Positions 1 to 64,000 of a stretch of DNA of 64,000 nt are shown one piece after another. A program made the translations under genes and the position numbers. Source of the stretch: an uncultured Candidatus Saccharibacteria bacterium. GTDB lineage: Bacteria > Patescibacteriota > Saccharimonadia > Saccharimonadales > CAZDBS01. Location of the stretch: the NCBI GenBank assembly GCA_964503775.1, contig CAZDBS010000001.1, forward strand, positions 9,621 through 73,620, in the 5' to 3' direction. Every line of letters begins with the position of its first letter. The first letter of the stretch is position 1. The notes beneath the pieces are model-generated. The model made no database searches. It was not told the DNA's origin and was given only the letters and a program-made list of their open reading frames with translations.

Positions 1-1027
1 TCAGGTTGCGGTAGTAGATTGATGCCCAGGTCAGATAGACAAAGAGTAGCGGCTCGACAACTAGCATTAGTTCGCTCCACATGGCGATCGGGAGTCGGAG
101 CCAGACAAGCATCTTGGAATATTTCGGATCGCTGTTAAAAATCAGCTGACGGTTTTTGGCAACAGCCTGGAGATTACCAAATTTCCATCGATAGCGTTGA
201 TTAAGCAGACTTTTGAACGACATGACCGGTTCGGTGGTGACGATGACGTCAGAGGCATACACCAGGCGGTTGTCTTTGTTACCCAGCCCGGCAATAGACA
301 GACTTACGTCGATGTCTTCGGTTTTCATCGTTTGGTCAAAACCACCCACTGTTTTTAGAAGTGAGTAGCGATATGTGGCGCCGGCACCACCGATGATGTA
401 CTCACTGTTGGCCAGGGTGTAGAACTTCTTGGACCTGAAACTACTCATATATTCAAATCGTTGCAACAGCCCCAAAACTGTCGGCAACTCAAGCAAACGA
501 ACATTTGCAGCAAGTGCAGCAACTTTCGGATCAAGATTAAAATGCTGAACGACATTTTCGAGAGCATTGACGTCCAGTATGCAGTCGGCATCGAGAGTCA
601 TAACCAGCTCACCTTTGGCGTATTTATGAAGAGCGAAGTTTAAATTAGAACCCTTACCGTGCTTTTGACGTTTAATCAAGCGGATGTTGACCCCGGGGTG
701 TTCTTTGATGAATTTTCGAACCAGAGAAACGGTCTTGTCTTTAGACGCGTCATCGATGACGATTATTTCGAAATTCTTGTACGAGGAGTCTAGGATACTC
801 AATAGGGTTCGTTCGATGACCAACTCTTCATTGTAGGCCGGAACTAAGACAGAGATCAGTGGTTTATGTCGGAAAGCTAAACCATAGGGATGATCGCGCT
901 TTAATTTCTCACGACGCACTAATTCAAAGTCATACAGTGATGCACCGATCAGCGACATAGCCGCAAAAAACAGCGACGTAAACACCGTACAGTAGAATAA
1001 AAACCACAAAATTTCTGTAATATTCAT
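1..1027 (-). CDS. Processive family-2 glycosyltransferase (PgaC/IcaA/cellulose-synthase-like), C-terminal part beyond window edge
   Basis: Absent from the ORF track because it runs off the window. My translation from the ATG at 1027-1025 gives MNITEILWFLFYCTVFTSLFF (TM), then ISVLVPAYNEE, IIVIDDAS, MTLDADC, KTEDIDVS and NQRYRWKFG. These are the D, DxD, TED and Q(R/Q)xRW motifs of processive GT2 synthases. It starts 1 nt after the sortase stop. Confidence 0.8.
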   Translation of the reverse strand, partial: MNITEILWFLFYCTVFTSLFFAAMSLIGASLYDFELVRREKLKRDHPYGLAFRHKPLISVLVPAYNEELVIERTLLSILDSSYKNFEIIVIDDASKDKTVSLVRKFIKEHPGVNIRLIKRQKHGKGSNLNFALHKYAKGELVMTLDADCILDVNALENVVQHFNLDPKVAALAANVRLLELPTVLGLLQRFEYMSSFRSKKFYTLANSEYIIGGAGATYRYSLLKTVGGFDQTMKTEDIDVSLSIAGLGNKDNRLVYASDVIVTTEPVMSFKSLLNQRYRWKFGNLQAVAKNRQLIFNSDPKYSKMLVWLRLPIAMWSELMLVVEPLLFVYLTWASIYYRNL

Positions 1028-1028
1028 C

Positions 1029-1691
1029 TTAGATCCTCACCTTTACGAACTTAAAAGTAAACAATCGACGATTTTGATCCCAGGCACCAGAGCAGGTTTG
1101 GACAACTAGTTTTGGCGCTCCGACTTCTTGGAGAACATCAACATCAGTTGGTTTCACGTCATGGGCACCGGTGAAGACGTAGTAGAAAACTGCACCGGTA
1201 TTGGTACGAATCATGACTAGTTCACCGCCCCGCAGGTTATACAATTTACTAAAGACAGCTCGAGTATTGTGTCCATAGATAAAAGTCGTTCCCTCTCGAT
1301 TATTGGCCAGTGCCGTAACCGTAGCGTAGTAAGCCGAGGAGGGACCCAGCGTCCAGCTCTTGTTGACTTCATTGTAGTAGCCCTCAGATATCGGAACGCT
1401 CATATTGAGAGAGGAGATAATGATTTCAACCGGTTTACCACTGACAAATTTGGTTACCGGCACGTCCGCTGCAGCTGTCTTAACAGAAGCAGAGGGTCTA
1501 GCAGTCGAAGTCTCGGCCACCACTTGCTTGTCAGCAGCCTCTATTACCTCTGTTGGTACTACTATCGGTGCTTCAGCGGCACCCTCCGGCCTTACAAACA
1601 AAATCGTGGCTACAATAGCAGCCACGATCGACACGATCCCCAAAGTCATGTGAACTGCCGTGAAGGTAAGTTCTGACCTTGGTGAGCGCAT
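1029..1691 (-). CDS. Sortase family transpeptidase (N-terminal membrane anchor)
   Basis: Catalytic-triad context: H in FIYGHNTR, C in LVVQTCSG (TLxTC-like), R in QNRRLFTF. TM segment LGIVSIVAAIVATILFV. I chose the ATG at 1691 (M30 of the track ORF) because it lies 16 nt after the stop of the upstream LPNTG gene. Confidence 0.7.
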   Translation of the reverse strand: MRSPRSELTFTAVHMTLGIVSIVAAIVATILFVRPEGAAEAPIVVPTEVIEAADKQVVAETSTARPSASVKTAAADVPVTKFVSGKPVEIIISSLNMSVPISEGYYNEVNKSWTLGPSSAYYATVTALANNREGTTFIYGHNTRAVFSKLYNLRGGELVMIRTNTGAVFYYVFTGAHDVKPTDVDVLQEVGAPKLVVQTCSGAWDQNRRLFTFKFVKVRI

Positions 1692-1707
1692 AACGTCTAT
1701 TCCCCGC

Positions 1708-1890
1708 TTATTTAGTGCGAAGAGAATGACGGTAGAGGGCGACACCGAGCTGTAATACAACAGCTGTGACACCAACAACGATTGCTACAACAGCGATCGT
1801 GCTGAGAATCGTGCGACTCCCTGTGTTTGGTAATACTGCGATTCCTGCAGCGGTTGATGTACCGCCTAGGACAACACCTCGTCCGTACAT
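1708..1890 (-). CDS. 60-aa minimal LPXTG (LPNTG) sorting-signal protein
   Basis: Reads MYGRGVVLGGTSTAAGIAV-LPNTG-hydrophobic stretch-YRHSLRTK. An AAGGAG RBS lies about 7 nt upstream of the ATG and an AT-rich promoter-like region lies further upstream. It sits immediately upstream of the sortase. Confidence 0.55.
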   Translation of the reverse strand: MYGRGVVLGGTSTAAGIAVLPNTGSRTILSTIAVVAIVVGVTAVVLQLGVALYRHSLRTK

Positions 1891-2092
1891 ACGTCTCTCC
1901 TTTGAATCATTAGATTTATAGATGTACGAGCGAATATTACCCTATATATGCGTATTTGTAAAGAGTATTTTATTACATGCTTATGCTTACCAAACAGCTT
2001 ATCTTTATAATACTCTTGTAATTTGCACCATATTCTTGTAAAATCAGCATCAAATTGAAAAATTTAACTGATGTTAAGGAGCAGTGTAGATT

Positions 2093-3538
2093 ATGAAGAA
2101 ACTTAAATTCAAAGGTTTTCGTCTAGCGTTGGCTGGCTTACTACTTTTGGGAAGCATAGTCTCAAGCGTGCCAAAAGCCACCGCAGCAACACTAACACCA
2201 ACCGCTCAGGTTTCGTTTACTTTTGACGATGCCTTAGCGAGCACCTACACAAAAGCAGCACCTACACTTGCTAAATACGGTCAAACCGGAACAGTTTATG
2301 TCACGACCGGTTGTGTTGGCAGTGTCGGCACATGCCCAGCGGACCCTCAATCAACATATATGACTTGGGACCAGGTCAGCGCCCTGAAAACAACTTACAA
2401 CTGGGAAATCGGTGCACACACCGTGTCTCACCCTCAACTCGCTACTGATGGCTTGACGACAGCCCAGATTGTCAGCGAACTGAGTGATAGTAAAAATGAT
2501 CTGACCGCCCATGGTTTCAATGCGCAGGCCTTCGCCAGCCCATACGGGGATTACAACCCAACAGGTAACCCAGTTCTAGCCGAGATAGCCAAGCTCTACA
2601 GTTCACACCGTGGTTTTGCCGATACTGGTTACAACTCCTTCCCAAACAATGACTATCTACTGAGAGATCAACAGGTTCAGGCCGGAGTTACTGTAGCAAC
2701 AGTCAAAGGTTATATCGACCAAGCTATCGCCAGTAAGACATGGTTGGTTCTCACCTTCCATGATATTCAAGATACGCCGAACACCGACCCCGAGGAGTAC
2801 GAATATGCTACTGCGGATCTCGACGCTATTGCCGCCTATGTCAAAAGCAAAAATCTACGAGTGGTCAATGTTAGCGACGGTTTGGCAACGAGTGCAACTA
2901 ACATGCTAACCAACTCATCTTTCGACAACGGCTTAGCTGATGGTTGGACAACCGACAATGCCACGAGCGTCAAACTCAACACTGCCAACAACGGCAGCTA
3001 CCCAAGTCCCAAAAACTCGATTGAGTTAAACTCATCCACAACCAACGTTCATTTATTCTCCCCAACCGTTGATGTCGATTCTGCCCAAACCTACGTTGTT
3101 AAAAGTTTTCTCAATGTTCTCAAGCACGCTAGTGGTGAAGTCGCGTATTACGTGGACGAATATGATCTGAACGGAGTGTGGTTACAAACTCAGTATAAGA
3201 AAAGTGAGCCTACGGCTTTCGTCGAGACTATCAATTTCGAATACAAGCCTACCTCAGCAACTGTCAAAAAAGCTCGCGTACAGGTTGTAGTGACGGCTAA
3301 CTCTGGCATCCAAGCCTTTGTAGACAATTTCCAGATGTTCTCCGAATCAGGTACAACTCCTCCTGTAGCCCAGACACCAGGCGATGTAAATGGTGATAAG
3401 ATCGTGAACGCCCTCGATCTCAGTATCCTGCTGACCAACTGGTCTAAGACAGCTACCCGTGCCCAGGGTGATCTCAGTGGTGATGGTGTAGCAAACGCCC
3501 TCGATCTGTCGATATTACTAACGAACTGGAGTAAATAA
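2093..3538 (+). CDS. Secreted polysaccharide deacetylase (CE4/NodB domain) with CBM-like middle region and C-terminal dockerin repeats
   Basis: Signal peptide MKKLKFKGFRLALAGLLLLGSIVSSVPKATA. NodB motifs FTFDDA and HTVSHPQL. Two dockerin Ca-binding repeats, GDVNGDKIVNALDLSILLTNWSK and GDLSGDGVANALDLSILLTNWSK. GGAG RBS before the ATG. Confidence 0.8.
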   Translation: MKKLKFKGFRLALAGLLLLGSIVSSVPKATAATLTPTAQVSFTFDDALASTYTKAAPTLAKYGQTGTVYVTTGCVGSVGTCPADPQSTYMTWDQVSALKTTYNWEIGAHTVSHPQLATDGLTTAQIVSELSDSKNDLTAHGFNAQAFASPYGDYNPTGNPVLAEIAKLYSSHRGFADTGYNSFPNNDYLLRDQQVQAGVTVATVKGYIDQAIASKTWLVLTFHDIQDTPNTDPEEYEYATADLDAIAAYVKSKNLRVVNVSDGLATSATNMLTNSSFDNGLADGWTTDNATSVKLNTANNGSYPSPKNSIELNSSTTNVHLFSPTVDVDSAQTYVVKSFLNVLKHASGEVAYYVDEYDLNGVWLQTQYKKSEPTAFVETINFEYKPTSATVKKARVQVVVTANSGIQAFVDNFQMFSESGTTPPVAQTPGDVNGDKIVNALDLSILLTNWSKTATRAQGDLSGDGVANALDLSILLTNWSK

Positions 3539-3540
3539 TT

Positions 3541-4461
3541 ATGAATCGAATCAAATCTATCAGCCTTAGCCTTGCACTCGCTGCGGCGACAGTTTTCGGA
3601 TATATGCCCACAAATGTCCAAGCCCTTGGTGCTGCCAGTTTATCTCTAACTGGAGCGGGTTCTCACCAAGTCAACAGCACATTCTCAGTCTCTGTCTACG
3701 AGAACAGTGGTGCCGATATGGTAAACGTTGTCCAGAGCGATATCGCATATGACGTTTCCAAATTGCAGTTCGTCAGTATCGACGCCAGCGGTAGCGCTTT
3801 TGGTATCGACGCCTACTCTGCTAACACCGGCAATGTCGTAACGATTACACGAGGCGTATCTGGTGGTGCGACCGTCACAGGTAGTAAGTTAGTAGCTTCT
3901 GTCATCTTTAAAGCTTTGGCCGGCAGTGGCTCTACAAGTATCAGCTTCCAACCAAGCTCGAAAATTTATCGATCAACCGATAACACTGACATATGGAACC
4001 AAGTCACGACAGGTGCCTCGTATAGTTTCACCACCCCAGCTCCGACACCAACTCCTACGCCAACCCCGACCCCAACACCAAAGCCTGCCACTACACCAAA
4101 AGTTACCATGCAGTCTACACCCAGCACAGTAGCTTCTACTCCGACTCCAACTCCTACAAACACCCTAGGTGCTACGGAGCAACCGAAAGCAGAAACGACC
4201 ACCACATCTACAACAGATTCAGAATATCACCCTGCTCAGGTAACCAATACCAGCAACGGAACCAAAGTCTGGGGCTTCATGGCCGCATTTGCCGCTATTG
4301 CACTCGGTATCCTGGCAGTAAAACGGAACTTCGTACCAGCTAAATCAGCAGCCGTGGTCTACACTGCGCCAGAAGCTAAGGTCACAAAATCAAAATCTAG
4401 CGCTACCAAGAAGAAAACAGCCAGCAAGTCCACGACTGCTAAAAAGACTAAAAAGTCATAA
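3541..4461 (+). CDS. Membrane-anchored cohesin-domain protein with Pro/Thr linker and Lys-rich cytoplasmic tail
   Basis: Signal peptide, then a cohesin-like block (STFSVSVYENSGADMVNVVQSDIAYDVSKLQFVSIDASG...KLVASVIFKAL). This is followed by a (PTPT)n linker, the TM segment VWGFMAAFAAIALGILAV and a K/S/T-rich tail. It starts 3 nt after the dockerin protein stop. Confidence 0.7.
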   Translation: MNRIKSISLSLALAAATVFGYMPTNVQALGAASLSLTGAGSHQVNSTFSVSVYENSGADMVNVVQSDIAYDVSKLQFVSIDASGSAFGIDAYSANTGNVVTITRGVSGGATVTGSKLVASVIFKALAGSGSTSISFQPSSKIYRSTDNTDIWNQVTTGASYSFTTPAPTPTPTPTPTPTPKPATTPKVTMQSTPSTVASTPTPTPTNTLGATEQPKAETTTTSTTDSEYHPAQVTNTSNGTKVWGFMAAFAAIALGILAVKRNFVPAKSAAVVYTAPEAKVTKSKSSATKKKTASKSTTAKKTKKS

Positions 4462-4486
4462 GCCTGACGAGGTTGCTACGTCGTGA

Positions 4487-4514
4487 AGGGAGGAGTTCTA
4501 GCTCCTCCCTTTTA
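4487..4514 (+). terminator. Rho-independent terminator after cohesin gene
   Basis: agggaggag / ctcctccct 9-bp stem with a 6-nt loop, followed by a T-run. Confidence 0.65.
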
Positions 4515-4545
4515 TGATATAATTACCCCTGTTCTAAAGATTAAT

Positions 4546-4620
4546 GCGGGTGTCGTACAACGGCTAGTATATGAGTTTTCCAAACTCAGGACGAGGGTTC
4601 GATTCCCTCCACCCGCACCA
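4546..4620 (+). tRNA. tRNA-Gly(UCC), CCA encoded
   Basis: Manual cloverleaf: acceptor gcgggtg/cacccgc, anticodon stem tgagt/actca, loop tt-TCC-aa, T-arm gaggg-ttcgatt-ccctc. Confidence 0.9.
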
Positions 4621-4621
4621 T

Positions 4622-4698
4622 GCCCTCGTAGCTCAGTTGGATAGAGCAGGAGACTTCTAAGCTCAAGGTCGCAGGTTCGATCCCTGCCGAGGGTACCA
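4622..4698 (+). tRNA. tRNA-Arg(UCU), CCA encoded
   Basis: Acceptor gccctcg/cgagggt (G1-U72), D-arm gctc-agttggata-gagc, anticodon loop ct-TCT-aa, T-arm gcagg-ttcgatc-cctgc. The anticodon stem ggaga/gctca has mismatches at both ends. Confidence 0.8.
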
Positions 4699-4780
4699 AA
4701 TTGAATTTGATTGTGATGATGCTCACAGCAAGTTTGCTTGCTTTGTAGGAGTATACTAGAGGTGTAAACAGGAGAGATTT

Positions 4781-5203
4781 ATGAACAGCGATGATCAAGG
4801 CAAGAAACCATATGTGGTCAATATCGAGGACCTGACGAAAGCCAATACAAACTTCCGTACTGCCCAGTGGACTGGTCAATATTTTCAGATGACTCTCATG
4901 TCTATACCGGTAGGCGGAGAAGTCGGGTTAGAGGTCCACCCTGACACTGATCAGTTCTTGCGACTCGAGCAAGGTAAGGCCAAGGTGCTCATGGGACTAT
5001 CCCAGGATAACTTGGATCAAACATTTGAAGCTGAAGATGATTTTGCAATCTTCGTTCCTGCTGGCACATGGCACAACATCATCAATGATGGCGACGAAGA
5101 TCTGAAATTGTATTCCATCTACGCCCCGCCACACCACCCGTTCGGCACCGTTCACGCGACATACGCCGACGCCCAAGCTGCCGAAACGGCCGAAGAGCAC
5201 TAA
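4781..5203 (+). CDS. Cupin-domain protein
   Basis: Small beta-barrel signature, GGEVGLEVHPDTDQF...FVPAGTWHNIIN (two cupin motifs). GGAGAG RBS upstream. Confidence 0.7.
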   Translation: MNSDDQGKKPYVVNIEDLTKANTNFRTAQWTGQYFQMTLMSIPVGGEVGLEVHPDTDQFLRLEQGKAKVLMGLSQDNLDQTFEAEDDFAIFVPAGTWHNIINDGDEDLKLYSIYAPPHHPFGTVHATYADAQAAETAEEH

Positions 5204-5258
5204 GATTCGGGTCTGATTGCTTTATCCACTGAGTTCAAGTATAATCACCCCCGTTAAT

Positions 5259-5336
5259 GGCGGGCGTAGCTCAGTTGGTTAGAGCGCCAGTTTGTGGTAC
5301 TGGATGTCGTGGGTTCGACCCCCATCGCTCGCCCCA
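5259..5336 (+). tRNA. tRNA-His(GUG) with genomically encoded G-1 and CCA
   Basis: Extra 5' G opposite discriminator C73. Acceptor gcgggcg/cgctcgc, anticodon stem ccagt/actgg, loop tt-GTG-gt, T-arm gtggg-ttcgacc-cccat. Confidence 0.9.
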
Positions 5337-5343
5337 CACAAGG

Positions 5344-5367
5344 ACCCGGGCTTTGTCCGGGTTTTTG
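5344..5367 (+). terminator. Rho-independent terminator after tRNA-His
   Basis: acccgg / ccgggt stem with loop gctttgt, followed by ttttt. Confidence 0.7.
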
Positions 5368-5390
5368 TGTGGACAAATGATGGATGTCCG

Positions 5391-5506
5391 AACCCAGAAC
5401 CACGAAGTGTTGGGTGCGTGTAGCGACTGGCGCGCGCAGAAGTTTATATCGAGCATGATAGGAACGGAAATAGGGAGCGAAGCGACCGTCTTCCCATCGC
5501 TCCCCC
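5391..5506 (+). repeat. Degenerate tRNA-His 3'-half copy interrupted in the T-loop by a ~60-nt conserved insert (copy C of a 3-member family)
   Basis: tggatgtc (identical to the tRNA-His variable region) ... gttgggtgcg | tgtagcga..gcgcgcaga..atcgagcatg..ggagcgaag | cgacc..cccatcgctcccc (matches the tRNA-His 3' end cccatcgctcgcccc). The core is shared with 37096-37185 and 56549-56636. Confidence 0.6.
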
Positions 5507-5536
5507 TAAATTAACAAGGTTTGGTTTTCATTATCA

Positions 5537-6745
5537 CTATCGGACATATTCCAAATACTTATCCATGTCCCATGGCCCAAGACCACACCCCACTGATGTG
5601 TTCTTTGCTAATCGAAGTGTCACTGAGTTCACTAGCTGTATAAGAATACTTATCTTGCTATTCGGTGATCCAGTGCCACTATCAACCTCATAACAGTAGG
5701 TCTTGTCGTCTCTTACTAAACTAAAGTCGAGATTAATTGCGCCCTTTGTAGTGGGATCAAAGCTATAAATACTACTCGTTATCATACCTAGCTGTTGTGC
5801 CATATTGCCGATCGAGATAACACCTCTGGTCGAATCATAATTACTGTGCACGAGCGCCAATGACCCACCCACGTCCCAGAGCCCCGATGGGTCTGAATCC
5901 TTACTCATCCATATTCCCTGGACAGTATTCGGCACATCCTGGTATATCGTGCCACACGGCAGTACCTTAGACTGTCTTAGCATACCCCCAAAATCACCAA
6001 TTTTAGCGTACAGCTGCTTTGATACGTCGCTTGAATAATAATCCAATGTACATACGTAGTGACGCTCGCTGTCAGGCCATCGTTTCAGGTTTGCCAATAC
6101 CGGGTTGGGTATCCTCTTATCGATAAGTGCAAAATCCAGCCCATCCGGGTAACCTCGTTCACCACCCGCCCAACCCAATACCTCTCCGGCTTTTAATTTC
6201 ACCTCCACTTCCTTGTAATCATTGTGCGACCTCTTGGCTTTGCCAACATCACTTTCTTGGGTGCGATCATATGGCGGTTGCATAGCTGCAGCTAGGGCAT
6301 CATTGAGTTTTTGAACCAGTATAAAATACCCAGTTACATCTTTGCATATTTTAAAATCGATACGATAGGCTTCATACGGCTTATCCAAGTCGTTGTTATC
6401 CATTTTCATCATCTGTGTGACGGTCATGTCGGCCGGCACATAGAGTGTTGTTTTGTTTGGACCATTGTCAGTGTGGATATAGTTGTAATACATGTGAGTT
6501 GTCGGCAAGACATGTCCGGGCGGCGCGAGATTACCAAGAGGTACGATCGTACTGATCTCTTCTAATTTTACAGGCGGGTTTTGTAAAATCCTCTCCTTCG
6601 ATACACAATCCGATCCACTACTCGCCATATTGTGCTGTTTTTTGAATACAATCGCCCCGACTAAGGTGATTACTAAGATTACCAACCCTATCATGACAAT
6701 GTGAGCAAAGCCATGGTCGCTAACTCTGGAAGAAACCATAAGCAA
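5537..6745 (-). CDS. Secreted/membrane-anchored hypothetical protein, paralog of 61971-63218 (possible distant LytM/M23-like barrel)
   Basis: N-terminal module SDHGFAHIVMIGLVILVITLVGAIVF. Shared blocks with the 61971 ORF: PPGHVLPTTHMYY vs AGAHVTPIDHLYF, YRIDFKICKDVTGYFILVQKL vs YRFEIQHSCQTVSYFDLVTKL, KLKAGEVLGW vs AVKAGQEVGR. Confidence 0.5.
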   Translation of the reverse strand: MLMVSSRVSDHGFAHIVMIGLVILVITLVGAIVFKKQHNMASSGSDCVSKERILQNPPVKLEEISTIVPLGNLAPPGHVLPTTHMYYNYIHTDNGPNKTTLYVPADMTVTQMMKMDNNDLDKPYEAYRIDFKICKDVTGYFILVQKLNDALAAAMQPPYDRTQESDVGKAKRSHNDYKEVEVKLKAGEVLGWAGGERGYPDGLDFALIDKRIPNPVLANLKRWPDSERHYVCTLDYYSSDVSKQLYAKIGDFGGMLRQSKVLPCGTIYQDVPNTVQGIWMSKDSDPSGLWDVGGSLALVHSNYDSTRGVISIGNMAQQLGMITSSIYSFDPTTKGAINLDFSLVRDDKTYCYEVDSGTGSPNSKISILIQLVNSVTLRLAKNTSVGCGLGPWDMDKYLEYVR

Positions 6746-6781
6746 AATATACGCTTAACAACTCTCGACGTCCATAGAGTA

Positions 6782-7948
6782 TCAGTCTGCTGCGCAGCTT
6801 TGGGTGCTGACGGATGTATTCGAAGTTTTAGCAACTTCTACCTTATCCGAGAACTCTGAGGCAGCAATCGTATAACCGTATCCATCCTCAGTAACTGCCT
6901 TCGCGAATGTCATACCGGCCACTTTCCCACTAGCAAGTAACATAGGCCCGCCCGAATCACCCGATTCAACATCGGCCTGAACTTCATACACCATGCGACG
7001 ATTGATACTTGAGTCATAGATATCGCGCCCCAGTACACGTACCCGATTTATGACAGCACCAGGGGTAACTGTCAATCCCCCTCCTTCTGGATAGCCCAAC
7101 AACGCTACGACCGAACCTTTGGGCGTTGCTTCTGGGTCAAGCGAAAGTGGAGCACCGGCTAGATCTCTCACCAGCAGGAAAGCTACGTCTAAACCCGGAT
7201 CGAAGAAAACTGGTGTTGCTCCGTGTTTACCATTTCGATCGTAGACTACCGGACGACTGACGCCCGCTACAACGTGGGCATTGGTTATGACTAGGTCTTC
7301 GCTTACCACAAAACCTGAACCGGTTAGTATCCCGCCACACCCAAACCCCTGAATTTTCACTGTTGAGGCGGAGGCTTTGTCGGCGGCAGTCTGCAGCTCG
7401 GGTGAAGCAATAAGTGGAATCGTCACTTGGTGGCGACCCTCGACAGTCAGACCCTGTAGAATTTCCGGATTTACAAAACGTTTCAGCTGCGCCAGTACCG
7501 TTGGCGGTGTTGGCATAATTCGATTCATCGTTCGCACAACAAATGAACTTTGAATGTCCCTATCGCCCATAGTAGTTGGTAACTGCGCGAGGCTGGCAGC
7601 AAGTAGCCAGACGACTATCAGTACCGAAGTGACACTCACCATGACACCGAGTGAAGATTCGACAAATTTCAGCACGCTTCTATCAGTGACTTTTTTTAGT
7701 CTGCTGCCCAAGCTATCACCGATACCCGACATCGAAAAAGCAATCGCGAAGACAACCACGATGCCCAAGATCAGGTTAATTTCTGAACTTATAAAATACC
7801 TAAACAACATAGGCATCAGCCAACTAGCCAGCAGCAGGCCTAGGAAAAAGCCGACAATCGAAAACAATTGCCGAGAAAACCCAATACGCAGTCCTCTGCC
7901 CACAGCGGCTACGAGAAATAGGATGATAATACCGTCAACTATATTCAT
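6782..7948 (-). CDS. CvpA-family membrane domain fused to trypsin-like serine protease (MarP-like)
   Basis: N-terminal CvpA-like 4-TM region (MNIVDGIIILFLVAAVGRGLRIGF...). C-terminal S1 protease motifs TNAHVVAG (His), a candidate Asp in GLDVAFL, and GDSGGPM (Ser). Confidence 0.8.
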   Translation of the reverse strand: MNIVDGIIILFLVAAVGRGLRIGFSRQLFSIVGFFLGLLLASWLMPMLFRYFISSEINLILGIVVVFAIAFSMSGIGDSLGSRLKKVTDRSVLKFVESSLGVMVSVTSVLIVVWLLAASLAQLPTTMGDRDIQSSFVVRTMNRIMPTPPTVLAQLKRFVNPEILQGLTVEGRHQVTIPLIASPELQTAADKASASTVKIQGFGCGGILTGSGFVVSEDLVITNAHVVAGVSRPVVYDRNGKHGATPVFFDPGLDVAFLLVRDLAGAPLSLDPEATPKGSVVALLGYPEGGGLTVTPGAVINRVRVLGRDIYDSSINRRMVYEVQADVESGDSGGPMLLASGKVAGMTFAKAVTEDGYGYTIAASEFSDKVEVAKTSNTSVSTQSCAAD

Positions 7949-8010
7949 ACTTCAGCAATCCCGATCATTACCTGGATATATTGTAAACCCACTACCAAGA
8001 GGACGCGATG

Positions 8011-8727
8011 TTACGCACTGATCACCGAAGCCAACATATCACCGAGCACATATGCCAGAGTAGCAGCTATGCCACCCAGCAACAGGGTCTCGACTAGAGA
8101 TTTCCATCGATTGGTCGCCGTAACCCGTCCTTTGAGATAGCCGATCATCCCAAATGTTAGTGCTGTTAGGATTAGTGATGCATAGAACATCGTGTGTTCT
8201 TCCAACGAGGCACTGAGACCGATAAAGTACGAAACGAGCGGCACAGCACCGGCTGCACCAAACCCAGCAAAAGTTGCAGCCGCATCTTTAAAAGCTATGG
8301 TTTTGGAGGTGTCGGTGTTGACCACGCCGAACTCGTTGTGCATCAAATGTCTGATGACTTTTGACTCTTCCTTCATAGCTTCGTCCATAGCTTGTTGAAG
8401 CATTTGACCCTCAAATCCATAGTCGTTTTGGAAATGATGCTTGAGTGATGTCGCTACACGTATGTCACTCGTGGCATACCAATTGTGATAGCGCTTCTCA
8501 GCAAGTATTTTCTGTTGCTGTTCCGACCGTCTCGACACATAAGCACTGGCGGCCATCGAGAAACCGTCACCGACAAGGTTGGCGATACCTAAAATAAGCA
8601 CGAACTTAGGCGAGATGCCTGCACCGTAAGCGCCGGCCACTACTGCAAACGTCGTCACCGTCCCATCCACAGCACCATAGACAAACTGAGCAAAATAGGT
8701 GTTAAATTTGTGTTTAAGGGTGTTCAT
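8011..8727 (-). CDS. VIT1/CCC1 family iron/manganese transporter
   Basis: FVYGAVDGTVTTFAVVAGAYGAG N-terminal signature, a central cytoplasmic helical region and C-terminal TM helices. Confidence 0.75.
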   Translation of the reverse strand: MNTLKHKFNTYFAQFVYGAVDGTVTTFAVVAGAYGAGISPKFVLILGIANLVGDGFSMAASAYVSRRSEQQQKILAEKRYHNWYATSDIRVATSLKHHFQNDYGFEGQMLQQAMDEAMKEESKVIRHLMHNEFGVVNTDTSKTIAFKDAAATFAGFGAAGAVPLVSYFIGLSASLEEHTMFYASLILTALTFGMIGYLKGRVTATNRWKSLVETLLLGGIAATLAYVLGDMLASVISA

Positions 8728-8811
8728 CGGTTAAATCATACCACAATCGATCCCTGTTCTATCGCCTTTGAACAGATGGATGATAAAAGCTCAGTTGCCC
8801 AGGTCGGTTAA

Positions 8812-9459
8812 CTAGAAAAACAACTGATTAGCGATTAGGCCGGCCACGATCGGCAAGGCGATATTGTCGATGCCATAAATCCCCAGAGCTTCAGTCAACA
8901 TAAGTACGGACGAACCACCGCTGATATATATCGTCTTGGTTAGAGACTGTGAGTCAAACTCGTCCTTGATGGCCAACAAGCCACAAAAAATTAGTACGCA
9001 AGTCAGATAAAAAGCCAAACTACCCTCGAGACTTTTGGTGTCTTTACCGACTCGATATTTATGTTTGCCCCACTTGGTACCGATGAGCGCAGCTAGGGCG
9101 TCGGCGACAGCCATGACGAGCACCGCACTCGCAAATACCCGAGGCTGAGGGAAAAGCACGGCACTTATGCCGATACCGATAGCGTAGCTATATTCTCCAT
9201 AACTCTTGCGATCAACAGAGTGTATTGATTTGAAAACGCTGAATCGCTTAGAAACATAGACGGCGGCGATAAAACACATCGACAATGCCTGAATGGTTCG
9301 AAAAGATATGAGTAAAGGCCAAGCAGCGACGAGAAGCCCAGCCGTCATGTGCACAAACTTCCGCCCCATTTCACCGCGGATAAGCCGCATATGCCAGAGA
9401 ACTTCTGACACCACGAGAAGAACGAAGATACTGCCGACCGCTACTGCAAGCTGATACAT
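8812..9459 (-). CDS. CTP-transferase-1 family membrane protein (dolichol/polyprenol kinase or CdsA-like)
   Basis: Polytopic membrane protein with RKFVHMTAG and GTKWGKHKY...KSLEGSLAFY blocks, typical of the phosphatidate cytidylyltransferase / dolichol kinase superfamily. Confidence 0.5.
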   Translation of the reverse strand: MYQLAVAVGSIFVLLVVSEVLWHMRLIRGEMGRKFVHMTAGLLVAAWPLLISFRTIQALSMCFIAAVYVSKRFSVFKSIHSVDRKSYGEYSYAIGIGISAVLFPQPRVFASAVLVMAVADALAALIGTKWGKHKYRVGKDTKSLEGSLAFYLTCVLIFCGLLAIKDEFDSQSLTKTIYISGGSSVLMLTEALGIYGIDNIALPIVAGLIANQLFF

Positions 9460-9510
9460 ACTTAAAGTCTATTGTACTACTTAACGGCTATTTGATTTAT
9501 AATCACGCAG

Positions 9511-10137
9511 ATGCAGCACACTATCTTTGATCTACCCTTCGAGGGTCAATGGCTTACGTTTTGGGGAGGTGACAACTCTGAACAAAACACTCATCATGAT
9601 AATTACCTGCAGCAGCACGCTTTTGACTTTATCCAAGTTGATGAATCGGGTAAGTTTTTTCGTACCGATGGCAAAACTAACGAAGATTACTATTCCTTTG
9701 GCCAGCCGATCCTTGCCCCGGCCGGTGGAGAAATAATAGAAGCTGTCGATGGCATGCGGGACAATCTTCCTGGCGCGTCGAATCATTACATGGCTATGGG
9801 TAACTTTGTGCTGATTAGGCATAGCGACCACGAATACTCCCTTCTAGCACATCTTCGCCAGGGAAGCGTCTGCGTTAAGGCGGGTCAGCACATCAAACCC
9901 GGTGAGAAAATTGGCGAATGCGGCAATAGTGGTAATTCATCAGACCCCCATCTTCATTACCATCTACAGGATTCAGATATCATCGCTCGCTTTGATGAGA
10001 ACTATAAACAACGAGATGTTGCTAGAGGAGTCAAAGTCACTTTTTCAAATGTTTCGGTAGTCAAAAATGGTCTACTCACATCGAAGAAGACATACTCGCC
10101 AGTCAAAGGTGACGTGGTTCAACCAACCGATTCGTGA
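9511..10137 (+). CDS. M23 family metallopeptidase (no signal peptide)
   Basis: HAFDF (HxxxD) and GNSGNSSDPHLHYHL (HxH) motifs with the typical V.AG..I..GE.IG barrel segment. Confidence 0.8.
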   Translation: MQHTIFDLPFEGQWLTFWGGDNSEQNTHHDNYLQQHAFDFIQVDESGKFFRTDGKTNEDYYSFGQPILAPAGGEIIEAVDGMRDNLPGASNHYMAMGNFVLIRHSDHEYSLLAHLRQGSVCVKAGQHIKPGEKIGECGNSGNSSDPHLHYHLQDSDIIARFDENYKQRDVARGVKVTFSNVSVVKNGLLTSKKTYSPVKGDVVQPTDS

Positions 10138-10183
10138 GGGGATTCACGAATCGGAAAGCGTAAGAATTGATGGAGGTTGGAAG

Positions 10184-10207
10184 TTAAAACAGCTCCCGCT
10201 GTTTTAA
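10184..10207. terminator. Bidirectional hairpin terminator between the M23 gene and tRNA-Pro
   Basis: ttaaaacagc-tccc-gctgttttaa perfect stem flanked by A/T runs on both strands. Confidence 0.6.
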
Positions 10208-10232
10208 CGGAAGCCGTAATGCAATTCTAAGC

Positions 10233-10309
10233 TGGTCGGGGTGGCGGGATTTGAACCCACGACCTCGTCGTCCCGAACGACGCGCGCTACCAAGCTGCGC
10301 TACACCCCG
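10233..10309 (-). tRNA. tRNA-Pro(CGG), CCA encoded
   Basis: The reverse complement starts cggggtg. Anticodon stem cgtcg (gtcgt)/acgac with loop tt-CGG-ga, T-arm gtggg-ttcaaat-cccgc. Confidence 0.9.
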
Positions 10310-10334
10310 TTGTCTTTATATGCCTATTACTGTA

Positions 10335-10356
10335 AAAACCCACGTATGTGGGTTTT
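10335..10356. terminator. Hairpin terminator between the two tRNA-Pro genes
   Basis: aaaaacccac-gtat-gtgggttttt. Confidence 0.6.
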
Positions 10357-10360
10357 TATT

Positions 10361-10437
10361 TGGTCGGGGTGAAAGGACTCGAACCTTCGACCTCCGCGTC
10401 CCAAACGCGGCGCGCTAGCCAACTGCGCCACACCCCG
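10361..10437 (-). tRNA. tRNA-Pro(UGG), CCA encoded
   Basis: The reverse complement is cggggtgtggcgcagttggctagcgcgccgcgtTTGGGacgcgg..., anticodon loop tt-TGG-ga, T-arm gaagg-ttcgagt-ccttt. Confidence 0.9.
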
Positions 10438-10524
10438 AGAAGTGTGAAATCGTGATGAATTATAGCGTAAATAACAGATAAAATCCATCTATCCAAACAA
10501 GCTTATGCTAATGTTTAGGTAAGT

Positions 10525-11397
10525 ATGAAAGTTTTATTGATTCCTCTACTCGCGGCGATAGCTGAACCGGCGAATATGATCATCGCCAAAATCAGCCTGA
10601 CACGAATCCGAATCAGCATACGAGACTACATGCCTGGATCATTTGTATTTCTCACGCTATGCTCGGCACTCTCGCTCGTAAAACTTGGGCACTTCTCGAC
10701 CTTTCATATGACAGGCAACGGTATCCTTAAGCTAGGGGCTATTATCGTCGTTGCTTCAGTCTGGAACGTCCTCTATTACAAAGGTCTCAGCAAAGAGAAG
10801 CTTAATACGACAGAAGGCATAACCATTCTGATGCCCCTAGCCACGATTGCCCTGTCCTGGTTATTCGTGCCGACCAGTTTTAACGTACACATCGCCGTTA
10901 CCGCATCTCTCGCAACTGCCATCATCATTTGGACATATCGTTCAAAAAACATCTTCAGACCGGATCGATACAGCATCATGCTGGCGGTAGCTGTCATACT
11001 GATCGCACTCGAAGACAATCTAGTGTCACAGGTGCTGACCGAGAATTCCATTTCACCAGCGTTGTTATATACCATCAGAGTAAGTGTTATATCGGTCATC
11101 ATGTACATGATTTACAGGCCCTCACTTCGCAAGCTTAAACCCAAAAGCCTGTTTGTTTTGGCGCTCACTGGTGCAATCGGAACAACAACTATGCTACTTC
11201 TCTATTATGGACTGCGTGATGCCGGAGTCGTTGCTACGGCTTTTATCTACATCCTCGTGCCCGTCCTCGTACTTTTCTCTGCACACAAATATCTTCATGA
11301 AAAAATCAAACCGAGCCGACTTTTGGCAATGACTGCGGTGTGTTCTTTAATTCTCTTTGCAATGTTAACCAATTATTCTCAGATCTCGAACAAATAG
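10525..11397 (+). CDS. Polytopic membrane protein, DMT/EamA-like transporter (tentative)
   Basis: About 10 predicted TM helices in two similar halves. No diagnostic motif recognised beyond topology and size. Confidence 0.4.
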   Translation: MKVLLIPLLAAIAEPANMIIAKISLTRIRISIRDYMPGSFVFLTLCSALSLVKLGHFSTFHMTGNGILKLGAIIVVASVWNVLYYKGLSKEKLNTTEGITILMPLATIALSWLFVPTSFNVHIAVTASLATAIIIWTYRSKNIFRPDRYSIMLAVAVILIALEDNLVSQVLTENSISPALLYTIRVSVISVIMYMIYRPSLRKLKPKSLFVLALTGAIGTTTMLLLYYGLRDAGVVATAFIYILVPVLVLFSAHKYLHEKIKPSRLLAMTAVCSLILFAMLTNYSQISNK

Positions 11398-11476
11398 GCT
11401 CACGGGCGTGGTAGTTTTGCCAAGGCTATCGAAATGATGCTATAATTAGCGTAATTTCAGGGGTAAAACTTGGCGT

Positions 11477-11635
11477 ATGAAATATGCATCTATAACCGTT
11501 ACACTATTTTTCATCTGGCTTGCTGTTGTCCTTATAGCTGTCCTCGTACGCAAGACCGACCAAGTCTTCCAACTCTACCTTATGTTGGTTTTCTTTACCG
11601 TAACAATGTTTATCATCGGATTTCGTCATAACTAG
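11477..11635 (+). CDS. 52-aa two-TM membrane protein (below the ORF-track cutoff)
   Basis: My translation is MKYASITVTLFFIWLAVVLIAVLVRKTDQVFQLYLMLVFFTVTMFIIGFRHN. The stop lies 1 nt before the ABC1 kinase ATG. I prefer it over the antisense track ORF 11504-11737. Confidence 0.45.
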   Translation: MKYASITVTLFFIWLAVVLIAVLVRKTDQVFQLYLMLVFFTVTMFIIGFRHN

Positions 11636-11636
11636 C

Positions 11637-13262
11637 ATGGCACCTGTCAGGCGCAAACACAGAGCACTCAAGCGAACTGCTCGTCGAGCTGGAGTTACGA
11701 GTTCGCGTATGAGTGCACAGATGAAACGGCAACGCACCGCGCGATTGATGAAAACTCTATCACGGGCTTATTATCACCATAAGCGCGGTGAGGAAAAGTT
11801 AGTCCACCAGATCATAGTCGAAGATTTTGTCAGTTTTGGCGGCGTGTATGTCAAGTTTTTACAAGGCGTATTGCTCCAAAGTCGAATTCTCAAAAATGCC
11901 AACATCGAAGACCGGCTCAAGGTCTTCGAAACACTTGATCCTGAACCGGTTGATATCCTCGAGCACTTACAACGAGAGCTCCCACCTCATAAATTATCGC
12001 GCATCAAAGCAATTGGTCGATTGCCGTTCGCTGCCGGCTCATTCGGACAGGTCTATATGGGTGAGTTGGACACGGGTCAGCGCATCATTATCAAACTCCT
12101 GCGCCCACATATACGCGAGACCCTAACGTTTGATCTGCGTATTCTGAGTAGTTTTGCACGAGCCACCACAGGCTGGTTCATGAAGAACATCGAAGCTGAC
12201 TACACGTCAGCTATACAGGACTTCAAGCGGGCAACGTTGGGCGAAACCGATTACGTTGCCGAAGCTCATTTCGCACATCAAATGTACACTTATTACAAAG
12301 ATCATCCAGATTTCATAGTCCCAGAAACATTCTTGGATCTCTGCACCGCCAATATTATTGTCCAGGAATTTGTAGACGGCATCTCTGGAGCAGAGCTCAT
12401 CAAGATCAAGGAAAAGCAGGGCATCGAACCTGCCACATACATCAAACAAACATTGCAATCTGATCTAGCTTTGCAGCTCGAGATGTTTGGTTATGAGTTT
12501 TTGTACGGTGTTTTCTCCCACGGTCTCATACAGGGCGACCCCCATCCTGGCAACGTCAAGTTCTTAAGCGGAAACCGTGTCGGACTCATCGACTTCGGGA
12601 TCTCGGCACATGCGCCTAGAGATAAGTTCGGGCTCCTGGAACTCATCAAGCAGTACCAAAAGATCCTCGACGGTGCTCCGGATGTCACTGAGCTTTACGC
12701 TCAATTCATGCGCTTTTTTGTAGCCGATCTTTACAAAGCCTTGAAAACCCTTGGCAAATTACGAACCTCAGCCACTGACGAAGATTTGACCAACATTATC
12801 GGCTCCGTTGCTGGCAAAGCTTTTGAAACAGAAATCGGCCAGGACAGTGAGAAAGTCAAAGCCATGGTCAAAGACGGTTCATTGCTAACCATGATCAACC
12901 GCACCATGAACAAAGGCAATCGGTTCGGATTTGTCGTTCAGTTGCAGGCCGGTGACATGTTGCGAGCTGCCCGTACATACATAGCGTTGCTCGGCTCTCT
13001 CAACTTGCGTAACGAAGTTATGCCGATAGTCTTTGAGAAAGTAGCGGCTGACGTCCAGACTAATGCTCACGAACTTGGGATCAACGCAGATTCTGAGGCA
13101 GCGATCAGTATGGATACTGCCGTGCAGACTATCGCCTCTTGGCTCGAGCGCGTCGCCGAACGCGATCCTGCCCTACTGTCTCAGTTGATGAAGAAAATCT
13201 ACGCCAATGAACTGCCAGGCATATCGCCCACTGTTCAAGACACGAAGGAGAAAGTAGAATAA
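11637..13262 (+). CDS. ABC1/UbiB/AarF family atypical protein kinase
   Basis: AAGSFGQVYMGEL...IIIKLLRP (nucleotide loop plus Lys), QGDPHPGNV (catalytic loop) and LIDFG (DFG). Confidence 0.8.
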   Translation: MAPVRRKHRALKRTARRAGVTSSRMSAQMKRQRTARLMKTLSRAYYHHKRGEEKLVHQIIVEDFVSFGGVYVKFLQGVLLQSRILKNANIEDRLKVFETLDPEPVDILEHLQRELPPHKLSRIKAIGRLPFAAGSFGQVYMGELDTGQRIIIKLLRPHIRETLTFDLRILSSFARATTGWFMKNIEADYTSAIQDFKRATLGETDYVAEAHFAHQMYTYYKDHPDFIVPETFLDLCTANIIVQEFVDGISGAELIKIKEKQGIEPATYIKQTLQSDLALQLEMFGYEFLYGVFSHGLIQGDPHPGNVKFLSGNRVGLIDFGISAHAPRDKFGLLELIKQYQKILDGAPDVTELYAQFMRFFVADLYKALKTLGKLRTSATDEDLTNIIGSVAGKAFETEIGQDSEKVKAMVKDGSLLTMINRTMNKGNRFGFVVQLQAGDMLRAARTYIALLGSLNLRNEVMPIVFEKVAADVQTNAHELGINADSEAAISMDTAVQTIASWLERVAERDPALLSQLMKKIYANELPGISPTVQDTKEKVE

Positions 13263-13266
13263 ACGC

Positions 13267-13452
13267 ATGAAGGAACTCCTACTCTTTGTTAAACACCCCT
13301 ACACAGCCATTATCATAGCCACGCTCTGGCTAGGTACAGCTGCTCTCATAGGTATCGATCGTAAATTACCTATTACTAAGATGGTCTTGATAAACATGGT
13401 CGCCAGCCTCGTCATGGCGACGGTCGGATTCAAAACAAAAAAAGAGTCCTGA
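13267..13452 (+). CDS. 61-aa two-TM membrane protein
   Basis: Hydrophobic hairpin YTAIIIATLWLGTAALIGI ... MVLINMVASLVMATVGF. Starts 4 nt after the kinase stop. Confidence 0.45.
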   Translation: MKELLLFVKHPYTAIIIATLWLGTAALIGIDRKLPITKMVLINMVASLVMATVGFKTKKES

Positions 13453-13507
13453 GTAACTCCCCTTGTATTTACAAATGAACCGGGTTATAACATTAGCATA
13501 AGCAAAA

Positions 13508-14755
13508 ATGCAAAGGATCGACAACATGCCCGCCAAAACTAAGAAAAAAACAACAAAGACACGAAGCACTAAATCAAAAAAAAGCGCTGGCCTAAAGTCA
13601 AGTTATAGTTTTAATGGCAAGCATATCTCATCCGTCGTGATGATGTTTATACTGTTTGGCGCCATCCTAGGTGGATATGTCCTGATTCGTTCTTTTGCAA
13701 CTCTTGGTAACACCAGTACCGTCCTACCACCGAGCGATGTAAAACTTTGTAAGAATCCTGAAAACCCAACTGCCGGCACTAGATACGACTGGGTTGTTGC
13801 GCCAAACAACAACACAGCACTATGTAGTTTGGTATGGGCAAATCAGCAAGCTCACCCCCAATTCATTGATCCTATGGGCGGTAGTCAAACGGTATATCGA
13901 CTCACTAAGTCACGCTACCTAGTGGATCTGAAAAACGACCCAATTCCAAATGCCCAAAGTACTAACATCGTTGATTTTGGTATCCTACTTAACCACACAC
14001 TTACCAACAAGTCAGTCGCGAGTGATTATGTCGATGGTGACGATTCGGCAATTCCTATCTATCAAAACGGCGGAGGCTTACCTGGCTATGACGTGACGTG
14101 TCGCAGCGATACTGGGGTCAATGGCGACTTCAAATCTGGCGATAACACCATCCGACTTGTAGTTACTATGTACAATACAGGTAGTACTACCTGGAAGCCA
14201 ACGCAATACGCCTTATCTTATACGCCGGTTAGTGCCAATGTATTCAGCGGAAGTAGTGTTGTTGCGAATCTTACCAAAGAGGTGGGGCGTGGCGATAAAT
14301 TCGACTTCAACGTAACGTTGCCTATGCCACAAGCCAATGGATACTACTTGCTCGATACGGTCATGACAAATAACGGCAAGCCGTTTGGCGCAATCGCCGT
14401 CTGTCAATTACAACGTTTCCGGGATGGTTGGTTCGATTACTCAGGGACAGTTGCTGCCACCGCAACACCGACTGTAAGCTTCAATGTAGCTAGTTCGGTT
14501 GCAGCAGGAACAAACATCGGCCAGCTCGTCCAGGATCAACTGCGAAAACTAGTACCCGGTACGACTGCAGTTATCAAAACCGGCAGTTGGCAATCCACAT
14601 CCAATTCAGTGACAATTACAAACACTACAGATGTCTCAAACATGACGTTCCCCTCGGGAGATTACGTCATCAACGTCAAAGACTCTACCGGCGTCACGAT
14701 TGCCACAAAACGAGTAACAGTTCGACAAGTACCCTCAAGCAACTGGAATCAGTAG
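13508..14755 (+). CDS. Membrane-anchored extracellular protein with NBR1/Ig-like domain (hypothetical)
   Basis: Lys-rich N-terminal tail, the TM segment ISSVVMMFILFGAILGGYVLI, and the block TIRLVVTMYNTGSTTWKP...GDKFDFNVTLPMPQANGYYLLDTVMTNNGKPFG, which resembles bacterial NBR1-FW-like domains. Confidence 0.4.
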   Translation: MQRIDNMPAKTKKKTTKTRSTKSKKSAGLKSSYSFNGKHISSVVMMFILFGAILGGYVLIRSFATLGNTSTVLPPSDVKLCKNPENPTAGTRYDWVVAPNNNTALCSLVWANQQAHPQFIDPMGGSQTVYRLTKSRYLVDLKNDPIPNAQSTNIVDFGILLNHTLTNKSVASDYVDGDDSAIPIYQNGGGLPGYDVTCRSDTGVNGDFKSGDNTIRLVVTMYNTGSTTWKPTQYALSYTPVSANVFSGSSVVANLTKEVGRGDKFDFNVTLPMPQANGYYLLDTVMTNNGKPFGAIAVCQLQRFRDGWFDYSGTVAATATPTVSFNVASSVAAGTNIGQLVQDQLRKLVPGTTAVIKTGSWQSTSNSVTITNTTDVSNMTFPSGDYVINVKDSTGVTIATKRVTVRQVPSSNWNQ

Positions 14756-14756
14756 T

Positions 14757-15548
14757 TCATCGCTCGATCGTTTGTTGAATTGAAACAATCGACGAAGCCA
14801 ATCCTTTTGCGTTTGTCTGGATAAGGACGGCATTAAATTGCCAAGGACCGTCATATTCAATCTCATTGCGATTCACCACACCATCTCGCCAACGCGGTAT
14901 GACCGCATCCAGTTTTATCCCCAGACTGGAGTGCAGAATCCCAGTCATACCAACATCTGTGATATGTGCCGTGCCCCTCGGAAGTACCATCGCATCGGCC
15001 GTCGGTACGTGCCAATGATCGCCAATGACGGCGCTAACTTTTCCATCGAGATAGTAACCGAATATAACCTTCTCGCTGCTGTAGTCGCCGTGGATATTGA
15101 CGATAGTAGCGACTCGCTCGATGTCTCTGTTTTCCGCCAGTATGGCGTCAACAGTCTGTAGTGGATTCTTCGTAACAACGCGTTTATCGATAACTGTTGC
15201 CAATATGCTAATGACCAGCACTTTACCATGTTTGGTTTCGATATATTTCCAACCTCGTCCCGGGCAACCAAGCATATTTGCTGGGCCTATGACCGGTTGG
15301 GAAAGGTCTTCGAGTAAGGGGTTCAACCCGTCTAGCTTCGGAGTGTGATTGCCACCGGTGAAAAAATCCACGCCAGCTGTTTGCAGACGTTTCATATCCC
15401 CTAACGACATACTGCGTCCATTTGTGACATTCTCAGCCTGAGCGATAACTAGATCAATCTGGCGTTCTTTTCGTAAATCCGGCAAGACCGTCTCGATAGT
15501 CTCGATACCTGGCCTCGCCATGATGTCACCGATGTACAGAATCTTCAT
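14757..15548 (-). CDS. ymdB: YmdB-family metallophosphoesterase (2',3'-cyclic-nucleotide phosphodiesterase)
   Basis: MKILYIGDIMARPG N-terminus, GNH and GDHWH metal ligands. Lies directly downstream of rny, as in Firmicutes. Confidence 0.85.
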   Translation of the reverse strand: MKILYIGDIMARPGIETIETVLPDLRKERQIDLVIAQAENVTNGRSMSLGDMKRLQTAGVDFFTGGNHTPKLDGLNPLLEDLSQPVIGPANMLGCPGRGWKYIETKHGKVLVISILATVIDKRVVTKNPLQTVDAILAENRDIERVATIVNIHGDYSSEKVIFGYYLDGKVSAVIGDHWHVPTADAMVLPRGTAHITDVGMTGILHSSLGIKLDAVIPRWRDGVVNRNEIEYDGPWQFNAVLIQTNAKGLASSIVSIQQTIER

Positions 15549-15551
15549 CGG

Positions 15552-17063
15552 CTACTTGGCGTACTCTATTGCACGAGTTTCACGAATCACATTGACTTTG
15601 ATCGTACCGGGATACTGCATCGTAGACTCGATCTTGGTCGCTACATCTCGGGCTAGCTTGATAGCGCCCAAGTCGTCCATCTCGGTCGGTTTGACAAAGA
15701 CACGGACTTCACGACCAGCACTGATAGCATAGGCCTTCTCAACACCCGTGAAGCCACTAGCAACGTTCTCAAGATCCTTCATCCGTTCGACGAAATTCTC
15801 AGCCGAGATATTACGAGCACCAGGGCGAGCAGCACTGATAGCATCGACAACCCGAACGATCATAGCCTCGGCAGTGGTAGCCTCAATGTCATCATGATGA
15901 GCTTCAGCAGCATGGGAGACATTCTCGGGGACACCATATTTACGAAGCATCTCGCCACTGATGTGATGATGCTTGCCCTCGATCTTATGTGTTAGAGCCT
16001 TACCTAGATCATGAACGAGTGCCGCATATTTACAGATCTTCACGTCGGCACCGATCTGATCGGCCAGAAGTCCAGCCAGGTGAGCCATCTCGGTAGAGTG
16101 TTTAAGAACGTTCTGTCCATACGATGTGCGGAACTTGAGCTCACCGAGAAGCTGCAAGACTTCCTTTGGTATGCCAATGATACCGACTTCGCGAGAGGCA
16201 TCTTCAGCAGCACGGACAACTTCTTTCTGAACATTGGCCTGGGCCTTCTCGACCACTTCCTCGATCCGCCCCGGGTGAACACGACCGTCTTTCAACAGCA
16301 TCTCCATAGCTTGCCGAGCTACTTCCCTACGAATCGGGTCAAAAGAGCTCAGGATGATCATACCTGGCGTATCGTCCACGAGGATGTCGACACCGGTTGC
16401 TCGTTGCAGAGCTTGGATATTCCGTCCCTCTTTCCCGATGATGCGACCTTTCATCTCTTCGTCTTCGAGCTTGACTGCCGTAACCGTCCTCTCAGATGTG
16501 ACTTCGCTCGCCATGCGCTCCATAGCGCTTGTCAAGATAAGTTGAGCTTGATCTTCGGCGTCTTCTTTGGCGTCATTCTGGAGTTTATTCACGAGACCGA
16601 CGAGATCTTCCCTGATGTCCCGCTCGGTCATCTGCATCAACTTATCAGCAGCATCTTTCTTATTCAGTCCAGCGATTTTCTCAAGCTTCTCTTGTTGCTT
16701 AGTGCGAATATCCCTGATTTCGTCCTTCAACTTCTCGACTTCGTCTTCCTGTTTACGAAGTCCTTCTGAACGCTTATCCAGATCGTCCAGTTTTCGATCT
16801 AGGGTCTCTTCTCGATTAACAATACGTTGCTCTAGATCCTTGAGCTCGTTACGACGTTTCTGTTCGTCTCTTCTCGATTCCTCTAGAAGTTTGTTAGCTT
16901 CCTCTTGAGCCTTAGTAATAGCTTTGTTAGCTTCTTTTTCAGCGGCGGCAAGCTTCTTCTCAGCCTCATCAGCAGCCGATCCAATTTTACGCTTGGTGGT
17001 TGCCATGTTAATTACAAAACCGGCAACAGCACCAGCAAGAGTGAACGCAATAGCTGGTCCCAT
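15552..17063 (-). CDS. rny: Ribonuclease Y
   Basis: N-terminal TM, long coiled coil, KH domain (GRIIGKEGRNIQALQ) and HD domain (LVHDLGKA...HH). Confidence 0.95.
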   Translation of the reverse strand: MGPAIAFTLAGAVAGFVINMATTKRKIGSAADEAEKKLAAAEKEANKAITKAQEEANKLLEESRRDEQKRRNELKDLEQRIVNREETLDRKLDDLDKRSEGLRKQEDEVEKLKDEIRDIRTKQQEKLEKIAGLNKKDAADKLMQMTERDIREDLVGLVNKLQNDAKEDAEDQAQLILTSAMERMASEVTSERTVTAVKLEDEEMKGRIIGKEGRNIQALQRATGVDILVDDTPGMIILSSFDPIRREVARQAMEMLLKDGRVHPGRIEEVVEKAQANVQKEVVRAAEDASREVGIIGIPKEVLQLLGELKFRTSYGQNVLKHSTEMAHLAGLLADQIGADVKICKYAALVHDLGKALTHKIEGKHHHISGEMLRKYGVPENVSHAAEAHHDDIEATTAEAMIVRVVDAISAARPGARNISAENFVERMKDLENVASGFTGVEKAYAISAGREVRVFVKPTEMDDLGAIKLARDVATKIESTMQYPGTIKVNVIRETRAIEYAK

Positions 17064-17318
17064 GTTATTTCCTTTCTATTGTTGGATGTCTAGAACAATT
17101 CAGTAACGCACACAAACAACAGATACAAATCGATCTGTCATGACTAATATGCTACCCTTCATAGTCTTATTCGCAATCTGGCAACATCGCAATCTCATCC
17201 TTAGTCGCCAATCGCTAACATCCATTCAACTAGTTATCGTTACATACATAATCGACTCTCAAACTAGAGTCCTGTGGCATATCATACGCCTATATTTACC
17301 CATCTACCAGGGATTTTG

Positions 17319-17708
17319 TTACTTTTTCTGAGGAGTTGTATGAACCTCGCTGCCGTATTCTGGGAGCGAAATTATCTCGGATTCACCAAGGCTTATTCGC
17401 TCGATGCCTCGCTTGATCCAATCCTCGCCTGTTTCAGAAACAATTGGTAAACGCAGGCTATTGGCCAGTGCATTAGCAACCGTGATCCCGATCCTTAAAC
17501 CCGTAAATGAACCGGGACCCTTATAACACAAGATGCCAGTCAGTGATTGGAGTGTTGATTTGTTGTTTCGAAGCAATGATTCGATCCGAGTATGAATCGT
17601 TGACGACAATTCGCGATGTGCGAGCCAAGTATCGTATGCCACCTGTTTGTCATTCAGGTAGAGACCTATTTCGGCTTCAGGTTTATCAGTACGAATGGTC
17701 AGAATCAC
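17319..17708 (-). CDS. tsaB: tRNA t6A biosynthesis protein TsaB, short (N-terminal domain only, 129 aa)
   Basis: GPGSFTGLRIGITVANALA signature. Its start overlaps the tsaE stop (ATGA-type coupling). Confidence 0.75.
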   Translation of the reverse strand: MILTIRTDKPEAEIGLYLNDKQVAYDTWLAHRELSSTIHTRIESLLRNNKSTLQSLTGILCYKGPGSFTGLRIGITVANALANSLRLPIVSETGEDWIKRGIERISLGESEIISLPEYGSEVHTTPQKK

Positions 17709-18166
17709 GCCCGACCCTCCAGTACTTCACCTATATAAACCCAGGCATCGGGATAATCAACCACGATATCGCGCTCATCATCACTCTGTTTCGAAAAGGT
17801 AATCCGTATGCGTTCCGTCGGCAGGATGTCGTGCACGACTTCGCCCCACTCGATGGCCACGACGCCTGATTTGTCCTGAATGTGTTCGGACAGCTCAGCC
17901 CCCACCACCCCAGCGTCTTGAAGCCTATAAAAATCGAAATGATATAACTTCAAGCGACCCTGATATTCACGTACAACAGTAAACGTCGGACTGGCTACTG
18001 GATCCTTGCTGTCTAGTCCCCGAGCCAGACCACGGACAAATGTCGTCTTACCACCTCCAATATCACTAACTAACTCAACTATTTCACCGCCACGACAAGC
18101 TCGTCCCAGTCGCTCGCCTAGCGCTTCGGTTGCGGCGGAATCGGTAGAAAGCATTTGATACGTCAT
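17705..18166 (-). CDS. tsaE: tRNA t6A biosynthesis ATPase TsaE
   Basis: Walker A variant DIGGGKTTFVRGLARGL, SPTFT and YHFDFYRL motifs. Confidence 0.85.
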   Translation of the reverse strand: MTYQMLSTDSAATEALGERLGRACRGGEIVELVSDIGGGKTTFVRGLARGLDSKDPVASPTFTVVREYQGRLKLYHFDFYRLQDAGVVGAELSEHIQDKSGVVAIEWGEVVHDILPTERIRITFSKQSDDERDIVVDYPDAWVYIGEVLEGRA

Positions 18167-19538
18167 GGCGGTATTCTAGTGCACCATACAAGATTGCGCC
18201 AGTGACCGCTAAGCCAATCAGTCGGAGGTTAACCGGCTGCGCTGGTGCAAGCGGCGGGTCACTGATCTCGGTTCGTGCATTTGAACTACTCGAGGCCTTG
18301 GTTTTGGAAGTTGCGGCCGTTGACTTTGAAGTACTCGTACCCTTGGAAGATGCTTTACTGCTCTTCACGGCACCTGATAAGCCTGATGCTTTCGTGATAA
18401 CTGGCGGTGCAACCATCTGATTGGGCGCTCCTGGGGTAGGCGTTATCGTCCATAGCCATTGCCGGCCATCATATGCCCATGCTTGACCATCCGGTCCACC
18501 CTCATAACTAACTGTCGCACCTATTGTCTGTCCATCTGGACCAAGTAAGCGGACGTTACTTATCGTGTTCGACAAGACTATAGACGTCGTCCCCGATGTT
18601 AGTACTAGGTAGCCGTTCGCCACAATGTGTTGTCCGCCCAACGGTTGTGAATGACTAAAGTTAGTGCCTGTTTGTATGATGTACCCATCTAGCGAGATAT
18701 CGTCAGGATTTGGGTTGTATATCTCTACGAACTCATCTTGAGCATCAGTTTGTGGTGCCTTGGGATTTGGCAGTATTTCATTAATCACAAGTAGCGGAAT
18801 TGAGGCAGCTTGGGTTGTGTCGCCTAAAGTATCGGAGGTTGATGATGACTGAGTATTTGTAGTTAGTGGCGGGGAAGTTGTGGTTTGATCAGGTGGGGAA
18901 GTGGTCGTCGGGGCAGGGGACTGATCGATAACAGAAGGGTCACCAGCTGGTGGTTCATTGTCAGAAACCGGCTGGCTGGTAGTTGAAATTGCAAAATCGG
19001 CTAAGTTTACGTCGCTGTCGATATACTCAGCACTGTCATTGACTTTACGCACGAGAGCTTCACTACTGGCGGGTGCGAGTGCCGGCTGATTCCCTTCTGC
19101 CCCATTGGCTGTACTCCCCCATCCTATCGTATCTTGAACGGTCACCGGATCGCTAGCTGTTATCCCTAACTGCACAATCCGTACGTGTCCGGCTGTCGAT
19201 GCCAATCCAGCCGAGAAATGATCATCAGCAAGTTCATCAAGATAGCCAGTACTAGTGATCAGATAATGTTTATGTGCATACAGCGTACCGTGCAGAGTAA
19301 CCTTGGCCGTCCAGCTCGAACCCGTAGCTGATTTGTACTGAAGTTGCCAATTAGAGATATTGACCGGCGCATCGGTGCGGTTGTACAACTCGACATATTC
19401 CTCACTGGCCGAACTCGCAGTGCCCACTTGAATACGTACTATCAGAATCGGCGATGAGACAGTTCCGACTACTGCCTGGACAATAAGAGCAGGCCATAAC
19501 AGAGCTACAACTAGCGCGTGGTGGATTATGCGCTTCAT
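18084..19538 (-). CDS. Secreted protein with two lamin-tail (LTD) domains, Pro/Thr/Ser linker and C-terminal TM anchor
   Basis: Signal peptide MKRIIHHALVVALLWPALIVQA, using the start at M17 of the track ORF. LTD signatures EYVELYNRTDAPVNISNWQL and EFVEIYNPNPDDISLDGYII. C-terminal TM LIGLAVTGAILYGAL. The 3' end overlaps tsaE by about 80 nt. Confidence 0.65.
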   Translation of the reverse strand: MKRIIHHALVVALLWPALIVQAVVGTVSSPILIVRIQVGTASSASEEYVELYNRTDAPVNISNWQLQYKSATGSSWTAKVTLHGTLYAHKHYLITSTGYLDELADDHFSAGLASTAGHVRIVQLGITASDPVTVQDTIGWGSTANGAEGNQPALAPASSEALVRKVNDSAEYIDSDVNLADFAISTTSQPVSDNEPPAGDPSVIDQSPAPTTTSPPDQTTTSPPLTTNTQSSSTSDTLGDTTQAASIPLLVINEILPNPKAPQTDAQDEFVEIYNPNPDDISLDGYIIQTGTNFSHSQPLGGQHIVANGYLVLTSGTTSIVLSNTISNVRLLGPDGQTIGATVSYEGGPDGQAWAYDGRQWLWTITPTPGAPNQMVAPPVITKASGLSGAVKSSKASSKGTSTSKSTAATSKTKASSSSNARTEISDPPLAPAQPVNLRLIGLAVTGAILYGALEYRHDVSNAFYRFRRNRSARRATGTSLSWR

Positions 19539-19613
19539 AGCGTACCTGGCTCGAACTATACGCTTACGCTTATAGGTATGCAACAATTCATATCAAAGCT
19601 GTAGAATAACTGT

Positions 19614-20189
19614 ATGTTGTACCTAATCGAGCATTTTGCGGACATGGCCGTCATGAGTCTCCAAGTCGGCGGGCAAATCGCCCGCTTGGAACGACCACTC
19701 ATTAACCCGAATAACCTCCAGATACTGGGTTTCTATGTCAGCGGAGCCCTACATGGAGGCAAAATACTACTAACCAGTGACATACGTGAATTGAGCGATC
19801 TGGGGGCTCTCGTTGATCATGAAGATAAACTATCCAATGTCGAAGATCTTGTGCGTTTACGAGATATCATCGAGATCGATTTTCAGCTAATTGACAAACC
19901 AGTGGTGACGCTCCGAGGTAAACGTATGGGCAAAGTTATTGATTACATCGTCGATGATGTGTCGTTTATGGTCCAAAAGATCCATATCAAACAATCGGTT
20001 CTCAAGAACTGGGCTGCCGATCAACTAGTAGTTCACCGCTCACAAATCGTCGAAGTTACTGATAAAAAGATTGTCATAAAAGATAACTTGGAAGCTGTCA
20101 AAGAAGAAGATAGGGAAGTGGTCCAAGCTGAAGTAGCGAGCGCCTATTCACCGGCGCCTTCGTCAAGTGCTTCAACAATATCAGAATAA
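19614..20189 (+). CDS. PRC-barrel domain protein (two repeats)
   Basis: YlmC/YmxH-like pattern: MSLQVGGQIARLERPLINPNNLQILGFYV, and a second repeat GKRMGKVIDYIVDDVSFMVQKIHI. The start may instead be the ATG at 19644. Confidence 0.5.
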   Translation: MLYLIEHFADMAVMSLQVGGQIARLERPLINPNNLQILGFYVSGALHGGKILLTSDIRELSDLGALVDHEDKLSNVEDLVRLRDIIEIDFQLIDKPVVTLRGKRMGKVIDYIVDDVSFMVQKIHIKQSVLKNWAADQLVVHRSQIVEVTDKKIVIKDNLEAVKEEDREVVQAEVASAYSPAPSSSASTISE

Positions 20190-20755
20190 CTGAATCCTTG
20201 ACGTGTTAAGTATTGCATGAGTTTGAGTTTGTCTTTGTAACGAGCCTGACGTTGTTTCTTGGCGATTAGTTGGCGCAGAGCAGCTTGTTCGCTTTCCTTA
20301 GGGTTATCAAGTAATTCGTGCAACAGTTCCCTATCGATCCCCTTCTGAAGCAGTTCTTGATACAGTCGTCTCGTACTTCTCTGTTTACTCCGCCGACGCG
20401 ACTCGATCCATGCCTCTGCAAAAACCCGATCATCGAGATATCGATATCCATATAGCCGTGCCACGACCGCATCGATAAGTTCTGGATCATAGTGTTTCCG
20501 ACGAAGATAATCGCGAATCTCATATTCGCTATGCAGACGACGGAGAAGCTTCATAGTACACAATAAATACGCCTTGCTCTCTAATCCGCTTTTTTTGAGC
20601 TGTTCTAGCTGGACATCATCCAGTTCATCCTTTCTACGCAGCCCTCGAGCAACGACCTCATCCATACTCAGTGAGCAACAGTACCCCCCGTCCACGTAGA
20701 TATTGACACGCTCCGGGTTTTTTGACTGCTGCGAAATTTGCGTGATAACGGGCAT
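20144..20755 (-). CDS. recX: RecA regulator RecX
   Basis: Three-helix repeat architecture (RVNIYVDGGY...SEYEIRDYLRRK...), immediately downstream of recA. Confidence 0.8.
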   Translation of the reverse strand: MPVITQISQQSKNPERVNIYVDGGYCCSLSMDEVVARGLRRKDELDDVQLEQLKKSGLESKAYLLCTMKLLRRLHSEYEIRDYLRRKHYDPELIDAVVARLYGYRYLDDRVFAEAWIESRRRSKQRSTRRLYQELLQKGIDRELLHELLDNPKESEQAALRQLIAKKQRQARYKDKLKLMQYLTRQGFSYSDIVEALDEGAGE

Positions 20756-20770
20756 CGGATAGCCCTTTCT

Positions 20771-21826
20771 CTAGTCTTGAATTTCTGCCTTTTCCGATTT
20801 GGTCTCAGCTGCTAGCACTTCCTTGGTTATTTTCTCTAAGACTTTGGGGTTATCTTTCAGATACTGCTTGGTCGCTTCTCGCCCCTGCCCAATTTTGGAA
20901 CCGTCGTAGTCATACCACGCCCCCATCTTGCCCACAATTCCCTTCTCGGCCGCTAGATCTAGCACATCGCCCTCGACTGAAATACCTTGGTTGTACATGA
21001 TATCAAACTCGGCTTCGCGAAATGGTGCAGCTACCTTGTTCTTAACCACTTTGACGCGAGTTCGATTCCCAATCACCTCTTCCCCGCTCTTAATCTGAGA
21101 GATGCGACGGATATCCATGCGAACCGAGGCATAAAATTTGAGAGCATTACCACCAGTTGTCGTCTCGGGGTTACCAAACATAACACCGATCTTCATACGC
21201 AGCTGGTTCAGAAATATGACAGTTGTTTTGCTGCGACTGATGATGCCGGTCAACTTACGAAGCGCCTGACTCATGAGACGAGCCTGCAGACCCATGTGGC
21301 TATCTCCCATCTCACCTTCGATCTCGGCTCGAGGCGTAAGTGCCGCCACCGAGTCAATCACGACTATATCAACTGCGTTGGACCGCACCAGCGTCTCCAC
21401 TATCTCGAGTGCTTGCTCGCCGTCATCAGGTTGGGAGATCAGTAGTGTCCCTAGATTGACGCCAAGCCGGCTGGCGTACTGCGGATCGAGAGCATGCTCG
21501 GCATCGATGAAGGCTGCCGTACCTCCTGATTTTTGTACCTCGGCAATAGCATGCAGGCTCAGTGTCGTCTTACCAGATGACTCAGGACCATAGATCTCGA
21601 TGATTCGTCCTTTGGGGATGCCACCACCTAGTGCAATATCGAGGCTGATGCTGCCGGTCGAGATCGTTTCAACATTGATTTTGTGGGTGTCAGTCAGACG
21701 CATGATCGCGCCTTTGCCAAACTGTTTTTCGATTTGGTCCATAGCAAGACCGAGGGCTTTGGTTTTGCTATCGCTCTTATCAGTTGTCGTGTCGATCGGT
21801 TCGCCTGTCTTTGACTTGTTGGCCAT
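20771..21826 (-). CDS. recA: Recombinase RecA
   Basis: [10 protein letters not shown] Walker [10 protein letters not shown], and near-universal RecA blocks throughout. Confidence 0.97.
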
Positions 21827-21978
21827 TTCAGTAATCCCTCCGTTAATCTTCTCAAATTATACACACTTTTGCGTTAGAGTCAGTTTTAGTGTGATATTTG
21901 TCTATATGCAGTTTGGTGCAGAATACTTGTGGAAGTTTTTATGTCATAAGCATTATGAGTTATACTTGAATCAAAATT

Positions 21979-23772
21979 ATGCGCGTCTCAGATAAAACCG
22001 TCGAGCAGTTACTCAAAAAATCGGGCAAAGTCGATGCTGACTTGTTGACTAAATTACACGAGCAAAGTGATAGCGAAAAAAAACCACTTCAAGACATAGC
22101 TATCAAAAGCGGAGCGATAACTGAACTTGAGCTAACTAAACTCTATGCTCAAGTTGTCGACGTACCATTTGTCGAACTCAATCCCAAAGAAATCAAGCGT
22201 GAAATTATGCAACGCATACCCGAGCGAGTTGCTCGCCAATACAACGTCATTCTCTATGGCATCGGCGACGATCAAGTCTCCCTTCTCGCCATGGAGGATC
22301 CGGACGACATCCAAGCAATCAGTTTCCTGCAGAAACAACTCGGAGATAACATCCGTGTCTACATCGCTACGAAATCTCAGATCCTAGAAGCACTTGAACA
22401 ATACCGCGAAAATATTGGGTCAGAACTTACCAAAGTCGCCTCAGAGACCGGCGAGGACGAGGCAGTCGAAGAAGTCAGTGCCGCAGACGTCGCCGAAGAC
22501 TCGCCTATTGCTCAAACGGTTAACCTAATCATCGAATTCGCCGTAAAATCGAGTGCGTCCGACATTCACATCGAACCACGCGAAAACTACGTTTCCGTCC
22601 GTTATCGCATCGATGGCATCCTGAAAGAAGTAAACAAATTACCCAAAAAAGTCATGGCGGCACTGGTATCGCGCATCAAAATCCTCTCCAATCTAAAGAT
22701 CGACGAGCGGCGCGCACCCCAGGACGGACGAATCAAGGTTCAGCTTAATGGCATGGTCTATGCCCTGCGTGTCTCCACCTTACCGATAATGGATGGTGAG
22801 AAAGTCGTCATGCGTATCCTGGATGAGACCAGCAAGGCCTTGACTCTTGAGGAGCTAGGTTATTGGGGCCAAGCCCTAGAGACTATTAACAAAGCAATTA
22901 TCCAGCCCCACGGCATGATTCTGGTAACTGGACCGACTGGGTCGGGTAAATCGACCAGTCTATTCAGTGTGCTTAGTATGCTCAACAGCCCAACCGTCAA
23001 TATCTCCACTGTCGAGGACCCAGTTGAATATCGTATCGCCGGCGTTAACCAAACTCAAGTAAATCCCGTTGCCGGCATGACTTTCGCCAACGGCCTGCGA
23101 GCACTTCTACGCCAGGACCCCAACATTATCATGGTTGGTGAGATCCGTGACGGTGAAACCGCGGGCTTAGGCGTCCAAGCCGCCCTGACGGGCCACTTGG
23201 TGTTCTCTACGCTACACACCAATAATGCCGCGACCTGCTTGCCTCGCTTACTAGATATGGGGATTGAGCCATTTCTCATCGCCAGTACGGTACGGGCTGT
23301 TGTCGGCCAGCGTCTCGTGCGGCGATTGTGCGTTGATTGCCGTGAGCAATACGTACCTGACGAAGCAGCGCTCAAACAAATCAGAGAAATTTTCCATATA
23401 GAAGACACAGCACGGATGAAACATATCCATGATCTAGAAGACGCTGCCGCCAAAGCCGGTATTGGCACAAACGGTGATAAGCCAATGGAGTTGGCAAGTG
23501 ACGAGAAAGGCTTAGTGAAGCTTTGGAAGGCTCACGAAGGTGGCTGTGATCAATGCGGACACAACGGCTACAAAGGTCGTATGGGCATCTATGAGGTACT
23601 GGATAATACGTCGAATGTCCAAAATCTTATCGTCAGCAATGCCACTAGTGAGGTTATCCAGCAACAGGCCGTTACTGACGGTATGGTCCCCATACAGCTC
23701 GATGGGTTCGTCAAGGCACTTCGTGGTCAAACAAGCATAGAAGAGATCTTGCGCGTAACCTCTGAGAACTAA
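21979..23772 (+). CDS. pilB: Type IV pilus assembly ATPase PilB (GspE family)
   Basis: T2SSE N-domain, Walker A GPTGSGKST, Asp/His boxes, and the tetracysteine motif CVDC...CDQCGHNGYKGR. Confidence 0.9.
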   Translation: MRVSDKTVEQLLKKSGKVDADLLTKLHEQSDSEKKPLQDIAIKSGAITELELTKLYAQVVDVPFVELNPKEIKREIMQRIPERVARQYNVILYGIGDDQVSLLAMEDPDDIQAISFLQKQLGDNIRVYIATKSQILEALEQYRENIGSELTKVASETGEDEAVEEVSAADVAEDSPIAQTVNLIIEFAVKSSASDIHIEPRENYVSVRYRIDGILKEVNKLPKKVMAALVSRIKILSNLKIDERRAPQDGRIKVQLNGMVYALRVSTLPIMDGEKVVMRILDETSKALTLEELGYWGQALETINKAIIQPHGMILVTGPTGSGKSTSLFSVLSMLNSPTVNISTVEDPVEYRIAGVNQTQVNPVAGMTFANGLRALLRQDPNIIMVGEIRDGETAGLGVQAALTGHLVFSTLHTNNAATCLPRLLDMGIEPFLIASTVRAVVGQRLVRRLCVDCREQYVPDEAALKQIREIFHIEDTARMKHIHDLEDAAAKAGIGTNGDKPMELASDEKGLVKLWKAHEGGCDQCGHNGYKGRMGIYEVLDNTSNVQNLIVSNATSEVIQQQAVTDGMVPIQLDGFVKALRGQTSIEEILRVTSEN

Positions 23773-23774
23773 TC

Positions 23775-25004
23775 ATGGCTAAGTTTACATATACAGCTCT
23801 CGGACAAAACGGCAAACAGGTAACCGGTACGGCCGACGCTCAAAATCGAGAAAAACTCATAGAGCTACTCCAAAAACAAAACCTGAAACCTCTGACAGTC
23901 GAGGAAGGAGGTGGTAAAAAGGGTGAGATAAGCCTAGGGTTTTTGACCAAAGGCAAAAAAGTCAAAACCAAAGATCTCGTTGTTTTCACCAGGCAACTGG
24001 CAACTATGATTTCGGCCGGAGTCCCCCTAACCCGTAGTCTTGCTACTTTGCAGGCCCAGGCCGAGAATAAAGCATTCAAAGAGATAATTGGTAAAATCGC
24101 CAAGGACGTCGAGGGCGGAACGCAGCTGGCCGATGCTTTTGCTAAATTTCCCCGTGTTTTTTCGGACGTATACGTTAACATGATGCGAGCCGGTGAAGCC
24201 GGGGGCATCTTAGATAAGATCATGGATCGTTTGGCAGCACAGGTCGAGAAGGAGGCTAGCATCAAAAAGAAAATCAAGAGCGCCTCGACCTATCCTCTTG
24301 TTATATCGTTCATCACGGTTATCGCTTTCTTCGGTATGATGACATTTGTCGTTCCAAAGTTGGGCAAGCTTCTAACTGACTTGGGTGGCCCAAACTCCAA
24401 ACTACCCGTACAGACCCAAATATTGCTTAATATCAGTGACTTTGTGCGACACAACATTATCTTCATACTAGTCGGACTTATAGGTGGCGGCATCGGACTC
24501 AGGCGCTACACCAGGACAACTCGCGGCAAATATCAGTTGCATGCCCTACTACTGAGAATCCCCGTACTCAAAACAGTTATTATCAAAATCTCCATCGCTC
24601 GTTTTGCCCGAACATTTGCCTCACTTATGTCAGCCGGCGTCTCGGTACTGGATGCTCTCGAAGTTACCGGTGGAGCTATCGGCAACAAAGTTATCGAGAA
24701 GGAACTAAAAGAGGCTGCCTTGGAAGTACGCAACGGCAAGCAGTTATCTGAACCATTGTCCAAAAGTAAGCATTTCCCGCCAATCGTCAGTCAGATGTTA
24801 TCAGTTGGTGAAGAGACAGGTAAAGTCGATACTATTCTGCTCAAAGTTGCTGATTTCTACGAAGAAGAAGTTGACGCCGTTATCGATGGCCTAGCATCAA
24901 TCATAGAGCCCATCATGATCATAGTCCTGGGCGGGATGGTCGGTCTTTTGGCAGCTTCAATCATGGGACCAATAGCTGGCCTTAGTAAGAATATCGGTAA
25001 TTAG
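23775..25004 (+). CDS. pilC: Type IV pilus platform protein PilC (GspF family)
   Basis: Two T2SSF repeats (FTRQLATMISAGVPL... and FARTFASLMSAGVSVL...) and 3 TM segments. Confidence 0.9.
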   Translation: MAKFTYTALGQNGKQVTGTADAQNREKLIELLQKQNLKPLTVEEGGGKKGEISLGFLTKGKKVKTKDLVVFTRQLATMISAGVPLTRSLATLQAQAENKAFKEIIGKIAKDVEGGTQLADAFAKFPRVFSDVYVNMMRAGEAGGILDKIMDRLAAQVEKEASIKKKIKSASTYPLVISFITVIAFFGMMTFVVPKLGKLLTDLGGPNSKLPVQTQILLNISDFVRHNIIFILVGLIGGGIGLRRYTRTTRGKYQLHALLLRIPVLKTVIIKISIARFARTFASLMSAGVSVLDALEVTGGAIGNKVIEKELKEAALEVRNGKQLSEPLSKSKHFPPIVSQMLSVGEETGKVDTILLKVADFYEEEVDAVIDGLASIIEPIMIIVLGGMVGLLAASIMGPIAGLSKNIGN

Positions 25005-25128
25005 TCGCAATAACCGCTTGACGCCGTAACGGTAATGCTTAATAATGTGCGTCAGATACTTGTCGCTTATCCTCGGAGCGGCGCAAGGTCTTGTTACTAA
25101 ACTAAACAACAAGGAGGGTGGGACCTTT

Positions 25129-25620
25129 ATGGTTGCACTAAACAAAAGAAAAGAAGGCTTCACAATTGTTGAGCTTTTGATTGTTATCGTTGTCATTGGT
25201 ATCTTGGCCTTGATTACGATCACAACATTTACAGGCGTTACAGCAAAGGCTCGTAACACCGAACGTCAAGCAGATGTTAAGGCGATTCATGGACAGCTCG
25301 AAGCATTTCGTGCTGAGAAGGGTTACTACCCGACTCTAGCTCATATGAACGACTATGCTGGTTTCGTCAACGTAAGTCTCAAAGGCCTAGACAAGGAAGC
25401 TTTGAAAGACCCGGGTGCTACAGCAACTGACGGTACTGAATACCAACTCAGTAGCTCAGCCAGCACGAACGTCTACCAGTACACGGTTGGCAGTACCGCA
25501 GCTCTTGATGCCGCCGCATTGGCAGCCTGTGCAGCCACTGAGAGTAGCTGTCTCTACTACACCTTGACTTCAACGCTTGAGAACGGTGGCGGCACCTTCT
25601 CCAAAGTAAACCTTCAGTAG
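25129..25620 (+). CDS. Major type IV pilin (prepilin with class III signal)
   Basis: MVALNKRKEG|FTIVELLIVIVVIGILA with Glu5. AGGAGG RBS 8 nt upstream of the ATG at 25129. C-terminal Cys pair. Strong terminator downstream. Confidence 0.85.
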   Translation: MVALNKRKEGFTIVELLIVIVVIGILALITITTFTGVTAKARNTERQADVKAIHGQLEAFRAEKGYYPTLAHMNDYAGFVNVSLKGLDKEALKDPGATATDGTEYQLSSSASTNVYQYTVGSTAALDAAALAACAATESSCLYYTLTSTLENGGGTFSKVNLQ

Positions 25621-25642
25621 CTCTACTGATCGAAGTCTTGCA

Positions 25643-25674
25643 ATAAGCCCCAGATTAACCTGGGGCTTATTTGT
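25643..25674 (+). terminator. Rho-independent terminator after major pilin
   Basis: ataagcccca / tggggcttat 10-bp stem followed by ttgt. Confidence 0.7.
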
Positions 25675-25706
25675 ACCAAAATGCTATACTACTTATAAAC
25701 ATAATC

Positions 25707-26102
25707 ATGTTCAGAAAACTCACATCTCATGGTTTTACATTGACTGAGCTGGTCATCGCTATCAGTTTGTTTGGCTTGATAATCCCTATAATTGCGCTCA
25801 GCGTAACCGAACTAACTATCTTGAACGCCCGTTCTAGGAATATACTTCTGGCGAATACCGCCGCTCAAAACAAAGTGGAAACTCTAAGGAGCCAGGGCTT
25901 TAACTCTATACCTACCGGCACGGTTGACTTCAGCTCAGAACTGTCCTCGCTACTCTCCAGCCCCAAAACAGCGAGTTACACCATCACCAACAGTACGGCG
26001 AGCATTAAAGATGTATCAATCACTATCAGCTTTCGTGACGGGACAACTACTCGTACAACCCAGTACCAAACGTCAATTAGCGAGCTTGGGGTGGGCCAAT
26101 GA
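25707..26102 (+). CDS. Minor pilin (prepilin-type N-terminal cleavage/methylation domain)
   Basis: MFRKLTSHG|FTLTELVIAISLFGLI, using the start at the internal ATG 25707. Confidence 0.75.
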   Translation: MFRKLTSHGFTLTELVIAISLFGLIIPIIALSVTELTILNARSRNILLANTAAQNKVETLRSQGFNSIPTGTVDFSSELSSLLSSPKTASYTITNSTASIKDVSITISFRDGTTTRTTQYQTSISELGVGQ

Positions 26103-26773
26103 CTTACTTCATCAATCTCAACGACCAGGACAGAGGCTTCACCCTAGTCGAGGTTCTCATATCACTATCGATCGCTGGGGTCTTGTCTGGAATCCTTTTC
26201 ATGGTCACCTACTATTTTTATGCCAATATGATGCAGAACAACACCGCGACCCAGATGACGCTTGATACCCAGATAGTACTACGTAGTTTGACTGAAGATA
26301 TTCGCCTCGCTGACAAAATAAACACCACAAATATCATAGCTGATTCTAATCAGCCCGGGGGTTGGACAACGAGCAACCCCAGCAGCATACTTATTATTAG
26401 CGACCCTGCTGTAAATAGTTCTAACCAGATAATTTATGATGAGGCGACTGGCTATCCGTACCGCAACGAAAACATTTACTTCGTGCAAAACGGCACACTC
26501 TATAAAAGAACACTGAAGAACACTGATGCCTCGGGTAATGTTGCGGTCACTACCTGTCCGACTTCAACCGCATCGAGCAGCTGTCCACCAGATAAAGCGT
26601 TCAGCACCTACGTTAGTAATTTACAGTTCTCGTTTTATGATGCAACCGACACCTCTACGGCTGATGCAGAGCTGGCTCGCTCCGTCAGCTACACCGTATC
26701 GATGTCGGCTACCGTCTACGGTAGAGCTATGTCAACAACCAATAATACACGTGCTACGATGAGGAACCAGTAA
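26099..26773 (+). CDS. Minor pilin (PilW-like)
   Basis: DRG|FTLVEVLISLSIAGVL. ATGA overlap with the preceding gene. Confidence 0.75.
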   Translation: MTYFINLNDQDRGFTLVEVLISLSIAGVLSGILFMVTYYFYANMMQNNTATQMTLDTQIVLRSLTEDIRLADKINTTNIIADSNQPGGWTTSNPSSILIISDPAVNSSNQIIYDEATGYPYRNENIYFVQNGTLYKRTLKNTDASGNVAVTTCPTSTASSSCPPDKAFSTYVSNLQFSFYDATDTSTADAELARSVSYTVSMSATVYGRAMSTTNNTRATMRNQ

Positions 26774-28222
26774 ATGATACAAAACACTACGAATCGACGT
26801 CTGATAGCAGAGAGACAGTCAGGATTTGTGCTACCTGTTCTCATCATTGTCATGATTGTTGTTGTCATCCTGTTTCTCGCCATATCAAACGTCGCGACAC
26901 AGAACGTCGTACTATCCAACCAAGAAATAGCCAAGACCAACACCCAGATGACTGCTGATGCGGGACTAGACAGCGCCATCGTCAATTTGACTGGTGATTC
27001 TGATTGGACGGGCGATACGTCCGAAGTCACTATGCTCAATACTAGCTCACTCCGAACTACCTATCAGGCGGCCATATCTGATGGGTCATCAGATACCAAA
27101 AAGATTGTTACCGTGACAGCTCGTTCGTACACTCCTGCTACGTCCACAACGGCCTCGTTCACGCGCAAATACCAAATGGATGTCGAGGCCGTGACCTCGG
27201 GCACGGGTCCGTCATCCGTTGTAAGCGGTATAGGTGGTCTCATCCTGAGTAATAATTCCAAGATCTCAGGTGGAGATGTCTTGGTAAATGGCAAAATCAC
27301 CATGAGCAACAACTCTCAGATAGGACTTCAAACTAACCCCCTAAACGTACGCGTAGCTCACCAAAGCTGCCCTAATCCACCTAATAGTACATATCCCCAG
27401 GTCTGCGGTGCGGGCAGTGGAGAACCTATCACACTGGGCAGTAACAGCAAGATTTATGCTAATGTCCAAGCCACCAACCAAGTAACTGGTACCAACATGA
27501 GCAACCCCGGGCTTATACCAAATTCGACGTTTGCCCCTGTTGCGCTACCAACCTACGACCGCGCCGCTCATAAAGCAGCGGTAGTCTCGACTTACGCGTC
27601 AACCGACTCTACGGTGGCATGTGGCAACAATCAATCCAAAACTTGGCCAGCAAATGTCAAAATAACCGGCAACCTAACCCTAGGAAACAACTGCACCGTG
27701 ACGCTGCTTGGAAATATCTGGCTAACAGGTAATCTGAACTTTGGGAATAATGCCAAGATTGTTGTTTCCAATAGCGTCGGGGCAACCCGCCCCGTTTTTA
27801 TGATTGATGGTCAGTCAGGTTTAATATTTGGCAACAACTCGTCTATACAGGCTAACAATGTCAATACTGGAATCGAAGTGATATCGTTCTGGTGGAACAC
27901 CAACACGGCCACCAACGGTAACTTCAATTGTGGTGGTATCGCTGATTTATTTGACTGCACTAACGTCACGGGCTTGGCGCTGTCATCAAGCCAAAACGTC
28001 ACAACCATTAACCTAAGTAACAACGGATCTGCACCTTATACCGTTTTGCGTACGATGTGGACTAAGGTTACCATCTCAAACAATGCGGCCCTCGGAGCCG
28101 TCCAAGGACAGACCATCCAGCTAGGCAATAACGCGGTAATCAATTTTAGCTCTTCTGTGCCAGGTAGCGACAACCAGGTAACTACCTGGGTCAAGCGCGG
28201 CTACATGCGCGTCTTTAACTAA
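26774..28222 (+). CDS. Large minor pilin / pilus-tip candidate (PilX/GspK-like, no Glu5) with beta-helix-like repeats
   Basis: RQSG|FVLPVLIIVMIVVVILFLAISN prepilin-like N-terminus lacking Glu5. The C-terminal part has repeats such as KITGNLTLGNNCTVTLLGNIWLTGNLNFGNNAKIVV. Confidence 0.6.
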   Translation: MIQNTTNRRLIAERQSGFVLPVLIIVMIVVVILFLAISNVATQNVVLSNQEIAKTNTQMTADAGLDSAIVNLTGDSDWTGDTSEVTMLNTSSLRTTYQAAISDGSSDTKKIVTVTARSYTPATSTTASFTRKYQMDVEAVTSGTGPSSVVSGIGGLILSNNSKISGGDVLVNGKITMSNNSQIGLQTNPLNVRVAHQSCPNPPNSTYPQVCGAGSGEPITLGSNSKIYANVQATNQVTGTNMSNPGLIPNSTFAPVALPTYDRAAHKAAVVSTYASTDSTVACGNNQSKTWPANVKITGNLTLGNNCTVTLLGNIWLTGNLNFGNNAKIVVSNSVGATRPVFMIDGQSGLIFGNNSSIQANNVNTGIEVISFWWNTNTATNGNFNCGGIADLFDCTNVTGLALSSSQNVTTINLSNNGSAPYTVLRTMWTKVTISNNAALGAVQGQTIQLGNNAVINFSSSVPGSDNQVTTWVKRGYMRVFN

Positions 28223-28288
28223 TCGAAAGTAACTACTCCCTATCGACAGTCTGATATACTTACTAAGAGAAAGTGCTTATCTTTATCT

Positions 28289-29371
28289 ATGAGTCAATCT
28301 TTGTTTTACCATGACAAACCCATCTTCGGACTTGATATTGGTTCAAGTAGTGTGAAGGCCATGCAGATGGAATTTGATAGAAAAAATGGTCGGATGCGAG
28401 TCCTCGGCTATGGATTAACCAATTTTGACAACAAAGTCATGGAAAACGGTGTCATCACGGACTACAAATCGATGGCCAAACCCATCTATCAACTGTTTAG
28501 CAAAGAATTGGTTGGATCCATTGGTACCCGGCGTGTTGTTTTATCGATACCGACAGCCCACGCTTTTAGTAGAATTCTCAATCTACCCAAACTGAACCGC
28601 AAGGCACTTCGTGAGGCTGTCCGACTGGAAGCCGAGCAATACATACCGGTCCCGATCGATGATTTGTATATTGATTACGAACAGGTTTCTGATAAGCCAG
28701 ATGCCGAGGGGTTGGTTGAAATACTGGTCGTAGCAGCTCCCAAAAAGATAGTCGATGCCTACCTCAATCTCATGAAAATGTTAGACCTGGAGGTCGTGGC
28801 TGTTGAGACTAACCTATCGGCAGCGACGCGCCTCATCTCTCTCACCGAGAACAAAGACAATATACCAACACTCCTCATAGATGTCGGTAGCGAGTCGATC
28901 GATATTAGCGTCCTCGACAAATCGCTCCGTGTTACTGGCACAGTGACTAGCGGAGGTAATGACTTCACTAAAGCAATTGCCTCCCAATTACAGATTGCCC
29001 CTAATGAGGCGACTGCCATCAAAGCCCATTTTGGGTTAGCCGTTAGTAAGCACCAGAAATCGGTCAAGATAGCCGTAACGCCCATCATCGACCAGCTCGT
29101 CAAAGAAGTCCAACGTCTTATGAGGTACTACTCTGAGCGCATCAATGATCACGATCATATCCAGCAAGTAATAACTATGGGCGGAGGGGCCAATATGCCC
29201 GGTCTCAGTGACTATCTTACCGAGCAGTTACGCTTGCCGGCTCGTCAGTGTAGTCCCTGGCAAATGTTAAGCTTTGGGGATTTGCAGCCACCGCATGACC
29301 TGGAGAGCTCTATGTACATCACGGTTGCTGGTCTGGCGCTGGTTAACCCCAGGGAGGTGTACGGCAGATGA
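28289..29371 (+). CDS. pilM: Type IV pilus assembly protein PilM (actin-like ATPase fold)
   Basis: GLDIGSSSVKAMQ phosphate-1 motif and overall PilM/FtsA-like layout, followed by pilN/pilO. Confidence 0.85.
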   Translation: MSQSLFYHDKPIFGLDIGSSSVKAMQMEFDRKNGRMRVLGYGLTNFDNKVMENGVITDYKSMAKPIYQLFSKELVGSIGTRRVVLSIPTAHAFSRILNLPKLNRKALREAVRLEAEQYIPVPIDDLYIDYEQVSDKPDAEGLVEILVVAAPKKIVDAYLNLMKMLDLEVVAVETNLSAATRLISLTENKDNIPTLLIDVGSESIDISVLDKSLRVTGTVTSGGNDFTKAIASQLQIAPNEATAIKAHFGLAVSKHQKSVKIAVTPIIDQLVKEVQRLMRYYSERINDHDHIQQVITMGGGANMPGLSDYLTEQLRLPARQCSPWQMLSFGDLQPPHDLESSMYITVAGLALVNPREVYGR

Positions 29372-29952
29372 TAAATCTACTGCCTCCCGATTCCAAGACC
29401 GCTATCACGTATGCTCGGTGGAATTTCATGCTCCTGCGCTACTGTATCTTGGGTCTGTTCGTGCCACTTGGCGTCGTCGCGATTGTTTTGTTTGGTCAGT
29501 ACTACATCGGTCGTTCAGAGAGGGCTTTACAAGAAAGTGCCGACACCGGCCAGGCCAAAGTCACTTCACTGCAAAGCGTACAACGTGAAGCAGAGGCCTT
29601 GTCAACAAAAATTACGACTATCAACCAACTTTTTAGCAAAGAATTGAACTTTGGTGAAATTCTAAAGAAGATCGGCGCTATCCTGCCTGACGGAGCTACG
29701 TTGAATGGTTTGGAACTGAGTCAGAAGACATTGAATGCTCCCATCAGCATCACCGTAAACACCCTCAGCCACCAGGTTAGCGCCCAGGTTGTGGCAAATC
29801 TACAGGATCCACAGAACAATCTGTTCGACAGAGCTGATATAGAGAGTGCCACCTGTACCAAAACCAGCACTAACGGTTTTCCGTGTCAAACTGTCATCCG
29901 GGCGGTGTTCAAAAAACAATCAGCGACTCCCGCCGCAGAGGTGAAGCCATGA
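29368..29952 (+). CDS. pilN: PilN-like bitopic pilus alignment protein
   Basis: MINLLP N-terminus (the conserved PilN INLLP motif), a single TM, then a coiled coil. ATGA overlap with pilM. Confidence 0.75.
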   Translation: MINLLPPDSKTAITYARWNFMLLRYCILGLFVPLGVVAIVLFGQYYIGRSERALQESADTGQAKVTSLQSVQREAEALSTKITTINQLFSKELNFGEILKKIGAILPDGATLNGLELSQKTLNAPISITVNTLSHQVSAQVVANLQDPQNNLFDRADIESATCTKTSTNGFPCQTVIRAVFKKQSATPAAEVKP

Positions 29953-30578
29953 AAAAACTCTCAGCTCCACAGATCACGTTCTTTGCCATGCTCGTCGTCC
30001 TAATACTGACCTTCGGACTAAGCGTCGGCGGCGTGTGGTACGGTCAGAAAATGTTAAAGAAGCGTTCTGAAAAAGTCGTTGAACTAAAAATAAAGAACGA
30101 GACACTAGACAAACAACAAGCCGTATACGAACAAGCTCGTCGAGACGTTGAAAAGTACAAATACTATGGTGAAGTGGCCGACCAAGTACTGCCCAAGGAC
30201 AAAGATCTGGCAACCGTTACCAAAGAGCTAGTAACAATCTCAGGTGAGTTCGGAATCAACATCGCCAGTATCACCTACCCTGTTTCTAATGTCGGAGCCT
30301 CTGCCGCCCCGACTACCGGAACACCCAAGACATCGTCGAGCCTGCCGTCCACATCATCATTGACTCAAACAAAGCCAGTCGAGGGTCTCAGTGGCGTTCT
30401 GGCAGTTGAGGTTAATGTCACTCCAGAAAATTCCATATCCTATACTAATTTCCTGGCCTTCCTAGATCGTTTGTCTCAAAACCGCCGAAAACTACAAGTC
30501 ACTCGTGTCGGTCTGAGCACCGACAAAGAAGGCCTGATCACTTTTTCACTAACTCTTAACTTATTTGTGAAACCCTAA
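29949..30578 (+). CDS. pilO: PilO-like bitopic pilus alignment protein
   Basis: MKKLSAPQITFFAMLVVLILTFGLS TM followed by a coiled coil. The start at 29949 overlaps the pilN stop (ATGA). Confidence 0.6.
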   Translation: MKKLSAPQITFFAMLVVLILTFGLSVGGVWYGQKMLKKRSEKVVELKIKNETLDKQQAVYEQARRDVEKYKYYGEVADQVLPKDKDLATVTKELVTISGEFGINIASITYPVSNVGASAAPTTGTPKTSSSLPSTSSLTQTKPVEGLSGVLAVEVNVTPENSISYTNFLAFLDRLSQNRRKLQVTRVGLSTDKEGLITFSLTLNLFVKP

Positions 30579-30586
30579 GGAACTAT

Positions 30587-30913
30587 ATGGCACTCAAACT
30601 TGATATCTCAGTACTCAAAAAATTACATCTAGGAAAACTGACCCAACCACTCAAGCAACTATTCGGCAAGGTTCACGTAGCCGTCCTCGCCATACTTATC
30701 GTCGGATTGTACGTCTACCTGCTACTCCAAGTCGGCAAATTCGCAAACGCCGAACCAACGCAAGATCAGATAACTGAGAGTATCGTTACTATCAAACAAG
30801 TCAAAATTAAACCCGAAGACATTGCGCGACTCGAATCGCTACGCGAGACCAATGTTGAAGTGAAAGCTATCTTTGACCAGACTAGAGACAATCCCTTCAC
30901 CGACAAGAAATAG
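30587..30913 (+). CDS. 108-aa bitopic protein, last gene of the pilus operon (function unknown)
   Basis: Single TM VAVLAILIVGLYVYLLL. Lies 8 nt after pilO. Confidence 0.45.
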   Translation: MALKLDISVLKKLHLGKLTQPLKQLFGKVHVAVLAILIVGLYVYLLLQVGKFANAEPTQDQITESIVTIKQVKIKPEDIARLESLRETNVEVKAIFDQTRDNPFTDKK

Positions 30914-30917
30914 CAAC

Positions 30918-31529
30918 CTAACCCTTGAAACCCGGTAGGTTCAGTCGATCATTGCCGCGTTTTGCAGCCGCCGGCTCTGTTTCTATGTAGTGTTCACGGG
31001 CTTCTAGAATAGCTTTGGCAACACGCTGAACGTCCGGACAGTACTTGAATGTGAAATTCTCCTGCTCGCCGGCAGTTTCCACTGTTAATGAGCCAAACTG
31101 CAGAAAGGTCGCAAAAAATCCTATTTGATGAGCCGTGACATCCTCGACATTAGCTAAGGAAAGTTGTGATGTAGTTCTGAAAAATATACCCTTCTGGATA
31201 ATTTGGGTGAGATTTTTGTTCGTCACCAGCAACTTACTCTGTCGATAGAGTATAAGCGCTCCAAACATCAACAGGATTGCCGCTCCGGAGACAAGCAGGA
31301 CAATGAGCACGATGAGATTGTATGTCGACGAATCCTTCTCGATGACGTTTGGTATGAAATAACCGACAGTACCGATGGCAAAACTGATACCTAGACCGAA
31401 TAGCAGAAGCTGTACGATGATGCCAAACGGATGTCTGTGAACAATAGTAATCTCTTGTTCGTCAGTATCGATCGTGCCTAGAGGTCGAAGCAACTGAGCA
31501 TCGATCGGAGGTGGAACCTGTGGAGCCAT
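30918..31529 (-). CDS. Membrane protein with bacterial PH domain (YdbS/YdbT-like, bPH_2)
   Basis: Two TM helices followed by TNKNLTQIIQKGIFFRTTSQLSLANVEDV...GSLTVETAGEQENFTFKYCPD. Confidence 0.6.
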   Translation of the reverse strand: MAPQVPPPIDAQLLRPLGTIDTDEQEITIVHRHPFGIIVQLLLFGLGISFAIGTVGYFIPNVIEKDSSTYNLIVLIVLLVSGAAILLMFGALILYRQSKLLVTNKNLTQIIQKGIFFRTTSQLSLANVEDVTAHQIGFFATFLQFGSLTVETAGEQENFTFKYCPDVQRVAKAILEAREHYIETEPAAAKRGNDRLNLPGFKG

Positions 31530-31561
31530 ATGGACAATCCTTGTCTACGTTTATCCCAAGA

Positions 31562-32596
31562 TTATAACAGGCTTTGTTGTGGTGTCACCTCTGGGATGGG
31601 ATGGCCAAGATGTTCGAATGCTCTTGGCGTAACCTTACGGCCCCGAGGTGTACGTTCGAGTAAACCTATCTGCATGAGATAGGGCTCGTAGACATCCTCG
31701 ATAGTCGAGCGCTCTTCACTAGTCAAAGCGGCCAATGTTTCGACTCCAACTGGTCCGCCTCGATAGTGAGTTATGATGGCAGTTAGTAAGTGGCGATCCG
31801 CTGGATCCAAGCCCAGTTCGTCAATTTCCAGCAGTTGCAGGGCACTCTTGGTCACCAAAGTATCGATTATGCCGTCGTTATTCATATCGGCATAATCTCT
31901 GACCCGTTTCAGCAGTCGGTTCGCGATGCGTGGCGTCAACCGTGCCCGCTGCGACAATAGGCCGGCGGCTTCTGGAGCAATCTTTGCACCCAAGATATCG
32001 GCGGCTCGTTCGATAATACTTGAGATCTCAGTCGGACTATAAAACTCCAGGCGATGCGTTATCCCGAAACGATCGCGCAGCGGGGCAGCCAAGGCACCGG
32101 TACGAGTCGTAGCGCCAATGATAGTGAATTTCGGGAGATCCAGGCGAAGACTGCGGGCCGAGGGGCCTTTACCAAGCATGATGTCGAGCTTGAAATCTTC
32201 CATAGCCGGATAGAGGACTTCCTCGACCGAACGATTTAGTCGATGTATCTCATCTATGAAGAGGATATCCCCGTCTTCCAAGTTTGTGAGCAAACTAGCC
32301 AGGTCGCCCGCCCGTTCGATCGCCGGTCCCGATGTGATGCGGATCGTCGCACCCATTTCGTTAGCAATTACCGACGCCATAGTCGTTTTACCCAAACCGG
32401 GCGGGCCATAAAGCAGTACATGATCAAGCGGTTCACCGCGTTTTTTGGCAGCATCGATAGCCAGCTTCAAGTGTTTTTTTAGCCGCTCCTGCCCGATATA
32501 GTTGGCGAAGTCTTTGGGACGAAGGTTGTTATCTAGTTGGACATCGTCAACCGGGACATCAGAATCACTCGGCGTGACAATTCGTTCTATAGCCAT
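31562..32596 (-). CDS. ruvB: Holliday junction helicase RuvB
   Basis: [12 protein letters not shown] Walker A, FIDEIHRL Walker B, and universal RuvB blocks. Confidence 0.97.
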
Positions 32597-32622
32597 ACCA
32601 TCATTATCTCACACAATCCAGA

Positions 32623-33216
32623 TCAATTGTGGGAGGTATTGCTCTTGGAGCGTAAAGCGTACCGGATTTTTTGTTCCAGGGGCAGGGAAGTGTCAACTCC
32701 CAAGAGGGCAGTGGTTGCGTCTTGGGTAGTATAGCCGAGGGACATAAGTGCTTGGACCGCTTCATCTCCTTGAACGTTCGGTCCCTGCAAGAAATTGGTA
32801 GCCGAATCAGACGCCGCTAAACCAACTTTATCCTTGAGCTCAACAATGACTCGCTCAGCTACGCGTTTTCCGACGCCATTGGCAGCTTGGATCCATTTGA
32901 CATCACCGGTGGCAATTGCCTGGCGAACCTCCCCTGTCGTACCTATGCTTAACATGTTAAGTGCCATTTTAGGACCGACTCCATTGACACTGAGCAACAG
33001 CTCGAACAGACGCTTGGTGTCGAGTTTCGTAAATCCATACAGATCATGAGTGTCTTCTCTCATATGTTCGTAGATATAGACCTTGGTCTCCTCCCCTACC
33101 GTCAGTTGGCTATAATCTTCGATACTGACTAATAGCCCATAACCGACTCCCTGAACATCCAAGATGATAATATCCGGTAATTTTTCACTCACCTTCCCTA
33201 TGAGCTGTGCAATCAT
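32623..33216 (-). CDS. ruvA: Holliday junction DNA-binding protein RuvA
   Basis: MIAQLIGKV...VQGVGYGLL N-terminus (start at M18 of the track ORF) and the HhH motifs NGVGPKMAL and ANGVGKRVAERV. Confidence 0.9.
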   Translation of the reverse strand: MIAQLIGKVSEKLPDIIILDVQGVGYGLLVSIEDYSQLTVGEETKVYIYEHMREDTHDLYGFTKLDTKRLFELLLSVNGVGPKMALNMLSIGTTGEVRQAIATGDVKWIQAANGVGKRVAERVIVELKDKVGLAASDSATNFLQGPNVQGDEAVQALMSLGYTTQDATTALLGVDTSLPLEQKIRYALRSKSNTSHN

Positions 33217-33224
33217 GTCAGGTA

Positions 33225-33689
33225 TTATGCTTGATAACACAGGGCCGCAGCAAGGGCATCGGCGCAATCATCTGGTTTCGGCCGCTCTTTTAGTCCCAAC
33301 ATCACTCTAACCATTTCTTGGATTTGGGCCTTTTCGGCCTTTCCATATCCCGTCAAAGCTTGCTTGATTTGTAGTGGCGTTACTTCGACGATCTGCAGCC
33401 CATGTCTCTTGCCGAGTAGCAAGACAACACCCCGAGCATGACTTACCGACATAGCAGTCGTGACATTACGAGCAAAATACAATAACTCCACCACCATGAC
33501 CGTTGGTCTGTGCTCGGTTATAAGTTCTTCCAGCTCGTTATAAATAGTTTCCAGACGATCGGGTAGTGGCTGCTTGACAGGCGTTCGGATGACACCCGCA
33601 TCTACCAACTTAGGTTTGGATTTGTCTGTATCGACGATGCCAAATCCGAGAATACCAGTACCTGGATCGATCCCCAGTACCCGTGTCAT
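33225..33689 (-). CDS. ruvC: Holliday junction resolvase RuvC
   Basis: VLGIDPGTGILGFG, plus catalytic acidic residues. Overlaps the yebC stop. Confidence 0.9.
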   Translation of the reverse strand: MTRVLGIDPGTGILGFGIVDTDKSKPKLVDAGVIRTPVKQPLPDRLETIYNELEELITEHRPTVMVVELLYFARNVTTAMSVSHARGVVLLLGKRHGLQIVEVTPLQIKQALTGYGKAEKAQIQEMVRVMLGLKERPKPDDCADALAAALCYQA

Positions 33690-34414
33690 GAAACTGTGAC
33701 GCCCTCTGCGATATCGAAATTCGTATGGGTATTCACTACATCGTCGAGCTCATCCAAAGCTTCCATAAGTCTCATCACTTTGCCGGCCGTCTCAGAATCA
33801 CTGATCACGATGGTATTTGTCGGCTCATATGTTAGCTCGGCTTCGATAACTTCAACTCCAGCTGCCTTGAGGCCATCCCTAACCCTGGCCAGAGCCTTCG
33901 GATCGGTATAGACCAAGGATTCACCTTCTAGTTCTTGTACGTCCTCTGCGCCGGTATCAAGAGCCGTTAGAACCAGCTCGTCCCCACCGCCCTTCACTCG
34001 TATCTGTCCTTTGTGGGCAAACTGGAACGCCACAGCACCCTTCTCAGCGATATTGCCGCCATGCTTAGTAAATGCTAGGCGAACTTCCGGATAAGTACGG
34101 TTGATATTGTCAGTCGCGCACTCCACCAGGATAGCCACGCCGCCCGGCCCGTAACCTTCGTACATTACTTCCTCGACTTGGGCTGATGACTTATCGGCGA
34201 CACGTTGGATAGCTCTTTCGATATTACTCATAGGCATGTTGGCTGCTTTGGCCTTCTCAATAGCCATAGCTAGAGATGGATTCATCGCCGGATCGCTACC
34301 ACCTCGAGCGGCAATGGCAATTTGGTGACCTATTTTGGTGAACAACGCGCCACGCTTGGCGTCATTGGCGCCTTTTTCCCGCTTGATTGATGCCCATTTG
34401 CTATGGCCTGACAT
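33686..34414 (-). CDS. yebC: YebC/PmpR family DNA-binding regulator
   Basis: MSGHSKWASIKREKG N-terminus is diagnostic. Confidence 0.92.
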   Translation of the reverse strand: MSGHSKWASIKREKGANDAKRGALFTKIGHQIAIAARGGSDPAMNPSLAMAIEKAKAANMPMSNIERAIQRVADKSSAQVEEVMYEGYGPGGVAILVECATDNINRTYPEVRLAFTKHGGNIAEKGAVAFQFAHKGQIRVKGGGDELVLTALDTGAEDVQELEGESLVYTDPKALARVRDGLKAAGVEVIEAELTYEPTNTIVISDSETAGKVMRLMEALDELDDVVNTHTNFDIAEGVTVS

Positions 34415-34435
34415 AACGATAACTCCTTAACATTC

Positions 34436-35881
34436 TCAGGATAATTGTACTTCATCTGTCAGGGGCTCGTCGAGTCGCCGAACCTTGAGCTTCATGATGA
34501 AAATGATAGTAAGCACGGCGACATAGTAGAGAATGAACTGCTCTCTGGTAATCTGTACCTCCCTAAGCGCTCCGGGTATACGCGCCAACAACTCGACGAG
34601 CTGAACGATCACCCCCAGGACCGTTCGCGCTGGCCAGGCTAACCAACCGGCCAGGTACGGCGAAAACATACCAGCTAGTCCAGCCACAGCTGTCAGTAGC
34701 ATAGCCATAGGGACTAACGGCAAGATGACTAGGTTTGCCAGCAAGGCCACTATAGATAATTCGCCGAATATGTAGGCGATAAGTGGTATGGTCATGAGTT
34801 GGGCGCTTGTCGTCTCGATGATAATCTGCGGTACCAGCCGCGGCTTTTTGGCTTTATAGAGTCGTTTGGTGATAGTTGGAGCCACTACGATAATTCCGAA
34901 AAAGGCTAAGAACGATAGATACCAACCGAGATCAGTCCAGAAATACAATGGCTGGAACATGGCACTGATTGTGGCCGCCGTGATCAATAGTATAAATGGC
35001 TGAATAGTTCGCCCAAAATACCACGCCCAGAGTGTCAGTGTTGAGACAATTGCGGCCCGTACAATCGAGGCACTAAATCCCGTAATAGCTATGAAGACAC
35101 TGATCAAACCAAGCGATGAGATCGTCGTGAGATATTTGGAGCGCTTTGATAACATTCGCCTCATGGTATCCACCAAAATCGTCAGGTTATAACCCGACAC
35201 GGCGACAATATGTGTCAGTCCTGTCGCCGTGAGTTCTTTGGTTAGATCATCAGGTAGTAAACTCCGTGCCCCGACCAGGAACCCCAGACCCAATGAAGCC
35301 TGAGGTTCCGGTAGGGCTGAGTATAACCCTGCAAAAAACCGACCGCGTATGCGTTCGACAAACGAATCGCGTCGACCGATAATCTCGATGTCGGCAAAAC
35401 TCATAGCTGCTTGATTGGCACCAAAACCACGGCGCAACTTGCCTGTTACGGTGACGATGTCACCCCGGAGTACGCCCGGACTGAAGCCTTTGATAGCAAT
35501 TTTACCCGGGACTTCAGCATCGTCATTATCACGGACATCCACGATGTGAAACGATAGTTGTCCTCTGTCACTATAGGCCGCATCGTCACTGACGATTCCT
35601 TGCAGCGTCACCGTACGGTCAAACCAATCATCATAGTGTTGAATTCCGCCGAGTAGTGTCTGACCTCGCCACAAGCCCAACGACATACCCAGTGTCATCA
35701 TGACAAATAGCGCCGGCCATTTACGTTTGAAGACGAGAGGCATTAACAGAACAGACTCAAATGCATAGCTTATGTTGGGCGGATGGCCGAATCGAGCCCA
35801 CAACAACCCCCCAAGCATCCCCAGACACAATACGACGACAAACCAGGTTTGCGGTACCCGTCGGCGCCAAATAGACTGCAT
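34436..35881 (-). CDS. comEC: ComEC/Rec2 DNA internalisation channel (481 aa, no C-terminal metallo-beta-lactamase domain)
   Basis: DUF4131-like OB region, then a competence domain (TGLTHIVAVSGYNLTIL...). The protein ends after the TM core. Confidence 0.8.
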   Translation of the reverse strand: MQSIWRRRVPQTWFVVVLCLGMLGGLLWARFGHPPNISYAFESVLLMPLVFKRKWPALFVMMTLGMSLGLWRGQTLLGGIQHYDDWFDRTVTLQGIVSDDAAYSDRGQLSFHIVDVRDNDDAEVPGKIAIKGFSPGVLRGDIVTVTGKLRRGFGANQAAMSFADIEIIGRRDSFVERIRGRFFAGLYSALPEPQASLGLGFLVGARSLLPDDLTKELTATGLTHIVAVSGYNLTILVDTMRRMLSKRSKYLTTISSLGLISVFIAITGFSASIVRAAIVSTLTLWAWYFGRTIQPFILLITAATISAMFQPLYFWTDLGWYLSFLAFFGIIVVAPTITKRLYKAKKPRLVPQIIIETTSAQLMTIPLIAYIFGELSIVALLANLVILPLVPMAMLLTAVAGLAGMFSPYLAGWLAWPARTVLGVIVQLVELLARIPGALREVQITREQFILYYVAVLTIIFIMKLKVRRLDEPLTDEVQLS

Positions 35882-35960
35882 GAGTGAATTATGCCGACGT
35901 TACATAAAAACTACAAGAATCGGCTAGAAACTCTTCATAACATAGCGTGATTACAGCCAG

Positions 35961-36260
35961 TTAAGTAACGTCTTTAACTTGAATGACAAATTCACAAGCC
36001 TTACCAATTGAAATCAAAGCGTTTGTTCGTATTTCTTTCTTAATCGGCAGCAAATACGATCCAGACTTCTTATCAGGGAAGATAGACGTATGCCAAGAAA
36101 TTCCCTTTACCTCAGCTTTGACTTTTACTGAGCCAAATCCTTTTCGGTATTCTGAAGTCAAAACCTTGATCTCGTCTGATATATCCCCGGGTAGTGTTAC
36201 AAAAACCCACGCTCCGGCGCCATCGTATAACCAAGGTTTAGCTTTAAATGTATACTCCAT
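35961..36260 (-). CDS. DUF1905 domain protein
   Basis: AWVFVTLPGDISDEI...GFGSVKVKAEVKGISWHTSIFP pattern. Confidence 0.6.
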   Translation of the reverse strand: MEYTFKAKPWLYDGAGAWVFVTLPGDISDEIKVLTSEYRKGFGSVKVKAEVKGISWHTSIFPDKKSGSYLLPIKKEIRTNALISIGKACEFVIQVKDVT

Positions 36261-36287
36261 AAGACAATACTAACAGAGCTACCAAGA

Positions 36288-37052
36288 TTAAGGTCGGAGG
36301 GTTCCGGCAAATACTTGCCAAGCCAGCAATGACTTAGCGACTAGGCTTAAGATGACATACATCCTCTCACCATACAGATAGTCCTTCCATGGGCCCACTT
36401 TTCTGTACTGCAAAATCATATTTACTGCAAAGCAGCTAAAGAACACGAATATTGATACAAAAATCCAGTATACAAATGTAGGTGCCGGACTTCCTTGATT
36501 AGCGCCTAGCCACATGTACATAGCAATCACAATCCACGGCATGATGCCCGCAAAGCACCCTATGTAGTAACTCAGCCAGTTTGTCTTTTTTGTTGTTTGA
36601 TTATGTATTTCCATGACCAAGCCCATGAGGTTCATTATGGCCGTTAACGAAAATATCATCATCAAACTGCTCAAATCATAAACTCCTACCAACATAGCTA
36701 TGGCAATCATCATTACACTAGCCGAGATAGAGTATTCTACCCATCTCATTTTATTCATTCCGAGTTTTAGATCAGAGTTATATCGTTTGTTGTGTAGGGT
36801 TGCAATGTAAAAATGAAAAACCGATGATATAAAGAAAAACAATGCAATCAATAACGGAAGTTGCAAGTTAAACAAATCGGTAGTAGCTGGCTCTAAAGCC
36901 TTACTTGAATCATTAAAAAACAAGAAATTACCAGTTACGGGTATTGCAAAGCTTTTACTTAGTACCACCACCAGAACACCCTGGAATAAATGCAAGAATC
37001 CCGCTACGAGGTTTAGTCTTTTGAATTTTGATTCGGTGATTATTTTAGTCAT
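36288..37052 (-). CDS. Heliorhodopsin
   Basis: From memory it is close to the prototype HeR 48C12. Shared blocks: VAGFLHLFQG, SSVFHFYI, RWVEYSISASVM (counterion Glu), YIGCFAGIMPWI, and YLYGERMYVILSLVAKSLLAWQVFAGTLRP (retinal Lys in SLVAKS). Confidence 0.9.
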   Translation of the reverse strand: MTKIITESKFKRLNLVAGFLHLFQGVLVVVLSKSFAIPVTGNFLFFNDSSKALEPATTDLFNLQLPLLIALFFFISSVFHFYIATLHNKRYNSDLKLGMNKMRWVEYSISASVMMIAIAMLVGVYDLSSLMMIFSLTAIMNLMGLVMEIHNQTTKKTNWLSYYIGCFAGIMPWIVIAMYMWLGANQGSPAPTFVYWIFVSIFVFFSCFAVNMILQYRKVGPWKDYLYGERMYVILSLVAKSLLAWQVFAGTLRP

Positions 37053-37095
37053 GCTTACATGATAACAAGAATGGGGGCAAGTATCTCAGATTTGT

Positions 37096-37185
37096 GGCCC
37101 AGCGGGGTCGCTACGCTCCTCCGCTCAGACATGCTCGATGCAAGCATCTGCGCGTGTCTTCGCTACACCGAACCCGCTTCGCGTG
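37096..37185 (-). repeat. Degenerate tRNA-Lys 3'-half copy interrupted in the T-loop by the conserved ~60-nt insert (copy A)
   Basis: Minus-strand sense: cgcgaa-gcgggttcg | gtgtagcgaagacacgcgcagatgcttgcatcgagcatgtctgagcggaggagcgtag | cgaccccgctgggcc. The flanks match the tRNA-Lys T-arm and 3' acceptor. Confidence 0.6.
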
Positions 37186-37204
37186 TTCCAATCTCACAGA
37201 GATC

Positions 37205-37266
37205 TCTCCATGAAAAACACCCACGCAAGGTGGGTGAATTTCATGGAGGGCCCAGCGGGGCTCGGT
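37205..37266 (-). repeat. Perfect 21-nt duplicate of the tRNA-Lys 3' end (cgagccccgctgggccctcca) with its own terminator hairpin
   Basis: 37246-37266 is identical to the 3' end of the intact tRNA at 37437-37457. It is followed, in minus-strand sense, by tgaaattc and the hairpin cacccac-cttgc-gtgggtg-ttttt. Confidence 0.7.
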
Positions 37267-37436
37267 CACCTTCGGCGACCCCGGAACTTTCATACTTTCA
37301 ACGGAGTTGAAAATCTGAAAGATTCCCTTGCGATCCGCCACTGGCGGATCTCACCCCCGACACGCTCCGCGTATCGAGAGCCCGAACTCACTAGAATCTC
37401 CAAATTCAAAACCCCTCCTTCGAGGGGCTCTGAATT

Positions 37437-37512
37437 TGGAGGGCCCAGCGGGGCTCGAACCCGCGACACGCGGCTTAAAAGGCCGCTGCTCTACCAGCTG
37501 AGCTATGGGCCC
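37437..37512 (-). tRNA. tRNA-Lys(UUU), CCA encoded
   Basis: The reverse complement is gggccca-ta-gctc-agctggta-gagc-a-gcggc-ctTTTaa-gccgc-gtgtc-gcggg-ttcgagc-cccgc-tgggccc-t-cca. Confidence 0.9.
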
Positions 37513-37575
37513 AAACCCAAAAACTACTCCTGTAAATAAAGCATATTTACAGATGAAAAGCAAATCAAACTACTC

Positions 37576-38061
37576 TCACTTATCTTCCTTTTCGCCGCCG
37601 TGGTTTTCAAACATGATAGTTATTAGACTCACGCCGACGGCAAAAAGCACAATCCAGGTTTTGTATGTTTGAAACAAACTCCAGACCGATGAGTTGCGCA
37701 GCGAATCTCGCGCGCCATAAGGTAAATAATCCGCTATGAACACCGTGATAAGCGCTACAACCCCAACAGATGGAGCAATCTGTGTGATGAGTTTACTGGC
37801 AGATTTTTGTGAGTCTCTAAAGTACAGTGCGATCAGTACCCCAGGTGCTAGGATCATAGCCAGCTGCACAAATGAATCCAATGGCAGAGATATCGATCCC
37901 TGGAGGTTTTTAACACCCGTAGAAGCCGCTTGGCCGATATTAGCTACCAATACTGAACCTGCACAGAGTGCCAGCACCACGAAGGCGCTATGGGTCTTCA
38001 TAACGATGAGGCCTAAGAATACTACCAAGAATAGACCAGCCAGTATCATATCGATGGTCAT
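37576..38061 (-). CDS. Polytopic membrane protein (hypothetical)
   Basis: I chose the start at MTIDMILAGLFLVVFLGLIV (M56 of the track ORF), which avoids overlap with the upstream DUF192 gene. 4-5 TM helices. Confidence 0.45.
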   Translation of the reverse strand: MTIDMILAGLFLVVFLGLIVMKTHSAFVVLALCAGSVLVANIGQAASTGVKNLQGSISLPLDSFVQLAMILAPGVLIALYFRDSQKSASKLITQIAPSVGVVALITVFIADYLPYGARDSLRNSSVWSLFQTYKTWIVLFAVGVSLITIMFENHGGEKEDK

Positions 38062-38083
38062 ATACCTCAATATACCACAAGCG

Positions 38084-38602
38084 CTATGGGTTGCTGGGGA
38101 TAAATTCGAGACGTTGCCCGGAACGTAACTTTGACGCTTGGCCGGCGGCAACTTCCAAGACATACCTTGCTGGTTTCGTTGGCTGAAAGACTTTCGGGTA
38201 GGTATTGGGTTTGACGTTACGCTCAACGGTTACGATCCGCTTATTCGCATCAATCCATATGATATCGATGTCCATACGCATGTCTTTCATCCAAATGCCA
38301 TGCCGGTCATCAGTCTCAAAAACGAACAACATACCATCGTTACCAGGAATCTTGGTTCGATTGGCAAGACCTCGTTGTTTCTCAGTTTCGGTCTTGACAG
38401 CCCTGGCGCACATGAGCTTGGTAGAAGTCGACCTATCTACGATCGTCACTCTGCCACCACTACAAGACACCACTGTTGGTCGTTGCTGTTGGGTTAGTAT
38501 GCCAAGCCAAATAGCTAGAAGTAGCAGAAATATGAGTTGTGGAATAAATCTAGGCGCCGATTTTATCTTTGCGGTGACGCTGCTTAGCGTTTTTCTCGAC
38601 AT
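38084..38602 (-). CDS. DUF192 (COG1430) family protein with signal anchor
   Basis: GMLFVFETDDRHGIWMKDMRMDIDIIWIDANKRIV...YVLEVAAG is the DUF192 core. The start is uncertain (38602 or 38626), and either choice overlaps the rimK 3' end. Confidence 0.6.
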   Translation of the reverse strand: MSRKTLSSVTAKIKSAPRFIPQLIFLLLLAIWLGILTQQQRPTVVSCSGGRVTIVDRSTSTKLMCARAVKTETEKQRGLANRTKIPGNDGMLFVFETDDRHGIWMKDMRMDIDIIWIDANKRIVTVERNVKPNTYPKVFQPTKPARYVLEVAAGQASKLRSGQRLEFIPSNP

Positions 38603-39455
38603 ACTCGATAATTTTTGTAGCAACATCTCGGTTGGTCATTAATTCTGGTGTCTTAATACTGGCAGACGAGTTAACCTCGAGCACGAGTGGACCCTTCTCA
38701 GACCGCATCATATCGACACCGCAGATCGTCAATCCCATAGCTTTGGCAGCTCGGATGGCAGTTTTCTCTTCTTCGTCAGTCAATTTAACTGGTTTACCAA
38801 CACCACCCTGATGCGTGTTAGACCGGAAATCGTCATCAAGACTCTGTCTCTGAACACTGGCTACAACTCGACCACCTACCACAAGAGCACGAATATCCGT
38901 ACCGGCTGATTCTTTGATAAACTCTTGAACCAGGAAACCTACGTTCTCGACAAAGAACGCCTGCATCACGGCTTTGGCAGCTTTGGTAGTTTCGGCAAGC
39001 ACCACTCCGTTGCCATGAGTACCACGAGCGACTTTGATAATTACTGGCGCACCGCCCACTAGCTCTATCACTGCATCAAAATCAGCGGTCTCACGGGCGA
39101 AGACCGTCTTGGGTACCCCTACGCCGTTTTTGGCTAAGATCTGATAAGCGCGAAGCTTGTCGCGTGAGCGTACGATAGATATAGAACTGGCAGTTGTGTA
39201 TACACCCTGCATTTCAAACTGTCGAACGACAGCCGAGCCATATTTCGTATAGCTCTGAGCGATACGTGGAATAACAGCGTCGATATCGTGGAGCGGCTCA
39301 CCTTTGTAATACACCAGCGGGTGGCCTTTCTCAATTGTCATATAACACTTCGCGTAGTTCACGATGCTGACTTTGTGCCCATGCTGCAACGCCACTTCTT
39401 TGAGGCGTTTGGTTGTGTAGTTGGCAGAACCTTTGGAGAGTATGACAATGTTCAT
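38550..39455 (-). CDS. rimK: RimK-type ATP-grasp alpha-L-glutamate ligase
   Basis: Collinear with E. coli RimK from memory: MNIVILSKG..YTTKRLKEVALQHGH, DAVIPRI, RDKLRAYQILAKNGV, GAPVIIKVARGTHGNGVVLAET, DIRALVVGGRVVA, DFRSNTHQGG, CGVDMMRSEKGPLVLEVNSS. Confidence 0.88.
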   Translation of the reverse strand: MNIVILSKGSANYTTKRLKEVALQHGHKVSIVNYAKCYMTIEKGHPLVYYKGEPLHDIDAVIPRIAQSYTKYGSAVVRQFEMQGVYTTASSISIVRSRDKLRAYQILAKNGVGVPKTVFARETADFDAVIELVGGAPVIIKVARGTHGNGVVLAETTKAAKAVMQAFFVENVGFLVQEFIKESAGTDIRALVVGGRVVASVQRQSLDDDFRSNTHQGGVGKPVKLTDEEEKTAIRAAKAMGLTICGVDMMRSEKGPLVLEVNSSASIKTPELMTNRDVATKIIEYVEKNAKQRHRKDKIGA

Positions 39456-39459
39456 ATTG

Positions 39460-40839
39460 TTACTCCTTTATGCTTAATGAAGGGTTGATTAGGAAACGAC
39501 CGCCTAGAACTCGCCTGCCTATGAGAACCGGGAAACGCATGGATCCACGATTAGTCAGTGTGAAAGAAGTCACAAACGAGCGGCCACCCAGTCGTAACCG
39601 CGTCCTAATTATATACCTTCGCTCTGTAACTTTATCCGATTTTTTTACCAGAGATACCCCGAAGTCTTCGCTTTCGCATAGTCGCAATTTATCGATTCGA
39701 TCTTTGCGAGCAACTTCCGGTACCTCAAACTGAAGCACTGTTTTGTTGCCACGTTTTACCTCACGAATGTTTTCGGCGTGGATTGATGAGCGATATGCAC
39801 CCGTATCAACCTTCGCATGAGCGTCGGTAACACCAAGTTCCGGCAAATCAACAGTTTCGTGCAGTCCTATGACCTGTAATTTCCCATGAGGCAATCGTTT
39901 GTCTAATTTAATGCGTGATTTTGCCATACGAGCTACGTATTTATTGAACTCGTCTATGATAGCCACTTGATCGCCCGACGTATCACCAGTCACGATTTGC
40001 GAACCTTGATTGGCTTCCAATACTACATACTTGGTCTGTTTGAGATTTGGTAGAACATCTACACCTGAAACCTGGAGGCCGACCGCGTCTGCAGCCTGTT
40101 CCGCCAGCTCGAATACTTTTTTTGGCACTTGAGAACTCGGGATAAACGAGGAAGCACCACCTGCTGACTCATTGTTTAGATGGCTTCCTTCTTTGCCAAC
40201 CCGACGTACTGCCACAACCGCCTTGCCGCCATAAACCTGAATTCGATAGTCAAACTTATTGGCTATATAGTGCTGTACCAGAAATGTCGTCTCTGGATAA
40301 TTTTTGATGATAGCCAATGCTTTCTTCTGCGATTTCGCTAAGAAGTTCAATTTACCCTTTTGGCCGTTGGCGTCTTTGATAATCAGCGGATATTCTAGGC
40401 TGGTTCGTTCTAGTGCATATACAGTGTGTTGTGGAGCGCAGTAAAGTGTATCGGCTACTGGTACGCCGTTTGACCAGAAACGAAACTGTGACACTAACTT
40501 ACTTCCGTCATTTTTGTTGGCAACGAGACTATCTGAAAAAGGTATGCCTATCGCCTGTAGGTAGATTGATAGAGCAGCTGCCTCATCTGGCATACTCATC
40601 CAGCGCTTGAAATATACCCAAGTATAGCCCTGTATATACCGCTCGGTTCTAGCATCAAAAATGGTTGCCACATTGTTTTTAATTTCAAAGATGAGGTCCT
40701 CAAGTGCTACATAGTCGATATCGATACCTTCTAGACCCGGTCGTTTTTGAAGTCGCTTCACAAAACCACCGAACCAAGTACTGTTTTCACTACGACGCTC
40801 AGTAAAGACCACGAGTGCTCTAGGGTTAGACTTTTTCAT
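39460..40839 (-). CDS. ATP-grasp ligase fused to C-terminal retropepsin-like (PF05618 'ATP-dependent zinc protease', RimB-type) domain
   Basis: ATP-grasp blocks PLIIKDANGQKGKLNF, FLVQHYIANKFDYRIQVYGG and SGVDVLPN...VVLEANQGSQ. The C-terminal 140 aa carries VIGLHETVDLPELGV..AHAKVDTGAYRSSIHA and RFPVLIGRRVLGGRFLINP. Confidence 0.75.
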   Translation of the reverse strand: MKKSNPRALVVFTERRSENSTWFGGFVKRLQKRPGLEGIDIDYVALEDLIFEIKNNVATIFDARTERYIQGYTWVYFKRWMSMPDEAAALSIYLQAIGIPFSDSLVANKNDGSKLVSQFRFWSNGVPVADTLYCAPQHTVYALERTSLEYPLIIKDANGQKGKLNFLAKSQKKALAIIKNYPETTFLVQHYIANKFDYRIQVYGGKAVVAVRRVGKEGSHLNNESAGGASSFIPSSQVPKKVFELAEQAADAVGLQVSGVDVLPNLKQTKYVVLEANQGSQIVTGDTSGDQVAIIDEFNKYVARMAKSRIKLDKRLPHGKLQVIGLHETVDLPELGVTDAHAKVDTGAYRSSIHAENIREVKRGNKTVLQFEVPEVARKDRIDKLRLCESEDFGVSLVKKSDKVTERRYIIRTRLRLGGRSFVTSFTLTNRGSMRFPVLIGRRVLGGRFLINPSLSIKE

Positions 40840-41767
40840 GAGAGTCTTTCATTTCGCCATAAGCCAACTCTTGAAGATACTGCATGAGTACAGGGATTTT
40901 GACTTCCGGCTGTGCACCAACTTGAATAGCTGGTTGGTCGTTAACTTCGAGGATGTAGTGCTTGCCAGTCTGATTGTTGATGATGAGATCAACACCCGCG
41001 AAACCACTGCGTCGCACTTTGTCGGCAGCCTTCAATACATCCCTTTGCTGGATGTCAGAGAGCGTACTTATCGGGACAAACTCAGCCTCGGCGCCCGCTG
41101 ACGTGTTATTAACATGCGTACCGGAGTTTTGGTCACGCATTCGCTTCATAACGAGGCGAATTTTGCCCCCCATGACAAGTACTCGATAGTCGCAGTCATT
41201 GGGTATAAACTCCTGCAGGACAAAAGACTGTTCCGGGTGGTTCGTCAGAGCGATTTTAAGTTCGTCGTAATTATTGACTAAGTAATTCATCTTGCCACCG
41301 AACGTGTCGGCCGCTTTGGCGATGAAAGGGTAGTCGAAGCGAGGATGTTTCTTGAACACCAGCAAAATCTCGCGTTTGCTGCTCATGAAGGTATTGGGCA
41401 ACGGCACATCACCACCTGACATCGTTACAAGTTCACTGACTTTAGTGTCGCTCAACACGCTCAATGGTTCTTCGGTAGTGACAGGGATACCTTGTCTCTT
41501 AAGATAAGTTACAGCTGCGAGGGCTTGTTGGGGAGCCATGAGCCACATTTCCAGATCAACGGCAGCGAAAGTATCGAGGCGCCGGTCAGTCATCGAGTCG
41601 GTTACGATTAACTCATTATCGATGATCTCGGTATGTAAATCTTTCAGGGAACCCTGAAATAACTGTAGTCCATACTCACCTTCCACAGCTTTGAGGGGCT
41701 CGAACATGATCCGATAATAATCGGTTTTGTGCTTACGATAACTAAAAAATACGAGTACGTCTTTCAT
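40826..41767 (-). CDS. Divergent RimK-like ATP-grasp ligase
   Basis: YPFIAKAADTFGGKMNYLV, FVLQEFIPNDCDYRVLVMGGKI, NNTSAGAEAE, AGVDLIINNQTGKHYILEVNDQP. Its 3' end overlaps the next ATP-grasp gene by 14 nt. Confidence 0.7.
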   Translation of the reverse strand: MKDVLVFFSYRKHKTDYYRIMFEPLKAVEGEYGLQLFQGSLKDLHTEIIDNELIVTDSMTDRRLDTFAAVDLEMWLMAPQQALAAVTYLKRQGIPVTTEEPLSVLSDTKVSELVTMSGGDVPLPNTFMSSKREILLVFKKHPRFDYPFIAKAADTFGGKMNYLVNNYDELKIALTNHPEQSFVLQEFIPNDCDYRVLVMGGKIRLVMKRMRDQNSGTHVNNTSAGAEAEFVPISTLSDIQQRDVLKAADKVRRSGFAGVDLIINNQTGKHYILEVNDQPAIQVGAQPEVKIPVLMQYLQELAYGEMKDSHEKV

Positions 41768-41808
41768 AGCATATACCTCGTGTGCAGCTTGCCTTGAGAC
41801 CAGGCTAT

Positions 41809-42387
41809 TTACGCAGCCTCTTTTAATAGATGTTTGTTTACGCGCTCAATCAACCACAGATAAGCCAAAACAATTGTATATTCCTTGCTTTCGTCACTCA
41901 CCGCCTCACCTAAGTTATGTCGTACTACCTCGTGTAGTTTGTGCATCGCCTCTAGTGCCCGTTCAGTGTCATCGCTATGCTCTGGGTTTGCTAACAATCT
42001 CGCGATTCTTGGAACTTCTTTATGTCGGTCAGGCTTTGGGGCTGGGACATCGCCTCGTATCCGTATAGTAACTACTTTGCCAAAAGTTTCCACAAATCCA
42101 CCCACAAAATCATCTCGCGGCTCGACACCACTCAATAATTTTCGTTCACCCTCACCTGGCACGTATATACGTCGGCCTTTTTTGCCGCACTGGAAATACT
42201 TCAACTGATCTGGGTCGTTTGGTTCAGGCGTATTTACAACGACCGGGATCTCACCTATTTCAGGAAAGTCATCTTCAAAACCACGCAAAAGCTCTGTACC
42301 CAAAGCCTCCATAGCTTCAGGGGTCAAGAGAGCCTCATGTTGGGGATCTTGATTATGGTTTTCTCCATTTGACGATACTTCACTCAT
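41809..42387 (-). CDS. Acidic 192-aa hypothetical protein, first gene of the ATP-grasp operon
   Basis: No recognisable domain. Same strand, 41 nt upstream of the first ATP-grasp gene. Confidence 0.45.
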   Translation of the reverse strand: MSEVSSNGENHNQDPQHEALLTPEAMEALGTELLRGFEDDFPEIGEIPVVVNTPEPNDPDQLKYFQCGKKGRRIYVPGEGERKLLSGVEPRDDFVGGFVETFGKVVTIRIRGDVPAPKPDRHKEVPRIARLLANPEHSDDTERALEAMHKLHEVVRHNLGEAVSDESKEYTIVLAYLWLIERVNKHLLKEAA

Positions 42388-42462
42388 GAGGTGTATTTTA
42401 CCATAGATCTAGTTATTTGGCAATGCCCTCAATCTGTTTAAAACCTATCTATCAAATCACTT

Positions 42463-42567
42463 CTATTGTGAGGAAACCCGCCAAAATGCCGCAACTATCA
42501 CAACTAATACGATTACCAAGATAGCCGCAAGCATTATTACAAAACCATTTTCTGTCAATCGCTTCAT
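42463..42567 (-). CDS. 34-aa peptide consisting only of the GF...[WT]RV N-terminal module (tentative)
   Basis: My translation is MKRLTENGFVIMLAAILVIVLVVIVAAFWRVSSQ. It is below the ORF-track cutoff, and I saw no strong RBS. Confidence 0.3.
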   Translation of the reverse strand: MKRLTENGFVIMLAAILVIVLVVIVAAFWRVSSQ

Positions 42568-42629
42568 GATGCGCGCCCGCCCTAGCGCTTTGTTAATCAG
42601 AGTATATGACGAATAAGCATAGGCGTAAA

Positions 42630-43736
42630 CTAGAATATTCGACGTTTTGGCTTATCTTTAAACTCTTCTAGCAATTCCGCTTGTTTTTTACTGAGTTTAG
42701 TTGGCGTATCTACGAGAATAGTCACGATATGGGAACCTCGACTGGAGCCTTTGAGATGAGGTACGCCATGGCCAGATAACTTGAAATCTGAACCGCTTTG
42801 CGTGCCAGCTGGAACCTTCATATTTACTGGACCATCGACTGTTTCGACTTCTATCGTCGTGCCAAGGGCGGCATCAACCATCTCGACATGTTCTTTGGAT
42901 AGGATAAGGTCACCTTCGCGGGTAAATTTCTTGTGTGGTTTGACCCTTACATTGACATAGAGATCGCCTTTCGGTCCGTTGGCGATAGCCTCACCGTGCT
43001 CACGCAAGCGAATAGTGGCCCCATCATCAATACCGGCTGGGATTTTGAGATTTATGGTTTGCTGCTCGGGTGAAGTACCTTTGCCCCGACACACGCTGCA
43101 AATTTTCTCCGGTACTTTACCTCTACCGTTACAGACATGACAGACAATTGCCTGTTGGATATTACCGAAAATGGTTCGAGTAGCCGTGACCACTTGTCCT
43201 CGTCCGCCACAAGTTTCACAAGTTTTGAGCTCATGGCCTGGCTCGACTGTCGTACCTTTGCAGTGTTCGCAAGTATCATCCAGACGAATATGCAAATCTT
43301 TCTCGACACCAAACACTGCTTCTTCGAAACTTAGTTCAACACTGGTCTGGACGTCGTGACCTCGCGCTTGACGACCCCCACGCTGTTGCCCACTGAATCC
43401 GCCGCCGAAGAAACTACCCAATATATCCCCGAGACCCAAGTCTCCGAAATCAAAATGAACATTTTGGCCATCAAAGCCGCCAAAACCATTAAACCCACCA
43501 CCGTCACTCGCGGCACTTGATCCAACGCCGGCATGACCAAATTGATCATAACGTTTGCGTTTCTCGCTGTCTTTCAGAACTTCATACGCTTCGTTAAGCT
43601 CTTTGAACTTACTCTCATCGCCACCCTCTTTATCTGGGTGATGCTGGACGGCCAGCCGACGAAAGGCTTTTTTGATCTCGTCAGCACTGGCATTTTTGGA
43701 AACACCTAAGACTTCGTAATAGTCTCGTTTGGACAT
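42630..43736 (-). CDS. dnaJ: Chaperone DnaJ
   Basis: J-domain with HPD (QHHPDK), G/F region, and four CxxCxGxG zinc-finger repeats. Confidence 0.96.
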   Translation of the reverse strand: MSKRDYYEVLGVSKNASADEIKKAFRRLAVQHHPDKEGGDESKFKELNEAYEVLKDSEKRKRYDQFGHAGVGSSAASDGGGFNGFGGFDGQNVHFDFGDLGLGDILGSFFGGGFSGQQRGGRQARGHDVQTSVELSFEEAVFGVEKDLHIRLDDTCEHCKGTTVEPGHELKTCETCGGRGQVVTATRTIFGNIQQAIVCHVCNGRGKVPEKICSVCRGKGTSPEQQTINLKIPAGIDDGATIRLREHGEAIANGPKGDLYVNVRVKPHKKFTREGDLILSKEHVEMVDAALGTTIEVETVDGPVNMKVPAGTQSGSDFKLSGHGVPHLKGSSRGSHIVTILVDTPTKLSKKQAELLEEFKDKPKRRIF

Positions 43737-43742
43737 TAGACC

Positions 43743-45638
43743 CTACTTATCTTTTTCGTCTACGACTTCACCCTCGACAGGCTCATCGGTTTTCTTGTCA
43801 GTATCCTTTTCTGAGTCAGCATTGGCTTCTGTGCCTTTTGCTGCTTCATACATCTTAGCGCCAATTGGCATAATTTTGTCAGTCAGATCCTTGGCGGCTT
43901 TTTCAATTTCATCTTTATCAGTAGATTCCAGGGCTTTTTTGGCCTCCGTAACAGCCTCATCGATGGTTTTGACATCTTCCTCGGCCAGTTTGTCTTTATT
44001 CTCAGACTTCATCTTTTCAGCTTGGTATATAGCGCTATCCAGCATATTTTTGGCTTCAGCGGCTTCACGCTTCTTCTTGTCTTCCTCGGCGTGTGCTTCA
44101 GCCTCTTTGGCGGCTTTTTCAACCTCGGTTTTATCGAGGTTCCCAGAGTTCTGGATGGTGATGCTCTGTTCTTTACCCGTGCCTTTGTCTTTGGCGGTCA
44201 CATTCAGTATACCGTTGGCATCGAGATTGAACGTCACTTCGATTTGTGGTACGCCGCGAGGCGCTGACGGGATACCGTCCAGTACGAAACGACCCAGGCT
44301 CTTGTTGTCGACCGACATCTCACGTTCTCCTTGCAATACATGAATCTCTACTGACGACTGTCCATCGGCAGCTGTTGAGAATACTTCGTTCTTGCTGGTT
44401 GGGATAGTGGTATTTCGTTCGATGAGTTTAGTCGTCACACCACCCAGAGTCTCGATACCAAGACTTAAGGGCGTTACATCGAGCAGGAGGACGTCTTTGA
44501 CATCTCCCTGCAGGACACCACCTTGGATAGCGGCACCGACAGCCACAACCTCATCAGGATTGACACCTTTGAGCGGTTCTTTGCCAAAGATTTCTTTGAC
44601 CTTATCGATGACAGCCGGCATGCGCGTCATGCCACCAACCAAGACAACTTCGTCGATGTCTTTGGCTTCTAGACCAGCGTCTTTGAGTGCTTTTTTGCAT
44701 GGTTCGACAGTCTTGTCGATCATTTCTTGGACAAGCTCGACGAGCTTAGCGCGCGTTAACTTGTATTCGAAGTGCTTTGGACCATCTGCATCAGCTGTGA
44801 TGAAAGGCAGGTTGATGTCAGCTACTTCGGTTGTCGAGAGCTCTTTCTTGGCCTTCTCGGCTTCGTCTTTGAGGCGCTGCATAGCAGCGTTATCACCTTT
44901 AAGATCGATTCCTTGTTCTTTCTTGAACACCTCTAGGAAGTGGTTGACGATGCGATTGTCGAAGTCTTCGCCACCGAGATGCGTATCACCATTGGTACTC
45001 TTAACTTCAAACACACCATCACCTAGTTCGAGAATAGAGACGTCGAACGTACCACCACCGAGGTCGAAAACCACGATTCTCTCTTCTTTTTTACTGTCCA
45101 GACCGTAAGCCAGAGCGGCAGCAGTTGGCTCGTTGATAATTCGTTTTACCTCGAGTCCAGCGATTTTACCAGCGTCTTTAGTAGCTTGACGCTGCGAGTC
45201 GTCAAAATATGCGGGGACGGTGATGACGGCTTCAGTAACAGGTTCACCTAGGTAGGCCTCGGCGTCGGCTTTCAATTTGCCTAGAATCATAGCGCTGACT
45301 TCTTCCGGGCTATAGTCTTTGTCAGCCATGGTTACTTTGACGCCACTACCGCTTTTCACGATCTTGTAGGGCATGATGTCGATGTCTTTTTGGACTTCCT
45401 TGTCCTCAAACTTGCGACCGATGAGTCGCTTGACACCATAGATGGTATTCGAGGCATTGGTTACACGCTGCCGTTGTGCAACTTGCCCGACGAGACGTTC
45501 GCCGTTTTTGTTGATAGCTACGACAGATGGCGTGGTGCGATTACCTTCAGCATTGGCGATGATTTCTGGCTTGCCAGACACCATGACTGCCATAGCCGAG
45601 TTAGTAGTACCTAAGTCAATTCCGATAATCTTACCCAT
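43743..45638 (-). CDS. dnaK: Chaperone DnaK (Hsp70)
   Basis: [17 protein letters not shown], and universal Hsp70 blocks. Confidence 0.98.
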
Positions 45639-45672
45639 AAGATTGCTCCTTTTATGCTAAAAATGTGAGATT

Positions 45673-45699
45673 CTGGCACTCATTATACTACAGTGCCAA
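45673..45699 (-). promoter_or_regulatory. CIRCE-like operator (degenerate) upstream of dnaK
   Basis: ctggcactc-N9-cagtgccaa, compared with the consensus TTAGCACTC-N9-GAGTGCTAA. Confidence 0.55.
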
Positions 45700-45719
45700 T
45701 TGATAGAAATTGTATTATT

Positions 45720-45746
45720 CTGGCACTCTCATGTCAAGAGTGCTAA
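45720..45746 (-). promoter_or_regulatory. CIRCE operator between grpE and dnaK
   Basis: ctggcactc-tcatgtcaa-gagtgctaa. Confidence 0.75.
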
Positions 45747-45748
45747 TC

Positions 45749-46216
45749 CTATTTCGATGAAACTTTTACCATCGCTGGACGGATGACCATGTCGCCGACC
45801 TTATAACCTGATTGCAATTCTTCGACTATTGTCTCTACCTCACCTTCACCTTCTTCCACGCTGACTGCTTCATGCAGGTTTGGATCAAATGGTTCGCCGA
45901 CAGTCTTTATTTTCTCTACACCTAAATCAGATACAGTTTTTTCGAATTGCTTTACAATGCCCTCGATACCGCGTACGAACTCGTTACTCTCCAAGTCTTT
46001 CGGAATGTGTTTTAGAGATCGCTCAAAGTTATCTATGACCGGCAGCAAGTCGCGGATAATACCTGTCTTGACTAAATCTTTGAGTCCAGTTATCTGCTCT
46101 TCGTGACGACGGCGAATATTCATAGCATCTGCCCTCTCGCGTTGCAAAGCTTCAGTCAATTCCCGAAGTTTTGCTTCAAGATCATCGTGCTTTGGGTGCT
46201 GTGGTTTTTTACTCAT
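45749..46216 (-). CDS. grpE: Nucleotide exchange factor GrpE
   Basis: Coiled coil ALQRERADAMNIRRR, and C-terminal FDPNLHEAV...V..GY..GD.VIRPA.V.V. Confidence 0.9.
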   Translation of the reverse strand: MSKKPQHPKHDDLEAKLRELTEALQRERADAMNIRRRHEEQITGLKDLVKTGIIRDLLPVIDNFERSLKHIPKDLESNEFVRGIEGIVKQFEKTVSDLGVEKIKTVGEPFDPNLHEAVSVEEGEGEVETIVEELQSGYKVGDMVIRPAMVKVSSK

Positions 46217-46225
46217 TCTTCCCTC

Positions 46226-46924
46226 CTACAAAACCTGCTCTAATGCTTCACCGGCTCTTTGGACTAAAGCAATCGTACCTCTGTAGCTTTGGCGGGTTGG
46301 ACCCAAAACCCCGATATAACTTCGATCACTATACGGGCTACGGAAACGACTAATAATTAAACTACAACCAGAATTGCGACCTATGGGATTCTCTTGACCA
46401 ATATAGACACTCAACGGTTTGTTAGGCGCCGCTTCACGCAGCCAGGGCTCCAAGTTATCGAGTAAACGAGCTACCTCCTTCACTTGACCTGCTTGCATAA
46501 ATTCCGGCTGACCAAAGAGATTGGAAAGACCACTCATGTACAGCTGATCACCAATTGTAGCGAGACCTAGATTATGTGTCAGTTCGACAAGCGTATCGAC
46601 GGCGTTACGAATGGTGCGCTCGGGTAACCCACCGTCCATCACACGCGTAGTAAGGGCCCGTTCTGCTCGTCGTTCAGAAGCCGTCTCGTCGATATCGGCG
46701 ACATTGTTCACGTAATATCGATAGCCTTTATCGGTAGGGATGCGTCCAGCCGAGGTGTGGGGCTGCATGATGTAGCCTTCTCGTTCAAGATCGGCCATCT
46801 CAGCCCTTATAGTTGCACTAGAGACGTCGAAAGCGCGCGCCAACAGGCTCGAGCCCACTGGGCTCGCTACTTCGGCATATTGCTCAACAATAGCTCTTAG
46901 GATGGCCGTTTGTCTCTCTGTCAT
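46226..46924 (-). CDS. hrcA: Heat-inducible repressor HrcA (compact, ~232 aa)
   Basis: MTERQTAILRAIVEQY...SSATIRAEMADLEREGYIMQPHTSAGRIPTDKGYRYYV wHTH. I chose the start at M22 of the track ORF because the CIRCE operator lies just upstream of it. Confidence 0.85.
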   Translation of the reverse strand: MTERQTAILRAIVEQYAEVASPVGSSLLARAFDVSSATIRAEMADLEREGYIMQPHTSAGRIPTDKGYRYYVNNVADIDETASERRAERALTTRVMDGGLPERTIRNAVDTLVELTHNLGLATIGDQLYMSGLSNLFGQPEFMQAGQVKEVARLLDNLEPWLREAAPNKPLSVYIGQENPIGRNSGCSLIISRFRSPYSDRSYIGVLGPTRQSYRGTIALVQRAGEALEQVL

Positions 46925-46945
46925 ACTGTCTATATGGTAAGTTAG

Positions 46946-46972
46946 CTGGCACTCCGGAGTCAAGAGTGCTAG
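46946..46972 (-). promoter_or_regulatory. CIRCE operator upstream of hrcA-grpE-dnaK-dnaJ
   Basis: Minus strand: ctagcactc-ttgactccg-gagtgccag. Confidence 0.75.
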
Positions 46973-47012
46973 CAGCTTCTCGCGCAATGATATAGTAGAT
47001 TGATAGCACTAT

Positions 47013-47486
47013 ATGGAGGAACTGATGAAACAAGCACCTGATTTTACACTGCCAGACCAAAACGGCACGGAGCACTCTCTGAAAGACTATCGTGGTCACT
47101 GGGTTGTTCTGTATTTTTATCCGCGAGACAATACCCCGGGATGTACCGTCGAAGCGTGTAGTTTCCGTGATGCTCGCGATGCTATCGCCGAGTACGGTAA
47201 CGCAGTGGTGATCGGCATCAGTAAAGATTCAGTCAAAAGTCACGAGAACTTTACTAAGAAGTTTAACCTCAATTTCACTCTGCTCAGCGACCCAAGCACT
47301 GAGACAATCCAGGCTTATGACTCGTGGAAAGAGAAATCAATGTATGGTCGGAAATACATGGGTATCATGCGCAACACTTTTATCATCAACCCTGACGGTG
47401 AAATTGTCAGAGAGTTTATCAAAGTCAGCCCGCTGAAACATGTGAGAGAAATCCTCGACGCCCTCGCCGAACTGCAAAAAGCCTAA
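47013..47486 (+). CDS. bcp: Thiol peroxidase Bcp (peroxiredoxin)
   Basis: APDFTLPDQNG..., YFYPRDNTPGCTVEAC (peroxidatic and resolving Cys, CxxxxC). Confidence 0.9.
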   Translation: MEELMKQAPDFTLPDQNGTEHSLKDYRGHWVVLYFYPRDNTPGCTVEACSFRDARDAIAEYGNAVVIGISKDSVKSHENFTKKFNLNFTLLSDPSTETIQAYDSWKEKSMYGRKYMGIMRNTFIINPDGEIVREFIKVSPLKHVREILDALAELQKA

Positions 47487-47531
47487 AATTCTAATGGTAC
47501 TTGCGTAGAGGACCGTCCCCTACGCAAGTAC

Positions 47532-49409
47532 TTAGTCGCGTTTTAGCATGACTGTAAAGGCCTCGGCGGGGATGTCGACTTTACCGAAGCGCTTCATACG
47601 CTCTTTGCCCTTTTTCTGCTTAGCCCACAACTTTTTCTTGCGTGAGACGTCGCCGCCATAGAGATACCCGGTCACGTCTTTTTTCATAGCTGGGATATCC
47701 TCTCGAGCGATAAACTTACCGCCGATAGCAGCCTGGAGACTAACTTGGAACATTTGTCTGGGGATGACTTCTTTAAGCTTTTCAACCGTCTCTCGGCCAA
47801 TTGTTTGCGACTCCGAACGATGCACCATAATACTTAGTGCATCGACACGGTCACCAGCGACGTAGAAATCCAAACGCACTAGATCCTCAGCTCGATAATC
47901 GTTCAGTTCATAATTGAACGACCCGTAACCACTGGTGATACTTTTGAGCTGGTCATAAAAATTGGTGAGCAGGTTTGCCAAAGGAGCTTCAAAGTCTATA
48001 ACCGCCAGCTGGGCGTCGACGTAGTTGATATTTTTGTGTTGTCCACGAGAAGTCGTGATAAGTTGCAGTACTGAACCGACGAAAGTCTTCGGGCAAACTA
48101 CCTCACCCTTGATCCATGGTTCGCGAATCTCTCGGATACTTGCCACATCAGGCAACTCCGAAGCCGATTTGATAATCAGTTCCTCGCCGTTCAACAGCGA
48201 CACTTCGTAGTCTGTTGATGGGTTAGTTATGATGAGTTCGAGATTGTATTCACGTTCCAAACGCTCTTTTACGATGTCCATATGAAGCAAACCCAGGAAA
48301 CCAACTCGGAAGCCAAAACCAAGCACCGGTGAGTTTTCAGGATCAAATACTAGTGCCGAGTCACTTAGTGATAATTTGGCGATAGCGTCTTTGAGTAGTT
48401 GGTAATTCTCATTGCTGTCAGGGAATAGCCCAGCGTAGACGAATGGCTTCACGTCTTTATATCCCGGTAACTGCTCGACACTCGGGTTTTTGACGAGCGT
48501 CACAGTATCACCGACCTTGGCTTCACTGGTCGATTTCAGGTTGGTGATGATGTAGCCGATCTCGCCAGTGGTAAGTGCCGGTTGTGAACTGGTATTTGGT
48601 ACCAGCGAACCAACTTCGAGAGCAATGCCCTGACTCCCGGTGCCGATCATCAGTATAGCGTCGCTTTTATTTATGCGACCGTCCACAACGCGAGCATAGA
48701 GGATAACGCCTCGATAGTCGTCGTAATAGCTGTCAAAGATAAGAGCTCTAGCGGGCGCCTCGACATCACCATGTGGTGGTGGGACTAGTCGAACGACATG
48801 CTCCAAGACCTCATCGACTCCCTGGCCAGTTTTTGCCGAGATAAGTAATATGTCTTCTTTCTTGCAGCCCAGAAGACTGACAACTTCATTGCTTACGCGT
48901 TCGACATCAGCGGCTGGCAGATCAATTTTGTTCAGCACAGGGATAATCGTCAAATCTGCGGCCAGAGCCAAGTACACGTTCGCCAGAGTCTGAGCCTGGA
49001 TTCCTTGAGATGCATCGACGACGAGCAGCGCGCCCTCACAGGCCTCCAGACTACGGGACACTTCATAGCTAAAATCAACATGCCCAGGGGTATCGATCAG
49101 GTTTAATTCGTAATCTTTGTACTTCATCCGTACTGGTGCCAACTTGATGGTAATGCCCTTCTCACGCTCCAGATCCATCTTGTCTAACAGCTGTTCTTTC
49201 ATCAAGCGCTTTTCGACTGTTCCGGTCAACTCGAGCAAACGATCAGCCAGCGTGCTCTTGCCATGATCTATATGCGCAATAATACAAAAATTCCGAATCA
49301 TTGACTGATCGGTCACACTGCCCTGCTTAGCGCCAGAGTCGCTAACTCTGGCAGTGTTTTTGGCGAATTGCGGCGTTAACGACTCCGATGCTCGCTCATC
49401 GTATGTCAT
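47532..49409 (-). CDS. lepA: Elongation factor 4 (LepA)
   Basis: IRNFCIIAHIDHGKSTL G1 motif, DTPGH, NKID, and the LepA C-terminal domain. The start is uncertain: TTG 49454, ATG 49409 or ATG 49301 (MIRNF). The Ser/Glu-rich N-terminal extension is unusual. Confidence 0.9.
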   Translation of the reverse strand: MTYDERASESLTPQFAKNTARVSDSGAKQGSVTDQSMIRNFCIIAHIDHGKSTLADRLLELTGTVEKRLMKEQLLDKMDLEREKGITIKLAPVRMKYKDYELNLIDTPGHVDFSYEVSRSLEACEGALLVVDASQGIQAQTLANVYLALAADLTIIPVLNKIDLPAADVERVSNEVVSLLGCKKEDILLISAKTGQGVDEVLEHVVRLVPPPHGDVEAPARALIFDSYYDDYRGVILYARVVDGRINKSDAILMIGTGSQGIALEVGSLVPNTSSQPALTTGEIGYIITNLKSTSEAKVGDTVTLVKNPSVEQLPGYKDVKPFVYAGLFPDSNENYQLLKDAIAKLSLSDSALVFDPENSPVLGFGFRVGFLGLLHMDIVKERLEREYNLELIITNPSTDYEVSLLNGEELIIKSASELPDVASIREIREPWIKGEVVCPKTFVGSVLQLITTSRGQHKNINYVDAQLAVIDFEAPLANLLTNFYDQLKSITSGYGSFNYELNDYRAEDLVRLDFYVAGDRVDALSIMVHRSESQTIGRETVEKLKEVIPRQMFQVSLQAAIGGKFIAREDIPAMKKDVTGYLYGGDVSRKKKLWAKQKKGKERMKRFGKVDIPAEAFTVMLKRD

Positions 49410-49506
49410 ATACGACTCGCTCTGCTTCTCGTCGTAGCCTTGCACTTCAACCAAACCGACTGCAATGATTTAGAGAATTGATTCATATCCAGCAGAGTAT
49501 AACAGA

Positions 49507-51102
49507 TCAGGTGATTGGACTATCGGGTTTGGCTTGGAAGAATATGGCCCGTTTGACTCTTTTTATAATCGGATCAGCTTCACGAAGCTTGAACAATGCC
49601 GAGACGATGACATACACGATCATGCTGCAACCGACGATGATACTGAACTTAGGCATGAGCGAGAAAAGCCCCTTGTCAGAGACTCGCAACGGCAAAACCC
49701 TTATAAGAGTATAGAGAACAAACGACATGATACCCGTCGCTGAAATCATCCGCAGGATACCTGTCAGAAACGACATAGTGAAAAATCCAGGGTAACGTTT
49801 CGTCAGAACAGTGATCAGAATCATCACTTCCACAAGCGCGGTTAGAGATTGGGCAATTGCTAGGCCTTGTATGCCATAAGCACCTGGCCTGGCAAGTGTA
49901 ATGGCGAGGGTGATGTTAAGCAATATCGAGAAAACCGAGATTTTGAGCGGCGTTTTGGTATCGTGATGAGCATAATAGACACGAGACATGATATGGAATA
50001 TCGAACGGAAGAAAATCGATACCACTAGTAACCCGACCAGGGAGGCCACGACCTTGTTGCCCTGACCCGTGACGAGACGAACTAGATATCCGCGACCAAA
50101 ATAAGCTATGGCACTGACCGGCATCGCCAGCCAGATGATAATTCGAAGTACTGCGAGTAGTTCCTTTTTGAACAGATCAGGACGACCCTGGTTGATACGC
50201 TCCGTCATCTGCGGGAATGCCGCCGTTGATATCGCGACACCGATGAGGTTGATTGGCACAGCATGTAGGTTGAAAGCGACCTGATATAGACCGACCGCTG
50301 TCTTACTGATCCCCGAAGCGATGTTATTCTCGACGATGTTATTCACATAGTCAATGCTCTGGTCAAAAGAACGAGCCGGCAAGATGCGCAAAACTTCCCG
50401 AAATCCATGGTTTTTCCAAAAAATCCTGGGGAAGTAAACGAACCCTAAGCCCTGTAGCCCACTGGCCGCAGTGATGAGCTGCACGATGGCTCCGATGATC
50501 ACGCCGAAAGCTACACCCTCTATACCGAAGCGCGGGTAGAGATAGATGACCCCGAGGATGATACAGAGATTGTAAACAGACGGTGCCAACGCTACGAAGA
50601 AAAATCGCCTGACAGCTTGTTGCATACTAGCCATCACGCTCGAGATCGCAAACAGGAATGGATTGACAGACATTAACCTCATCATTGTCGCTACGTGAGC
50701 CTGTAGTTCACTGTCAAAACCAGGCGCCAGTAATTTACTGAGAGGCCCCGCAAAAATAATCATGATGATCGAAGCAATGAGAGCCAACAGAGCCATGAAG
50801 TTCATCAGACTTGACGACAGCTCCCAGGCTGATTTGCGGTTGCCCTTGCTCAGACGCTCGCTGAGTATTGGAATAAACGTCACACTTAGTGCGCCGGAGG
50901 TCAGTATGGCAAACATGAAATCCGGTACGCGGAATGCCGTTAGGTAGGCGCTATACAATGGATTGTTTAGTCCAACATTACCGGCCAGTAAGCGTTCGCG
51001 CCATAATCCTAAGAACATCGACATAAATGCCGAACCTGATAACAACCAGGCAGCATTGCCGACAGTTAGTTTGGCATTGGCACGTCTAAGGAAGCGATTC
51101 AT
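49507..51102 (-). CDS. murJ: Lipid II flippase MurJ (MviN)
   Basis: 14-TM MOP-family layout, with LGLWRERLLAGNVG and AFRVPDFMFAIL N-terminal blocks typical of MurJ. Confidence 0.85.
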   Translation of the reverse strand: MNRFLRRANAKLTVGNAAWLLSGSAFMSMFLGLWRERLLAGNVGLNNPLYSAYLTAFRVPDFMFAILTSGALSVTFIPILSERLSKGNRKSAWELSSSLMNFMALLALIASIIMIIFAGPLSKLLAPGFDSELQAHVATMMRLMSVNPFLFAISSVMASMQQAVRRFFFVALAPSVYNLCIILGVIYLYPRFGIEGVAFGVIIGAIVQLITAASGLQGLGFVYFPRIFWKNHGFREVLRILPARSFDQSIDYVNNIVENNIASGISKTAVGLYQVAFNLHAVPINLIGVAISTAAFPQMTERINQGRPDLFKKELLAVLRIIIWLAMPVSAIAYFGRGYLVRLVTGQGNKVVASLVGLLVVSIFFRSIFHIMSRVYYAHHDTKTPLKISVFSILLNITLAITLARPGAYGIQGLAIAQSLTALVEVMILITVLTKRYPGFFTMSFLTGILRMISATGIMSFVLYTLIRVLPLRVSDKGLFSLMPKFSIIVGCSMIVYVIVSALFKLREADPIIKRVKRAIFFQAKPDSPIT

Positions 51103-51160
51103 TACCGACTAATTATAGGGACGTCGTCCTTTTCCACCAAGCCGATATATTTCGAGGTTT

Positions 51161-53041
51161 CTAAGCCAGAAGTGCAGCGTCTTTGGGTAATTTAGTACCA
51201 ACAAAAAGTTTCTTCACTTCGTCAGCGTCTAGGGTTTCTTTCTCTAGTAGGGCGACTTTGATCTTCTCCAGGAACACTTGGTTTTGTCTGATAACGACCT
51301 CGGCTCGCTTGGCGGCTTCATCGATAAGCTCGGCGACTTCCTCGTCAATCATCTTGGCTGTTTCTTCTGAGTAGTTACGTTCATGAACCAAGCGATCTAA
51401 CATCATGCCATCCTCAGTATGAAACGCTTTGTTGCGAAGTTTGGAACCCATCCCCTGCTCAGCTACCATCTCGCGAGCCATTTGTGCCGCTTTCTGGAGA
51501 TCGTTGCCAGCACCCGTGGTGACCGAGTTGTCACCATAGATAACCTTTTCGGCTACACGTCCACCCAAGACACGAGCCAATACGTCTTTGTACTCGTTGA
51601 TTGAATGATAACTTTTGTCATCTTCATCGAGGAACCAAGTGACCCCGCCCGTACCGCCTCTCGGGATGATTGTGACCTTGTGGACATAACTTTCGCGTGA
51701 GAGTACTGCACCTACTAGCGCATGACCGCCCTCGTGGTAAGCAGAAAGTTCTTTTTCCCTGTCTGACATGGCTCTAGACTTACGCTCAGGACCGATAGCA
51801 ACCTTCTCGAAAGCTTCGGTAACATCAGAATCGGTGATGATCTTGCGATTGTTGCGTGCGGCGATGATTGCCGCTTCGTTGGCTAGGTTGGCAAGGTCTG
51901 CCCCAGCCATGCCAGCTGTTTTCTTCGATAATTCTTTGATCTTCACAGTCGAGTCGAGTGGTTTTTTGTCGAAGTGGACTTTGAGAATCGCTTCGCGTTC
52001 AGCCCGTTCCGGGAGGCTGATCATCACCCGACGATCAAAGCGTCCAGGACGTAGCAACGCCGGATCAAGCACGTCTGCTCGGTTGGTTGCCGCCAGCACT
52101 ATGACATTGGTACCTTGTTCGAACCCGTCCATCTCCACCAATATCTGATTGAGAGTTTGTTCACGTTCATCGTGTCCGCCGCCCATACCCGACCCACGAC
52201 GACGCCCGACGGCATCAATCTCGTCGATGAAGATGATGCAAGGCGCATTCTTCTTGGCTTTGGCGAACAGATCACGGACACGCGAGGCACCAACACCCAC
52301 GAACATCTCGACGAACTCTGATCCAGAGATTGAGAAAAACGGAACATTGGCTTCGCCAGCCACCGCACGGGCCAACATCGTCTTACCAGTACCGGGAGGG
52401 CCTACAAGCAGCACACCTTTAGGAATTTTGGCGCCAACTTCTTCGAATTTCTTCGGAAATTTGAGAAACTCCACAACTTCCTGCAAATCCTGCTTCGCCT
52501 CAGCATTACCGGCAACGTCTTTAAAACTAACTATGTCCTTCTCGTTGCCATAGAGCCGAGCTTTGGATTTTCCGAAACTCATCGCTTGATTACCCTGACC
52601 CTGAGCCTGTTTCATCATCCAGAATATGCCAAGGAAGAACAACAGAGGTATAAACAGTTGTCCACCAATGATCCACAGACTCCCGGTATCTGATTCTTTG
52701 CGATACTCCGTAGCAACTTTGGTAGTATCTAAGCCTTCATCCTTGAGACTTGTTTGAGGGTCTTTGCGACTTTTGAGAGTCGGCTTGTCTTTGTCGCGTT
52801 CGGTTATATCGATATTGCCACTGCTGATACCAACCTCGAGTTTTTTCAGCTCCCCGTTGTTGGCGCGCGTCACAACCTCAGAAAGCGGAATCTCCTTCAA
52901 TGTCGGTTTGTTGCCAGACGTCGCCGCCCACACCACTAGGCCTATGAGCACCAACAGTGCCAAGAAGCCGGCATTTTTCATCCCGCGACGACCGGGTTTC
53001 GGTACATTTGCCATACGTTTTTTCTCCATAGCTTTCTTCAT
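51161..53041 (-). CDS. ftsH: ATP-dependent zinc metalloprotease FtsH
   Basis: [22 protein letters not shown], the SRH region, and the zinc site HEGGHAL. Confidence 0.97.
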
Positions 53042-53988
53042 TATACTGTCTCCCCACCTCTATCCACAATCTGAATACGTTCACGCCAAATTTTCATATC
53101 TATATGATGACATACATTGATAAGTTTACGAGATGGTAGATTCATGATCCCGTATAGTAGTCTATCGACAGATCTGCGGTCAACATCCCTAGCTTGATGC
53201 TGACGCAATACTGCCATCAACACTTCCCTTTGTACTTCTATTGGCAGCGAACGAAAATGATCTCGATCATAGCTATGTAACTCCTCGGTCTTGAGATTAT
53301 CAATTACGTCTTCGAGCATACTATCGATCTCTGTGTTGATAACTCTCATGACAGCAATGATTGATCTTAACTGGTCACACGCAGATGGATCTGCTTCGTA
53401 GAGTTTAGGCAAGACTACATGCCGGATGTAGTTGCGTCTGTATCTGGTATCAACGTTCGACGAGTCCTCGTGCCATTTCAGATGATGTTGTCTGGCATAC
53501 TCGACGAGTCTAGATTTTGGCATGTCGAGTAATGGTCGTACATATTCTCTGGTACTAGCCAGGCTTGTAAGTCCTCTTCGACCTGTACCACGCATGATGT
53601 TGTGCACCGCGGTTTCGATGACGTCATCCTCATGATGAGCGGTGATGATTGCCTCCGCCCCATACGTTTCCCTCGCTTCATTGAGAAATGCATAGCGGTT
53701 CTCTCTCGCCGTTGCTTCACTCGTATCTGGACCTAGGCTACCTCTGCCCAACACAAACTCCAGCCCGTAGTCTTTAGCAACTTTCTGTACGAGCTCAGCA
53801 TCAGCGTGACTATCTGACCGAATGCCATGATCGAAGTGCGCCACAACTAGCCTAGGTTGCGATTTCAGTAGTTGGATTTCGGAGTTTACTAACATATGCA
53901 ATAAAACCATTGAATCCACCCCGCCCGATACGGCGACAATATAGACTGATTCGCTTGTCATGATCCGTATCATATCAAAAGGCTTCAT
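53041..53988 (-). CDS. tilS: tRNA(Ile)-lysidine synthase TilS
   Basis: PP-loop VAVSGGVDSMVLLHML. The stop overlaps the ftsH ATG by 1 nt. The start is uncertain (53961-54021), and the longest form abuts the tRNA at 54022. Confidence 0.85.
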   Translation of the reverse strand: MKPFDMIRIMTSESVYIVAVSGGVDSMVLLHMLVNSEIQLLKSQPRLVVAHFDHGIRSDSHADAELVQKVAKDYGLEFVLGRGSLGPDTSEATARENRYAFLNEARETYGAEAIITAHHEDDVIETAVHNIMRGTGRRGLTSLASTREYVRPLLDMPKSRLVEYARQHHLKWHEDSSNVDTRYRRNYIRHVVLPKLYEADPSACDQLRSIIAVMRVINTEIDSMLEDVIDNLKTEELHSYDRDHFRSLPIEVQREVLMAVLRQHQARDVDRRSVDRLLYGIMNLPSRKLINVCHHIDMKIWRERIQIVDRGGETV

Positions 53989-54021
53989 AACAGATAAGAA
54001 ATATGATAGTATTCCCCTCAC

Positions 54022-54098
54022 GGCAGGGTAGCTCAGTTGGTTAGAGCACAGGACTCATAAGCCTGGGGTCGCGAGTTCAAATCTCGCCCCTGCTACCA
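54022..54098 (+). tRNA. tRNA with CAU anticodon (elongator Met or Ile2/lysidine substrate), CCA encoded
   Basis: ggcaggg-ta-gctc-agttggtta-gagc-a-cagga-ctCATaa-gcctg-gggtc-gcgag-ttcaaat-ctcgc-ccctgct-a-cca. The overall sequence resembles elongator tRNA-Met. Confidence 0.85.
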
Positions 54099-54103
54099 AA
54101 TCA

Positions 54104-54128
54104 AAAACCCCGAGTAATCGGGGTTTTT
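54104..54128 (+). terminator. Rho-independent terminator after tRNA-CAU
   Basis: aaaaaccccg-agtaat-cggggttttt. Confidence 0.75.
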
Positions 54129-54487
54129 GATTGATTCATCTACTCGCCTTATGAGGCGGATGACTCACTGAGTAATTCGTCGATCCAGTCAAACCTTTCA
54201 TCAGGCGTGTCTGAAAGCTCATACTCAAATTTGTATTGATTAGATTCTGGTGATTTAGCCATTGTTTTCTACCCTTTTTCTGCGTCCACAGTTCCTAAGA
54301 ACTGCGGGTTACTGTTTAATGTTTGTTGTCATGACAGTGATTAAATATTAGCATAAGCTTGTTATTTTGTCAATAACTTTCTACTGGTACTATTATCCCT
54401 GCCTGTAGCGCCAGGGTATTTATATTGCATATCAGTTATGTTAAAATTCCAGTAGTTTTATCAAACAAAAACGACTAAACTTCAGAT

Positions 54488-55852
54488 ATGTCATCTCCAC
54501 TCAAAACATCATTCGACGTCATTGTAATCGGTAGCGGTGCGGCCGGTGGTGTAGCCGCTCATATCTTAGCCGGCGCAGGCAAAAGTGTCGCGATTGTTGA
54601 GCAGGACCATCTCGGAGGAGATAGTGTGCATTACAGCGTTGTCCCTCGGGCGTCACTCATCGAATCAGCCCGTCGTTACCGTGAGGCACGTAGCAATATG
54701 CCCTTCGGAGTTCGCACTCCATCCATCACCTATAGTTATCCGTCGTTCCGAGGTCGCAAAGATGAGGTCATCGCATCGATATCACCAGGCAAAGCCACTT
54801 ATCAGGATGATGGGATTGTCGTTATCAATGGCAAAGCTATGTTTACTGGTCACCACACCATCCTAGTTGGCGACCAGAAATACAAAGCTCGAGATTTTAT
54901 CATCGCTACCGGGAGTAGCCCGGCTATCCCAGATGTTGACGATTTGGAAGAACTGGGTTTTCTCACTTACAAAGAAGCGGTCAATCTCAATTCCCCACCC
55001 AAGATCCTGGCGATTATCGGCAGCGATGCCACGGCCGTCGAGTTTGCCGATTACTTCGCCACACTTGGTTCGCAGGTGACTATCATCACGTCTGACACCA
55101 GACTATTGGTTGAGGAGGACAAATCCACCAGTGATTTTGTGGAGAATAACTTCCGAGCCAGAGGTATTGAGGTGCTGGTCGGCAGCACAGCGCTTGGTGT
55201 TGATAAATTCCGAGGTCGCAAAGTCGTAACTTATCTCCGAAACGGCGCACAACACGAGATCAGCTGTGATGACATCCTCGTTTCAACCAAATATACCCCA
55301 AGAGTCGATCTAAATCTCGAAGCAGTTGGCGTCAAATACAACGTGCGAGGTATCAAAGTAGATGAAACCATGAGGACTTCGTCCTCTCATGTATATGCTA
55401 TCGGCGATGTAACCAACGAAGCTCCCTACCACGACGCCGCCATCCAGCAGGCCAAAGTTGCCGCTCACAATCTACTACACAAGCGCAAAGTCCTCATGCA
55501 TTATCACGCCATCCCGAGAGTAATCTTCACCAACCCCGAGATTGCAGTTGTCGGACACACTGAAACCGAAGCCCGTGAGGCGGGGGTAAAACTGCATGTC
55601 GCCACCGCTTCGATCGCAACCGTCGGTAAATCCCACGTCACCGATGAAGATTATGGATTTGTCAAAGTCATCACTAGTAAGTCCGGCCAGATCCTTGGCG
55701 GAACAGTCATCGCTCCGAATGCCAGCGAAGTTATTCACGAGCTGGCACTTGCCGTCAGTGTCGGTCTGACCGCTGCCGACATAGCCAATACCATCCATGT
55801 CTTTCCTAGTTACTCTGAGGCCGTCAAGATCGCCTGTCAGAAGCTTGTGTAA
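54488..55852 (+). CDS. Class I pyridine nucleotide-disulfide oxidoreductase homolog (Lpd/GR/MerA-like) lacking the redox-active Cys pair
   Basis: FAD fold FDVIVIGSGAAGG and C-terminal dimerisation domain with HVFPSYSE. The canonical GGTCxNxGCxPSK reads GGDSVHYSVVPRAS here, so both Cys are replaced. Confidence 0.75.
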   Translation: MSSPLKTSFDVIVIGSGAAGGVAAHILAGAGKSVAIVEQDHLGGDSVHYSVVPRASLIESARRYREARSNMPFGVRTPSITYSYPSFRGRKDEVIASISPGKATYQDDGIVVINGKAMFTGHHTILVGDQKYKARDFIIATGSSPAIPDVDDLEELGFLTYKEAVNLNSPPKILAIIGSDATAVEFADYFATLGSQVTIITSDTRLLVEEDKSTSDFVENNFRARGIEVLVGSTALGVDKFRGRKVVTYLRNGAQHEISCDDILVSTKYTPRVDLNLEAVGVKYNVRGIKVDETMRTSSSHVYAIGDVTNEAPYHDAAIQQAKVAAHNLLHKRKVLMHYHAIPRVIFTNPEIAVVGHTETEAREAGVKLHVATASIATVGKSHVTDEDYGFVKVITSKSGQILGGTVIAPNASEVIHELALAVSVGLTAADIANTIHVFPSYSEAVKIACQKLV

Positions 55853-55909
55853 AACTCTTGCATTTCCCAAAATTGGGAGCATCATGGATGTAGAGAGGAG
55901 AAAATAAAA

Positions 55910-56275
55910 ATGTCATTAATTGATGTGGCTATTTCTCCAGCAGAAGTAGCTCAGATAGTCGGACCGGATTATTTCGAAGAACGGATAAACACGGTTGCCT
56001 GTATGCAACCCGAGACGCGAGATGTTTTTCGCAAACTTCGTGATGAATCCGGGTGGAATATGTCTCCCGAAGCGACAGAGCTATTAGGACACGTTAAAAG
56101 CTTATGTGGGCAATGTGCGATACTAGATCACTGCGGTAATTTAGCTCCCACTACAGGAGAGGCACGGTGGCGAGGCATATTCGATGGTCTTACTGCCAGA
56201 GAACGATTCGAGAGGACCGATGGGCACTATTACGATGAAGAAGTTAGCTTAAGTATGGGCATGTCGGTAGAGTGA
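55910..56275 (+). CDS. WhiB-like (Wbl) 4-Cys protein
   Basis: Cys pattern ACMQPETRDVF ... LCGQCAILDHC (C-x2-C-x5-C), followed by RWRGIFDGLTARER, which resembles the G[VI]WGG turn plus the basic tail of Wbl proteins. GGAGAA RBS. Confidence 0.6.
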   Translation: MSLIDVAISPAEVAQIVGPDYFEERINTVACMQPETRDVFRKLRDESGWNMSPEATELLGHVKSLCGQCAILDHCGNLAPTTGEARWRGIFDGLTARERFERTDGHYYDEEVSLSMGMSVE

Positions 56276-56300
56276 GTCTGGGATTTGTTACAATTGATAC

Positions 56301-56504
56301 ATGAAAGACGCTCAAAAGTTAGCCACCCAGGTATTTATCTCAGCATCAATTCTTTTTGGAGTCATGGGCGTCACTATGATCCTCAGTACGCCTATGGACG
56401 GCGCACCGCCCGAATTACTATTCAAAGTTCTCCTCGCACTCGGATTCGTAGTCTTATCCTCGTTTGGTGTCAGCGCCGGGTTGAAGTATTTGTCGGATAA
56501 ATAG
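56301..56504 (+). CDS. 67-aa two-TM membrane protein
   Basis: VFISASILFGVMGVTMIL ... LLFKVLLALGFVVLSSFGV. Confidence 0.4.
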   Translation: MKDAQKLATQVFISASILFGVMGVTMILSTPMDGAPPELLFKVLLALGFVVLSSFGVSAGLKYLSDK

Positions 56505-56548
56505 GCACGCGACTTCCAGTATTCAGGTGGTCACTATGCACTTTAAAA

Positions 56549-56636
56549 CCGGCCGGTCCTCGCTGCGCTCGCGCATTTCGTCATGCTCGATACGAGTATC
56601 TGCGCGTGACTCCACTGGCGTCGAATCCGGCGACTA
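56549..56636 (-). repeat. Degenerate tRNA-fMet 3'-half copy interrupted in the T-loop by the conserved ~60-nt insert (copy B)
   Basis: Minus-strand sense: agtcgccggattcga | cgccagtggagtcacgcgcagatactcgtatcgagcatgacgaaatgcgcgagcgcag | cgaggaccggccgg. The flanks match ggtcgccggttcgagtccggccc of the adjacent tRNA. Confidence 0.6.
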
Positions 56637-56728
56637 TCATCTTTGCTTTCAGCAAATCTGAGTCGCCAATTCAAAACCTGACCCAGATTACCAAAACAAA
56701 ACCCCCACCAAAGGTGAGGGATTTGTTT

Positions 56729-56803
56729 TGGTAGCGGGGGCCGGACTCGAACCGGCGACCTTGTGGTTATGAGCCACACGAGCTGCCACTGCTCTACCCC
56801 GCG
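56729..56803 (-). tRNA. Initiator-type tRNA-Met(CAU), CCA encoded
   Basis: The reverse complement is cgcgggg-ta-gagc-agtggca-gctc-g-tgtgg-ctCATaa-ccaca-aggtc-gccgg-ttcgagt-ccggc-ccccgct-a-cca. The 1:72 position is unpaired (C1xU72) and the 5' end is CGCGGGG, as in bacterial initiators. Confidence 0.85.
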
Positions 56804-57082
56804 GTATCATCGGAATGACGATCAGCTTCTGTTCCGCCTTAGCGGGACTTCCACTCTCTAGTCGCTTCCTCTTCGCAAATTTGGTGAACTACAACAATAG
56901 CTTCAAAAGGCTTAGATATCCTAACAGATCTGATACGACCAGTCAATGAAGGTTAGGGATGATGAATCGCAAGCTTCAAGACAGTTTTTTGTTTCATGTC
57001 TGGTAGATCATACTCTATGTGACGTAGCGCACATACTTTTTGGATCATCACGACCATAATGAGCCTGTAACAGGAGATAGAT

Positions 57083-57232
57083 ATGCTTTTAACTGTCGCG
57101 GTCATACTGGGAGTATTGTGGCTACTTGGGGTGGTTGCTATCAATGTCACTACACCGCTCATACACGTTATCCTCGTAGTCGCCTTGATTGTATTTATCT
57201 ACGACGTGGTCGCTCGACGAGGCAGAGGCTAA
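57083..57232 (+). CDS. lmo0937-family small membrane protein (49 aa)
   Basis: My translation is MLLTVAVILGVLWLLGVVAINVTTPLIHVILVVALIVFIYDVVARRGRG. AGGAGA RBS about 7 nt upstream. Confidence 0.6.
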   Translation: MLLTVAVILGVLWLLGVVAINVTTPLIHVILVVALIVFIYDVVARRGRG

Positions 57233-57267
57233 GACTTGCCCACATCTAACATAGAGAGGAATTCACA

Positions 57268-57657
57268 ATGAACGAAGATACCCAAAAAATCACCGAGACG
57301 ACTACTCAGTCCGGCGATACAGTACAGAAAACAACTAACATCTCAGATAGTCAAGACAACAAGGCTCATCAACGTAATGTTGCCGAGAGAGTCGTTTGGT
57401 TTGTCTCAGGCGTACTGCTAGTACTGCTTGGGTTTAGGTTTGCGCTTTCGCTGTTGGGCGCCAACACTACAAACGCCTTTGCGAATATAATCTACGACAT
57501 GTCTCACCCATTCGTAGCACCGTTTTTTAGTTTGTTTGGCTATGACAACTACTCATACGGTGTATCGCGCTTTGAGGTATACACTTTAGTAGCGATGGTA
57601 GTTTACGGTGTAGTTGCGTGGGGAGTAGCAAAGCTCGTCACATTAAATAAAGATTGA
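57268..57657 (+). CDS. YggT-family membrane protein
   Basis: RVVWFVSGVLLVLLGFRFALSLLGAN...ANIIYDMSHPFVAPF and a second TM VYTLVAMVVYGVVAW. GAGAGG RBS. Confidence 0.65.
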   Translation: MNEDTQKITETTTQSGDTVQKTTNISDSQDNKAHQRNVAERVVWFVSGVLLVLLGFRFALSLLGANTTNAFANIIYDMSHPFVAPFFSLFGYDNYSYGVSRFEVYTLVAMVVYGVVAWGVAKLVTLNKD

Positions 57658-57689
57658 AACTAACAGCTTAAGCGTAGGCGTCACACAAC

Positions 57690-57714
57690 AAAAGACCCCT
57701 CGTAGGGGTCTTTT
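57690..57714. terminator. Bidirectional hairpin terminator
   Basis: aaaagacccct-cgt-aggggtctttt, between convergent genes. Confidence 0.75.
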
Positions 57715-57720
57715 GTGTCA

Positions 57721-57930
57721 CTATGAGATGTGATTCCGCAACTTCTGTGCAGTCCTGCGGAATTGCCGCCTCAAGAGATAACTATTCTCTAGTAACTCTG
57801 CGTCAAGTTCTGCCGGTGAGGCACCCGAGAAATCATCAGGCGACTCCCCGGAGTTATAGAGGTACTGTCTGAAACTAACTTTTGGGCGATTTTGTTGTTT
57901 GTCTCTCGATGATCGAAAATCATACGACAT
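57721..57930 (-). CDS. 69-aa hypothetical protein
   Basis: ORF only. Charged, with no recognisable motif. Confidence 0.3.
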   Translation of the reverse strand: MSYDFRSSRDKQQNRPKVSFRQYLYNSGESPDDFSGASPAELDAELLENSYLLRRQFRRTAQKLRNHIS

Positions 57931-58104
57931 ATTTGCCCCTTCCCAAGGTTGGACTTAGCGAACAAAGCCTAGCATTTTTGTACATCCCCCCTCGTAATGC
58001 ACTCTACAATGACAGCGTGCTACTGATTACTATAGTGCTTTTGACAGAAATTATATGTGTGCTTTATCACAAAGACATACAAGTTATACGTATATACTGA
58101 CACT

Positions 58105-58770
58105 ATGGCCATATACACCCAGTCCGCAGAGGAGTCTATAGAAGCTTATTTCAGTGATGGGCTCCTCATGCACTTCACCAAAGACGAAACGATCATCAAT
58201 GGTTTCGACGAGCCGGAAGGGGTATATCTTATAAAGGATGGTTTTGTCAAAGCTCACTCTGTATCCAAAGTGGGACACGGGAACCTCCTGATTATCCATG
58301 AGGCGGGTGAATTTATACCCCTGCCATGGGCGCTGGACGGAGCCCACACGACAGGCTTATCGTATGAAGCCATGACAGACGTCACGGTTCTCCGAGCGCC
58401 CAAAGACAGACTTCGCACCGCCATGGGCAACAATAGCTGGCTATCTCAGGAGGTGCTGAAACAAGCCGTCAATATTATCACTGACTACACTCAGAGAATT
58501 CAAACACTTGAGTTCCGCTCCGCTCGAGAAAGAGTAGTATCCGAACTAATCGGTCTGGCTGAGAGATTTGGCAAGAACATCGGCTCAGAGATTTTAATCA
58601 ACGTCCCTGTAACTCATCAAGACATTGCCGACTCTATCAATACGACAAGAGAGACGACAAGCCGAGCCCTAGAATTACTTTTCGAAGAGGAACTCGTAGG
58701 TCAAAAGGAGCATCTCTTTACGCTCCTCAATTTGCCTAAACTACAGGCAATTCTCGGTCAGAATATGTGA
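58105..58770 (+). CDS. Crp/Fnr family transcriptional regulator
   Basis: cNMP-binding beta-roll (GVYLIKDGFVKAH...GEFIPL) and C-terminal HTH (THQDIADSINTTRETTSRALELL). The start is at ATG 58105. Confidence 0.8.
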   Translation: MAIYTQSAEESIEAYFSDGLLMHFTKDETIINGFDEPEGVYLIKDGFVKAHSVSKVGHGNLLIIHEAGEFIPLPWALDGAHTTGLSYEAMTDVTVLRAPKDRLRTAMGNNSWLSQEVLKQAVNIITDYTQRIQTLEFRSARERVVSELIGLAERFGKNIGSEILINVPVTHQDIADSINTTRETTSRALELLFEEELVGQKEHLFTLLNLPKLQAILGQNM

Positions 58771-58836
58771 CAATTCGGTCGCATTAGGTGCCCACAATAA
58801 CTATGTCTGTCAGTCCGAAGACAGGTAGGATCTCTG

Positions 58837-59784
58837 TTACAGCTTCTGTTCTATAAGTTCAAACATTTGCTTCGCAAGGCCGAGCGAACTCGTCGTCAAT
58901 GCACCGTGCCCACCGTTGGGGTCAGAGAGCGTGCCGAGTACTGTTGCGCCTTTGTTGCTCACGAAGGTTTTGGTGGCTTCCATAGCTTCACACCCGTCTC
59001 GCGTCGGGTTAGGATCCTTTTTGCCACAGGCCAGTATCCAGTAGACTCCACCAAATATCTTCGACTGCGTTTTGGCAGGAATGCTCTTGGTTGTTGAATC
59101 GTAGTACGTAGACTCGGCACCACCAGAAGACGATACGACCAGATCAATCATGGGCGACGAATCGCTTCGATCAAGTGCTGCAACAGAATAAGAATTAGCG
59201 CTCCCCCGCGAAAAACCCTCGAGCACAACCACATCACCAGACGCATATCCTTGACTCGATAGAAAATCATGAATCTGGGCCTTGATGACATCTGGCGCAG
59301 TATAGTCGGAGGTTTGATCGCCACTTCCATCCCACCAATTCAGAGTGGCTAGCGCAAATTGCGTCTCTTTGACGAACGGTTTCCAAATTTCATAATCTTT
59401 CTCGGCAGACCCTTCAGTACCGTGGAGAGTTATAAAGATCTTCTTGGGAGAAGCGTTGTTCTGACCAGCTGGTGCACCATAGTAGAAATACTGTCCGCCG
59501 GTTTTAGTAGCGACTTTCTGGGGACTATCAATAGTCGAAGCACTGTCTGGGTCTTTGGCTTTGGGTGTGGATGGTGTGGTTTTGGTATTGGTAGTATTTG
59601 TCGTACCGCTCTTGGTCGTGTTCGATGTAGTGGTCTCTGTGGCTACCGTACTCGTCTTAGTCGTGTCAGTACCAGAACTAGTGGCTACCCGCCAACCAAC
59701 GAATCCCACAACAGCGACCACAACTAAAATCACTACAATTAGAACATGTGAGAAACCAGCTTCTCGAGTAGTGTATATGTTCAC
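58837..59784 (-). CDS. Secreted alpha/beta-hydrolase (esterase/depolymerase-like) with Thr-rich linker
   Basis: Nucleophile elbow VVLEGFSRGSANSY (GxSxG), FITLHGTEGS. N-terminal module REAGFSHVLIVVILVVVAVVGFVGWRV. I prefer the GTG start at 59784 because it leaves 94 nt for the divergent promoters. Confidence 0.6.
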   Translation of the reverse strand: MNIYTTREAGFSHVLIVVILVVVAVVGFVGWRVATSSGTDTTKTSTVATETTTSNTTKSGTTNTTNTKTTPSTPKAKDPDSASTIDSPQKVATKTGGQYFYYGAPAGQNNASPKKIFITLHGTEGSAEKDYEIWKPFVKETQFALATLNWWDGSGDQTSDYTAPDVIKAQIHDFLSSQGYASGDVVVLEGFSRGSANSYSVAALDRSDSSPMIDLVVSSSGGAESTYYDSTTKSIPAKTQSKIFGGVYWILACGKKDPNPTRDGCEAMEATKTFVSNKGATVLGTLSDPNGGHGALTTSSLGLAKQMFELIEQKL

Positions 59785-59878
59785 GCTAGAAGCATAAACG
59801 AAATATATCGAATAATCCACGGCTTTACTTAACTCAAATTTGCATCCTACAATCATTACGCTTATCCTTTAATCAAGT

Positions 59879-60664
59879 ATGATGAAAAAGCATAACGAAT
59901 ATGGCTTTGGCCATATAATCGCAATAGTCCTGATAGTTACTATCGTCGCTGTTGGCCTAATAGGGTGGCGTGTAACTCAAAAAGACAAAAAGTCAGTTAC
60001 ACAAACAAACATTAGTACAGCTTCGGCAACCGAAAAATCATCAGCTTCAACTGCCGAATCAGACATCAGTCTTCAGAACCTAGGAGTGAATCTTTCGGAT
60101 GTACTAATCACCAAAGACGCGACTCGGGAGTTCACGAGCCAAGGCCTCAAAGGCTTCTATGTATTTGGTGACAAACTTAGCGGTAATAGACTGAATCCAA
60201 ACTTCGAATTCTCATCGCTGAAGAGCGGCACCAAACTCATCTCAGCTATCGATGGCATCGTCGGATTTATCAAAGAACAGCCCGAGACCAGTGACTGGGA
60301 GGTATTTATCCAACCCAAAGCCAATTCCAAATGGACTATCGGTTACGACCATGTCACCAATGTGGCGGTGAAAAAAGATGGAGTCGTCAAAGCCGGCGAC
60401 GTCATCGGTGAACCGGCCAAACAAGGCAACGGCGCACTTCGCTTCGAGATCCAGATCAACAAAGACGAAGGTGACACGACAACACACCTCTGCCCGACTA
60501 CTCTCCTCGCTTCCAGCGTCAAAGACAAACTTATCAGTGACCTAACTAAGACGCAGAACGATTGGGAGACAACTACAGGACTCGAACTCTACAATCCTGC
60601 AGCTCAGGATCCAATCGGTTGCTTGAAAAAGACGCTAACAGTCAACGAAGCCGAAGGCAAATAA
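59879..60664 (+). CDS. Secreted hypothetical protein with M23/LytM-like barrel segment
   Basis: N-terminal module NEYGFGHIIAIVLIVTIVAVGLIGWRV. C-terminal part ISAIDGIVGFI...WTIGYDHVTNVAVKKDGVVKAGDVIGEP. Confidence 0.5.
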   Translation: MMKKHNEYGFGHIIAIVLIVTIVAVGLIGWRVTQKDKKSVTQTNISTASATEKSSASTAESDISLQNLGVNLSDVLITKDATREFTSQGLKGFYVFGDKLSGNRLNPNFEFSSLKSGTKLISAIDGIVGFIKEQPETSDWEVFIQPKANSKWTIGYDHVTNVAVKKDGVVKAGDVIGEPAKQGNGALRFEIQINKDEGDTTTHLCPTTLLASSVKDKLISDLTKTQNDWETTTGLELYNPAAQDPIGCLKKTLTVNEAEGK

Positions 60665-60708
60665 CCCACAGTGGGTTGCTTACAAGTATGAGGCTATGAA
60701 CGTGTTTG

Positions 60709-61872
60709 TTATTTCTTGACTGGAGACGCTTCAAGATCGTAAGTTGGAGTTGGTGTTCGTTGGAATATGTCGAGTAGTAGCATGCCCGAACCCAGCCACA
60801 TCACGGCGAGTAAAGCCAGGAAGCCAACGATCGGTATGAAGTAGAGGACAAGTAAGATGCTGGCGCCCAATAACATGATGAGTAGTGGTTTCTTGGAGTC
60901 AGGCAGTATGAGGCGACCCAGATAGTAGCCAAAGAGCGGGCCACTGAGCAACAGCACGACGAACCAGAGTAGCATAACCATCAGAGCTAGAGGTATACCG
61001 ATGACCGTAATCGCTAGGAGAATGAGCACAAACGGCAGCGCAGCGTTCGCCAGAAAACCAGTTAGTGCGGCCTTCCATGGATTAGGCATGGCTTTATCAG
61101 TTACGGACTGCAACATACGCGGGAAAAGGAGTGCAATGACCATCGCCGTGAGCAGCATTGAGGCAAACCAGTAGACGAACCACCATATCCCAAAACCGAA
61201 GACTGCCCAGTGCTTGGACTTGTTGGGTTGAACCGGCTCTGTACGCTTGATAGTACCACTCACCGTAGCCCCTGAGTCCCTAGTGAGGTCTTTGGTACTC
61301 GTATAGTTGATATCACCATTAACCCGGGCTCTGGACGACAGAGTCAAGGTATTGAGTGATCCTTTGATATTCCTACCGACTTCACCAGTGATCGTTACCG
61401 AGTCACCACCGACCGCCATATCTCTCCCAACCACACCGTTGATGACTGCGTCGGTTGAACCGATTGTTAAATCACCGCCAATCTTGCTCCCCGACTCTAG
61501 CGTAAAACTCTGTCCGGCGACCGTAGCGTTACCTGCTACAGTGGCCCCGAGAGTTACGGTCTGTCCGGCCAGACGGACATCACCATCAACTTTGCCCGAG
61601 ACATTAACCGTCTGTCCGGCACAAAGTACGTCTCCGTGCACAACTCCCGACACATGCACTGTCTGTCCGGCACAGAAAATATCCCCGAAAACTTCATTGT
61701 CGATATCAATCGTCCGTCCACCAGCAAATACCGACTCATGGATAGACTGACCTTGACTCAAAGTTACCGATGTCCCTGAGTGAAAACTATGCGCGTTTGC
61801 TAAACCAACCCAGCCAAGTGATATAGCAACCACCACCAACCCTGTCAGGGCTAGAGATTTAAATCTGCTCAT
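60709..61872 (-). CDS. Membrane protein with extracytoplasmic bactofilin-like (polymer-forming) beta-helix repeats and C-terminal polytopic domain
   Basis: Signal peptide ending LANA. Repeats GDIFCAGQTVHVSGVVHGDVLCAGQTVNVSGKVDGDVRLAGQTVTLG. Then 5-6 TM helices. Confidence 0.55.
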   Translation of the reverse strand: MSRFKSLALTGLVVVAISLGWVGLANAHSFHSGTSVTLSQGQSIHESVFAGGRTIDIDNEVFGDIFCAGQTVHVSGVVHGDVLCAGQTVNVSGKVDGDVRLAGQTVTLGATVAGNATVAGQSFTLESGSKIGGDLTIGSTDAVINGVVGRDMAVGGDSVTITGEVGRNIKGSLNTLTLSSRARVNGDINYTSTKDLTRDSGATVSGTIKRTEPVQPNKSKHWAVFGFGIWWFVYWFASMLLTAMVIALLFPRMLQSVTDKAMPNPWKAALTGFLANAALPFVLILLAITVIGIPLALMVMLLWFVVLLLSGPLFGYYLGRLILPDSKKPLLIMLLGASILLVLYFIPIVGFLALLAVMWLGSGMLLLDIFQRTPTPTYDLEASPVKK

Positions 61873-61970
61873 AACCTACCTCCGTTCTAAACTCCAGTAT
61901 AATAACGGCTTTTCAAATGTGTATGTGATATCTATCACATACGTGACATATTCAACAATACAGACAGGTT

Positions 61971-63218
61971 TCAGCGTTCGTATGTCTTGGCAGCACTGGT
62001 AAAGCCAGAGACCTGGGCGCCAGTTTTACCGACAAAAGTTTCGACTTTTAGCTTCTCGCCATCTAACACTTGTAGTAGTATCACTCCCCTCACTTGCTGC
62101 GGACCCTGTTGTGCCGTCCTCTGCCCATCAGGTCCAACCCCGGCTGGAGCTTGAACTAGTTCATATTTGATAACACCGTCGGTTTTGGTAACTTTCGCTG
62201 GGTCTGGAGTGTTTCCCACAACGGCAAAGGCCTCCGGCTGCCCATTCGTAAACTCGCCGACAGAGACAATTATCATGGTGGGATCGTAAGCATCGGGGAA
62301 TATGGCTAAATGACCACTCCAGTAGCCTCTACCACCAGAACCTACACCATATGTGCCGCTTTTCGACCCTGCGTACCCATAAGTTCCCTCGAGGAACCAG
62401 TTGCCGATTAGCTTACCGGGCTGGTCATAGTCAATCTTGCCACTCCGTGGCTCTGCCTTACGTGCGTTTTTGGCCAGCATCTGACTAAGTAGCGGCTCTC
62501 TGAAATAGCTGAAAAAATCGTCGGTATGAATTTTCCATGGCTCGGCTTTGTACAAAGATGGGGTGATGAATCCAGGTAGAGTCAGGTCCATATTATAGAC
62601 GGCTGTATCTAGCGATTGGGCACCGATTCTACCTACCTCTTGTCCGGCTTTGACCGCTATGCGCTTGTTAGTCCCTTTAGTCGCCGCATCCGGTGCCTCT
62701 TTGAGTATGCTTTGATCAAGCTTTGTTACTAGATCAAAATAGCTAACTGTCTGGCACGAATGTTGGATCTCGAATCGGTACTCGGGAGGGCGTTGCTCCC
62801 CGGAGCTAACATTGACGCCCCGTACGCTAATCCCGATGATCGTTCCGTCTGCCATCGCGTAGACCGGATATTTGTCACGAGGTCCCTCTTTAGGATAAAA
62901 ATACAGGTGATCAATCGGCGTGACATGCGCTCCTGCTACTAGTCCATATGGTGTCACCGTCGCCACATCGTCGATATTCATCGGTAGATGTGTCATCATG
63001 ACTTTATCCTTACCGGAGCACCCTTTCTTCCACTCATTATCCCGATCATTATCCGAGTCAGCACTTTCCTCGCCTATACTGATAGGTCCTAATTTAAGCC
63101 CACTGTTTTTCCTAGCGACACGAGTACCGATGACCCCGATGAGCGCTACAACCACAACTACGCACAGTACTAACCAAATATGAGCAAAGCCTGAGTGTAA
63201 GACTTTGTTACGTTTCAT
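61971..63218 (-). CDS. Secreted hypothetical protein, paralog of 5537-6745
   Basis: N-terminal module LHSGFAHIWLVLCVVVVVALIGVIGTRV. Shared blocks are listed under 5537-6745. Confidence 0.5.
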   Translation of the reverse strand: MKRNKVLHSGFAHIWLVLCVVVVVALIGVIGTRVARKNSGLKLGPISIGEESADSDNDRDNEWKKGCSGKDKVMMTHLPMNIDDVATVTPYGLVAGAHVTPIDHLYFYPKEGPRDKYPVYAMADGTIIGISVRGVNVSSGEQRPPEYRFEIQHSCQTVSYFDLVTKLDQSILKEAPDAATKGTNKRIAVKAGQEVGRIGAQSLDTAVYNMDLTLPGFITPSLYKAEPWKIHTDDFFSYFREPLLSQMLAKNARKAEPRSGKIDYDQPGKLIGNWFLEGTYGYAGSKSGTYGVGSGGRGYWSGHLAIFPDAYDPTMIIVSVGEFTNGQPEAFAVVGNTPDPAKVTKTDGVIKYELVQAPAGVGPDGQRTAQQGPQQVRGVILLQVLDGEKLKVETFVGKTGAQVSGFTSAAKTYER

Positions 63219-63262
63219 GGCCTCATTCTAGCATAAGCGATTCTGGGGCTCGTAATCGATGC

Positions 63263-64000
63263 CTAGTCAGTCAAGTGACGCTCTAGATTACTTATCGGGT
63301 CATACCAACCTCTATCTAACACATAGGTTTGAAGTTTTTTGTCTAGTCCGAGGATGACCATGACACCAACGATTACAAATAGCAGACCTAACACTCGCTT
63401 GAACCAGCCCTCAGGGTTACTCAGCCAACGGAGTTTGGCTACAAAAGCTTGCCCCACATACGCCACCAACAACAACGTAACGCTCATCCCTACCGCATAT
63501 GCCGTGAGATAGATTACACCTTTGGCAAATGACACCGGTAGTACTGTGGCGACAATCAAAGCATATGTCGGACTACAGCTACTGAAAACCGGACCCAGTG
63601 CCGCACCGATGAGGATAGGCGTCGCGAGACCTTGATGCTGGTAAGCTTTCCCTAGAACGACATTGGTTTGCGTAAATAGCCCGGTTCTGGCCGACAGCTT
63701 CTCCCATCCGTGCGGCCATAGATAATAAACTCCAAATAATGCCACAATGCCGCCCGACGCGACCTGCCAGACCATCTGCGGTACTCCCAGCAGCGCCGTC
63801 GTAGCTTTGATAAGTAGCGTGAACAATATGATCGATATTGCCAAGCTCAGGGCTATAACCAAGGGCCGTAACCAGCGCCTAGTAGGTTTATCCTTGGAGG
63901 ACTCCAGCAGTGAACTACCTATGATAACTGGCAGTAGAGGCAAGACACATGGTGCTGCTACCGTGAGTACTCCCGCTATAAACGAAAGTATCAGCAGTGC
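63263..64000 (-). CDS. ccdA: CcdA/DsbD-family thiol-disulfide transporter, N-terminus beyond window edge
   Basis: The reading frame stays open to position 64000 (ALLILSFIAGVLTVAAPCVLPLLPVIIG...). The APCVLPLLP motif and a 6-TM layout are present. The TTG start in the track is probably internal. Confidence 0.7.
   Translation of the reverse strand, partial: ALLILSFIAGVLTVAAPCVLPLLPVIIGSSLLESSKDKPTRRWLRPLVIALSLAISIILFTLLIKATTALLGVPQMVWQVASGGIVALFGVYYLWPHGWEKLSARTGLFTQTNVVLGKAYQHQGLATPILIGAALGPVFSSCSPTYALIVATVLPVSFAKGVIYLTAYAVGMSVTLLLVAYVGQAFVAKLRWLSNPEGWFKRVLGLLFVIVGVMVILGLDKKLQTYVLDRGWYDPISNLERHLTD

Follow-up and report, generated by a model that had tools for sequence, protein, structure and literature searches.

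A TaHeR-like heliorhodopsin of Saccharimonadales in a variable interval between comEC and RimK, with signs of old exchange among Saccharibacteria

How does a heliorhodopsin gene come to lie beside a tRNA-Lys gene in a member of the Saccharimonadales, and from where would its product obtain retinal? The 64-kb stretch of DNA analysed here (the window) belongs to a genome of 782 kb in 41 contigs, with 47.4% GC and an estimated completeness of 86.5%, and it carries on the minus strand, at 36288..37052, a gene encoding a protein of 254 amino acids. A preliminary description, made from the sequence, had recognised a heliorhodopsin and suggested that the gene may have been acquired horizontally, pointing to an AT-rich composition and to adjacent tRNA-Lys repeats taken as recombination scars, with the chromophore possibly scavenged.

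Profile searches left little doubt about the family. The Pfam model PF18761 spans ORF 36288-37052 end to end with 326.6 bits (profile positions 2-242 of 242; cut-off 26.7 bits) and the NCBIfam equivalog NF038020 “heliorhodopsin HeR” matched it with 332.7 bits (cut-off 100 bits), both far above the cut-offs. Collinearity with the prototype 48C12, noted in the preliminary description, was borne out by alignment to the solved structure (PDB 6su3), in which residues 10-254 of the window protein correspond to residues 12-255 with 190 bits, and the best solved match, the archaeal TaHeR (6is6; 279 bits, residues 7-254 aligned), is closer still. The motifs quoted earlier as conserved all align to functional positions: H21 (FLHLFQ) to H23 of 48C12 in TM1, H80 (VFHFYI) to H80 in TM2, the counterion E106 (RWVEYS) in TM3 to E107 of 48C12 and E108 of TaHeR, and S236/K240 of the TM7 SxxxK motif (SLVAKS) to S237/K241 of 48C12, with K240, the predicted retinal Schiff-base Lys by alignment, matching K238 of TaHeR. 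A hydropathy scan with overlapping calls merged predicted seven transmembrane segments, and the loops carry 14 Lys/Arg residues on the N-terminal side versus 2 on the opposite side, a bias that would fit the inverted topology of the family with the N-terminus inside (cytoplasmic). Comparison with homologs gave a pN of 0.10 versus a pS of approximately 0.8 (pN/pS approximately 0.12), which indicates strong purifying selection. Judged by its sequence, the identification is secure, with an intact, full-length reading frame and all key residues kept.

Both structurally characterised relatives are instructive for comparison. TaHeR (Thermoplasmatales archaeon SG8-52-1; PDB 6is6, 7u55, 7clj) has the same SLVAKS and RW.EYS motifs, both His residues and a TM5 nearly identical to that of the window protein (MNLMGL.ME.HNQTT), but it comes from an archaeal host, whereas the Saccharibacteria protein has a TM5-TM6 loop that is four residues longer. 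In HeR-48C12 (PDB 6su3, 6su4, 6uh3), which originates from an actinobacterial fosmid and is further away than TaHeR by its 190-bit alignment, H23, H80, E107, S237 and K241 are all matched.

As the preliminary description had noted, no crt or blh genes lie within the 64-kb window. Extended to the whole 86.5%-complete genome, profile searches found no match to Blh (PF15461; a model without a positive control above cut-off), phytoene synthase crtB (PF00494), carotenoid oxygenase (PF03055), trans-prenyl diphosphate synthase (PF00348; a model that matched 14 of 14 control genomes) or type-1 rhodopsin (PF01036). The sole matches to the amine-oxidase (PF01593) and lycopene-cyclase (PF05834) models came from one generic flavoprotein on contig C18, which was rejected as CrtI or CrtY, as it scored 38.8 bits against the crtI_fam cut-off of 238 and PF05834 covered its FAD-binding N-terminus only. 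Likewise, none of the 201 Saccharimonadales genomes sampled gave a Blh match, again in a search without a positive control. Because the genome is 86.5% complete, these absences are not proven. Since no retinal pathway genes were found, retinal must, as far as this gene content goes, come from outside the cell; the bacterium is probably unable to make it and may take the chromophore from a host bacterium or from the surroundings. The earlier suggestion of a scavenged chromophore therefore agrees with the gene content of the genome and with the published view. According to Jaffe et al. 2022 (PMC9296517), rhodopsin-bearing Saccharibacteria have no blh and host Actinobacteria are proposed as the retinal source; the same paper notes that apoproteins of TaHeR-type heliorhodopsins take up retinal fast via an opening. 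Chiriac et al. 2022 (PMC9166423) report that CPR heliorhodopsins come predominantly from Saccharimonadia and that SLVAK is the motif seen most often. The window protein thus shares with the Saccharimonadia heliorhodopsins and rhodopsins of these two papers the host group, the SLVAK motif, the lack of blh and the setting for which host actinobacterial retinal was proposed, although the proteins assayed by Jaffe et al. were type-1 proton pumps and the one described here is a heliorhodopsin.

The interval in which the heliorhodopsin gene lies, bounded by comEC and by tRNA-Lys/DUF192/RimK, turns over fast. Its left flank is the conserved block RuvA-RuvC-YebC-ComEC, with comEC at 34436..35881 on the minus strand (Pfam Competence, 152 bits; 78% identical to the congener G001), and its right flank, at 37576..39455 on the same strand, comprises a membrane ORF, DUF192 and RimK, assigned by Pfam and by synteny with G001. 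The membrane ORF probably encodes about 160 amino acids, with a start near MTIDMILAG. Gene order on both sides is shared with the congener: RuvA, RuvC, YebC and ComEC are 78-90% identical (YebC 88%), RimK 95% and DnaJ 89%, and the membrane ORF is also syntenic. Between the two flanks lies a segment that varies relative to G001 (35749..37436), delimited by blastn breakpoints at 35748, where DNA homology ends within the 5' part of comEC, and at 37437, where it restarts exactly at the tRNA-Lys gene. In the orthologous interval G001 is missing the pair formed by heliorhodopsin and the neighbouring DUF1905 gene and carries 1.18 kb of unrelated cargo, consisting of a DUF6624 gene, a degenerate tRNA-end copy and a 71-aa ORF, that has no homolog in the window's genome; a GIY-YIG gene of G001 lies on the other side of tRNA-Lys. 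The congener's own heliorhodopsin is 66% identical and is located on another contig among neighbours without orthologs in the window's genome. Furthermore, the window's neighbour set was shared by 0 of 99 heliorhodopsin loci of representative genomes, and DUF192-RimK also flanks heliorhodopsin in two other lineages, L144 and L147.

The AT-richness of the gene pair, previously judged by eye, is real: the heliorhodopsin and DUF1905 genes (35961-37052) have 38.9% GC versus 47.4% for the genome (z -3.05), within the lowest 0.7% of 1092-nt windows. The heliorhodopsin deficit sits in codon position 1 (z -3.1), while its GC3 of 0.447 (z -0.63; genome mean 0.486) is not an outlier. For DUF1905 the GC3 is 0.36 (z -2.0), a value obtained from 99 codons only. 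The synonymous-usage score is approximately z -1.4 for both genes, and here too heliorhodopsin is not an outlier. Moreover, the heliorhodopsin genes of 8 other hosts are also low in GC1 and GC2, and their GC3 tracks the host. The low GC is thus largely an effect of amino-acid composition that is seen with heliorhodopsin genes in every host examined. Because GC3 and codon use of heliorhodopsin are ordinary and low GC1 and GC2 are common to heliorhodopsin genes, composition is weak evidence for transfer, and after the codon-position split and the comparison with the 8 other hosts it was rejected as a sign of acquisition.

A similar distinction applies to the tRNA-Lys repeats. The intact tRNA-Lys(UUU) gene at 37437..37512 on the minus strand (ARAGORN; Rfam RF00005, 70.8 bits) forms the right edge of the variable interval and is 98.7% identical to that of G001. 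Its 3' end, from the T-loop on, recurs as an exact 21-nt copy at 37244-37264, 193 nt downstream, where none is expected by chance. This copy belongs to a non-coding, tRNA-associated mini-element unit (37244..37436, minus strand) that also contains a terminator hairpin at 37398-37441 and a conserved core. A second unit (37053..37243, minus strand), with a terminator-like hairpin at 37206-37248, a terminator-like site at 37236-37218 and a 12-nt partial tRNA-end copy at 37096-37107, has no second copy anywhere in the genome and is probably an older, decayed unit of this kind; in both units the tRNA-end copy comes after a terminator-like hairpin. If heliorhodopsin has a separate promoter, it must lie within 37053..37243; a promoter scan returned no more sites than shuffled sequence and none that was usable. 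The core of the first unit is common to units behind tRNA-Glu (contig C15) and tRNA-Lys(CUU) (contig C1), and an exact downstream copy of the own 3' end was found for 4 of the 34 tRNAs in the genome; no Rfam family matched the spacer or the first unit. Even when up to 3 mismatches were allowed, the window, including the gap between DUF1905 and comEC, contained no further copy of the tRNA-Lys 3' end. As all copies sit on the tRNA side and none lies between DUF1905 and comEC, they do not bracket the gene pair. Moreover, the 1.69-kb variable segment contains no integrase or recombinase ORF and holds the heliorhodopsin and DUF1905 ORFs only. The presumed scars were therefore rejected as island borders (attL/attR), all the more as copies of the mini-element stand also behind tRNA-Glu and tRNA-Lys(CUU). 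The repeats described beside the gene are real but are part of a separate small structured non-coding element.

The family is widespread in this order. PF18761 scored above cut-off in 158 of the 201 sampled Saccharimonadales genomes, so heliorhodopsin is native to the lineage; approximately 82 of these genomes, by manual count from the table, carry a high-scoring canonical heliorhodopsin, and many genomes of the order have 2-3 copies. Heliorhodopsin relatives that lack the Lys are also common in this order. Among named genomes, the loci most similar to the window's heliorhodopsin all belong to Candidatus Saccharibacteria/Saccharimonadales, and the nearest homologs, from metagenomes, are approximately 80-84% identical to the window protein. 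In the trees the window heliorhodopsin is nested among Saccharibacteria sequences that form a clade excluding Thermoplasmata, Chloroflexi and other Patescibacteria. The gene is not foreign to its lineage, and a donor from another phylum is very improbable. In AU tests a grouping of the window's heliorhodopsin with that of the congener was not rejected (p 0.168 and 0.384); vertical descent is compatible with this outcome, and for this reason the gene tree alone decides nothing.

The comparison of heliorhodopsin with its neighbours is more informative. Heliorhodopsins of the 81-85% identical type lie in or beside the comEC...DUF192/RimK interval, with differing cargo, in five lineages: that of the window, L144, L147/L148, L149 and L153. 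The other carrier lineages are far more distant from the window than is G001 in ComEC (42-51% versus 78% identity), RimK (64-65% versus 95%), DnaJ (75-77% versus 89%) and YebC (68% versus 88%). In the ComEC tree the window and G001 are paired with a support of 100, while the other carriers fall into two separate, well-supported clades, where the members closest to them carry divergent heliorhodopsins or lack the gene. Among 14 genomes, pairs carrying this heliorhodopsin type are 81-85% identical at ComEC identities of 42-58%, whereas the median identity of the 85 remaining pairs is 61%. In these sequence comparisons, heliorhodopsin similarity is decoupled from housekeeping-gene similarity. Between L149 and L153 a whole block is affected: Fasciclin (81%), TetR (83%) and heliorhodopsin (85%) are similar, while the adjoining ComEC (44%) and YebC (71%) are not. 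Here a multi-gene Fasciclin-TetR-heliorhodopsin cassette has clearly moved between distant Saccharibacteria. Because synonymous sites are saturated (pS approximately 0.8), any transfer must be old, and it would have taken place among Saccharibacteria. Of the horizontal acquisition proposed in the preliminary description, the absence of the pair from the congener's interval, the decoupling from housekeeping genes and the cassette moved between L149 and L153 speak in its favour, while composition, scars and a foreign origin do not.

These observations can be set against three other accounts of the locus. The version closest to the original proposal, that the pair was imported from outside the lineage by a tRNA-Lys-integrating element which left behind repeats and a foreign, AT-rich composition, draws on the low GC of both genes, the tRNA-end copies that adjoin them and the absence of the pair from the congener's interval. 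It is hardly credible when the closest homologs all belong to Saccharibacteria, GC3 and codon use are ordinary, and the repeats represent a mini-element that also stands behind other tRNAs, fails to bracket the genes and is accompanied by no integrase ORF in the interval. A protein that works without retinal, or a decaying relic, might be expected in a cell that has no chromophore supply, and the lack of a detected retinal pathway as well as the frequent Lys-less relatives in the order could be read in this way. We consider this highly improbable for a gene with an intact, full-length frame, with K240, E106, S236 and both His residues kept and with a pN/pS of about 0.12, the more so as PMC9296517 notes that related apoproteins rapidly take up external retinal.

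The third account is the most serious one. An early ancestor of the Saccharimonadales might already have had heliorhodopsin in the ComEC...RimK interval, where the gene then stayed and evolved slowly, while other lineages, the congener among them, lost it or kept a different old paralog; no transfer would then be needed. That five lineages have the 81-85% type within this interval or next to it is also what vertical descent predicts; saturated synonymous sites make all divergences old, GC3 matches each host, and the AU tests spare the clade with the congener's copy. In addition, many genomes carry 2-3 copies, and sorting of old paralogs can therefore mimic transfer. Nevertheless, the carriers occupy three separate, well-supported ComEC clades in which the closest genomes sampled carry a divergent heliorhodopsin or lack one, heliorhodopsin identity stays flat at 81-85% while that of ComEC ranges from 42 to 58%, and vertical descent offers no explanation for Fasciclin and TetR at 81-83% beside ComEC at 44% and YebC at 71%. 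Ancient residence without transfer is hence an unlikely explanation, albeit far from a negligible one, and old exchange within Saccharibacteria is rated somewhat more likely.

The only gene that shares the variable segment with heliorhodopsin encodes a DUF1905 protein of 99 amino acids (35961..36260, minus strand; PF08922, 79.5 bits) and starts 27 nt past the heliorhodopsin stop. As both genes lie on the same strand with a 27-nt gap, in which no terminator-like site was found, they are probably co-transcribed. The AF2 model of the DUF1905 protein (pLDDT 90.4) had 2D9R, the DUF1905 prototype, as its only significant fold match and predicts a small soluble beta-barrel; a sequence search of DUF1905 against the PDB gave no match. 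A fold hit to the Anabaena sensory rhodopsin transducer (rank 38, TM 0.29) was noise. Of the 201 genomes sampled from the order, 51 encode a DUF1905 protein, and the closest homologs are 56-62% identical to that of the window and to one another. Among the 6 closest homologs, 3 have a heliorhodopsin within 1 kb, and two heliorhodopsin clades are represented: in L156 DUF1905 is followed by a histidine phosphatase and then by a heliorhodopsin with 76% identity to that of the window, in L189 by a 164-aa membrane ORF and a heliorhodopsin of a different clade (43% identical), and in L193 only 44 nt separate it from the N-terminal part of a heliorhodopsin. As a general neighbour of heliorhodopsin DUF1905 is unsupported, since it occurs at 1 of 106 other heliorhodopsin loci, the adjacency being missing in 105, and heliorhodopsin was near DUF1905 at 0 of 12 GTDB loci and 0 of 80 metagenome loci, 72 of which have at least 60% GC and are probably actinobacterial. 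A metagenome scan with a single DUF1905 sequence as query returned nothing, and the ten heliorhodopsin neighbour groups described in PMC11109279 do not include DUF1905. The recurrence in three other contigs hints only weakly at DUF1905 as a possible partner.

As for function, the protein would insert with its N-terminus in the cytoplasm and is predicted to bind all-trans-retinal through a protonated Schiff base to K240, for which E106 would serve as the counterion. The retinal would be supplied by a host bacterium or the surroundings, in line with the papers on TaHeR and on Saccharibacteria rhodopsins. CPR bacteria have a single-membrane (monoderm-type) envelope. Heliorhodopsins have been described as confined to monoderm-type envelopes (bioRxiv 10.1101/356287), and their function is debated; both statements of the preliminary description agree with the literature (10.1101/356287; PMC8612252). 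Several heliorhodopsins modulate partner proteins, as found for AbHeR with glutamine synthetase (PMC9529153), TfHeR with photolyase (PMC9769723) and OcHeR with the ABC transporter OmrDE (PMC11109279). Light harvesting with exogenous carotenoid antennae has been proposed instead (preprint 10.1101/2025.11.27.691015), and a link to oxidative-stress responses has been suggested (PMC8612252, as cited in PMC9166423). Judging from the family, the most likely role would be that of a slow-cycling light sensor which modulates a partner protein, rather than that of an ion pump. Neither glutamine synthetase (PF00120) nor photolyase (PF00875) was found in the 86.5%-complete genome by models that matched the controls, and the co-oriented DUF1905 protein encoded 27 nt downstream would be the only local candidate for a partner. 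The arrangement resembles the AbHeR, TfHeR and OcHeR operons in that a co-oriented gene follows closely downstream, but there the neighbour is the regulated partner, whereas here it is DUF1905, whose adjacency is rarely conserved. Neither DUF1905 nor the ComEC/tRNA-Lys/RimK interval is discussed in the passages of PMC9166423 and PMC9296517 examined.

Taken together, we are fairly confident that the gene encodes a canonical, functional TaHeR-like heliorhodopsin of a kind common in Saccharimonadales, which uses external retinal, acts as a light sensor and came to this interval by old cassette exchange within Saccharibacteria. Its arrival or retention there would most likely be due to an old exchange of small cassettes among Saccharibacteria; neither a recent transfer from another phylum nor the tRNA-end “scars” would have brought it in. 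Saccharibacteria carry competence genes. The bolder reading, in which the comEC/tRNA-Lys/DUF192-RimK interval is a hotspot where cassettes with heliorhodopsin are swapped among distant Saccharibacteria, probably by natural transformation, and a DUF1905 subgroup serves as heliorhodopsin partner, we put forward as speculative and rather improbable.

A heliorhodopsin in a bacterium of this group that cannot be seen to synthesize retinal is a correct but ordinary finding, since both features are already the published norm for Saccharibacteria (PMC9166423, PMC9296517). As it stands, the locus adds little to the known concentration of heliorhodopsins in Saccharimonadia and to their presumed dependence on host retinal. 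If confirmed, however, DUF1905 would be a testable candidate signalling partner where glutamine synthetase and photolyase are missing, and heliorhodopsin cassettes landing in one variable interval would represent a concrete case of gene flow among reduced episymbionts.

The block of Fasciclin, TetR and heliorhodopsin genes found on two metagenome contigs with close relatives of the window heliorhodopsin (L149:4152-6239 and L153:3197-5289) is 81-85% identical between them, and the genes adjoining it are 44% (ComEC) and 71% (YebC) identical. Here a small cassette has clearly moved between distant Saccharibacteria. On another such contig (L154:2278-4944), the 80%-identical heliorhodopsin is directly followed on the same strand by genes for a response regulator and for a histidine kinase with HisKA and HATPase domains, an arrangement that agrees with the sensory-kinase neighbourhoods of heliorhodopsins reported by Bulzu et al. 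(PMC8612252). Across the order Saccharimonadales, approximately half of the heliorhodopsin-family matches are divergent, with 20-35% identity. Among 12 divergent relatives sampled (L274-L285, from genomes G056, G010, G019, G012, G013, G024, G048, G027, G021, G007, G006 and G009), five lack the Schiff-base lysine, which is replaced by Y, Q, V, R and R, and in most the counterion Glu is changed to Asp or Gly and the TM1 His is missing.

In the source genome (G000), structured non-coding units of ~170-190 nt that share a conserved core were found behind three different tRNAs: Lys-UUU (window 37244-37436), Glu-CUC (C15:16171-16320, L286) and Lys-CUU (C1:1500-1910, L287). Each unit terminates in a displaced tRNA 3' end, and 4 of the 34 tRNAs of this genome have their own 3' end copied exactly downstream. 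In the congener G001, a nuclease gene of the GIY-YIG type (PF01541, 56 bits; L047, C10:4285-4605) is inserted 5' of tRNA-Lys, and at its far border 16 nt of the tRNA 5' end are repeated with 88% identity; this looks like a homing-type insertion at the tRNA. The 216-aa ORF at window 37576-38226 overlaps the DUF192 ORF by 143 nt. Since the G001 ortholog has 159 aa and begins MTIDMILAG, the true start is probably an internal Met near 38056. The product, a small membrane protein, has no Pfam match.

An amine-oxidase-type flavoprotein of 428 aa (PF01593, 134 bits) is encoded within G000 C18:7130-10893 (L001), where its ORF overlaps the end of an ORF for an NDH-2-like pyridine-nucleotide-disulfide oxidoreductase and is faced by a glycoside-hydrolase-like ORF of 447 aa; its assignment as CrtI was rejected. 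The trans-prenyl diphosphate synthase family (PF00348), whose model matched all 14 control genomes, gave no match in the whole of G000, nor was glutamine synthetase found there. Subject to the 86.5% estimated completeness of this genome, both absences fit with extreme metabolic reduction.

Contigs of at least 60% GC carry 72 of the 80 closest metagenomic relatives (L194-L273; 40-57% identity) of DUF1905, the 99-aa gene located 27 nt downstream of the window heliorhodopsin (35961-36260, minus strand). These high-GC contigs are probably from Actinobacteria, known as the phylum to which the hosts of Saccharibacteria belong. Such probably actinobacterial relatives raise the question of whether the DUF1905 genes of Saccharibacteria originated from their hosts.

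Follow-up and report, generated by a model that had tools for sequence, protein, structure and literature searches.

What do three adjacent ATP-grasp ligases of the RimK/LysX class, one of them fused to a retropepsin-like domain, act upon in an uncultured Candidatus Saccharibacteria bacterium? The genes lie within the window analysed here, a 64,000-nt stretch of its genome, and the initial annotation read them as a system that adds and trims a peptide or poly-amino-acid tail. That add-and-trim logic fits what has been published for RimK together with RimB (PMC11957791). We find that the operon is real and conserved across ultra-small Saccharibacteria, and that it is a variant of the known RimK/RimB system plus two sister ligases. 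As the initial annotation had supposed, this architecture appears uncharacterised: no description of it was found in the literature or in the source annotation.

A tightly packed minus-strand locus

ORF calling across the window places the five annotated ORFs on the minus strand, in the order 192-aa ORF, lig1, fusion, RimK and DUF192, together with the following features:

42395..42423, minus strand: promoter-like site (TTGCCA-17-TAAAAT, extended-10 TG), 8 nt upstream of the 192-aa ORF
41809..42387, minus strand: ORF for a mildly acidic 192-aa orphan protein, heading the probable transcription unit here and outside the conserved system
40826..41767, minus strand: lig1, a divergent RimK/LysX-class ATP-grasp ligase of 313 aa (PF08443, 44.9 bits)
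39460..40839, minus strand: fusion protein of 459 aa (PF08443 and a C-terminal PF05618)
39916..40839, minus strand: ligase part of the fusion, "fus" clade, residues 1 to ~308 (PF08443, 69.9 bits)
39460..39882, minus strand: RimB-like retropepsin domain of the fusion, residues ~320-459 (PF05618, 81.7 bits)
38550..39455, minus strand: canonical RimK, a predicted alpha-L-glutamate ligase of 301 aa (Rimk_N and RimK Pfam matches)
38084..38626, minus strand: DUF192 protein of 180 aa with an N-terminal hydrophobic anchor (PF02643, 95.9 bits)
37576..38061, minus strand: membrane protein of ~161 aa, starting at M56 of a 216-aa ORF (phmmer neighbours; no family)

Recomputed 5′ to 3′ along the operon, the spacings are +41, -14, +4 and -77 nt, in agreement with the gaps and overlaps first described, and the motifs VDTGAYRSSIHA and FPVLIGRRVLGGRFLINP quoted there are present in the translation. 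The 14-nt start/stop overlap and the 4-nt gap suggest translational coupling, and the 192-aa ORF and lig1 probably share one transcript. The promoter-like site is the top match of our scan (10/12), a consensus match only, and such sites are no more numerous in this region than expected from shuffled sequence. The intergenic DNA has a single small ORF, for a 34-aa hydrophobic peptide.

One orthodox RimK and two ligases of an old sister lineage

Comparison with Pfam, NCBIfam and the PDB bears out the original domain calls of three RimK/LysX-class ligases, one with a RimB-like retropepsin. The three are not, however, the equivalent paralogous copies that "tandem" had implied: one is a canonical RimK, whereas the other two come from an old sister lineage.

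By its predicted product, the fourth gene is an orthodox rimK. The protein matches PF18030 (Rimk_N, 123 bits) and PF08443 (196 bits), exceeds the TIGR00768 cut-off (243.8 versus 143.4) and falls narrowly below that of the equivalog model NF007764 (320.2 versus 331). In our tree the 301-aa ORF groups within the RimK clade (n = 58 sequences). Poly-Glu is contacted in Pseudomonas aeruginosa RimK by S7, R8, S14, R64 and S68 (PMC10092738); the clade keeps S7 in 50/58 sequences, S/T14 in 58/58 and R64 in 58/58. RimK is also the one constant member of the locus, present at nearly every recovered Saccharibacteria locus and missing only from partial contigs and L064.

Lig1 and the ligase part of the fusion are, as judged from sequence, old paralogues that form a lineage separate from RimK. 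Neither has a PF18030 match in Pfam, and beyond the PF08443 matches listed above, that of lig1 being weak, their TIGR00768 scores of 61.2 (lig1) and 86.5 (fusion) fall below the cut-off of 143.4. The two share 27% identity over the full length of lig1 (E = 1e-34); RimK matches either of them through the core alone, with E = 6e-6 between lig1 and RimK. The lig1 and fus clades are each monophyletic in 29/30 bootstraps, and the single divergent ligases of other lineages lie about equidistant from both, and between the two histories first considered, recent duplication and distinct clades, the phylogeny indicates distinct clades and an old duplication. This lineage is found almost exclusively in Saccharibacteria, the solved structures closest to it are those of RimK, LysX and ArgX, and the 264 clusters of the lig1 family are named just "ATP-grasp domain-containing protein" or "hypothetical". 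Orthology of any of the three ligases, RimK included, to glutathione synthetase, cyanophycin synthetase or D-Ala-D-Ala ligase was rejected, with best scores of 16-69 bits against cut-offs of 243-877.

Both divergent ligases keep all ATP-grasp catalytic motifs. Invariant positions are K151, G157-G158, Q185, D193-Y-R195, H218-x-N-N-T-S, D260, E274 and N276 among 16 lig1 homologues, and K155, Q189, D197, R199, H220-L-N-N, D261, E275 and N277 among 28 homologues of the fusion. An AlphaFold2 model of the fusion (mean pLDDT 84.5) gives, as best Foldseek matches of its ligase part, RimK (5zct/7qys/4iwx), ArgX (3vpb) and LysX (3vpd), with E values of 1e-16 to 1e-15 over ~305 columns.

A RimB-like retropepsin domain

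In the same model a disordered linker (residues 309-320) is followed by a beta-rich domain, whose nearest solved chains are 9g59, 9g58 and 2pma. From its sequence this C-terminal domain is a member of the PF05618 family (81.7 bits over residues 323-456, versus a cut-off of 27), and its orthology to RimB is a prediction only: the RimB equivalog model NF052261 gives 93.4 bits versus a cut-off of 200. Models of RloA1-3 likewise stay below their cut-offs (34-53 bits versus 210-280). Across 28 homologues K343, D345, G347 and A348 of the D-T/S-G-A motif are invariant, as is G441-R442 (LIGRR), which we take to correspond to the G-R-N/D motif of HIV protease. The catalytic D-T-G is intact in this domain; the catalytic Asp of Pseudomonas fluorescens RimB is D31 (PMC11957791).

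RimB is fused to a divergent ligase, rather than to RimK, in 35 lineages. The fusion probably arose by joining of adjacent genes; in some lineages (L040, L042) a divergent ligase and a free rimB adjoin. At one further locus (L020) it is RimK that bears a C-terminal RimB domain.

The ligase block is conserved across Saccharibacteria

A locus survey recovered 58 loci, nearly all from Candidatus Saccharibacteria; it was seeded with the divergent ligases and is therefore biased toward loci that have them. The order lig1-fusion-RimK occurs in ~33/57 species-level Saccharibacteria loci, always between dnaJ and comEC, so that the block is conserved as a unit, as the initial reading had presupposed. 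Because this order recurs in dozens of distant genomes although the fusion proteins are just 35-41% identical, the block is not a product of chance.

That these are unrelated enzymes, adjacent merely through conserved gene order in small Saccharibacteria genomes, is accordingly a very improbable reading. It could draw on the phylum-wide synteny of the whole dnaK-dnaJ...comEC neighbourhood and on L048, in which a gene on the other strand intervenes between the divergent ligase and rimB-rimK, an arrangement that also indicates that co-transcription is not universal. Yet other genes of this interval vary while those of the block stay together, the overlaps and short gaps point to translational coupling, a divergent ligase is genuinely fused to RimB, and every ligase belongs to one RimK/LysX class.

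The block is nonetheless variable in composition. Some loci have one extra ligase, fusion and RimK only, or a fourth, remote ATP-grasp gene; in others RimB is unfused or missing. At least 11 lineages carry up to four ATP-grasp-like genes in a row. The extra ligases and RimB are absent from some lineages and hence dispensable there. The module is accessory, since Tn-seq of Southlakia epibionticum found rimK and a free rimB-like gene to be non-essential (PMC10633639 supplement).

At one locus only, L038, the fusion and rimK flank a stand-alone gene. Its best match is to cyanophycin synthetase, within the Mur-ligase-like M domain (positions 481-856 of TIGR02068, E = 3e-47).

Flanking genes lie outside the conserved core

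The DUF192, small membrane and 192-aa proteins are not part of the conserved core. The initial annotation described the 192-aa protein as acidic and proposed it as a component or substrate. The protein is mildly acidic overall (pI 5.1, 36 D+E versus 24 K+R), but its C-terminus, ...LLKEAA, is not. It matches no Pfam or NCBIfam family, has 5 representatives among 1.84 billion proteins, and among our loci has homologues only in the two closest relatives, L007 and L008. Its AlphaFold2 model (pLDDT 79, pTM 0.79) is mostly helical and finds no fold match in the PDB (best E 2.8).

A role as the substrate tailed by the ligases and trimmed by the peptidase could be argued from the position of its gene, 41 nt upstream on the same strand and probably within one transcript. 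The ligase block is conserved far beyond this protein family, however: neither the oral clade nor L003 has a gene in this slot, and in at least 11 lineages an unrelated ATP-grasp-like gene takes it. The C-termini of the family also vary (KEAA, RELS, VEAR, PAEAA, PEE) and are not characteristically acidic. This role is therefore the least probable of all those we weighed, and the protein is a lineage-restricted orphan, neither a core part nor a good substrate candidate.

DUF192 follows RimK at most loci and is absent from L010-L017, L026-L032 and L003. Its start overlaps rimK by 77 nt here, and rimK is also overlapped in L007, L008 and L009. We found no evidence of a functional link to the block, and no description of the family's function in the literature searched. 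By phmmer, a small membrane protein without a Pfam or NCBIfam match follows DUF192 or RimK at many loci (L003, L007-L009, L020, L044-L048, L050, L053, L055 and others).

Ribosomal protein S6 and other candidate acceptors

With the L038 S6 protein as query we recovered 26 S6 homologues, mostly from close relatives, and most of these end in -EE, -EEE or -EEEE. The rpsF gene is absent from the window of this genome and is linked to the block in just 2 of ~57 loci. In L068 a single strand carries rpsF(...KRVEE)-ssb-rpsR-dnaJ-like-391aa-lig1-fusion-RimK, and in L038 rpsF(...KAKEE) lies ~3 kb upstream of the block. Because most of the recovered S6 proteins end in -EE and rpsF lies just upstream in these two lineages, S6 is the likeliest RimK substrate. 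The earlier suggestion that the substrate need not be S6 is uncontradicted for the system as a whole, though for the canonical RimK it is S6 that is favoured.

We consider it rather probable, on these comparisons, that the locus encodes a RimK/RimB S6-tail system widened by two extra ligases, with the RimB domain trimming. RimK would extend the genome-encoded -EE end of S6, and the fused RimB domain, dimerised via its ligase moiety, would cut the tail back; like free RimB in Pseudomonas, it may in addition modulate the ligases. RimB is known to trim poly-Glu from RpsF and to stimulate poly-alpha-Glu synthesis by RimK, and a RimB-RimK hybrid is proteolytically active (PMC11957791). The two extra ligases might serve the same tail cycle in divided roles, such as the priming of the native ...KAEE tail, which is K-rich, or the attachment of a different residue or a cap; or else they might build a similar tail onto a second acceptor.

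The two extra ligases differ from RimK at its poly-Glu-binding positions. At the columns of S7, R8, S14, R64 and S68, where the N-terminal alignment between families is uncertain, lig1 has F, S, E/K, E and K and the fusion has F, S/A, G/A, K and S/G. The R64 column is Glu in 32/34 lig1 sequences and Lys in 35/35 of the fusion clade, and the S7 column is Phe in both, subject to the same uncertainty. Given R64 → Glu and S7 → Phe in this uncertain alignment, simple poly-Glu elongation by lig1 is disfavoured.

These differences from RimK in both clades, above all the charge reversal in lig1, are also compatible with a reading that we regard as possible, although the evidence on balance leans away from it: only RimK would act on S6, and the divergent ligases with the fused RimB would constitute a second tailing system for another carboxylate acceptor (a protein C-terminus, peptide or cofactor), sitting beside rimK by common descent and a shared protease. 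The attachment of RimB to a divergent ligase agrees with this, as does the failure of Desulfotalea psychrophila RimBK to glutamylate RpsF of P. fluorescens SBW25, the sole RpsF tested (PMC11957791). The RimK family has, moreover, already moved between acceptors: LysX/ArgX (with LysW), MptN and CofF (the latter two on cofactors) come next after RimK in closeness to lig1 and the fusion among solved or curated proteins, and provide a precedent for paralogues on new acceptors. Unlike the LysX/ArgX systems, however, this locus has no LysW-like carrier gene, nor any such small ORF in its intergenic DNA, and no lysine or arginine pathway genes, and the three ligases score 55, 65.5 and 134 on TIGR02144, below its cut-off of 275.6. 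Nor does the locus hold a conserved candidate acceptor gene, the upstream slot being variable, and no ORF in the window that is 80 aa or longer has two acidic residues at its end. The divergent ligases also adjoin rimK at the recovered loci, in a survey whose seeding favours such loci.

Less probable again is that the cluster chiefly makes a free or envelope-bound poly-amino-acid (poly-alpha-glutamate, mixed or branched) whose chain length RimB sets, with S6 secondary or absent. RimK does make free poly-alpha-Glu, stimulated by RimB (PMC11957791). With its M-domain-like gene, the layout of L038 resembles a cyanophycin-type polymer synthetase split into parts, as many as four ATP-grasp-like genes can stand in a row, and a membrane-anchored DUF192 and a small membrane protein follow rimK at many loci. 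Against this, the M-domain-like gene is a single instance, no exporter is conserved in the block, and a protein acceptor is indicated by the -EE ends of S6 and the linkage of rpsF to the block. Saccharibacteria rely on hosts for amino acids, and a storage polymer would be costly for such host-dependent cells.

A more elaborate reading, which we think rather doubtful, is a code of C-terminal tails written by several enzymes on the ribosome or on a second protein. Three specialised ligases, or four in some lineages, would split between them the priming on ...KAEE, the elongation with poly-Glu and the attachment of a different residue or a cap, and the built-in retropepsin would erase the tail. 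Such a code, if it exists, would parallel in bacteria the glutamylation/tyrosination cycle of tubulin, and ultra-small epibionts could use it to retune translation during host association. The analogy to tubulin tyrosine ligase, TTLL glutamylases and carboxypeptidases lies in several ATP-grasp paralogues that share out initiation, elongation and capping, in a trimming peptidase and in an acidic -EE tail at the C-terminus; apart from the ATP-grasp fold there is no specific homology, and Pfam TTL matches are faint.

Relation to known RimK and RimB systems

The closest known counterpart is the Pseudomonas RimABK module acting on S6 (Little 2016, Grenga 2020, Thompson 2022, Little 2025). Both place a canonical RimK beside a PF05618 retropepsin-like protease whose D-T-G is intact, the S6 of related genomes ends in -EE, and the add-and-trim logic is common to both. 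In contrast to RimABK, the block has no gene for RimA, an EAL phosphodiesterase; RimB is free there and here forms the C-terminal part of a fusion with a non-canonical ATP-grasp ligase, with a score (93 bits) less than half the RimB equivalog cut-off; and two further RimK/LysX-class ligases are present.

A RimB-RimK fusion is itself already known as RimBK, from Desulfotalea psychrophila (DP2392), Flavobacteriales and Rhodobacterales, and likewise joins a RimB-like protease and a RimK-type ligase in one polypeptide (PMC11957791). Its arrangement differs: there the protease lies on the N-terminal side of a canonical RimK, whereas here it is C-terminal to a divergent ligase without Rimk_N, and a separate canonical RimK is encoded next door.

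RloA, RloB and RloC of Pseudomonas aeruginosa (PMC12239564) also tie PF05618 peptidases functionally to an ATP-grasp protein. In that system RloA is secreted, RloC is of the ATPgrasp_ST type and RloB, a 7TM inactive transglutaminase, is required; none of these is present here. The block has no RloB-like gene, and the protease domain of the fusion is internal to a predicted cytosolic protein. A possible Rlo-like fusion was seen at one recovered locus, L064.

Organization of the ligase block

A listing of ORFs bore out exactly the five minus-strand genes that the initial annotation had placed here, and recomputing their junctions returned the same 41-nt gap, 14-nt overlap and 4-nt gap, with a last overlap of 77 nt. 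Two of these genes encode divergent RimK/LysX-class ATP-grasp ligases: lig1, and a longer paralogue with a C-terminal RimB-like retropepsin domain (hereafter the fusion).

Ligase block, flanking features and profile matches
42630-46987; hrcA-grpE-dnaK-dnaJ, on one side of the block
192-aa protein; minus strand; orphan
lig1, 313 aa; minus strand; weak RimK-type ATP-grasp match (PF08443, 44.9 bits)
fusion, 459 aa; minus strand; PF08443 (69.9 bits) and C-terminal PF05618 (81.7 bits); top NCBIfam match RimB NF052261, 93 bits (cut-off 200)
RimK, 301 aa; minus strand; Rimk_N and RimK; TIGR00768 243.8 (cut-off 143.4), NF007764 320 (cut-off 331)
DUF192 protein, 180 aa; minus strand; DUF192 (Pfam/NCBIfam)
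37437-37512; minus strand; tRNA-Lys, between the block and comEC
34436-35881; comEC, on the other side, beyond a small membrane protein and the tRNA-Lys

The window RimK thus falls within the RimK family. Base composition is uniform throughout the window, and nothing there suggests a mobile element at the block. Two plus-strand ORFs (83 and 133 aa, 37059-37539) cross the tRNA-Lys gene and its flanks and are almost certainly not genes.

Phylogeny and conservation of the divergent ligases

A protein search with the fusion returned at least 64 clusters, nearly all of 444-487 aa with PF08443 and PF05618, the exceptions being a truncated 355-aa match and three weak ones. Those that were named came from Candidatus Saccharimonadales or Microsaccharimonas and were called only 'RimK/LysX family protein'. 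The lig1 clade comprises at least 264 sequence clusters, and both families carry generic names only ('ATP-grasp domain-containing protein', 'hypothetical protein', 'RimK/LysX family protein', 'glutathione synthase/RimK-type ligase-like'). Exact look-up of the window fusion protein, with the aim of extending the contig, found no record, that of lig1 retrieved nothing beyond a 1.7-kb Logan contig, and a look-up of the clusters yielded neither names nor accessions.

Scanning one genome from each species with a profile yielded 58 loci, almost all from Candidatus Saccharibacteria, Nanosynbacter included. Every ORF in these loci (designated here by L numbers) was classified by phmmer, and NJ trees were built from all of their ATP-grasp proteins. 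These divide cleanly into three clades of 58 RimK, 34 lig1 and 35 fusion sequences, and bootstrapping recovered lig1 and fusion each as monophyletic in 29 of 30 replicates. About 25 more divergent ligases, from lineages with a single such gene, are roughly as distant from the lig1 clade as from the fusion clade and lie far from RimK. This phylogeny, for which the initial annotation had called, therefore separates distinct clades and does not depict a recent tandem duplication. Consistently, lig1 aligns over its full length with the ligase part of the fusion (27% identity, E 1e-34), and RimK aligns with the two in the ATP-grasp core alone (E 6e-14 and 6e-6).

The expectation that the block is kept as a unit in related genomes also held, with several other architectures found beside it. 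The three-ligase block is present in the oral Nanosynbacter clade.

Architectures of the ligase loci
lig1-fusion-RimK (window type): about 33 species-level loci; fusion identity as low as 35%
fusion and RimK alone: L039, L046, L050, L053, L056, L062
divergent ligase directly followed by a free 140-146-aa RimB, then RimK: L040, L042
divergent ligase, free RimB and RimK with an additional gene in between: L044, L048, L051
two divergent ligases, free RimB and RimK: L043
divergent ligase and RimK without RimB: L047, L055, L057-L060, L063

The published Southlakia epibionticum locus reads dnaJ, a 1053-aa hypothetical protein, a free RimB-like gene, RimK, two hypotheticals, tRNA-Lys and ComEC (PMC10633639 supplement). 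Across the loci, RimK is thus near-constant, and RimB and the extra ligases are accessory. In the simplest history, an ancestral neighbourhood of divergent ligase, rimB and rimK would have been followed by fusion of the adjacent divergent-ligase and rimB genes; the divergent ligase would then have duplicated, giving rise to the lig1 and fusion lineages. These ligases are therefore old and distinct paralogues rather than recent tandem duplicates.

Several individual loci depart from these patterns. At L020 (8368-9792), canonical RimK has its own C-terminal RimB-like domain (474 aa) and adjoins the usual divergent-ligase-RimB fusion. In L027, a Nanosynbacter sp. representative, lig1 is divided between two ORFs of 172 and 155 aa (6568-7504) where sister genomes have an intact 311-aa gene; either the gene is frameshifted or a pseudogene, or the contig is misassembled. 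A lone Saccharibacteria-type divergent ligase, ~31% identical to the ligase part of the fusion, is found on a high-GC contig binned as Bifidobacteriaceae (L052, 6893-7849) in an uninformative context of a Ser/Thr kinase, a sigma factor and an M3 peptidase. Transfer between Saccharibacteria and their actinobacterial hosts, or mis-binning of the contig, could account for it.

Active sites and relationship to known ligases

All ATP-grasp catalytic elements are invariant in both divergent families, namely the ATP-binding Lys, the Q-E-F/Y hinge, D-Y-R, the H-L-N-N loop and the Mg-binding D...E-x-N. In family alignments the invariant residues are K155, Q189, D197, R199, H220-N223, D261, E275 and N277 for the fusion, and K151, Q185, D193-R195, H218-S223, D260, E274 and N276 for lig1; neither family looks, by these residues, like a pseudo-enzyme.

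Sequence searches of the PDB place both ligases closest to LysX (1uc8, 1uc9, 3vpd) and RimK (4iwx, 5zct, 7qys). An AlphaFold2 model of the fusion (mean pLDDT 84.5, with residues 309-320 as a disordered linker) likewise ranks RimK, ArgX and LysX first in Foldseek (E 1e-16 to 1e-15, ~305 columns), in an alignment that also spans the N-terminal pre-ATP-grasp domain. The possibility raised at the outset, that the extra ligases are unrelated enzymes adjacent by accident, fails because their scores on models of glutathione synthetase, cyanophycin synthetase and D-Ala-D-Ala ligase fall very far short of the cut-offs. Both also score under the RimK, LysX, MptN and CofF cut-offs. Isoelectric point was dropped as a marker of the clades: values are basic throughout RimK and the fusion (medians 9.7 and 9.5), and no firm conclusion can be drawn because lig1 varies from 5.6 to 9.5.

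The protease domain and characterized Rim systems

In the protease domain of the fusion, the motifs K-x-D-T/S-G-A (D345) and L-I-G-R-R (G441-R442) are present in 28/28 homologues, and D345 is the counterpart of catalytic D31 in P. fluorescens RimB (PMC11957791). The closest PDB chains by sequence are 9g59, 9g58 and 2pma; the domain is recovered by the Pfam family model and falls below the RimB equivalog cut-off. RimB is a retropepsin-like endopeptidase that works as a dimer, takes poly-Glu off RpsF, requiring ~five contiguous Glu, and stimulates poly-alpha-Glu synthesis by RimK, and a proteolytically active RimB-RimK hybrid, RimBK, carries the protease N-terminal to canonical RimK (PMC11957791).

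RimK, RimB and RimBK are thus already characterized, but the fusion is not a RimBK because its protease sits C-terminal to a non-canonical ligase. No paper describing the extra ligase clades was found in a full-text search for RimK or ATP-grasp with Saccharibacteria, Patescibacteria or TM7. RimK together with Saccharibacteria gave no paper in the full-text literature searched, and the 10 top-ranked papers on Patescibacteria, the candidate phyla radiation and TM7 do not mention RimK. The only paper with both ATP-grasp and Saccharibacteria concerned fusion/fission protein families in Archaea and appears irrelevant; a TM7x transcriptome preprint does not mention the block genes. The view that this three-ligase, fused-RimB architecture is uncharacterized is thereby upheld. 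Because lig1 and the fusion fail known-family cut-offs, their names are generic and the literature searched is silent, we regard the block as an elaboration of the Rim module specific to this phylum, with two uncharacterized ligase clades and a new fusion topology, and not as categorically new.

One contig binned as Gammaproteobacteria (L064, 5269-8254) encodes, in this order, a multi-pass membrane protein, a 474-aa fusion of ATPgrasp_ST with a C-terminal PF05618 domain, and a 289-aa divergent RimK-like ligase. This arrangement may represent a fused counterpart of the Rlo system of Pseudomonas, and it shows that ATP-grasp enzymes gained C-terminal retropepsin domains on more than one occasion.

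S6 and candidate acceptors

Searches with S6 from E. coli, from B. subtilis and from Saccharibacteria found no rpsF in the window, and among all fetched loci it appeared in L038 and L066-L068 only. In L038 (1500-9464), rpsF (...KAKEE) and ssb share the strand of the block and are located some 3 kb upstream of lig1, and L068 (2862-9250) reads rpsF(...KRVEE)-ssb-rpsR-dnaJ-like-391aa-lig1-fusion-RimK on one strand. Both have a short DnaJ-like gene and a fourth ATP-grasp-like gene between rpsF-ssb(-rpsR) and the ligase block. The majority of 26 S6 homologues retrieved with the L038 query, mostly close relatives, end in -EE, -EEE or -EEEE; a few depart from this with -KEG, -DDKE, -ADEV or -KGE. Work by Kang et al. 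in 1989 and Kino et al. in 2011 reportedly identified C-terminal Glu-Glu as the acceptor of E. coli RimK. No window ORF of at least 80 aa has two acidic C-terminal residues.

In P. aeruginosa RimK, bound poly-Glu is touched by S7, R8, S14, R64 and S68 (PMC10092738). The Saccharibacteria RimK clade has S7 in 50/58 sequences, S/T14 in 58/58 and R64 in 58/58, and canonical RimK very probably glutamylates S6. The same columns, in a between-family N-terminal alignment that is not fully reliable, hold F, S, E/K, E and K in lig1 and F, S/A, G/A, K and S/G in the fusion clade, from which we conclude that the two extra ligases probably bind their acceptor in another manner than RimK.

The analysis itself shows only homology, intact active sites, conservation and the S6 tails; substrate, amino-acid specificity and order of action are inferences. 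By homology, RimK would lengthen the -EE end of S6 and the RimB domain would trim the tail back, dimerized through its oligomeric ligase moiety, perhaps as a hetero-oligomer with lig1. Lig1 and the fusion's ligase would carry out non-redundant steps, such as priming the native Lys-rich ...KAEE tail, adding a different or capping residue, or tailing a second acceptor. That the extra ligases act on an acceptor other than S6 is a rival reading, supported by their altered acceptor groove and by the history of the RimK family (LysX/ArgX, MptN, CofF). Alternatively, the block could make a free polymer, as the poly-Glu activity of RimK would allow. Also pointing this way is a stand-alone Mur-ligase-type gene inserted between the fusion and rimK in L038 (7264-8556), best matched by the cyanophycin synthetase M domain (TIGR02068 positions 481-856, E 3e-47), but this gene occurs in one lineage only and at no other locus. 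It also hints that the product of the adjoining ligases bears free side-chain carboxylates.

In Southlakia, Tn-seq found rimK and the free rimB-like gene non-essential (PMC10633639 supplement). This makes the module regulatory or accessory, like its Pseudomonas counterpart.

Although the genomes of Saccharibacteria measure about 1 Mb or less and most of their biosynthesis has been lost, more than half of the species sampled retain ~3.2 kb of paralogous tailing ligases and protease adjoining the chaperone operon, which suggests that post-translational control of the ribosome or another target matters to the epibiotic lifestyle. Establishing the acceptor and amino-acid specificity of the extra ligases would take the RimK/RimB model beyond Proteobacteria and reveal how RimK-family enzymes diversify; since Saccharibacteria amenable to genetics now exist, this question is open to direct testing.

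The gene slot upstream of lig1

The 192-aa protein, which the initial annotation had offered as a candidate ligase substrate, does not fit that role. Among the loci, its homologues are confined to the nearest two, L007 and L008, and searching 1.84 billion representatives exhaustively with HMMER returned just five members. The family has variable, non-acidic C-termini; the 192-aa protein itself has no Pfam or NCBIfam match, and its confident, mostly helical AF2 model (pLDDT 79, pTM 0.79) has no fold match in the PDB by Foldseek (best E 2.8). The slot itself is empty in the oral clade and in L003, and in at least 11 other lineages holds a ~350-390-aa protein without a Pfam match, directly upstream of lig1; the 192-aa protein is unrelated to this upstream family (~347 aa). 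Given its narrow spread, the C-termini and the variable slot, the 192-aa gene is a lineage-specific insertion that does not belong to the core, and as a conserved substrate it is implausible.

Loci with the ~350-390-aa gene upstream of lig1
L001 4025-5068
L005 4038-5084
L022 1339-2385
L037 4990-6045
L038 3986-5056
L068 4824-5999
further: L019, L024, L033, L034, L036

In hhalign, the ~350-390-aa family matches the lig1 family (probability 80%, E 1.5e-5) with the Lys, hinge and E-x-N motifs aligned; its HMM also detects canonical RimKs (E ~1e-6), and the L068 protein matches the family with 98% probability. By these profile comparisons the upstream protein is a remote ATP-grasp relative, so at least 11 lineages have four ATP-grasp-like genes in tandem.

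DUF192 and small ORFs

DUF192, which has a hydrophobic N-terminal anchor, lies behind RimK in most loci, often overlapping the RimK stop, and is absent from the L010-L017 and L026-L032 clades; in many loci a ~160-aa membrane protein without a family match comes next. The DUF192 frame opens 41-77 nt inside the rimK 3′ end in L007 (6732-6790), L008 (9229-9287), L009 (9239-9279) and the window (38550-38626). Its recurrence in several distant genomes suggests conserved translational coupling, with no functional tie to the ligases found in this analysis or in the literature searched.

Examined for a LysW-like carrier or another small acceptor, the intergenic DNA held no ORF beyond that of a 34-aa hydrophobic peptide. 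This ORF lies between dnaJ and the 192-aa gene (42463-42567, minus strand), and its product is one hydrophobic helix, MKRLTENGFVIMLAAILVIVLVVIVAAFWRVSSQ. In the distant L003 (about 4712-4828), the DNA separating dnaJ from lig1 can be read as a similar peptide, MRKMQSCQNGFIPMIICLVVVVVAVLYVSYHYVSRAQR, and the two may represent a conserved small membrane protein downstream of dnaJ.

Follow-up and report, generated by a model that had tools for sequence, protein, structure and literature searches.

A lineage-specific N-terminal module of the prepilin type proposed to export and anchor non-pilin surface proteins in Saccharibacteria

In archaea, class III signals occur on non-pilin proteins such as the sugar-binding proteins of the Sulfolobus 'bindosome', and Planctomycetota and Verrucomicrobiota possess large paralogous families with a prepilin-type N-terminus, the H-X9-DG / DUF1559 proteins. 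In pilins themselves, Glu5 is the residue required for docking into the filament. The bacterial class III signal (SPIII) is defined by a hydrophilic leader ending in Gly and by 20–25 hydrophobic residues, with Glu5 present 'often but not always' (PMC10191384). Modular type IV pilins, e.g., Streptococcus sanguinis PilB and PilC, carry a pilin-type N-terminal signal on functional modules including peptidases (PMC8179133), and the minor pilins of the GspK / PilK / PilX type at the filament tip possess an SPIII without Glu5 and are still substrates of prepilin peptidase (PMC10191384).

Here we describe a conserved module of ~33 residues that heads four proteins (A–D) of a Saccharibacteria (TM7) genome, all encoded in the stretch of 64,000 nucleotides that was analysed (the window). 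As in archaea, a prepilin-type signal appears to serve the export and the anchoring or assembly of proteins that form no filament, but the lineage is bacterial (CPR), the consensus is different, wall hydrolases and a variety of small domains make up the cargo, and nothing points to an assembly ATPase operon dedicated to the module. The recruitment of a prepilin-type N-terminus en masse by the non-pilins of one lineage is shared with the H-X9-DG / DUF1559 proteins, which have the canonical GFTLIE and a single cargo family, whereas the Saccharibacteria signal is divergent and its cargo diverse. Modular pilins retain the complete pilin module with a grafted domain, whereas the carriers described here have only the helix, followed by a disordered linker. 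Each tip pilin has the pilin fold and is the product of a single-copy gene within the operon, whereas the module is found on dozens of unrelated, dispersed genes. Our preferred reading, to which we assign a probability of roughly 0.6, is that the module arose from the class III (prepilin-type) signal as a form specific to Saccharibacteria, and that it came to serve non-pilin surface proteins at large as an export signal and membrane anchor.

Form and spread of the module

The initial annotation had reported the shared N-terminal module on these four proteins and on a 34-aa ORF (E), and all of the sequences were found where it had placed them (Table 1). The module starts with a basic leader of 7–11 aa, the last residues of which are N-Q-x-G (N-Q-[SKQ]-G), comparable to the Q-K-G ending of classical T4a pilin leaders. 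It continues with F-[ASG]-H-[VIL] and ~21 residues without charge, and ends with G-x-x-G-W-[RK]-V. The motif GF[AGS]H[ILV] was counted five times in the six-frame translation of the window as compared with 0.36 in shuffles (maximum 2), and four of the five copies were located 8–12 residues into a real ORF, immediately ahead of a hydrophobic stretch. When the window was scanned with an HMM of Glu5-less modules taken from outside the window, no ORF was matched besides A–D and E.

Table 1. Positions of the module, its carriers and the T4P genes in the window (module split after the Gly; E, E-value against the module HMM)
Feature	Coordinates	Strand	Description
Module of A	6638..6745	-	MLMVSSRVSDHG / FAHIVMIGLVILVITLVGAIVFKK; without GW[RK]V end; E 3e-6
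Protein A, 402 aa	5537..6745	-	module, short linker, LytM/M23-like domain; paralogue of D
T4P machinery	PilB 21979-23772, PilC 23775-25004, PilM 28289-29371		T2SSE, T2SSF and PilM_2 matches
T4P comparators	25126..28222	+	three canonical prepilins (25126-25620, 25671-26102, 26099-26773) and PilX-like Glu5-less protein (26774-28222)
ORF E, 34 aa	42463..42567	-	MKRLTENG + FVIMLAAILVIVLVVIVAAFWRVSSQ; module alone, no His; E 0.0018, marginal
Module of B	59686..59784	-	(GTG)MNIYTTREAG + FSHVLIVVILVVVAVVGFVGWRV; E 4e-16
Protein B, 315 aa	58837..59784	-	module, Thr/Ser-rich disordered linker ~36-88, alpha/beta-hydrolase domain
Module of C	59879..59974	+	MMKKHNEYG + FGHIIAIVLIVTIVAVGLIGWRV; E 1.6e-17
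Protein C, 261 aa	59879..60664	+	module, Ser/Thr-rich linker, Peptidase_M23 domain
Module of D	63117..63218	-	MKRNKVLHSG + FAHIWLVLCVVVVVALIGVIGTRV; E 1e-12
Protein D, 415 aa	61971..63218	-	module, disordered linker 38-60, LytM/M23-fold domain, C-terminal beta domain

The longest possible ORF of B starts at 59856. However, the GTG at 59784 chosen in the initial annotation is favoured as the start, since the leaders of all B homologues are 7–12 aa and a promoter-like site for C is located at 59824–59853.

A profile built from four sequences was used to search 1.84 billion proteins at a threshold of E ≤ 1e-3. It yielded 156 representative proteins, nearly all of them aligned at residues 1–40, and their cargo fell into about 73 unrelated clusters by BLAST, with PsbP-like, PepSY, PG_binding, fn3, and NHL among the domains. 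The leaders had a mean net charge of +1.8. Gly at −1 was found without exception in the D family and in the 149 profile matches, while the +1 position of the relatives was variable (F, I, V, M, L, or S). His was present at +3 in 85% of the relatives; in the alignment of the D family, Gly10 was invariant and His13 was at least 90% conserved. Beyond +6, 111 of 140 relatives had their first charged residue at +22 or +23, and the helix ended in G-x-x-G-[WFY]-[RK]-[VI] in 130 of 149. The '[WT]-R-V' ending noted initially is present as part of this wider motif and is missing from A. AF2 predicted a helix of ~25 residues, from 11/12 to 35/37, in both B and D.

Outside Saccharibacteria, the position of the module is occupied in B and D orthologues by an SPase-I signal, a lipobox or a plain anchor. 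This replacement by ordinary signals indicates that the module works as a signal. The analysis supports that the module is lineage-specific, a restriction deduced from the taxonomic labels of 80 loci and of the homologues of B and D, and that it is present on many non-pilin extracytoplasmic proteins. Its presence at the head of dozens of unrelated exported families suggests a special surface-display route in these tiny epibionts.

The use of SPase-I signals by distant orthologues could also suggest a Sec signal peptide of the ordinary kind whose n-region has a motif typical of the lineage, like YSIRK or KxYKxGKxW of Firmicutes, in which a cut by SPase I past the hydrophobic stretch would free the enzymes. 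Within +22 to +40, 90 of 143 relatives had a small-x-small triplet, the linkers being rich in Ser, Thr and Ala. However, such triplets are at chance level for Ser/Thr linkers and no cleavage motif is conserved across the families. The hydrophobic stretch of 21 residues with Arg or Lys right after it differs from the h-region (about 7–15 residues) and polar c-region of SPI signals, and signals of the true SPI type, with AxA sites, are also encoded in the window (e.g., at 2093, 3541, and 60709). An ordinary Sec signal is thus very improbable.

Continuity with canonical prepilin signals

The module resembles the class III signal of bacterial type IV pilins and pseudopilins (IPR012902 / PF07963 / TIGR02532) in that a short basic leader with a final Gly is followed by Phe at +1 and ~21 hydrophobic residues, and differs from it in the frequent His at +3, the G-x-x-G-W-[RK]-V end, and the absence of Glu5 in about 80% of the relatives. 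In A–D, residue +5 is V, L, I, and W. Glu5 was found in 32 of 149 relatives (21%), 19 of which had His3 and Glu5 together (e.g., G/FSHVEM; the slash marks the predicted cleavage site). The HMM trained on Glu5-less modules alone recovered Glu5 forms at E 1e-11 to 1e-5. Pfam N_methyl (PF07963) was matched by 9 of 149 relatives (E < 0.01), and the Glu5 forms tested against TIGR02532 scored 12.6–16.4 bits (cut-off 16.3), two of them (P0348 and P0321) reaching the cut-off, whereas A–D gave nothing with either model, even at E ≤ 1. Several orthologues of D (P0096, P0100, P0108, and others) and one of C (L047; 63% identity, starting with G/FHAVE) have G/FH(A/V/I)(V/I)E. These comparisons support that the module is homologous to the Glu5-bearing forms and grades into the canonical prepilin signal. 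The description 'without Glu5' is correct for A–D but is one state of a module in which Glu5 toggles among orthologues.

The class-III-like, lineage-specific signal on non-pilins proposed in the initial annotation is in line with these Glu5 homologues, with the ordinary signals of outside orthologues, and with the textbook definition of SPIII (PMC10191384), to which the module conforms. Its leader is hydrophilic and positively charged and ends in Gly, where SPIII leaders have Gly or Ala, and a stretch of ~21 residues, within the 20–25 mainly hydrophobic ones of an SPIII, directly follows the predicted cleavage site.

The N-terminus could instead be an uncleaved type II signal-anchor, derived from a prepilin signal and no longer processed, with its residues conserved for helix-helix contact with a lineage-specific partner or for localisation, e.g., at the host-contact pole. 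The hydrophobic stretch is as long as a TM segment and its outer end bears an aromatic residue together with a basic one, A–D are unmatched by curated prepilin models, and the carriers lack linkage to T4P genes. Conservation spans the whole helix, including the GxxG packing motif; since this conservation (His3, GxxG, and W-[RK]-V) exceeds what recognition by a peptidase needs, it fits an uncleaved anchor with a dedicated partner equally well. However, the would-be −1 Gly is invariant though the adjacent +1 varies, and the length, charge, and Q-x-G ending of the leader are those of prepilin leaders. The free switching of orthologues to the full GFxxxE is hard to square with a loss of peptidase recognition. 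We consider an uncleaved anchor a less likely alternative, and prefer the derivative of the class III signal, in which prepilin peptidase probably cuts off the leader behind the invariant Gly. His at +3 and GxxG, both conserved, point to a further, putative interaction specific to this class.

Cargo domains and comparison with pilins

C matched Pfam PF01551 with 33.9 bits (cut-off 28.7). The AF2 model of D (pLDDT 81) was matched by Foldseek to Csd1/Csd2, DipM, lysostaphin, and ShyA at E 5e-5 to 1e-3, and relatives of D had Pfam M23 matches below the threshold (17–25 bits). A showed 25% identity to D (BLASTP, E 2e-11) and could be aligned with the D family across the HVxPxxH core. The cargo of A, C, and D is assigned to LytM/M23-type domains, that of D from its fold and that of A from its kinship with D; intact catalytic HxxxD/HxH motifs are putative in D and A. 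In the model of B (pLDDT 88), the helix (11–35) and a disordered stretch precede a domain that was matched by Foldseek to esterases and dienelactone hydrolases at E ~1e-9. The elbow G-F-S192-R-G, D257/D288, and H293 were invariant, and the cargo of B is an alpha/beta-hydrolase fold with the GxSxG nucleophile elbow, Asp, and His. The carriers had been regarded as unrelated, which is true of B with its separate fold but not of the paralogues A and D, nor of A, C, and D as LytM/M23-type proteins.

The T4P operon of the window provides bona fide pilins for comparison, with the motifs KEG/FTIVE, SHG/FTLTE, and DRG/FTLVE. As recognised initially, these three are canonical: they matched N_methyl/TIGR02532 above the cut-offs, while the PilX-like protein (QSG/FVLPV) gave no match with these models. 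The structural pilin of the operon scored E 5.3 against the module HMM.

The AF2 models of B and D also bear on the view of the carriers as genuine pilins of the modular or minor kind, loaded after cleavage on T4P or a short pseudopilus so as to show hydrolases to the host, with the Glu5-less ones at the tip. Pilins of the modular type, bearing grafted enzymes or adhesins, occur widely (PMC8179133), T4 filaments have a tip subunit that lacks Glu5 (PMC10191384), 21% of the module relatives keep Glu5, and T4P are needed by Saccharibacteria for host attachment (PMC11623550). However, the carriers have no pilin head; the helix stops near residue 35, and the next 20–50 residues are disordered. The pilin 'lollipop' module (alpha1-C packed on a beta-sheet head) was not seen in the B and D models, in which a low-confidence linker leads to the enzyme fold, and pilins were absent among the Foldseek PDB matches listed for them (50 per model). 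In addition, the Glu5-less carriers are too many and too varied for a single tip position, and their genes are outside the T4P operon. On the evidence of the models the carriers are not pilins, and this view is unlikely.

Gene context and proposed export route

The carriers are located at 5.5, 42.5, and 58.8–63.2 kb and the T4P operon at 22–31 kb, and a carrier in a related locus (L085) sits amid central-metabolism genes; no linkage of carriers to T4P genes was found in the window map or at that locus. The three-carrier cluster at 58.8–63.2 kb pointed out initially exists in the window but is not conserved, except for occasional adjacency of C and D. Peptidase_A24 was not found among the scanned membrane proteins of the window, two of which had no family match at all, and 1.3 Mb of related loci likewise gave no Peptidase_A24 / GxGD candidate. 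Since the bona fide prepilins in the window require the enzyme, a prepilin peptidase gene is implied elsewhere in the genome; such genes have been reported in Saccharibacteria (PMC11623550, PMC11659515).

In the proposed route, the short basic leader would hold the N-terminus in the cytoplasm while the 21-residue hydrophobic helix enters the membrane via SRP/Sec, as in standard SPIII biology. Prepilin peptidase would then cut the 7–11-aa leader after the invariant Gly to generate a mature N-terminus F-[A/S/G]-H. Because most copies lack Glu5 and the helix ends in an interfacial Trp-Arg/Lys, the protein is expected to stay anchored in the membrane without polymerisation. Finally, the disordered Ser/Thr-rich linker would take the catalytic or binding domain across the wall to the surface; the predicted models show the corresponding architecture of helix, linker, and LytM/M23 or alpha/beta-hydrolase domain.

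The 34-aa ORF E had been described as the module alone; it does match the module HMM, albeit marginally and without the His, and may represent a remnant or else encode a small protein. Module-only proteins of 44–56 aa are present in the representative library too.

Carriers of the N-terminal module

The initial annotation had pointed out four exported proteins, here A to D, that begin with the same short module, and all four were confirmed at their places in the window. The window is a segment of a Saccharibacteria (TM7, Saccharimonadales-like) genome, and the most informatively named homologues of its proteins belong to Candidatus Saccharibacteria or Saccharimonadales MAGs. The module consists of a basic leader ending in N-Q-x-G, followed by F-[ASG]-H-[VIL], ~21 uncharged residues and G-x-x-G-W-[RK]-V. 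Positions are counted from the residue after the invariant Gly (+1), so that the conserved His is His3 and the Glu of prepilins is Glu5; G|F marks the presumed cleavage point. In the six-frame translation of the window, GF[AGS]H[ILV] occurred five times, compared with 0.36 times expected from shuffles, and four of the five occurrences lay 8–12 residues from a start codon with a hydrophobic stretch directly after. The motif is thus commoner than expected, and these counts rule out chance or a generic anchor as the source of the module. Both were also ruled out by a profile built from the four window modules only, which gave 156 N-terminal matches among 1.84 billion representative proteins (E<=1e-3), nearly all aligned over residues 1–40. 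An HMM of Glu5-less modules from other organisms matched C, B, D, A and, marginally, a 34-aa ORF that is the module alone, and no other ORF of the window; its score for the structural pilin encoded in the type IV pilus (T4P) operon was not significant. The curated prepilin models N_methyl (PF07963) and TIGR02532 gave no match to A–D even at E<=1.

Positions of the carriers, T4P genes and other features in the window
Feature	Position	Strand
Sortase	1029-1778	
Deacetylase–dockerin protein	2093-3538	
A	5537-6745	-
CvpA–protease fusion	6782-7948	-
415-aa protein	13508-14755	+
Region of the T4P operon (PilB, PilC, three prepilins, PilX-like protein, PilM, two small anchored proteins) next to recX-recA	20144-30913	
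PilB	21979-23772	
PilC	23775-25004	
Four pilin-like genes	25126-28222	
PilM	28289-29371	
ComEC	34436-35881	
Heliorhodopsin	36288-37052	-
34-aa ORF	42463-42567	-
B	58837-59784	-
C	59879-60664	+
Bactofilin-type protein	60709-61872	-
D	61971-63218	-

The heliorhodopsin (PF18761, 326 bits) has the N-terminus ...AGFLHLF, and its likeness to the module is coincidental. The 415-aa protein has a very basic 36-residue N-terminus, then G-K-H-I-S-S-V-V and a hydrophobic helix ending GGYVLIR; it resembles the module faintly but was not matched by the module HMM.

The longest ORF of B starts at an ATG at 59856, 24 codons upstream (59785-59856) of the GTG at 59784. An AAGGA-like site is present at this ATG, and public gene calls use the longer start (339 aa). 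Since all B homologues have a leader of 7–12 residues and the longer ORF runs into the promoter-like site of C, the divergent gene (59824-59853), it is likelier that translation of B begins at the GTG.

A and D are paralogues, and C matches Pfam Peptidase_M23. AlphaFold models D (pLDDT 81) with a helix over residues 12–37 and a disordered stretch at 38–60, followed by a beta-rich domain of which the best PDB matches were the LytM/M23 proteins Csd1/Csd2, DipM, lysostaphin and ShyA; M23 matches of D relatives were below threshold. In the model of B (pLDDT 88), a helix at 11–35 and a Thr/Ser-rich disordered linker to ~88 precede an alpha/beta-hydrolase domain in which the GFSRG elbow, an Asp and a His are invariant. 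The carriers had been described as unrelated, which is only partly right, since the LytM fold is common to A, C and D whereas B is a different enzyme. A pilin head is absent from all four.

Relatives of the module and their cargo

Position statistics were taken from 149 of the 156 profile matches. The leader including the Gly is 7–11 aa long with a mean net charge of +1.8, and carries N at -4 (83/149), Q or E at -3 (83 and 33 of 149) and S, K or Q at -2. Position +1 is F in 117 of the 149, with I, V, M and L among the other residues, position +2 is A, S or G, position +3 is His in 127, and position +4 is V, I or L. Position +5 is L in 35, E in 32 and V in 26. The first charged residue beyond +6 is found at +22 or +23, and the helix end G-x-x-G-[WFY]-x-[VILA] is present in 130.

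The sequences after the module formed 73 BLAST clusters among 141 proteins, and the cargo domains assigned by Pfam include PsbP-like, PepSY, PG_binding_1 and _3, fn3, NHL, Reg_prop and other extracytoplasmic domains. The commonest cargo, found in 19 of the 141 representatives (P0213, P0224, P0232, P0237 and others), is a family of ~90-aa proteins built of the module, a polar linker and the acidic C-terminal motif L-D-S-D-[LIV]-[ND]-x-L-[LY]. A metagenome scan with the module yielded 14 loci with one carrier each. In L085, the one long locus inspected among the 14, the carrier showed no T4P linkage; this copy of the ~90-aa family, which has Glu5 (9950-10291 of the locus), lies amid phosphoketolase, acetate-kinase and PFK genes.

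The D family was collected through its C-terminal domains, independently of the module. Of the 120 homologues listed, at least 91 have G-x(1,2)-H behind a short leader; in the alignment the Gly is invariant and the His is present in at least 90% of sequences. Close homologues of B carry the same module. Distant orthologues of D (other CPR phyla, DPANN archaea, Planctomycetota and others) and of B (miscellaneous bacteria) lack it; in its place they have a plain TM anchor, a signal of the SPase-I type or a lipobox. Thus, the module takes the place of the export signal, and it appears to be restricted to the lineage, as judged from labelled homologues and loci rather than whole proteomes.

Homologues of D that share its LytM-like and C-terminal beta domains at ~40% identity occur in other CPR phyla, as well as in MAGs labelled as Planctomycetota or as DPANN archaea (Woese-, Pace-, Micr-, Aenigmat- and Altiarchaeota) (loci L026-L081). 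The kind of signal differs from group to group and is a lipobox, an SPase-I signal or a plain anchor. Either ultrasmall episymbionts share genes, or contigs were mis-binned; both may account for this spread.

Relation to the prepilin signal and proposed mode of anchoring

A class III (prepilin-type) signal starts with a hydrophilic leader whose last residue is Gly or Ala and continues with 20–25 residues that are mainly hydrophobic; Glu occupies position 5 'often, but not always'. The minor pilin located at the tip lacks Glu5, and the peptidase cuts at the cytoplasmic face (PMC10191384). Judged by its sequence, the module falls within this definition. Nineteen of the relatives with Glu5 also have His3 (G|FSHVEM, G|FGHIEL), and Glu5 forms with the end GW[RKY]V were recovered by the Glu5-less HMM with E-values from 1e-11 to 1e-5. 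Pfam N_methyl was matched by 9 of the 149 relatives, and the TIGR02532 cut-off was reached by two Glu5 forms, with others 2–4 bits below. Some orthologues of the carriers have full GFxxxE signals: the D orthologues P0096, P0100, P0108, P0109, P0113 and P0117 have G|FH(V/I)(V/I)E, P0105 and P0110 have G|FSVIE, and a C orthologue in the related locus L047, 63% identical, starts G|FHAVE. We rejected the Ala of GFAH as an insertion relative to GFH..E, because the wider sample has GF[ASG]H[VIL]E, in which both His3 and Glu5 keep the canonical register. At the level of sequence, the module is continuous with canonical prepilin forms.

The best-supported reading is that the module is a signal-anchor derived from a class III signal. 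The carriers would be inserted by SRP/Sec with the N-terminus inside, and the prepilin peptidase would remove the leader after the invariant Gly. The 21-residue helix would then keep the protein in the membrane, aided by the interfacial Trp-Arg/Lys at its end, with Glu5, which is needed for filament docking, missing from most copies; the disordered Ser/Thr linker would position the cargo domain, enzymatic or binding, at the cell surface. Of these elements, the architecture, the homology to class III signals, the replacement of ordinary signals and the wide range of cargo are shown, and cleavage and membrane retention are inferred. Three observations argue for cleavage: the strictly invariant Gly beside a variable +1 and the leader ending Q-x-G are as expected of a peptidase substrate, and orthologues freely exchange the module for full GFxxxE signals. 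The same observations speak against the main rival, an uncleaved anchor with a dedicated partner, which nevertheless draws support from the conservation of His3 and GxxG, since cleavage alone leaves this unexplained. Cleavage by SPase I is unlikely, because the hydrophobic stretch is so long and because classical AxA signals coexist in the window. It is also less likely that the carriers are loaded onto pili as modular pilins, because they have no pilin module, are numerous and are encoded by dispersed genes (window map; L085).

The T4P operon directly adjoins recX-recA, which is how 'T4P locus 2' is arranged in strain TM7x (PMC11623550). Neither PilD nor PilT was found among the window genes scanned, no Peptidase_A24 (prepilin peptidase family) gene was found in the window or the related loci examined, and a motif scan for GxGD-type A24 peptidases over the related loci found none. 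The canonical prepilins in the window require a prepilin peptidase, and such genes have been reported for Saccharibacteria (PMC11623550, PMC11659515).

A bolder proposal, which we consider improbable, is that Saccharibacteria have a dedicated prepilin-peptidase-dependent display or secretion route for dozens of non-pilins, with His3 and the GxxG-W-R/K-V helix as the sorting code by which anchored cargo is told apart from polymerising pilins. Such a code could act via a specialised second A24 peptidase, via some other partner or, as pure speculation, via the N-terminus of the form X-X-His that cleavage after Gly would leave. This N-terminus would have the form of an ATCUN-type Cu/Ni-binding motif, and metal binding by it is equally speculative.

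Comparison with known systems and neighbours of the carriers

The closest known systems include archaeal class III signals on non-pilins and the prepilin-type N-termini of planctomycete/verrucomicrobial H-X9-DG families, as well as bacterial class III signals, Glu5-less minor pilins at the tip and modular pilins (PMC8179133). The module differs from these in its conserved His at +3, the helix end G-x-x-G-W-[RK]-V and the mostly missing Glu5, and the curated models fail on it; its carriers have no pilin module and a diverse cargo. Full-text literature searches found no account of this motif. A recent paper on the T4P of TM7x calls only the PilX1 and PilX2 signals 'non-canonical', and a preprint on the Pam pilus was set aside as a precedent because it concerns Sec-signal pilins.

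If a large and diverse share of the exported proteome uses a prepilin-derived signal-anchor, it is missed by current predictors and by N_methyl and TIGR02532, and PilFind-type rules are expected to miss it too, so that secretome annotation of the phylum would be systematically incomplete. In Saccharibacteria, which live as obligate epibionts, surface proteins decide attachment to the host, killing of the host and remodelling of the epibiont's own wall. The module would then be a simple handle for listing candidate host-interaction factors ([NQ]-x-G-F-[ASG]-H, ~17 further mostly hydrophobic residues and the end G-x-x-G-W-[RK]-V). The prepilin peptidase would be a hub well beyond pili, and pilD/T4P phenotypes would be read differently. 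The idea is directly testable in cultivated strains.

No LPxTG motif for sortase anchoring was found in the carriers. The window encodes a sortase that adjoins two SPase-I-type secreted proteins (region 1029-4461), and no LPxTG motif was found in those of its neighbours that were checked; one of the two secreted proteins has a polysaccharide deacetylase domain together with a dockerin type I domain. Immediately upstream of A, a CvpA (Colicin_V) membrane domain is fused to a trypsin-like serine protease domain.

The clustering of B, C and D at 58.8-63.2 kb, noted in the initial annotation, is not kept as a conserved unit; the adjacency of C and D alone recurs, in 4–5 loci. Between these two M23-type genes lies a gene whose product starts with a classical Sec signal (…LANA|HS) and has a beta-helical domain of the bactofilin type (PF04519) and, at the C-terminus, a multi-TM region. 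Pairings of a bactofilin with an M23 peptidase are known from cell-shape systems. The bactofilin-like domain of this protein would be extracytoplasmic.
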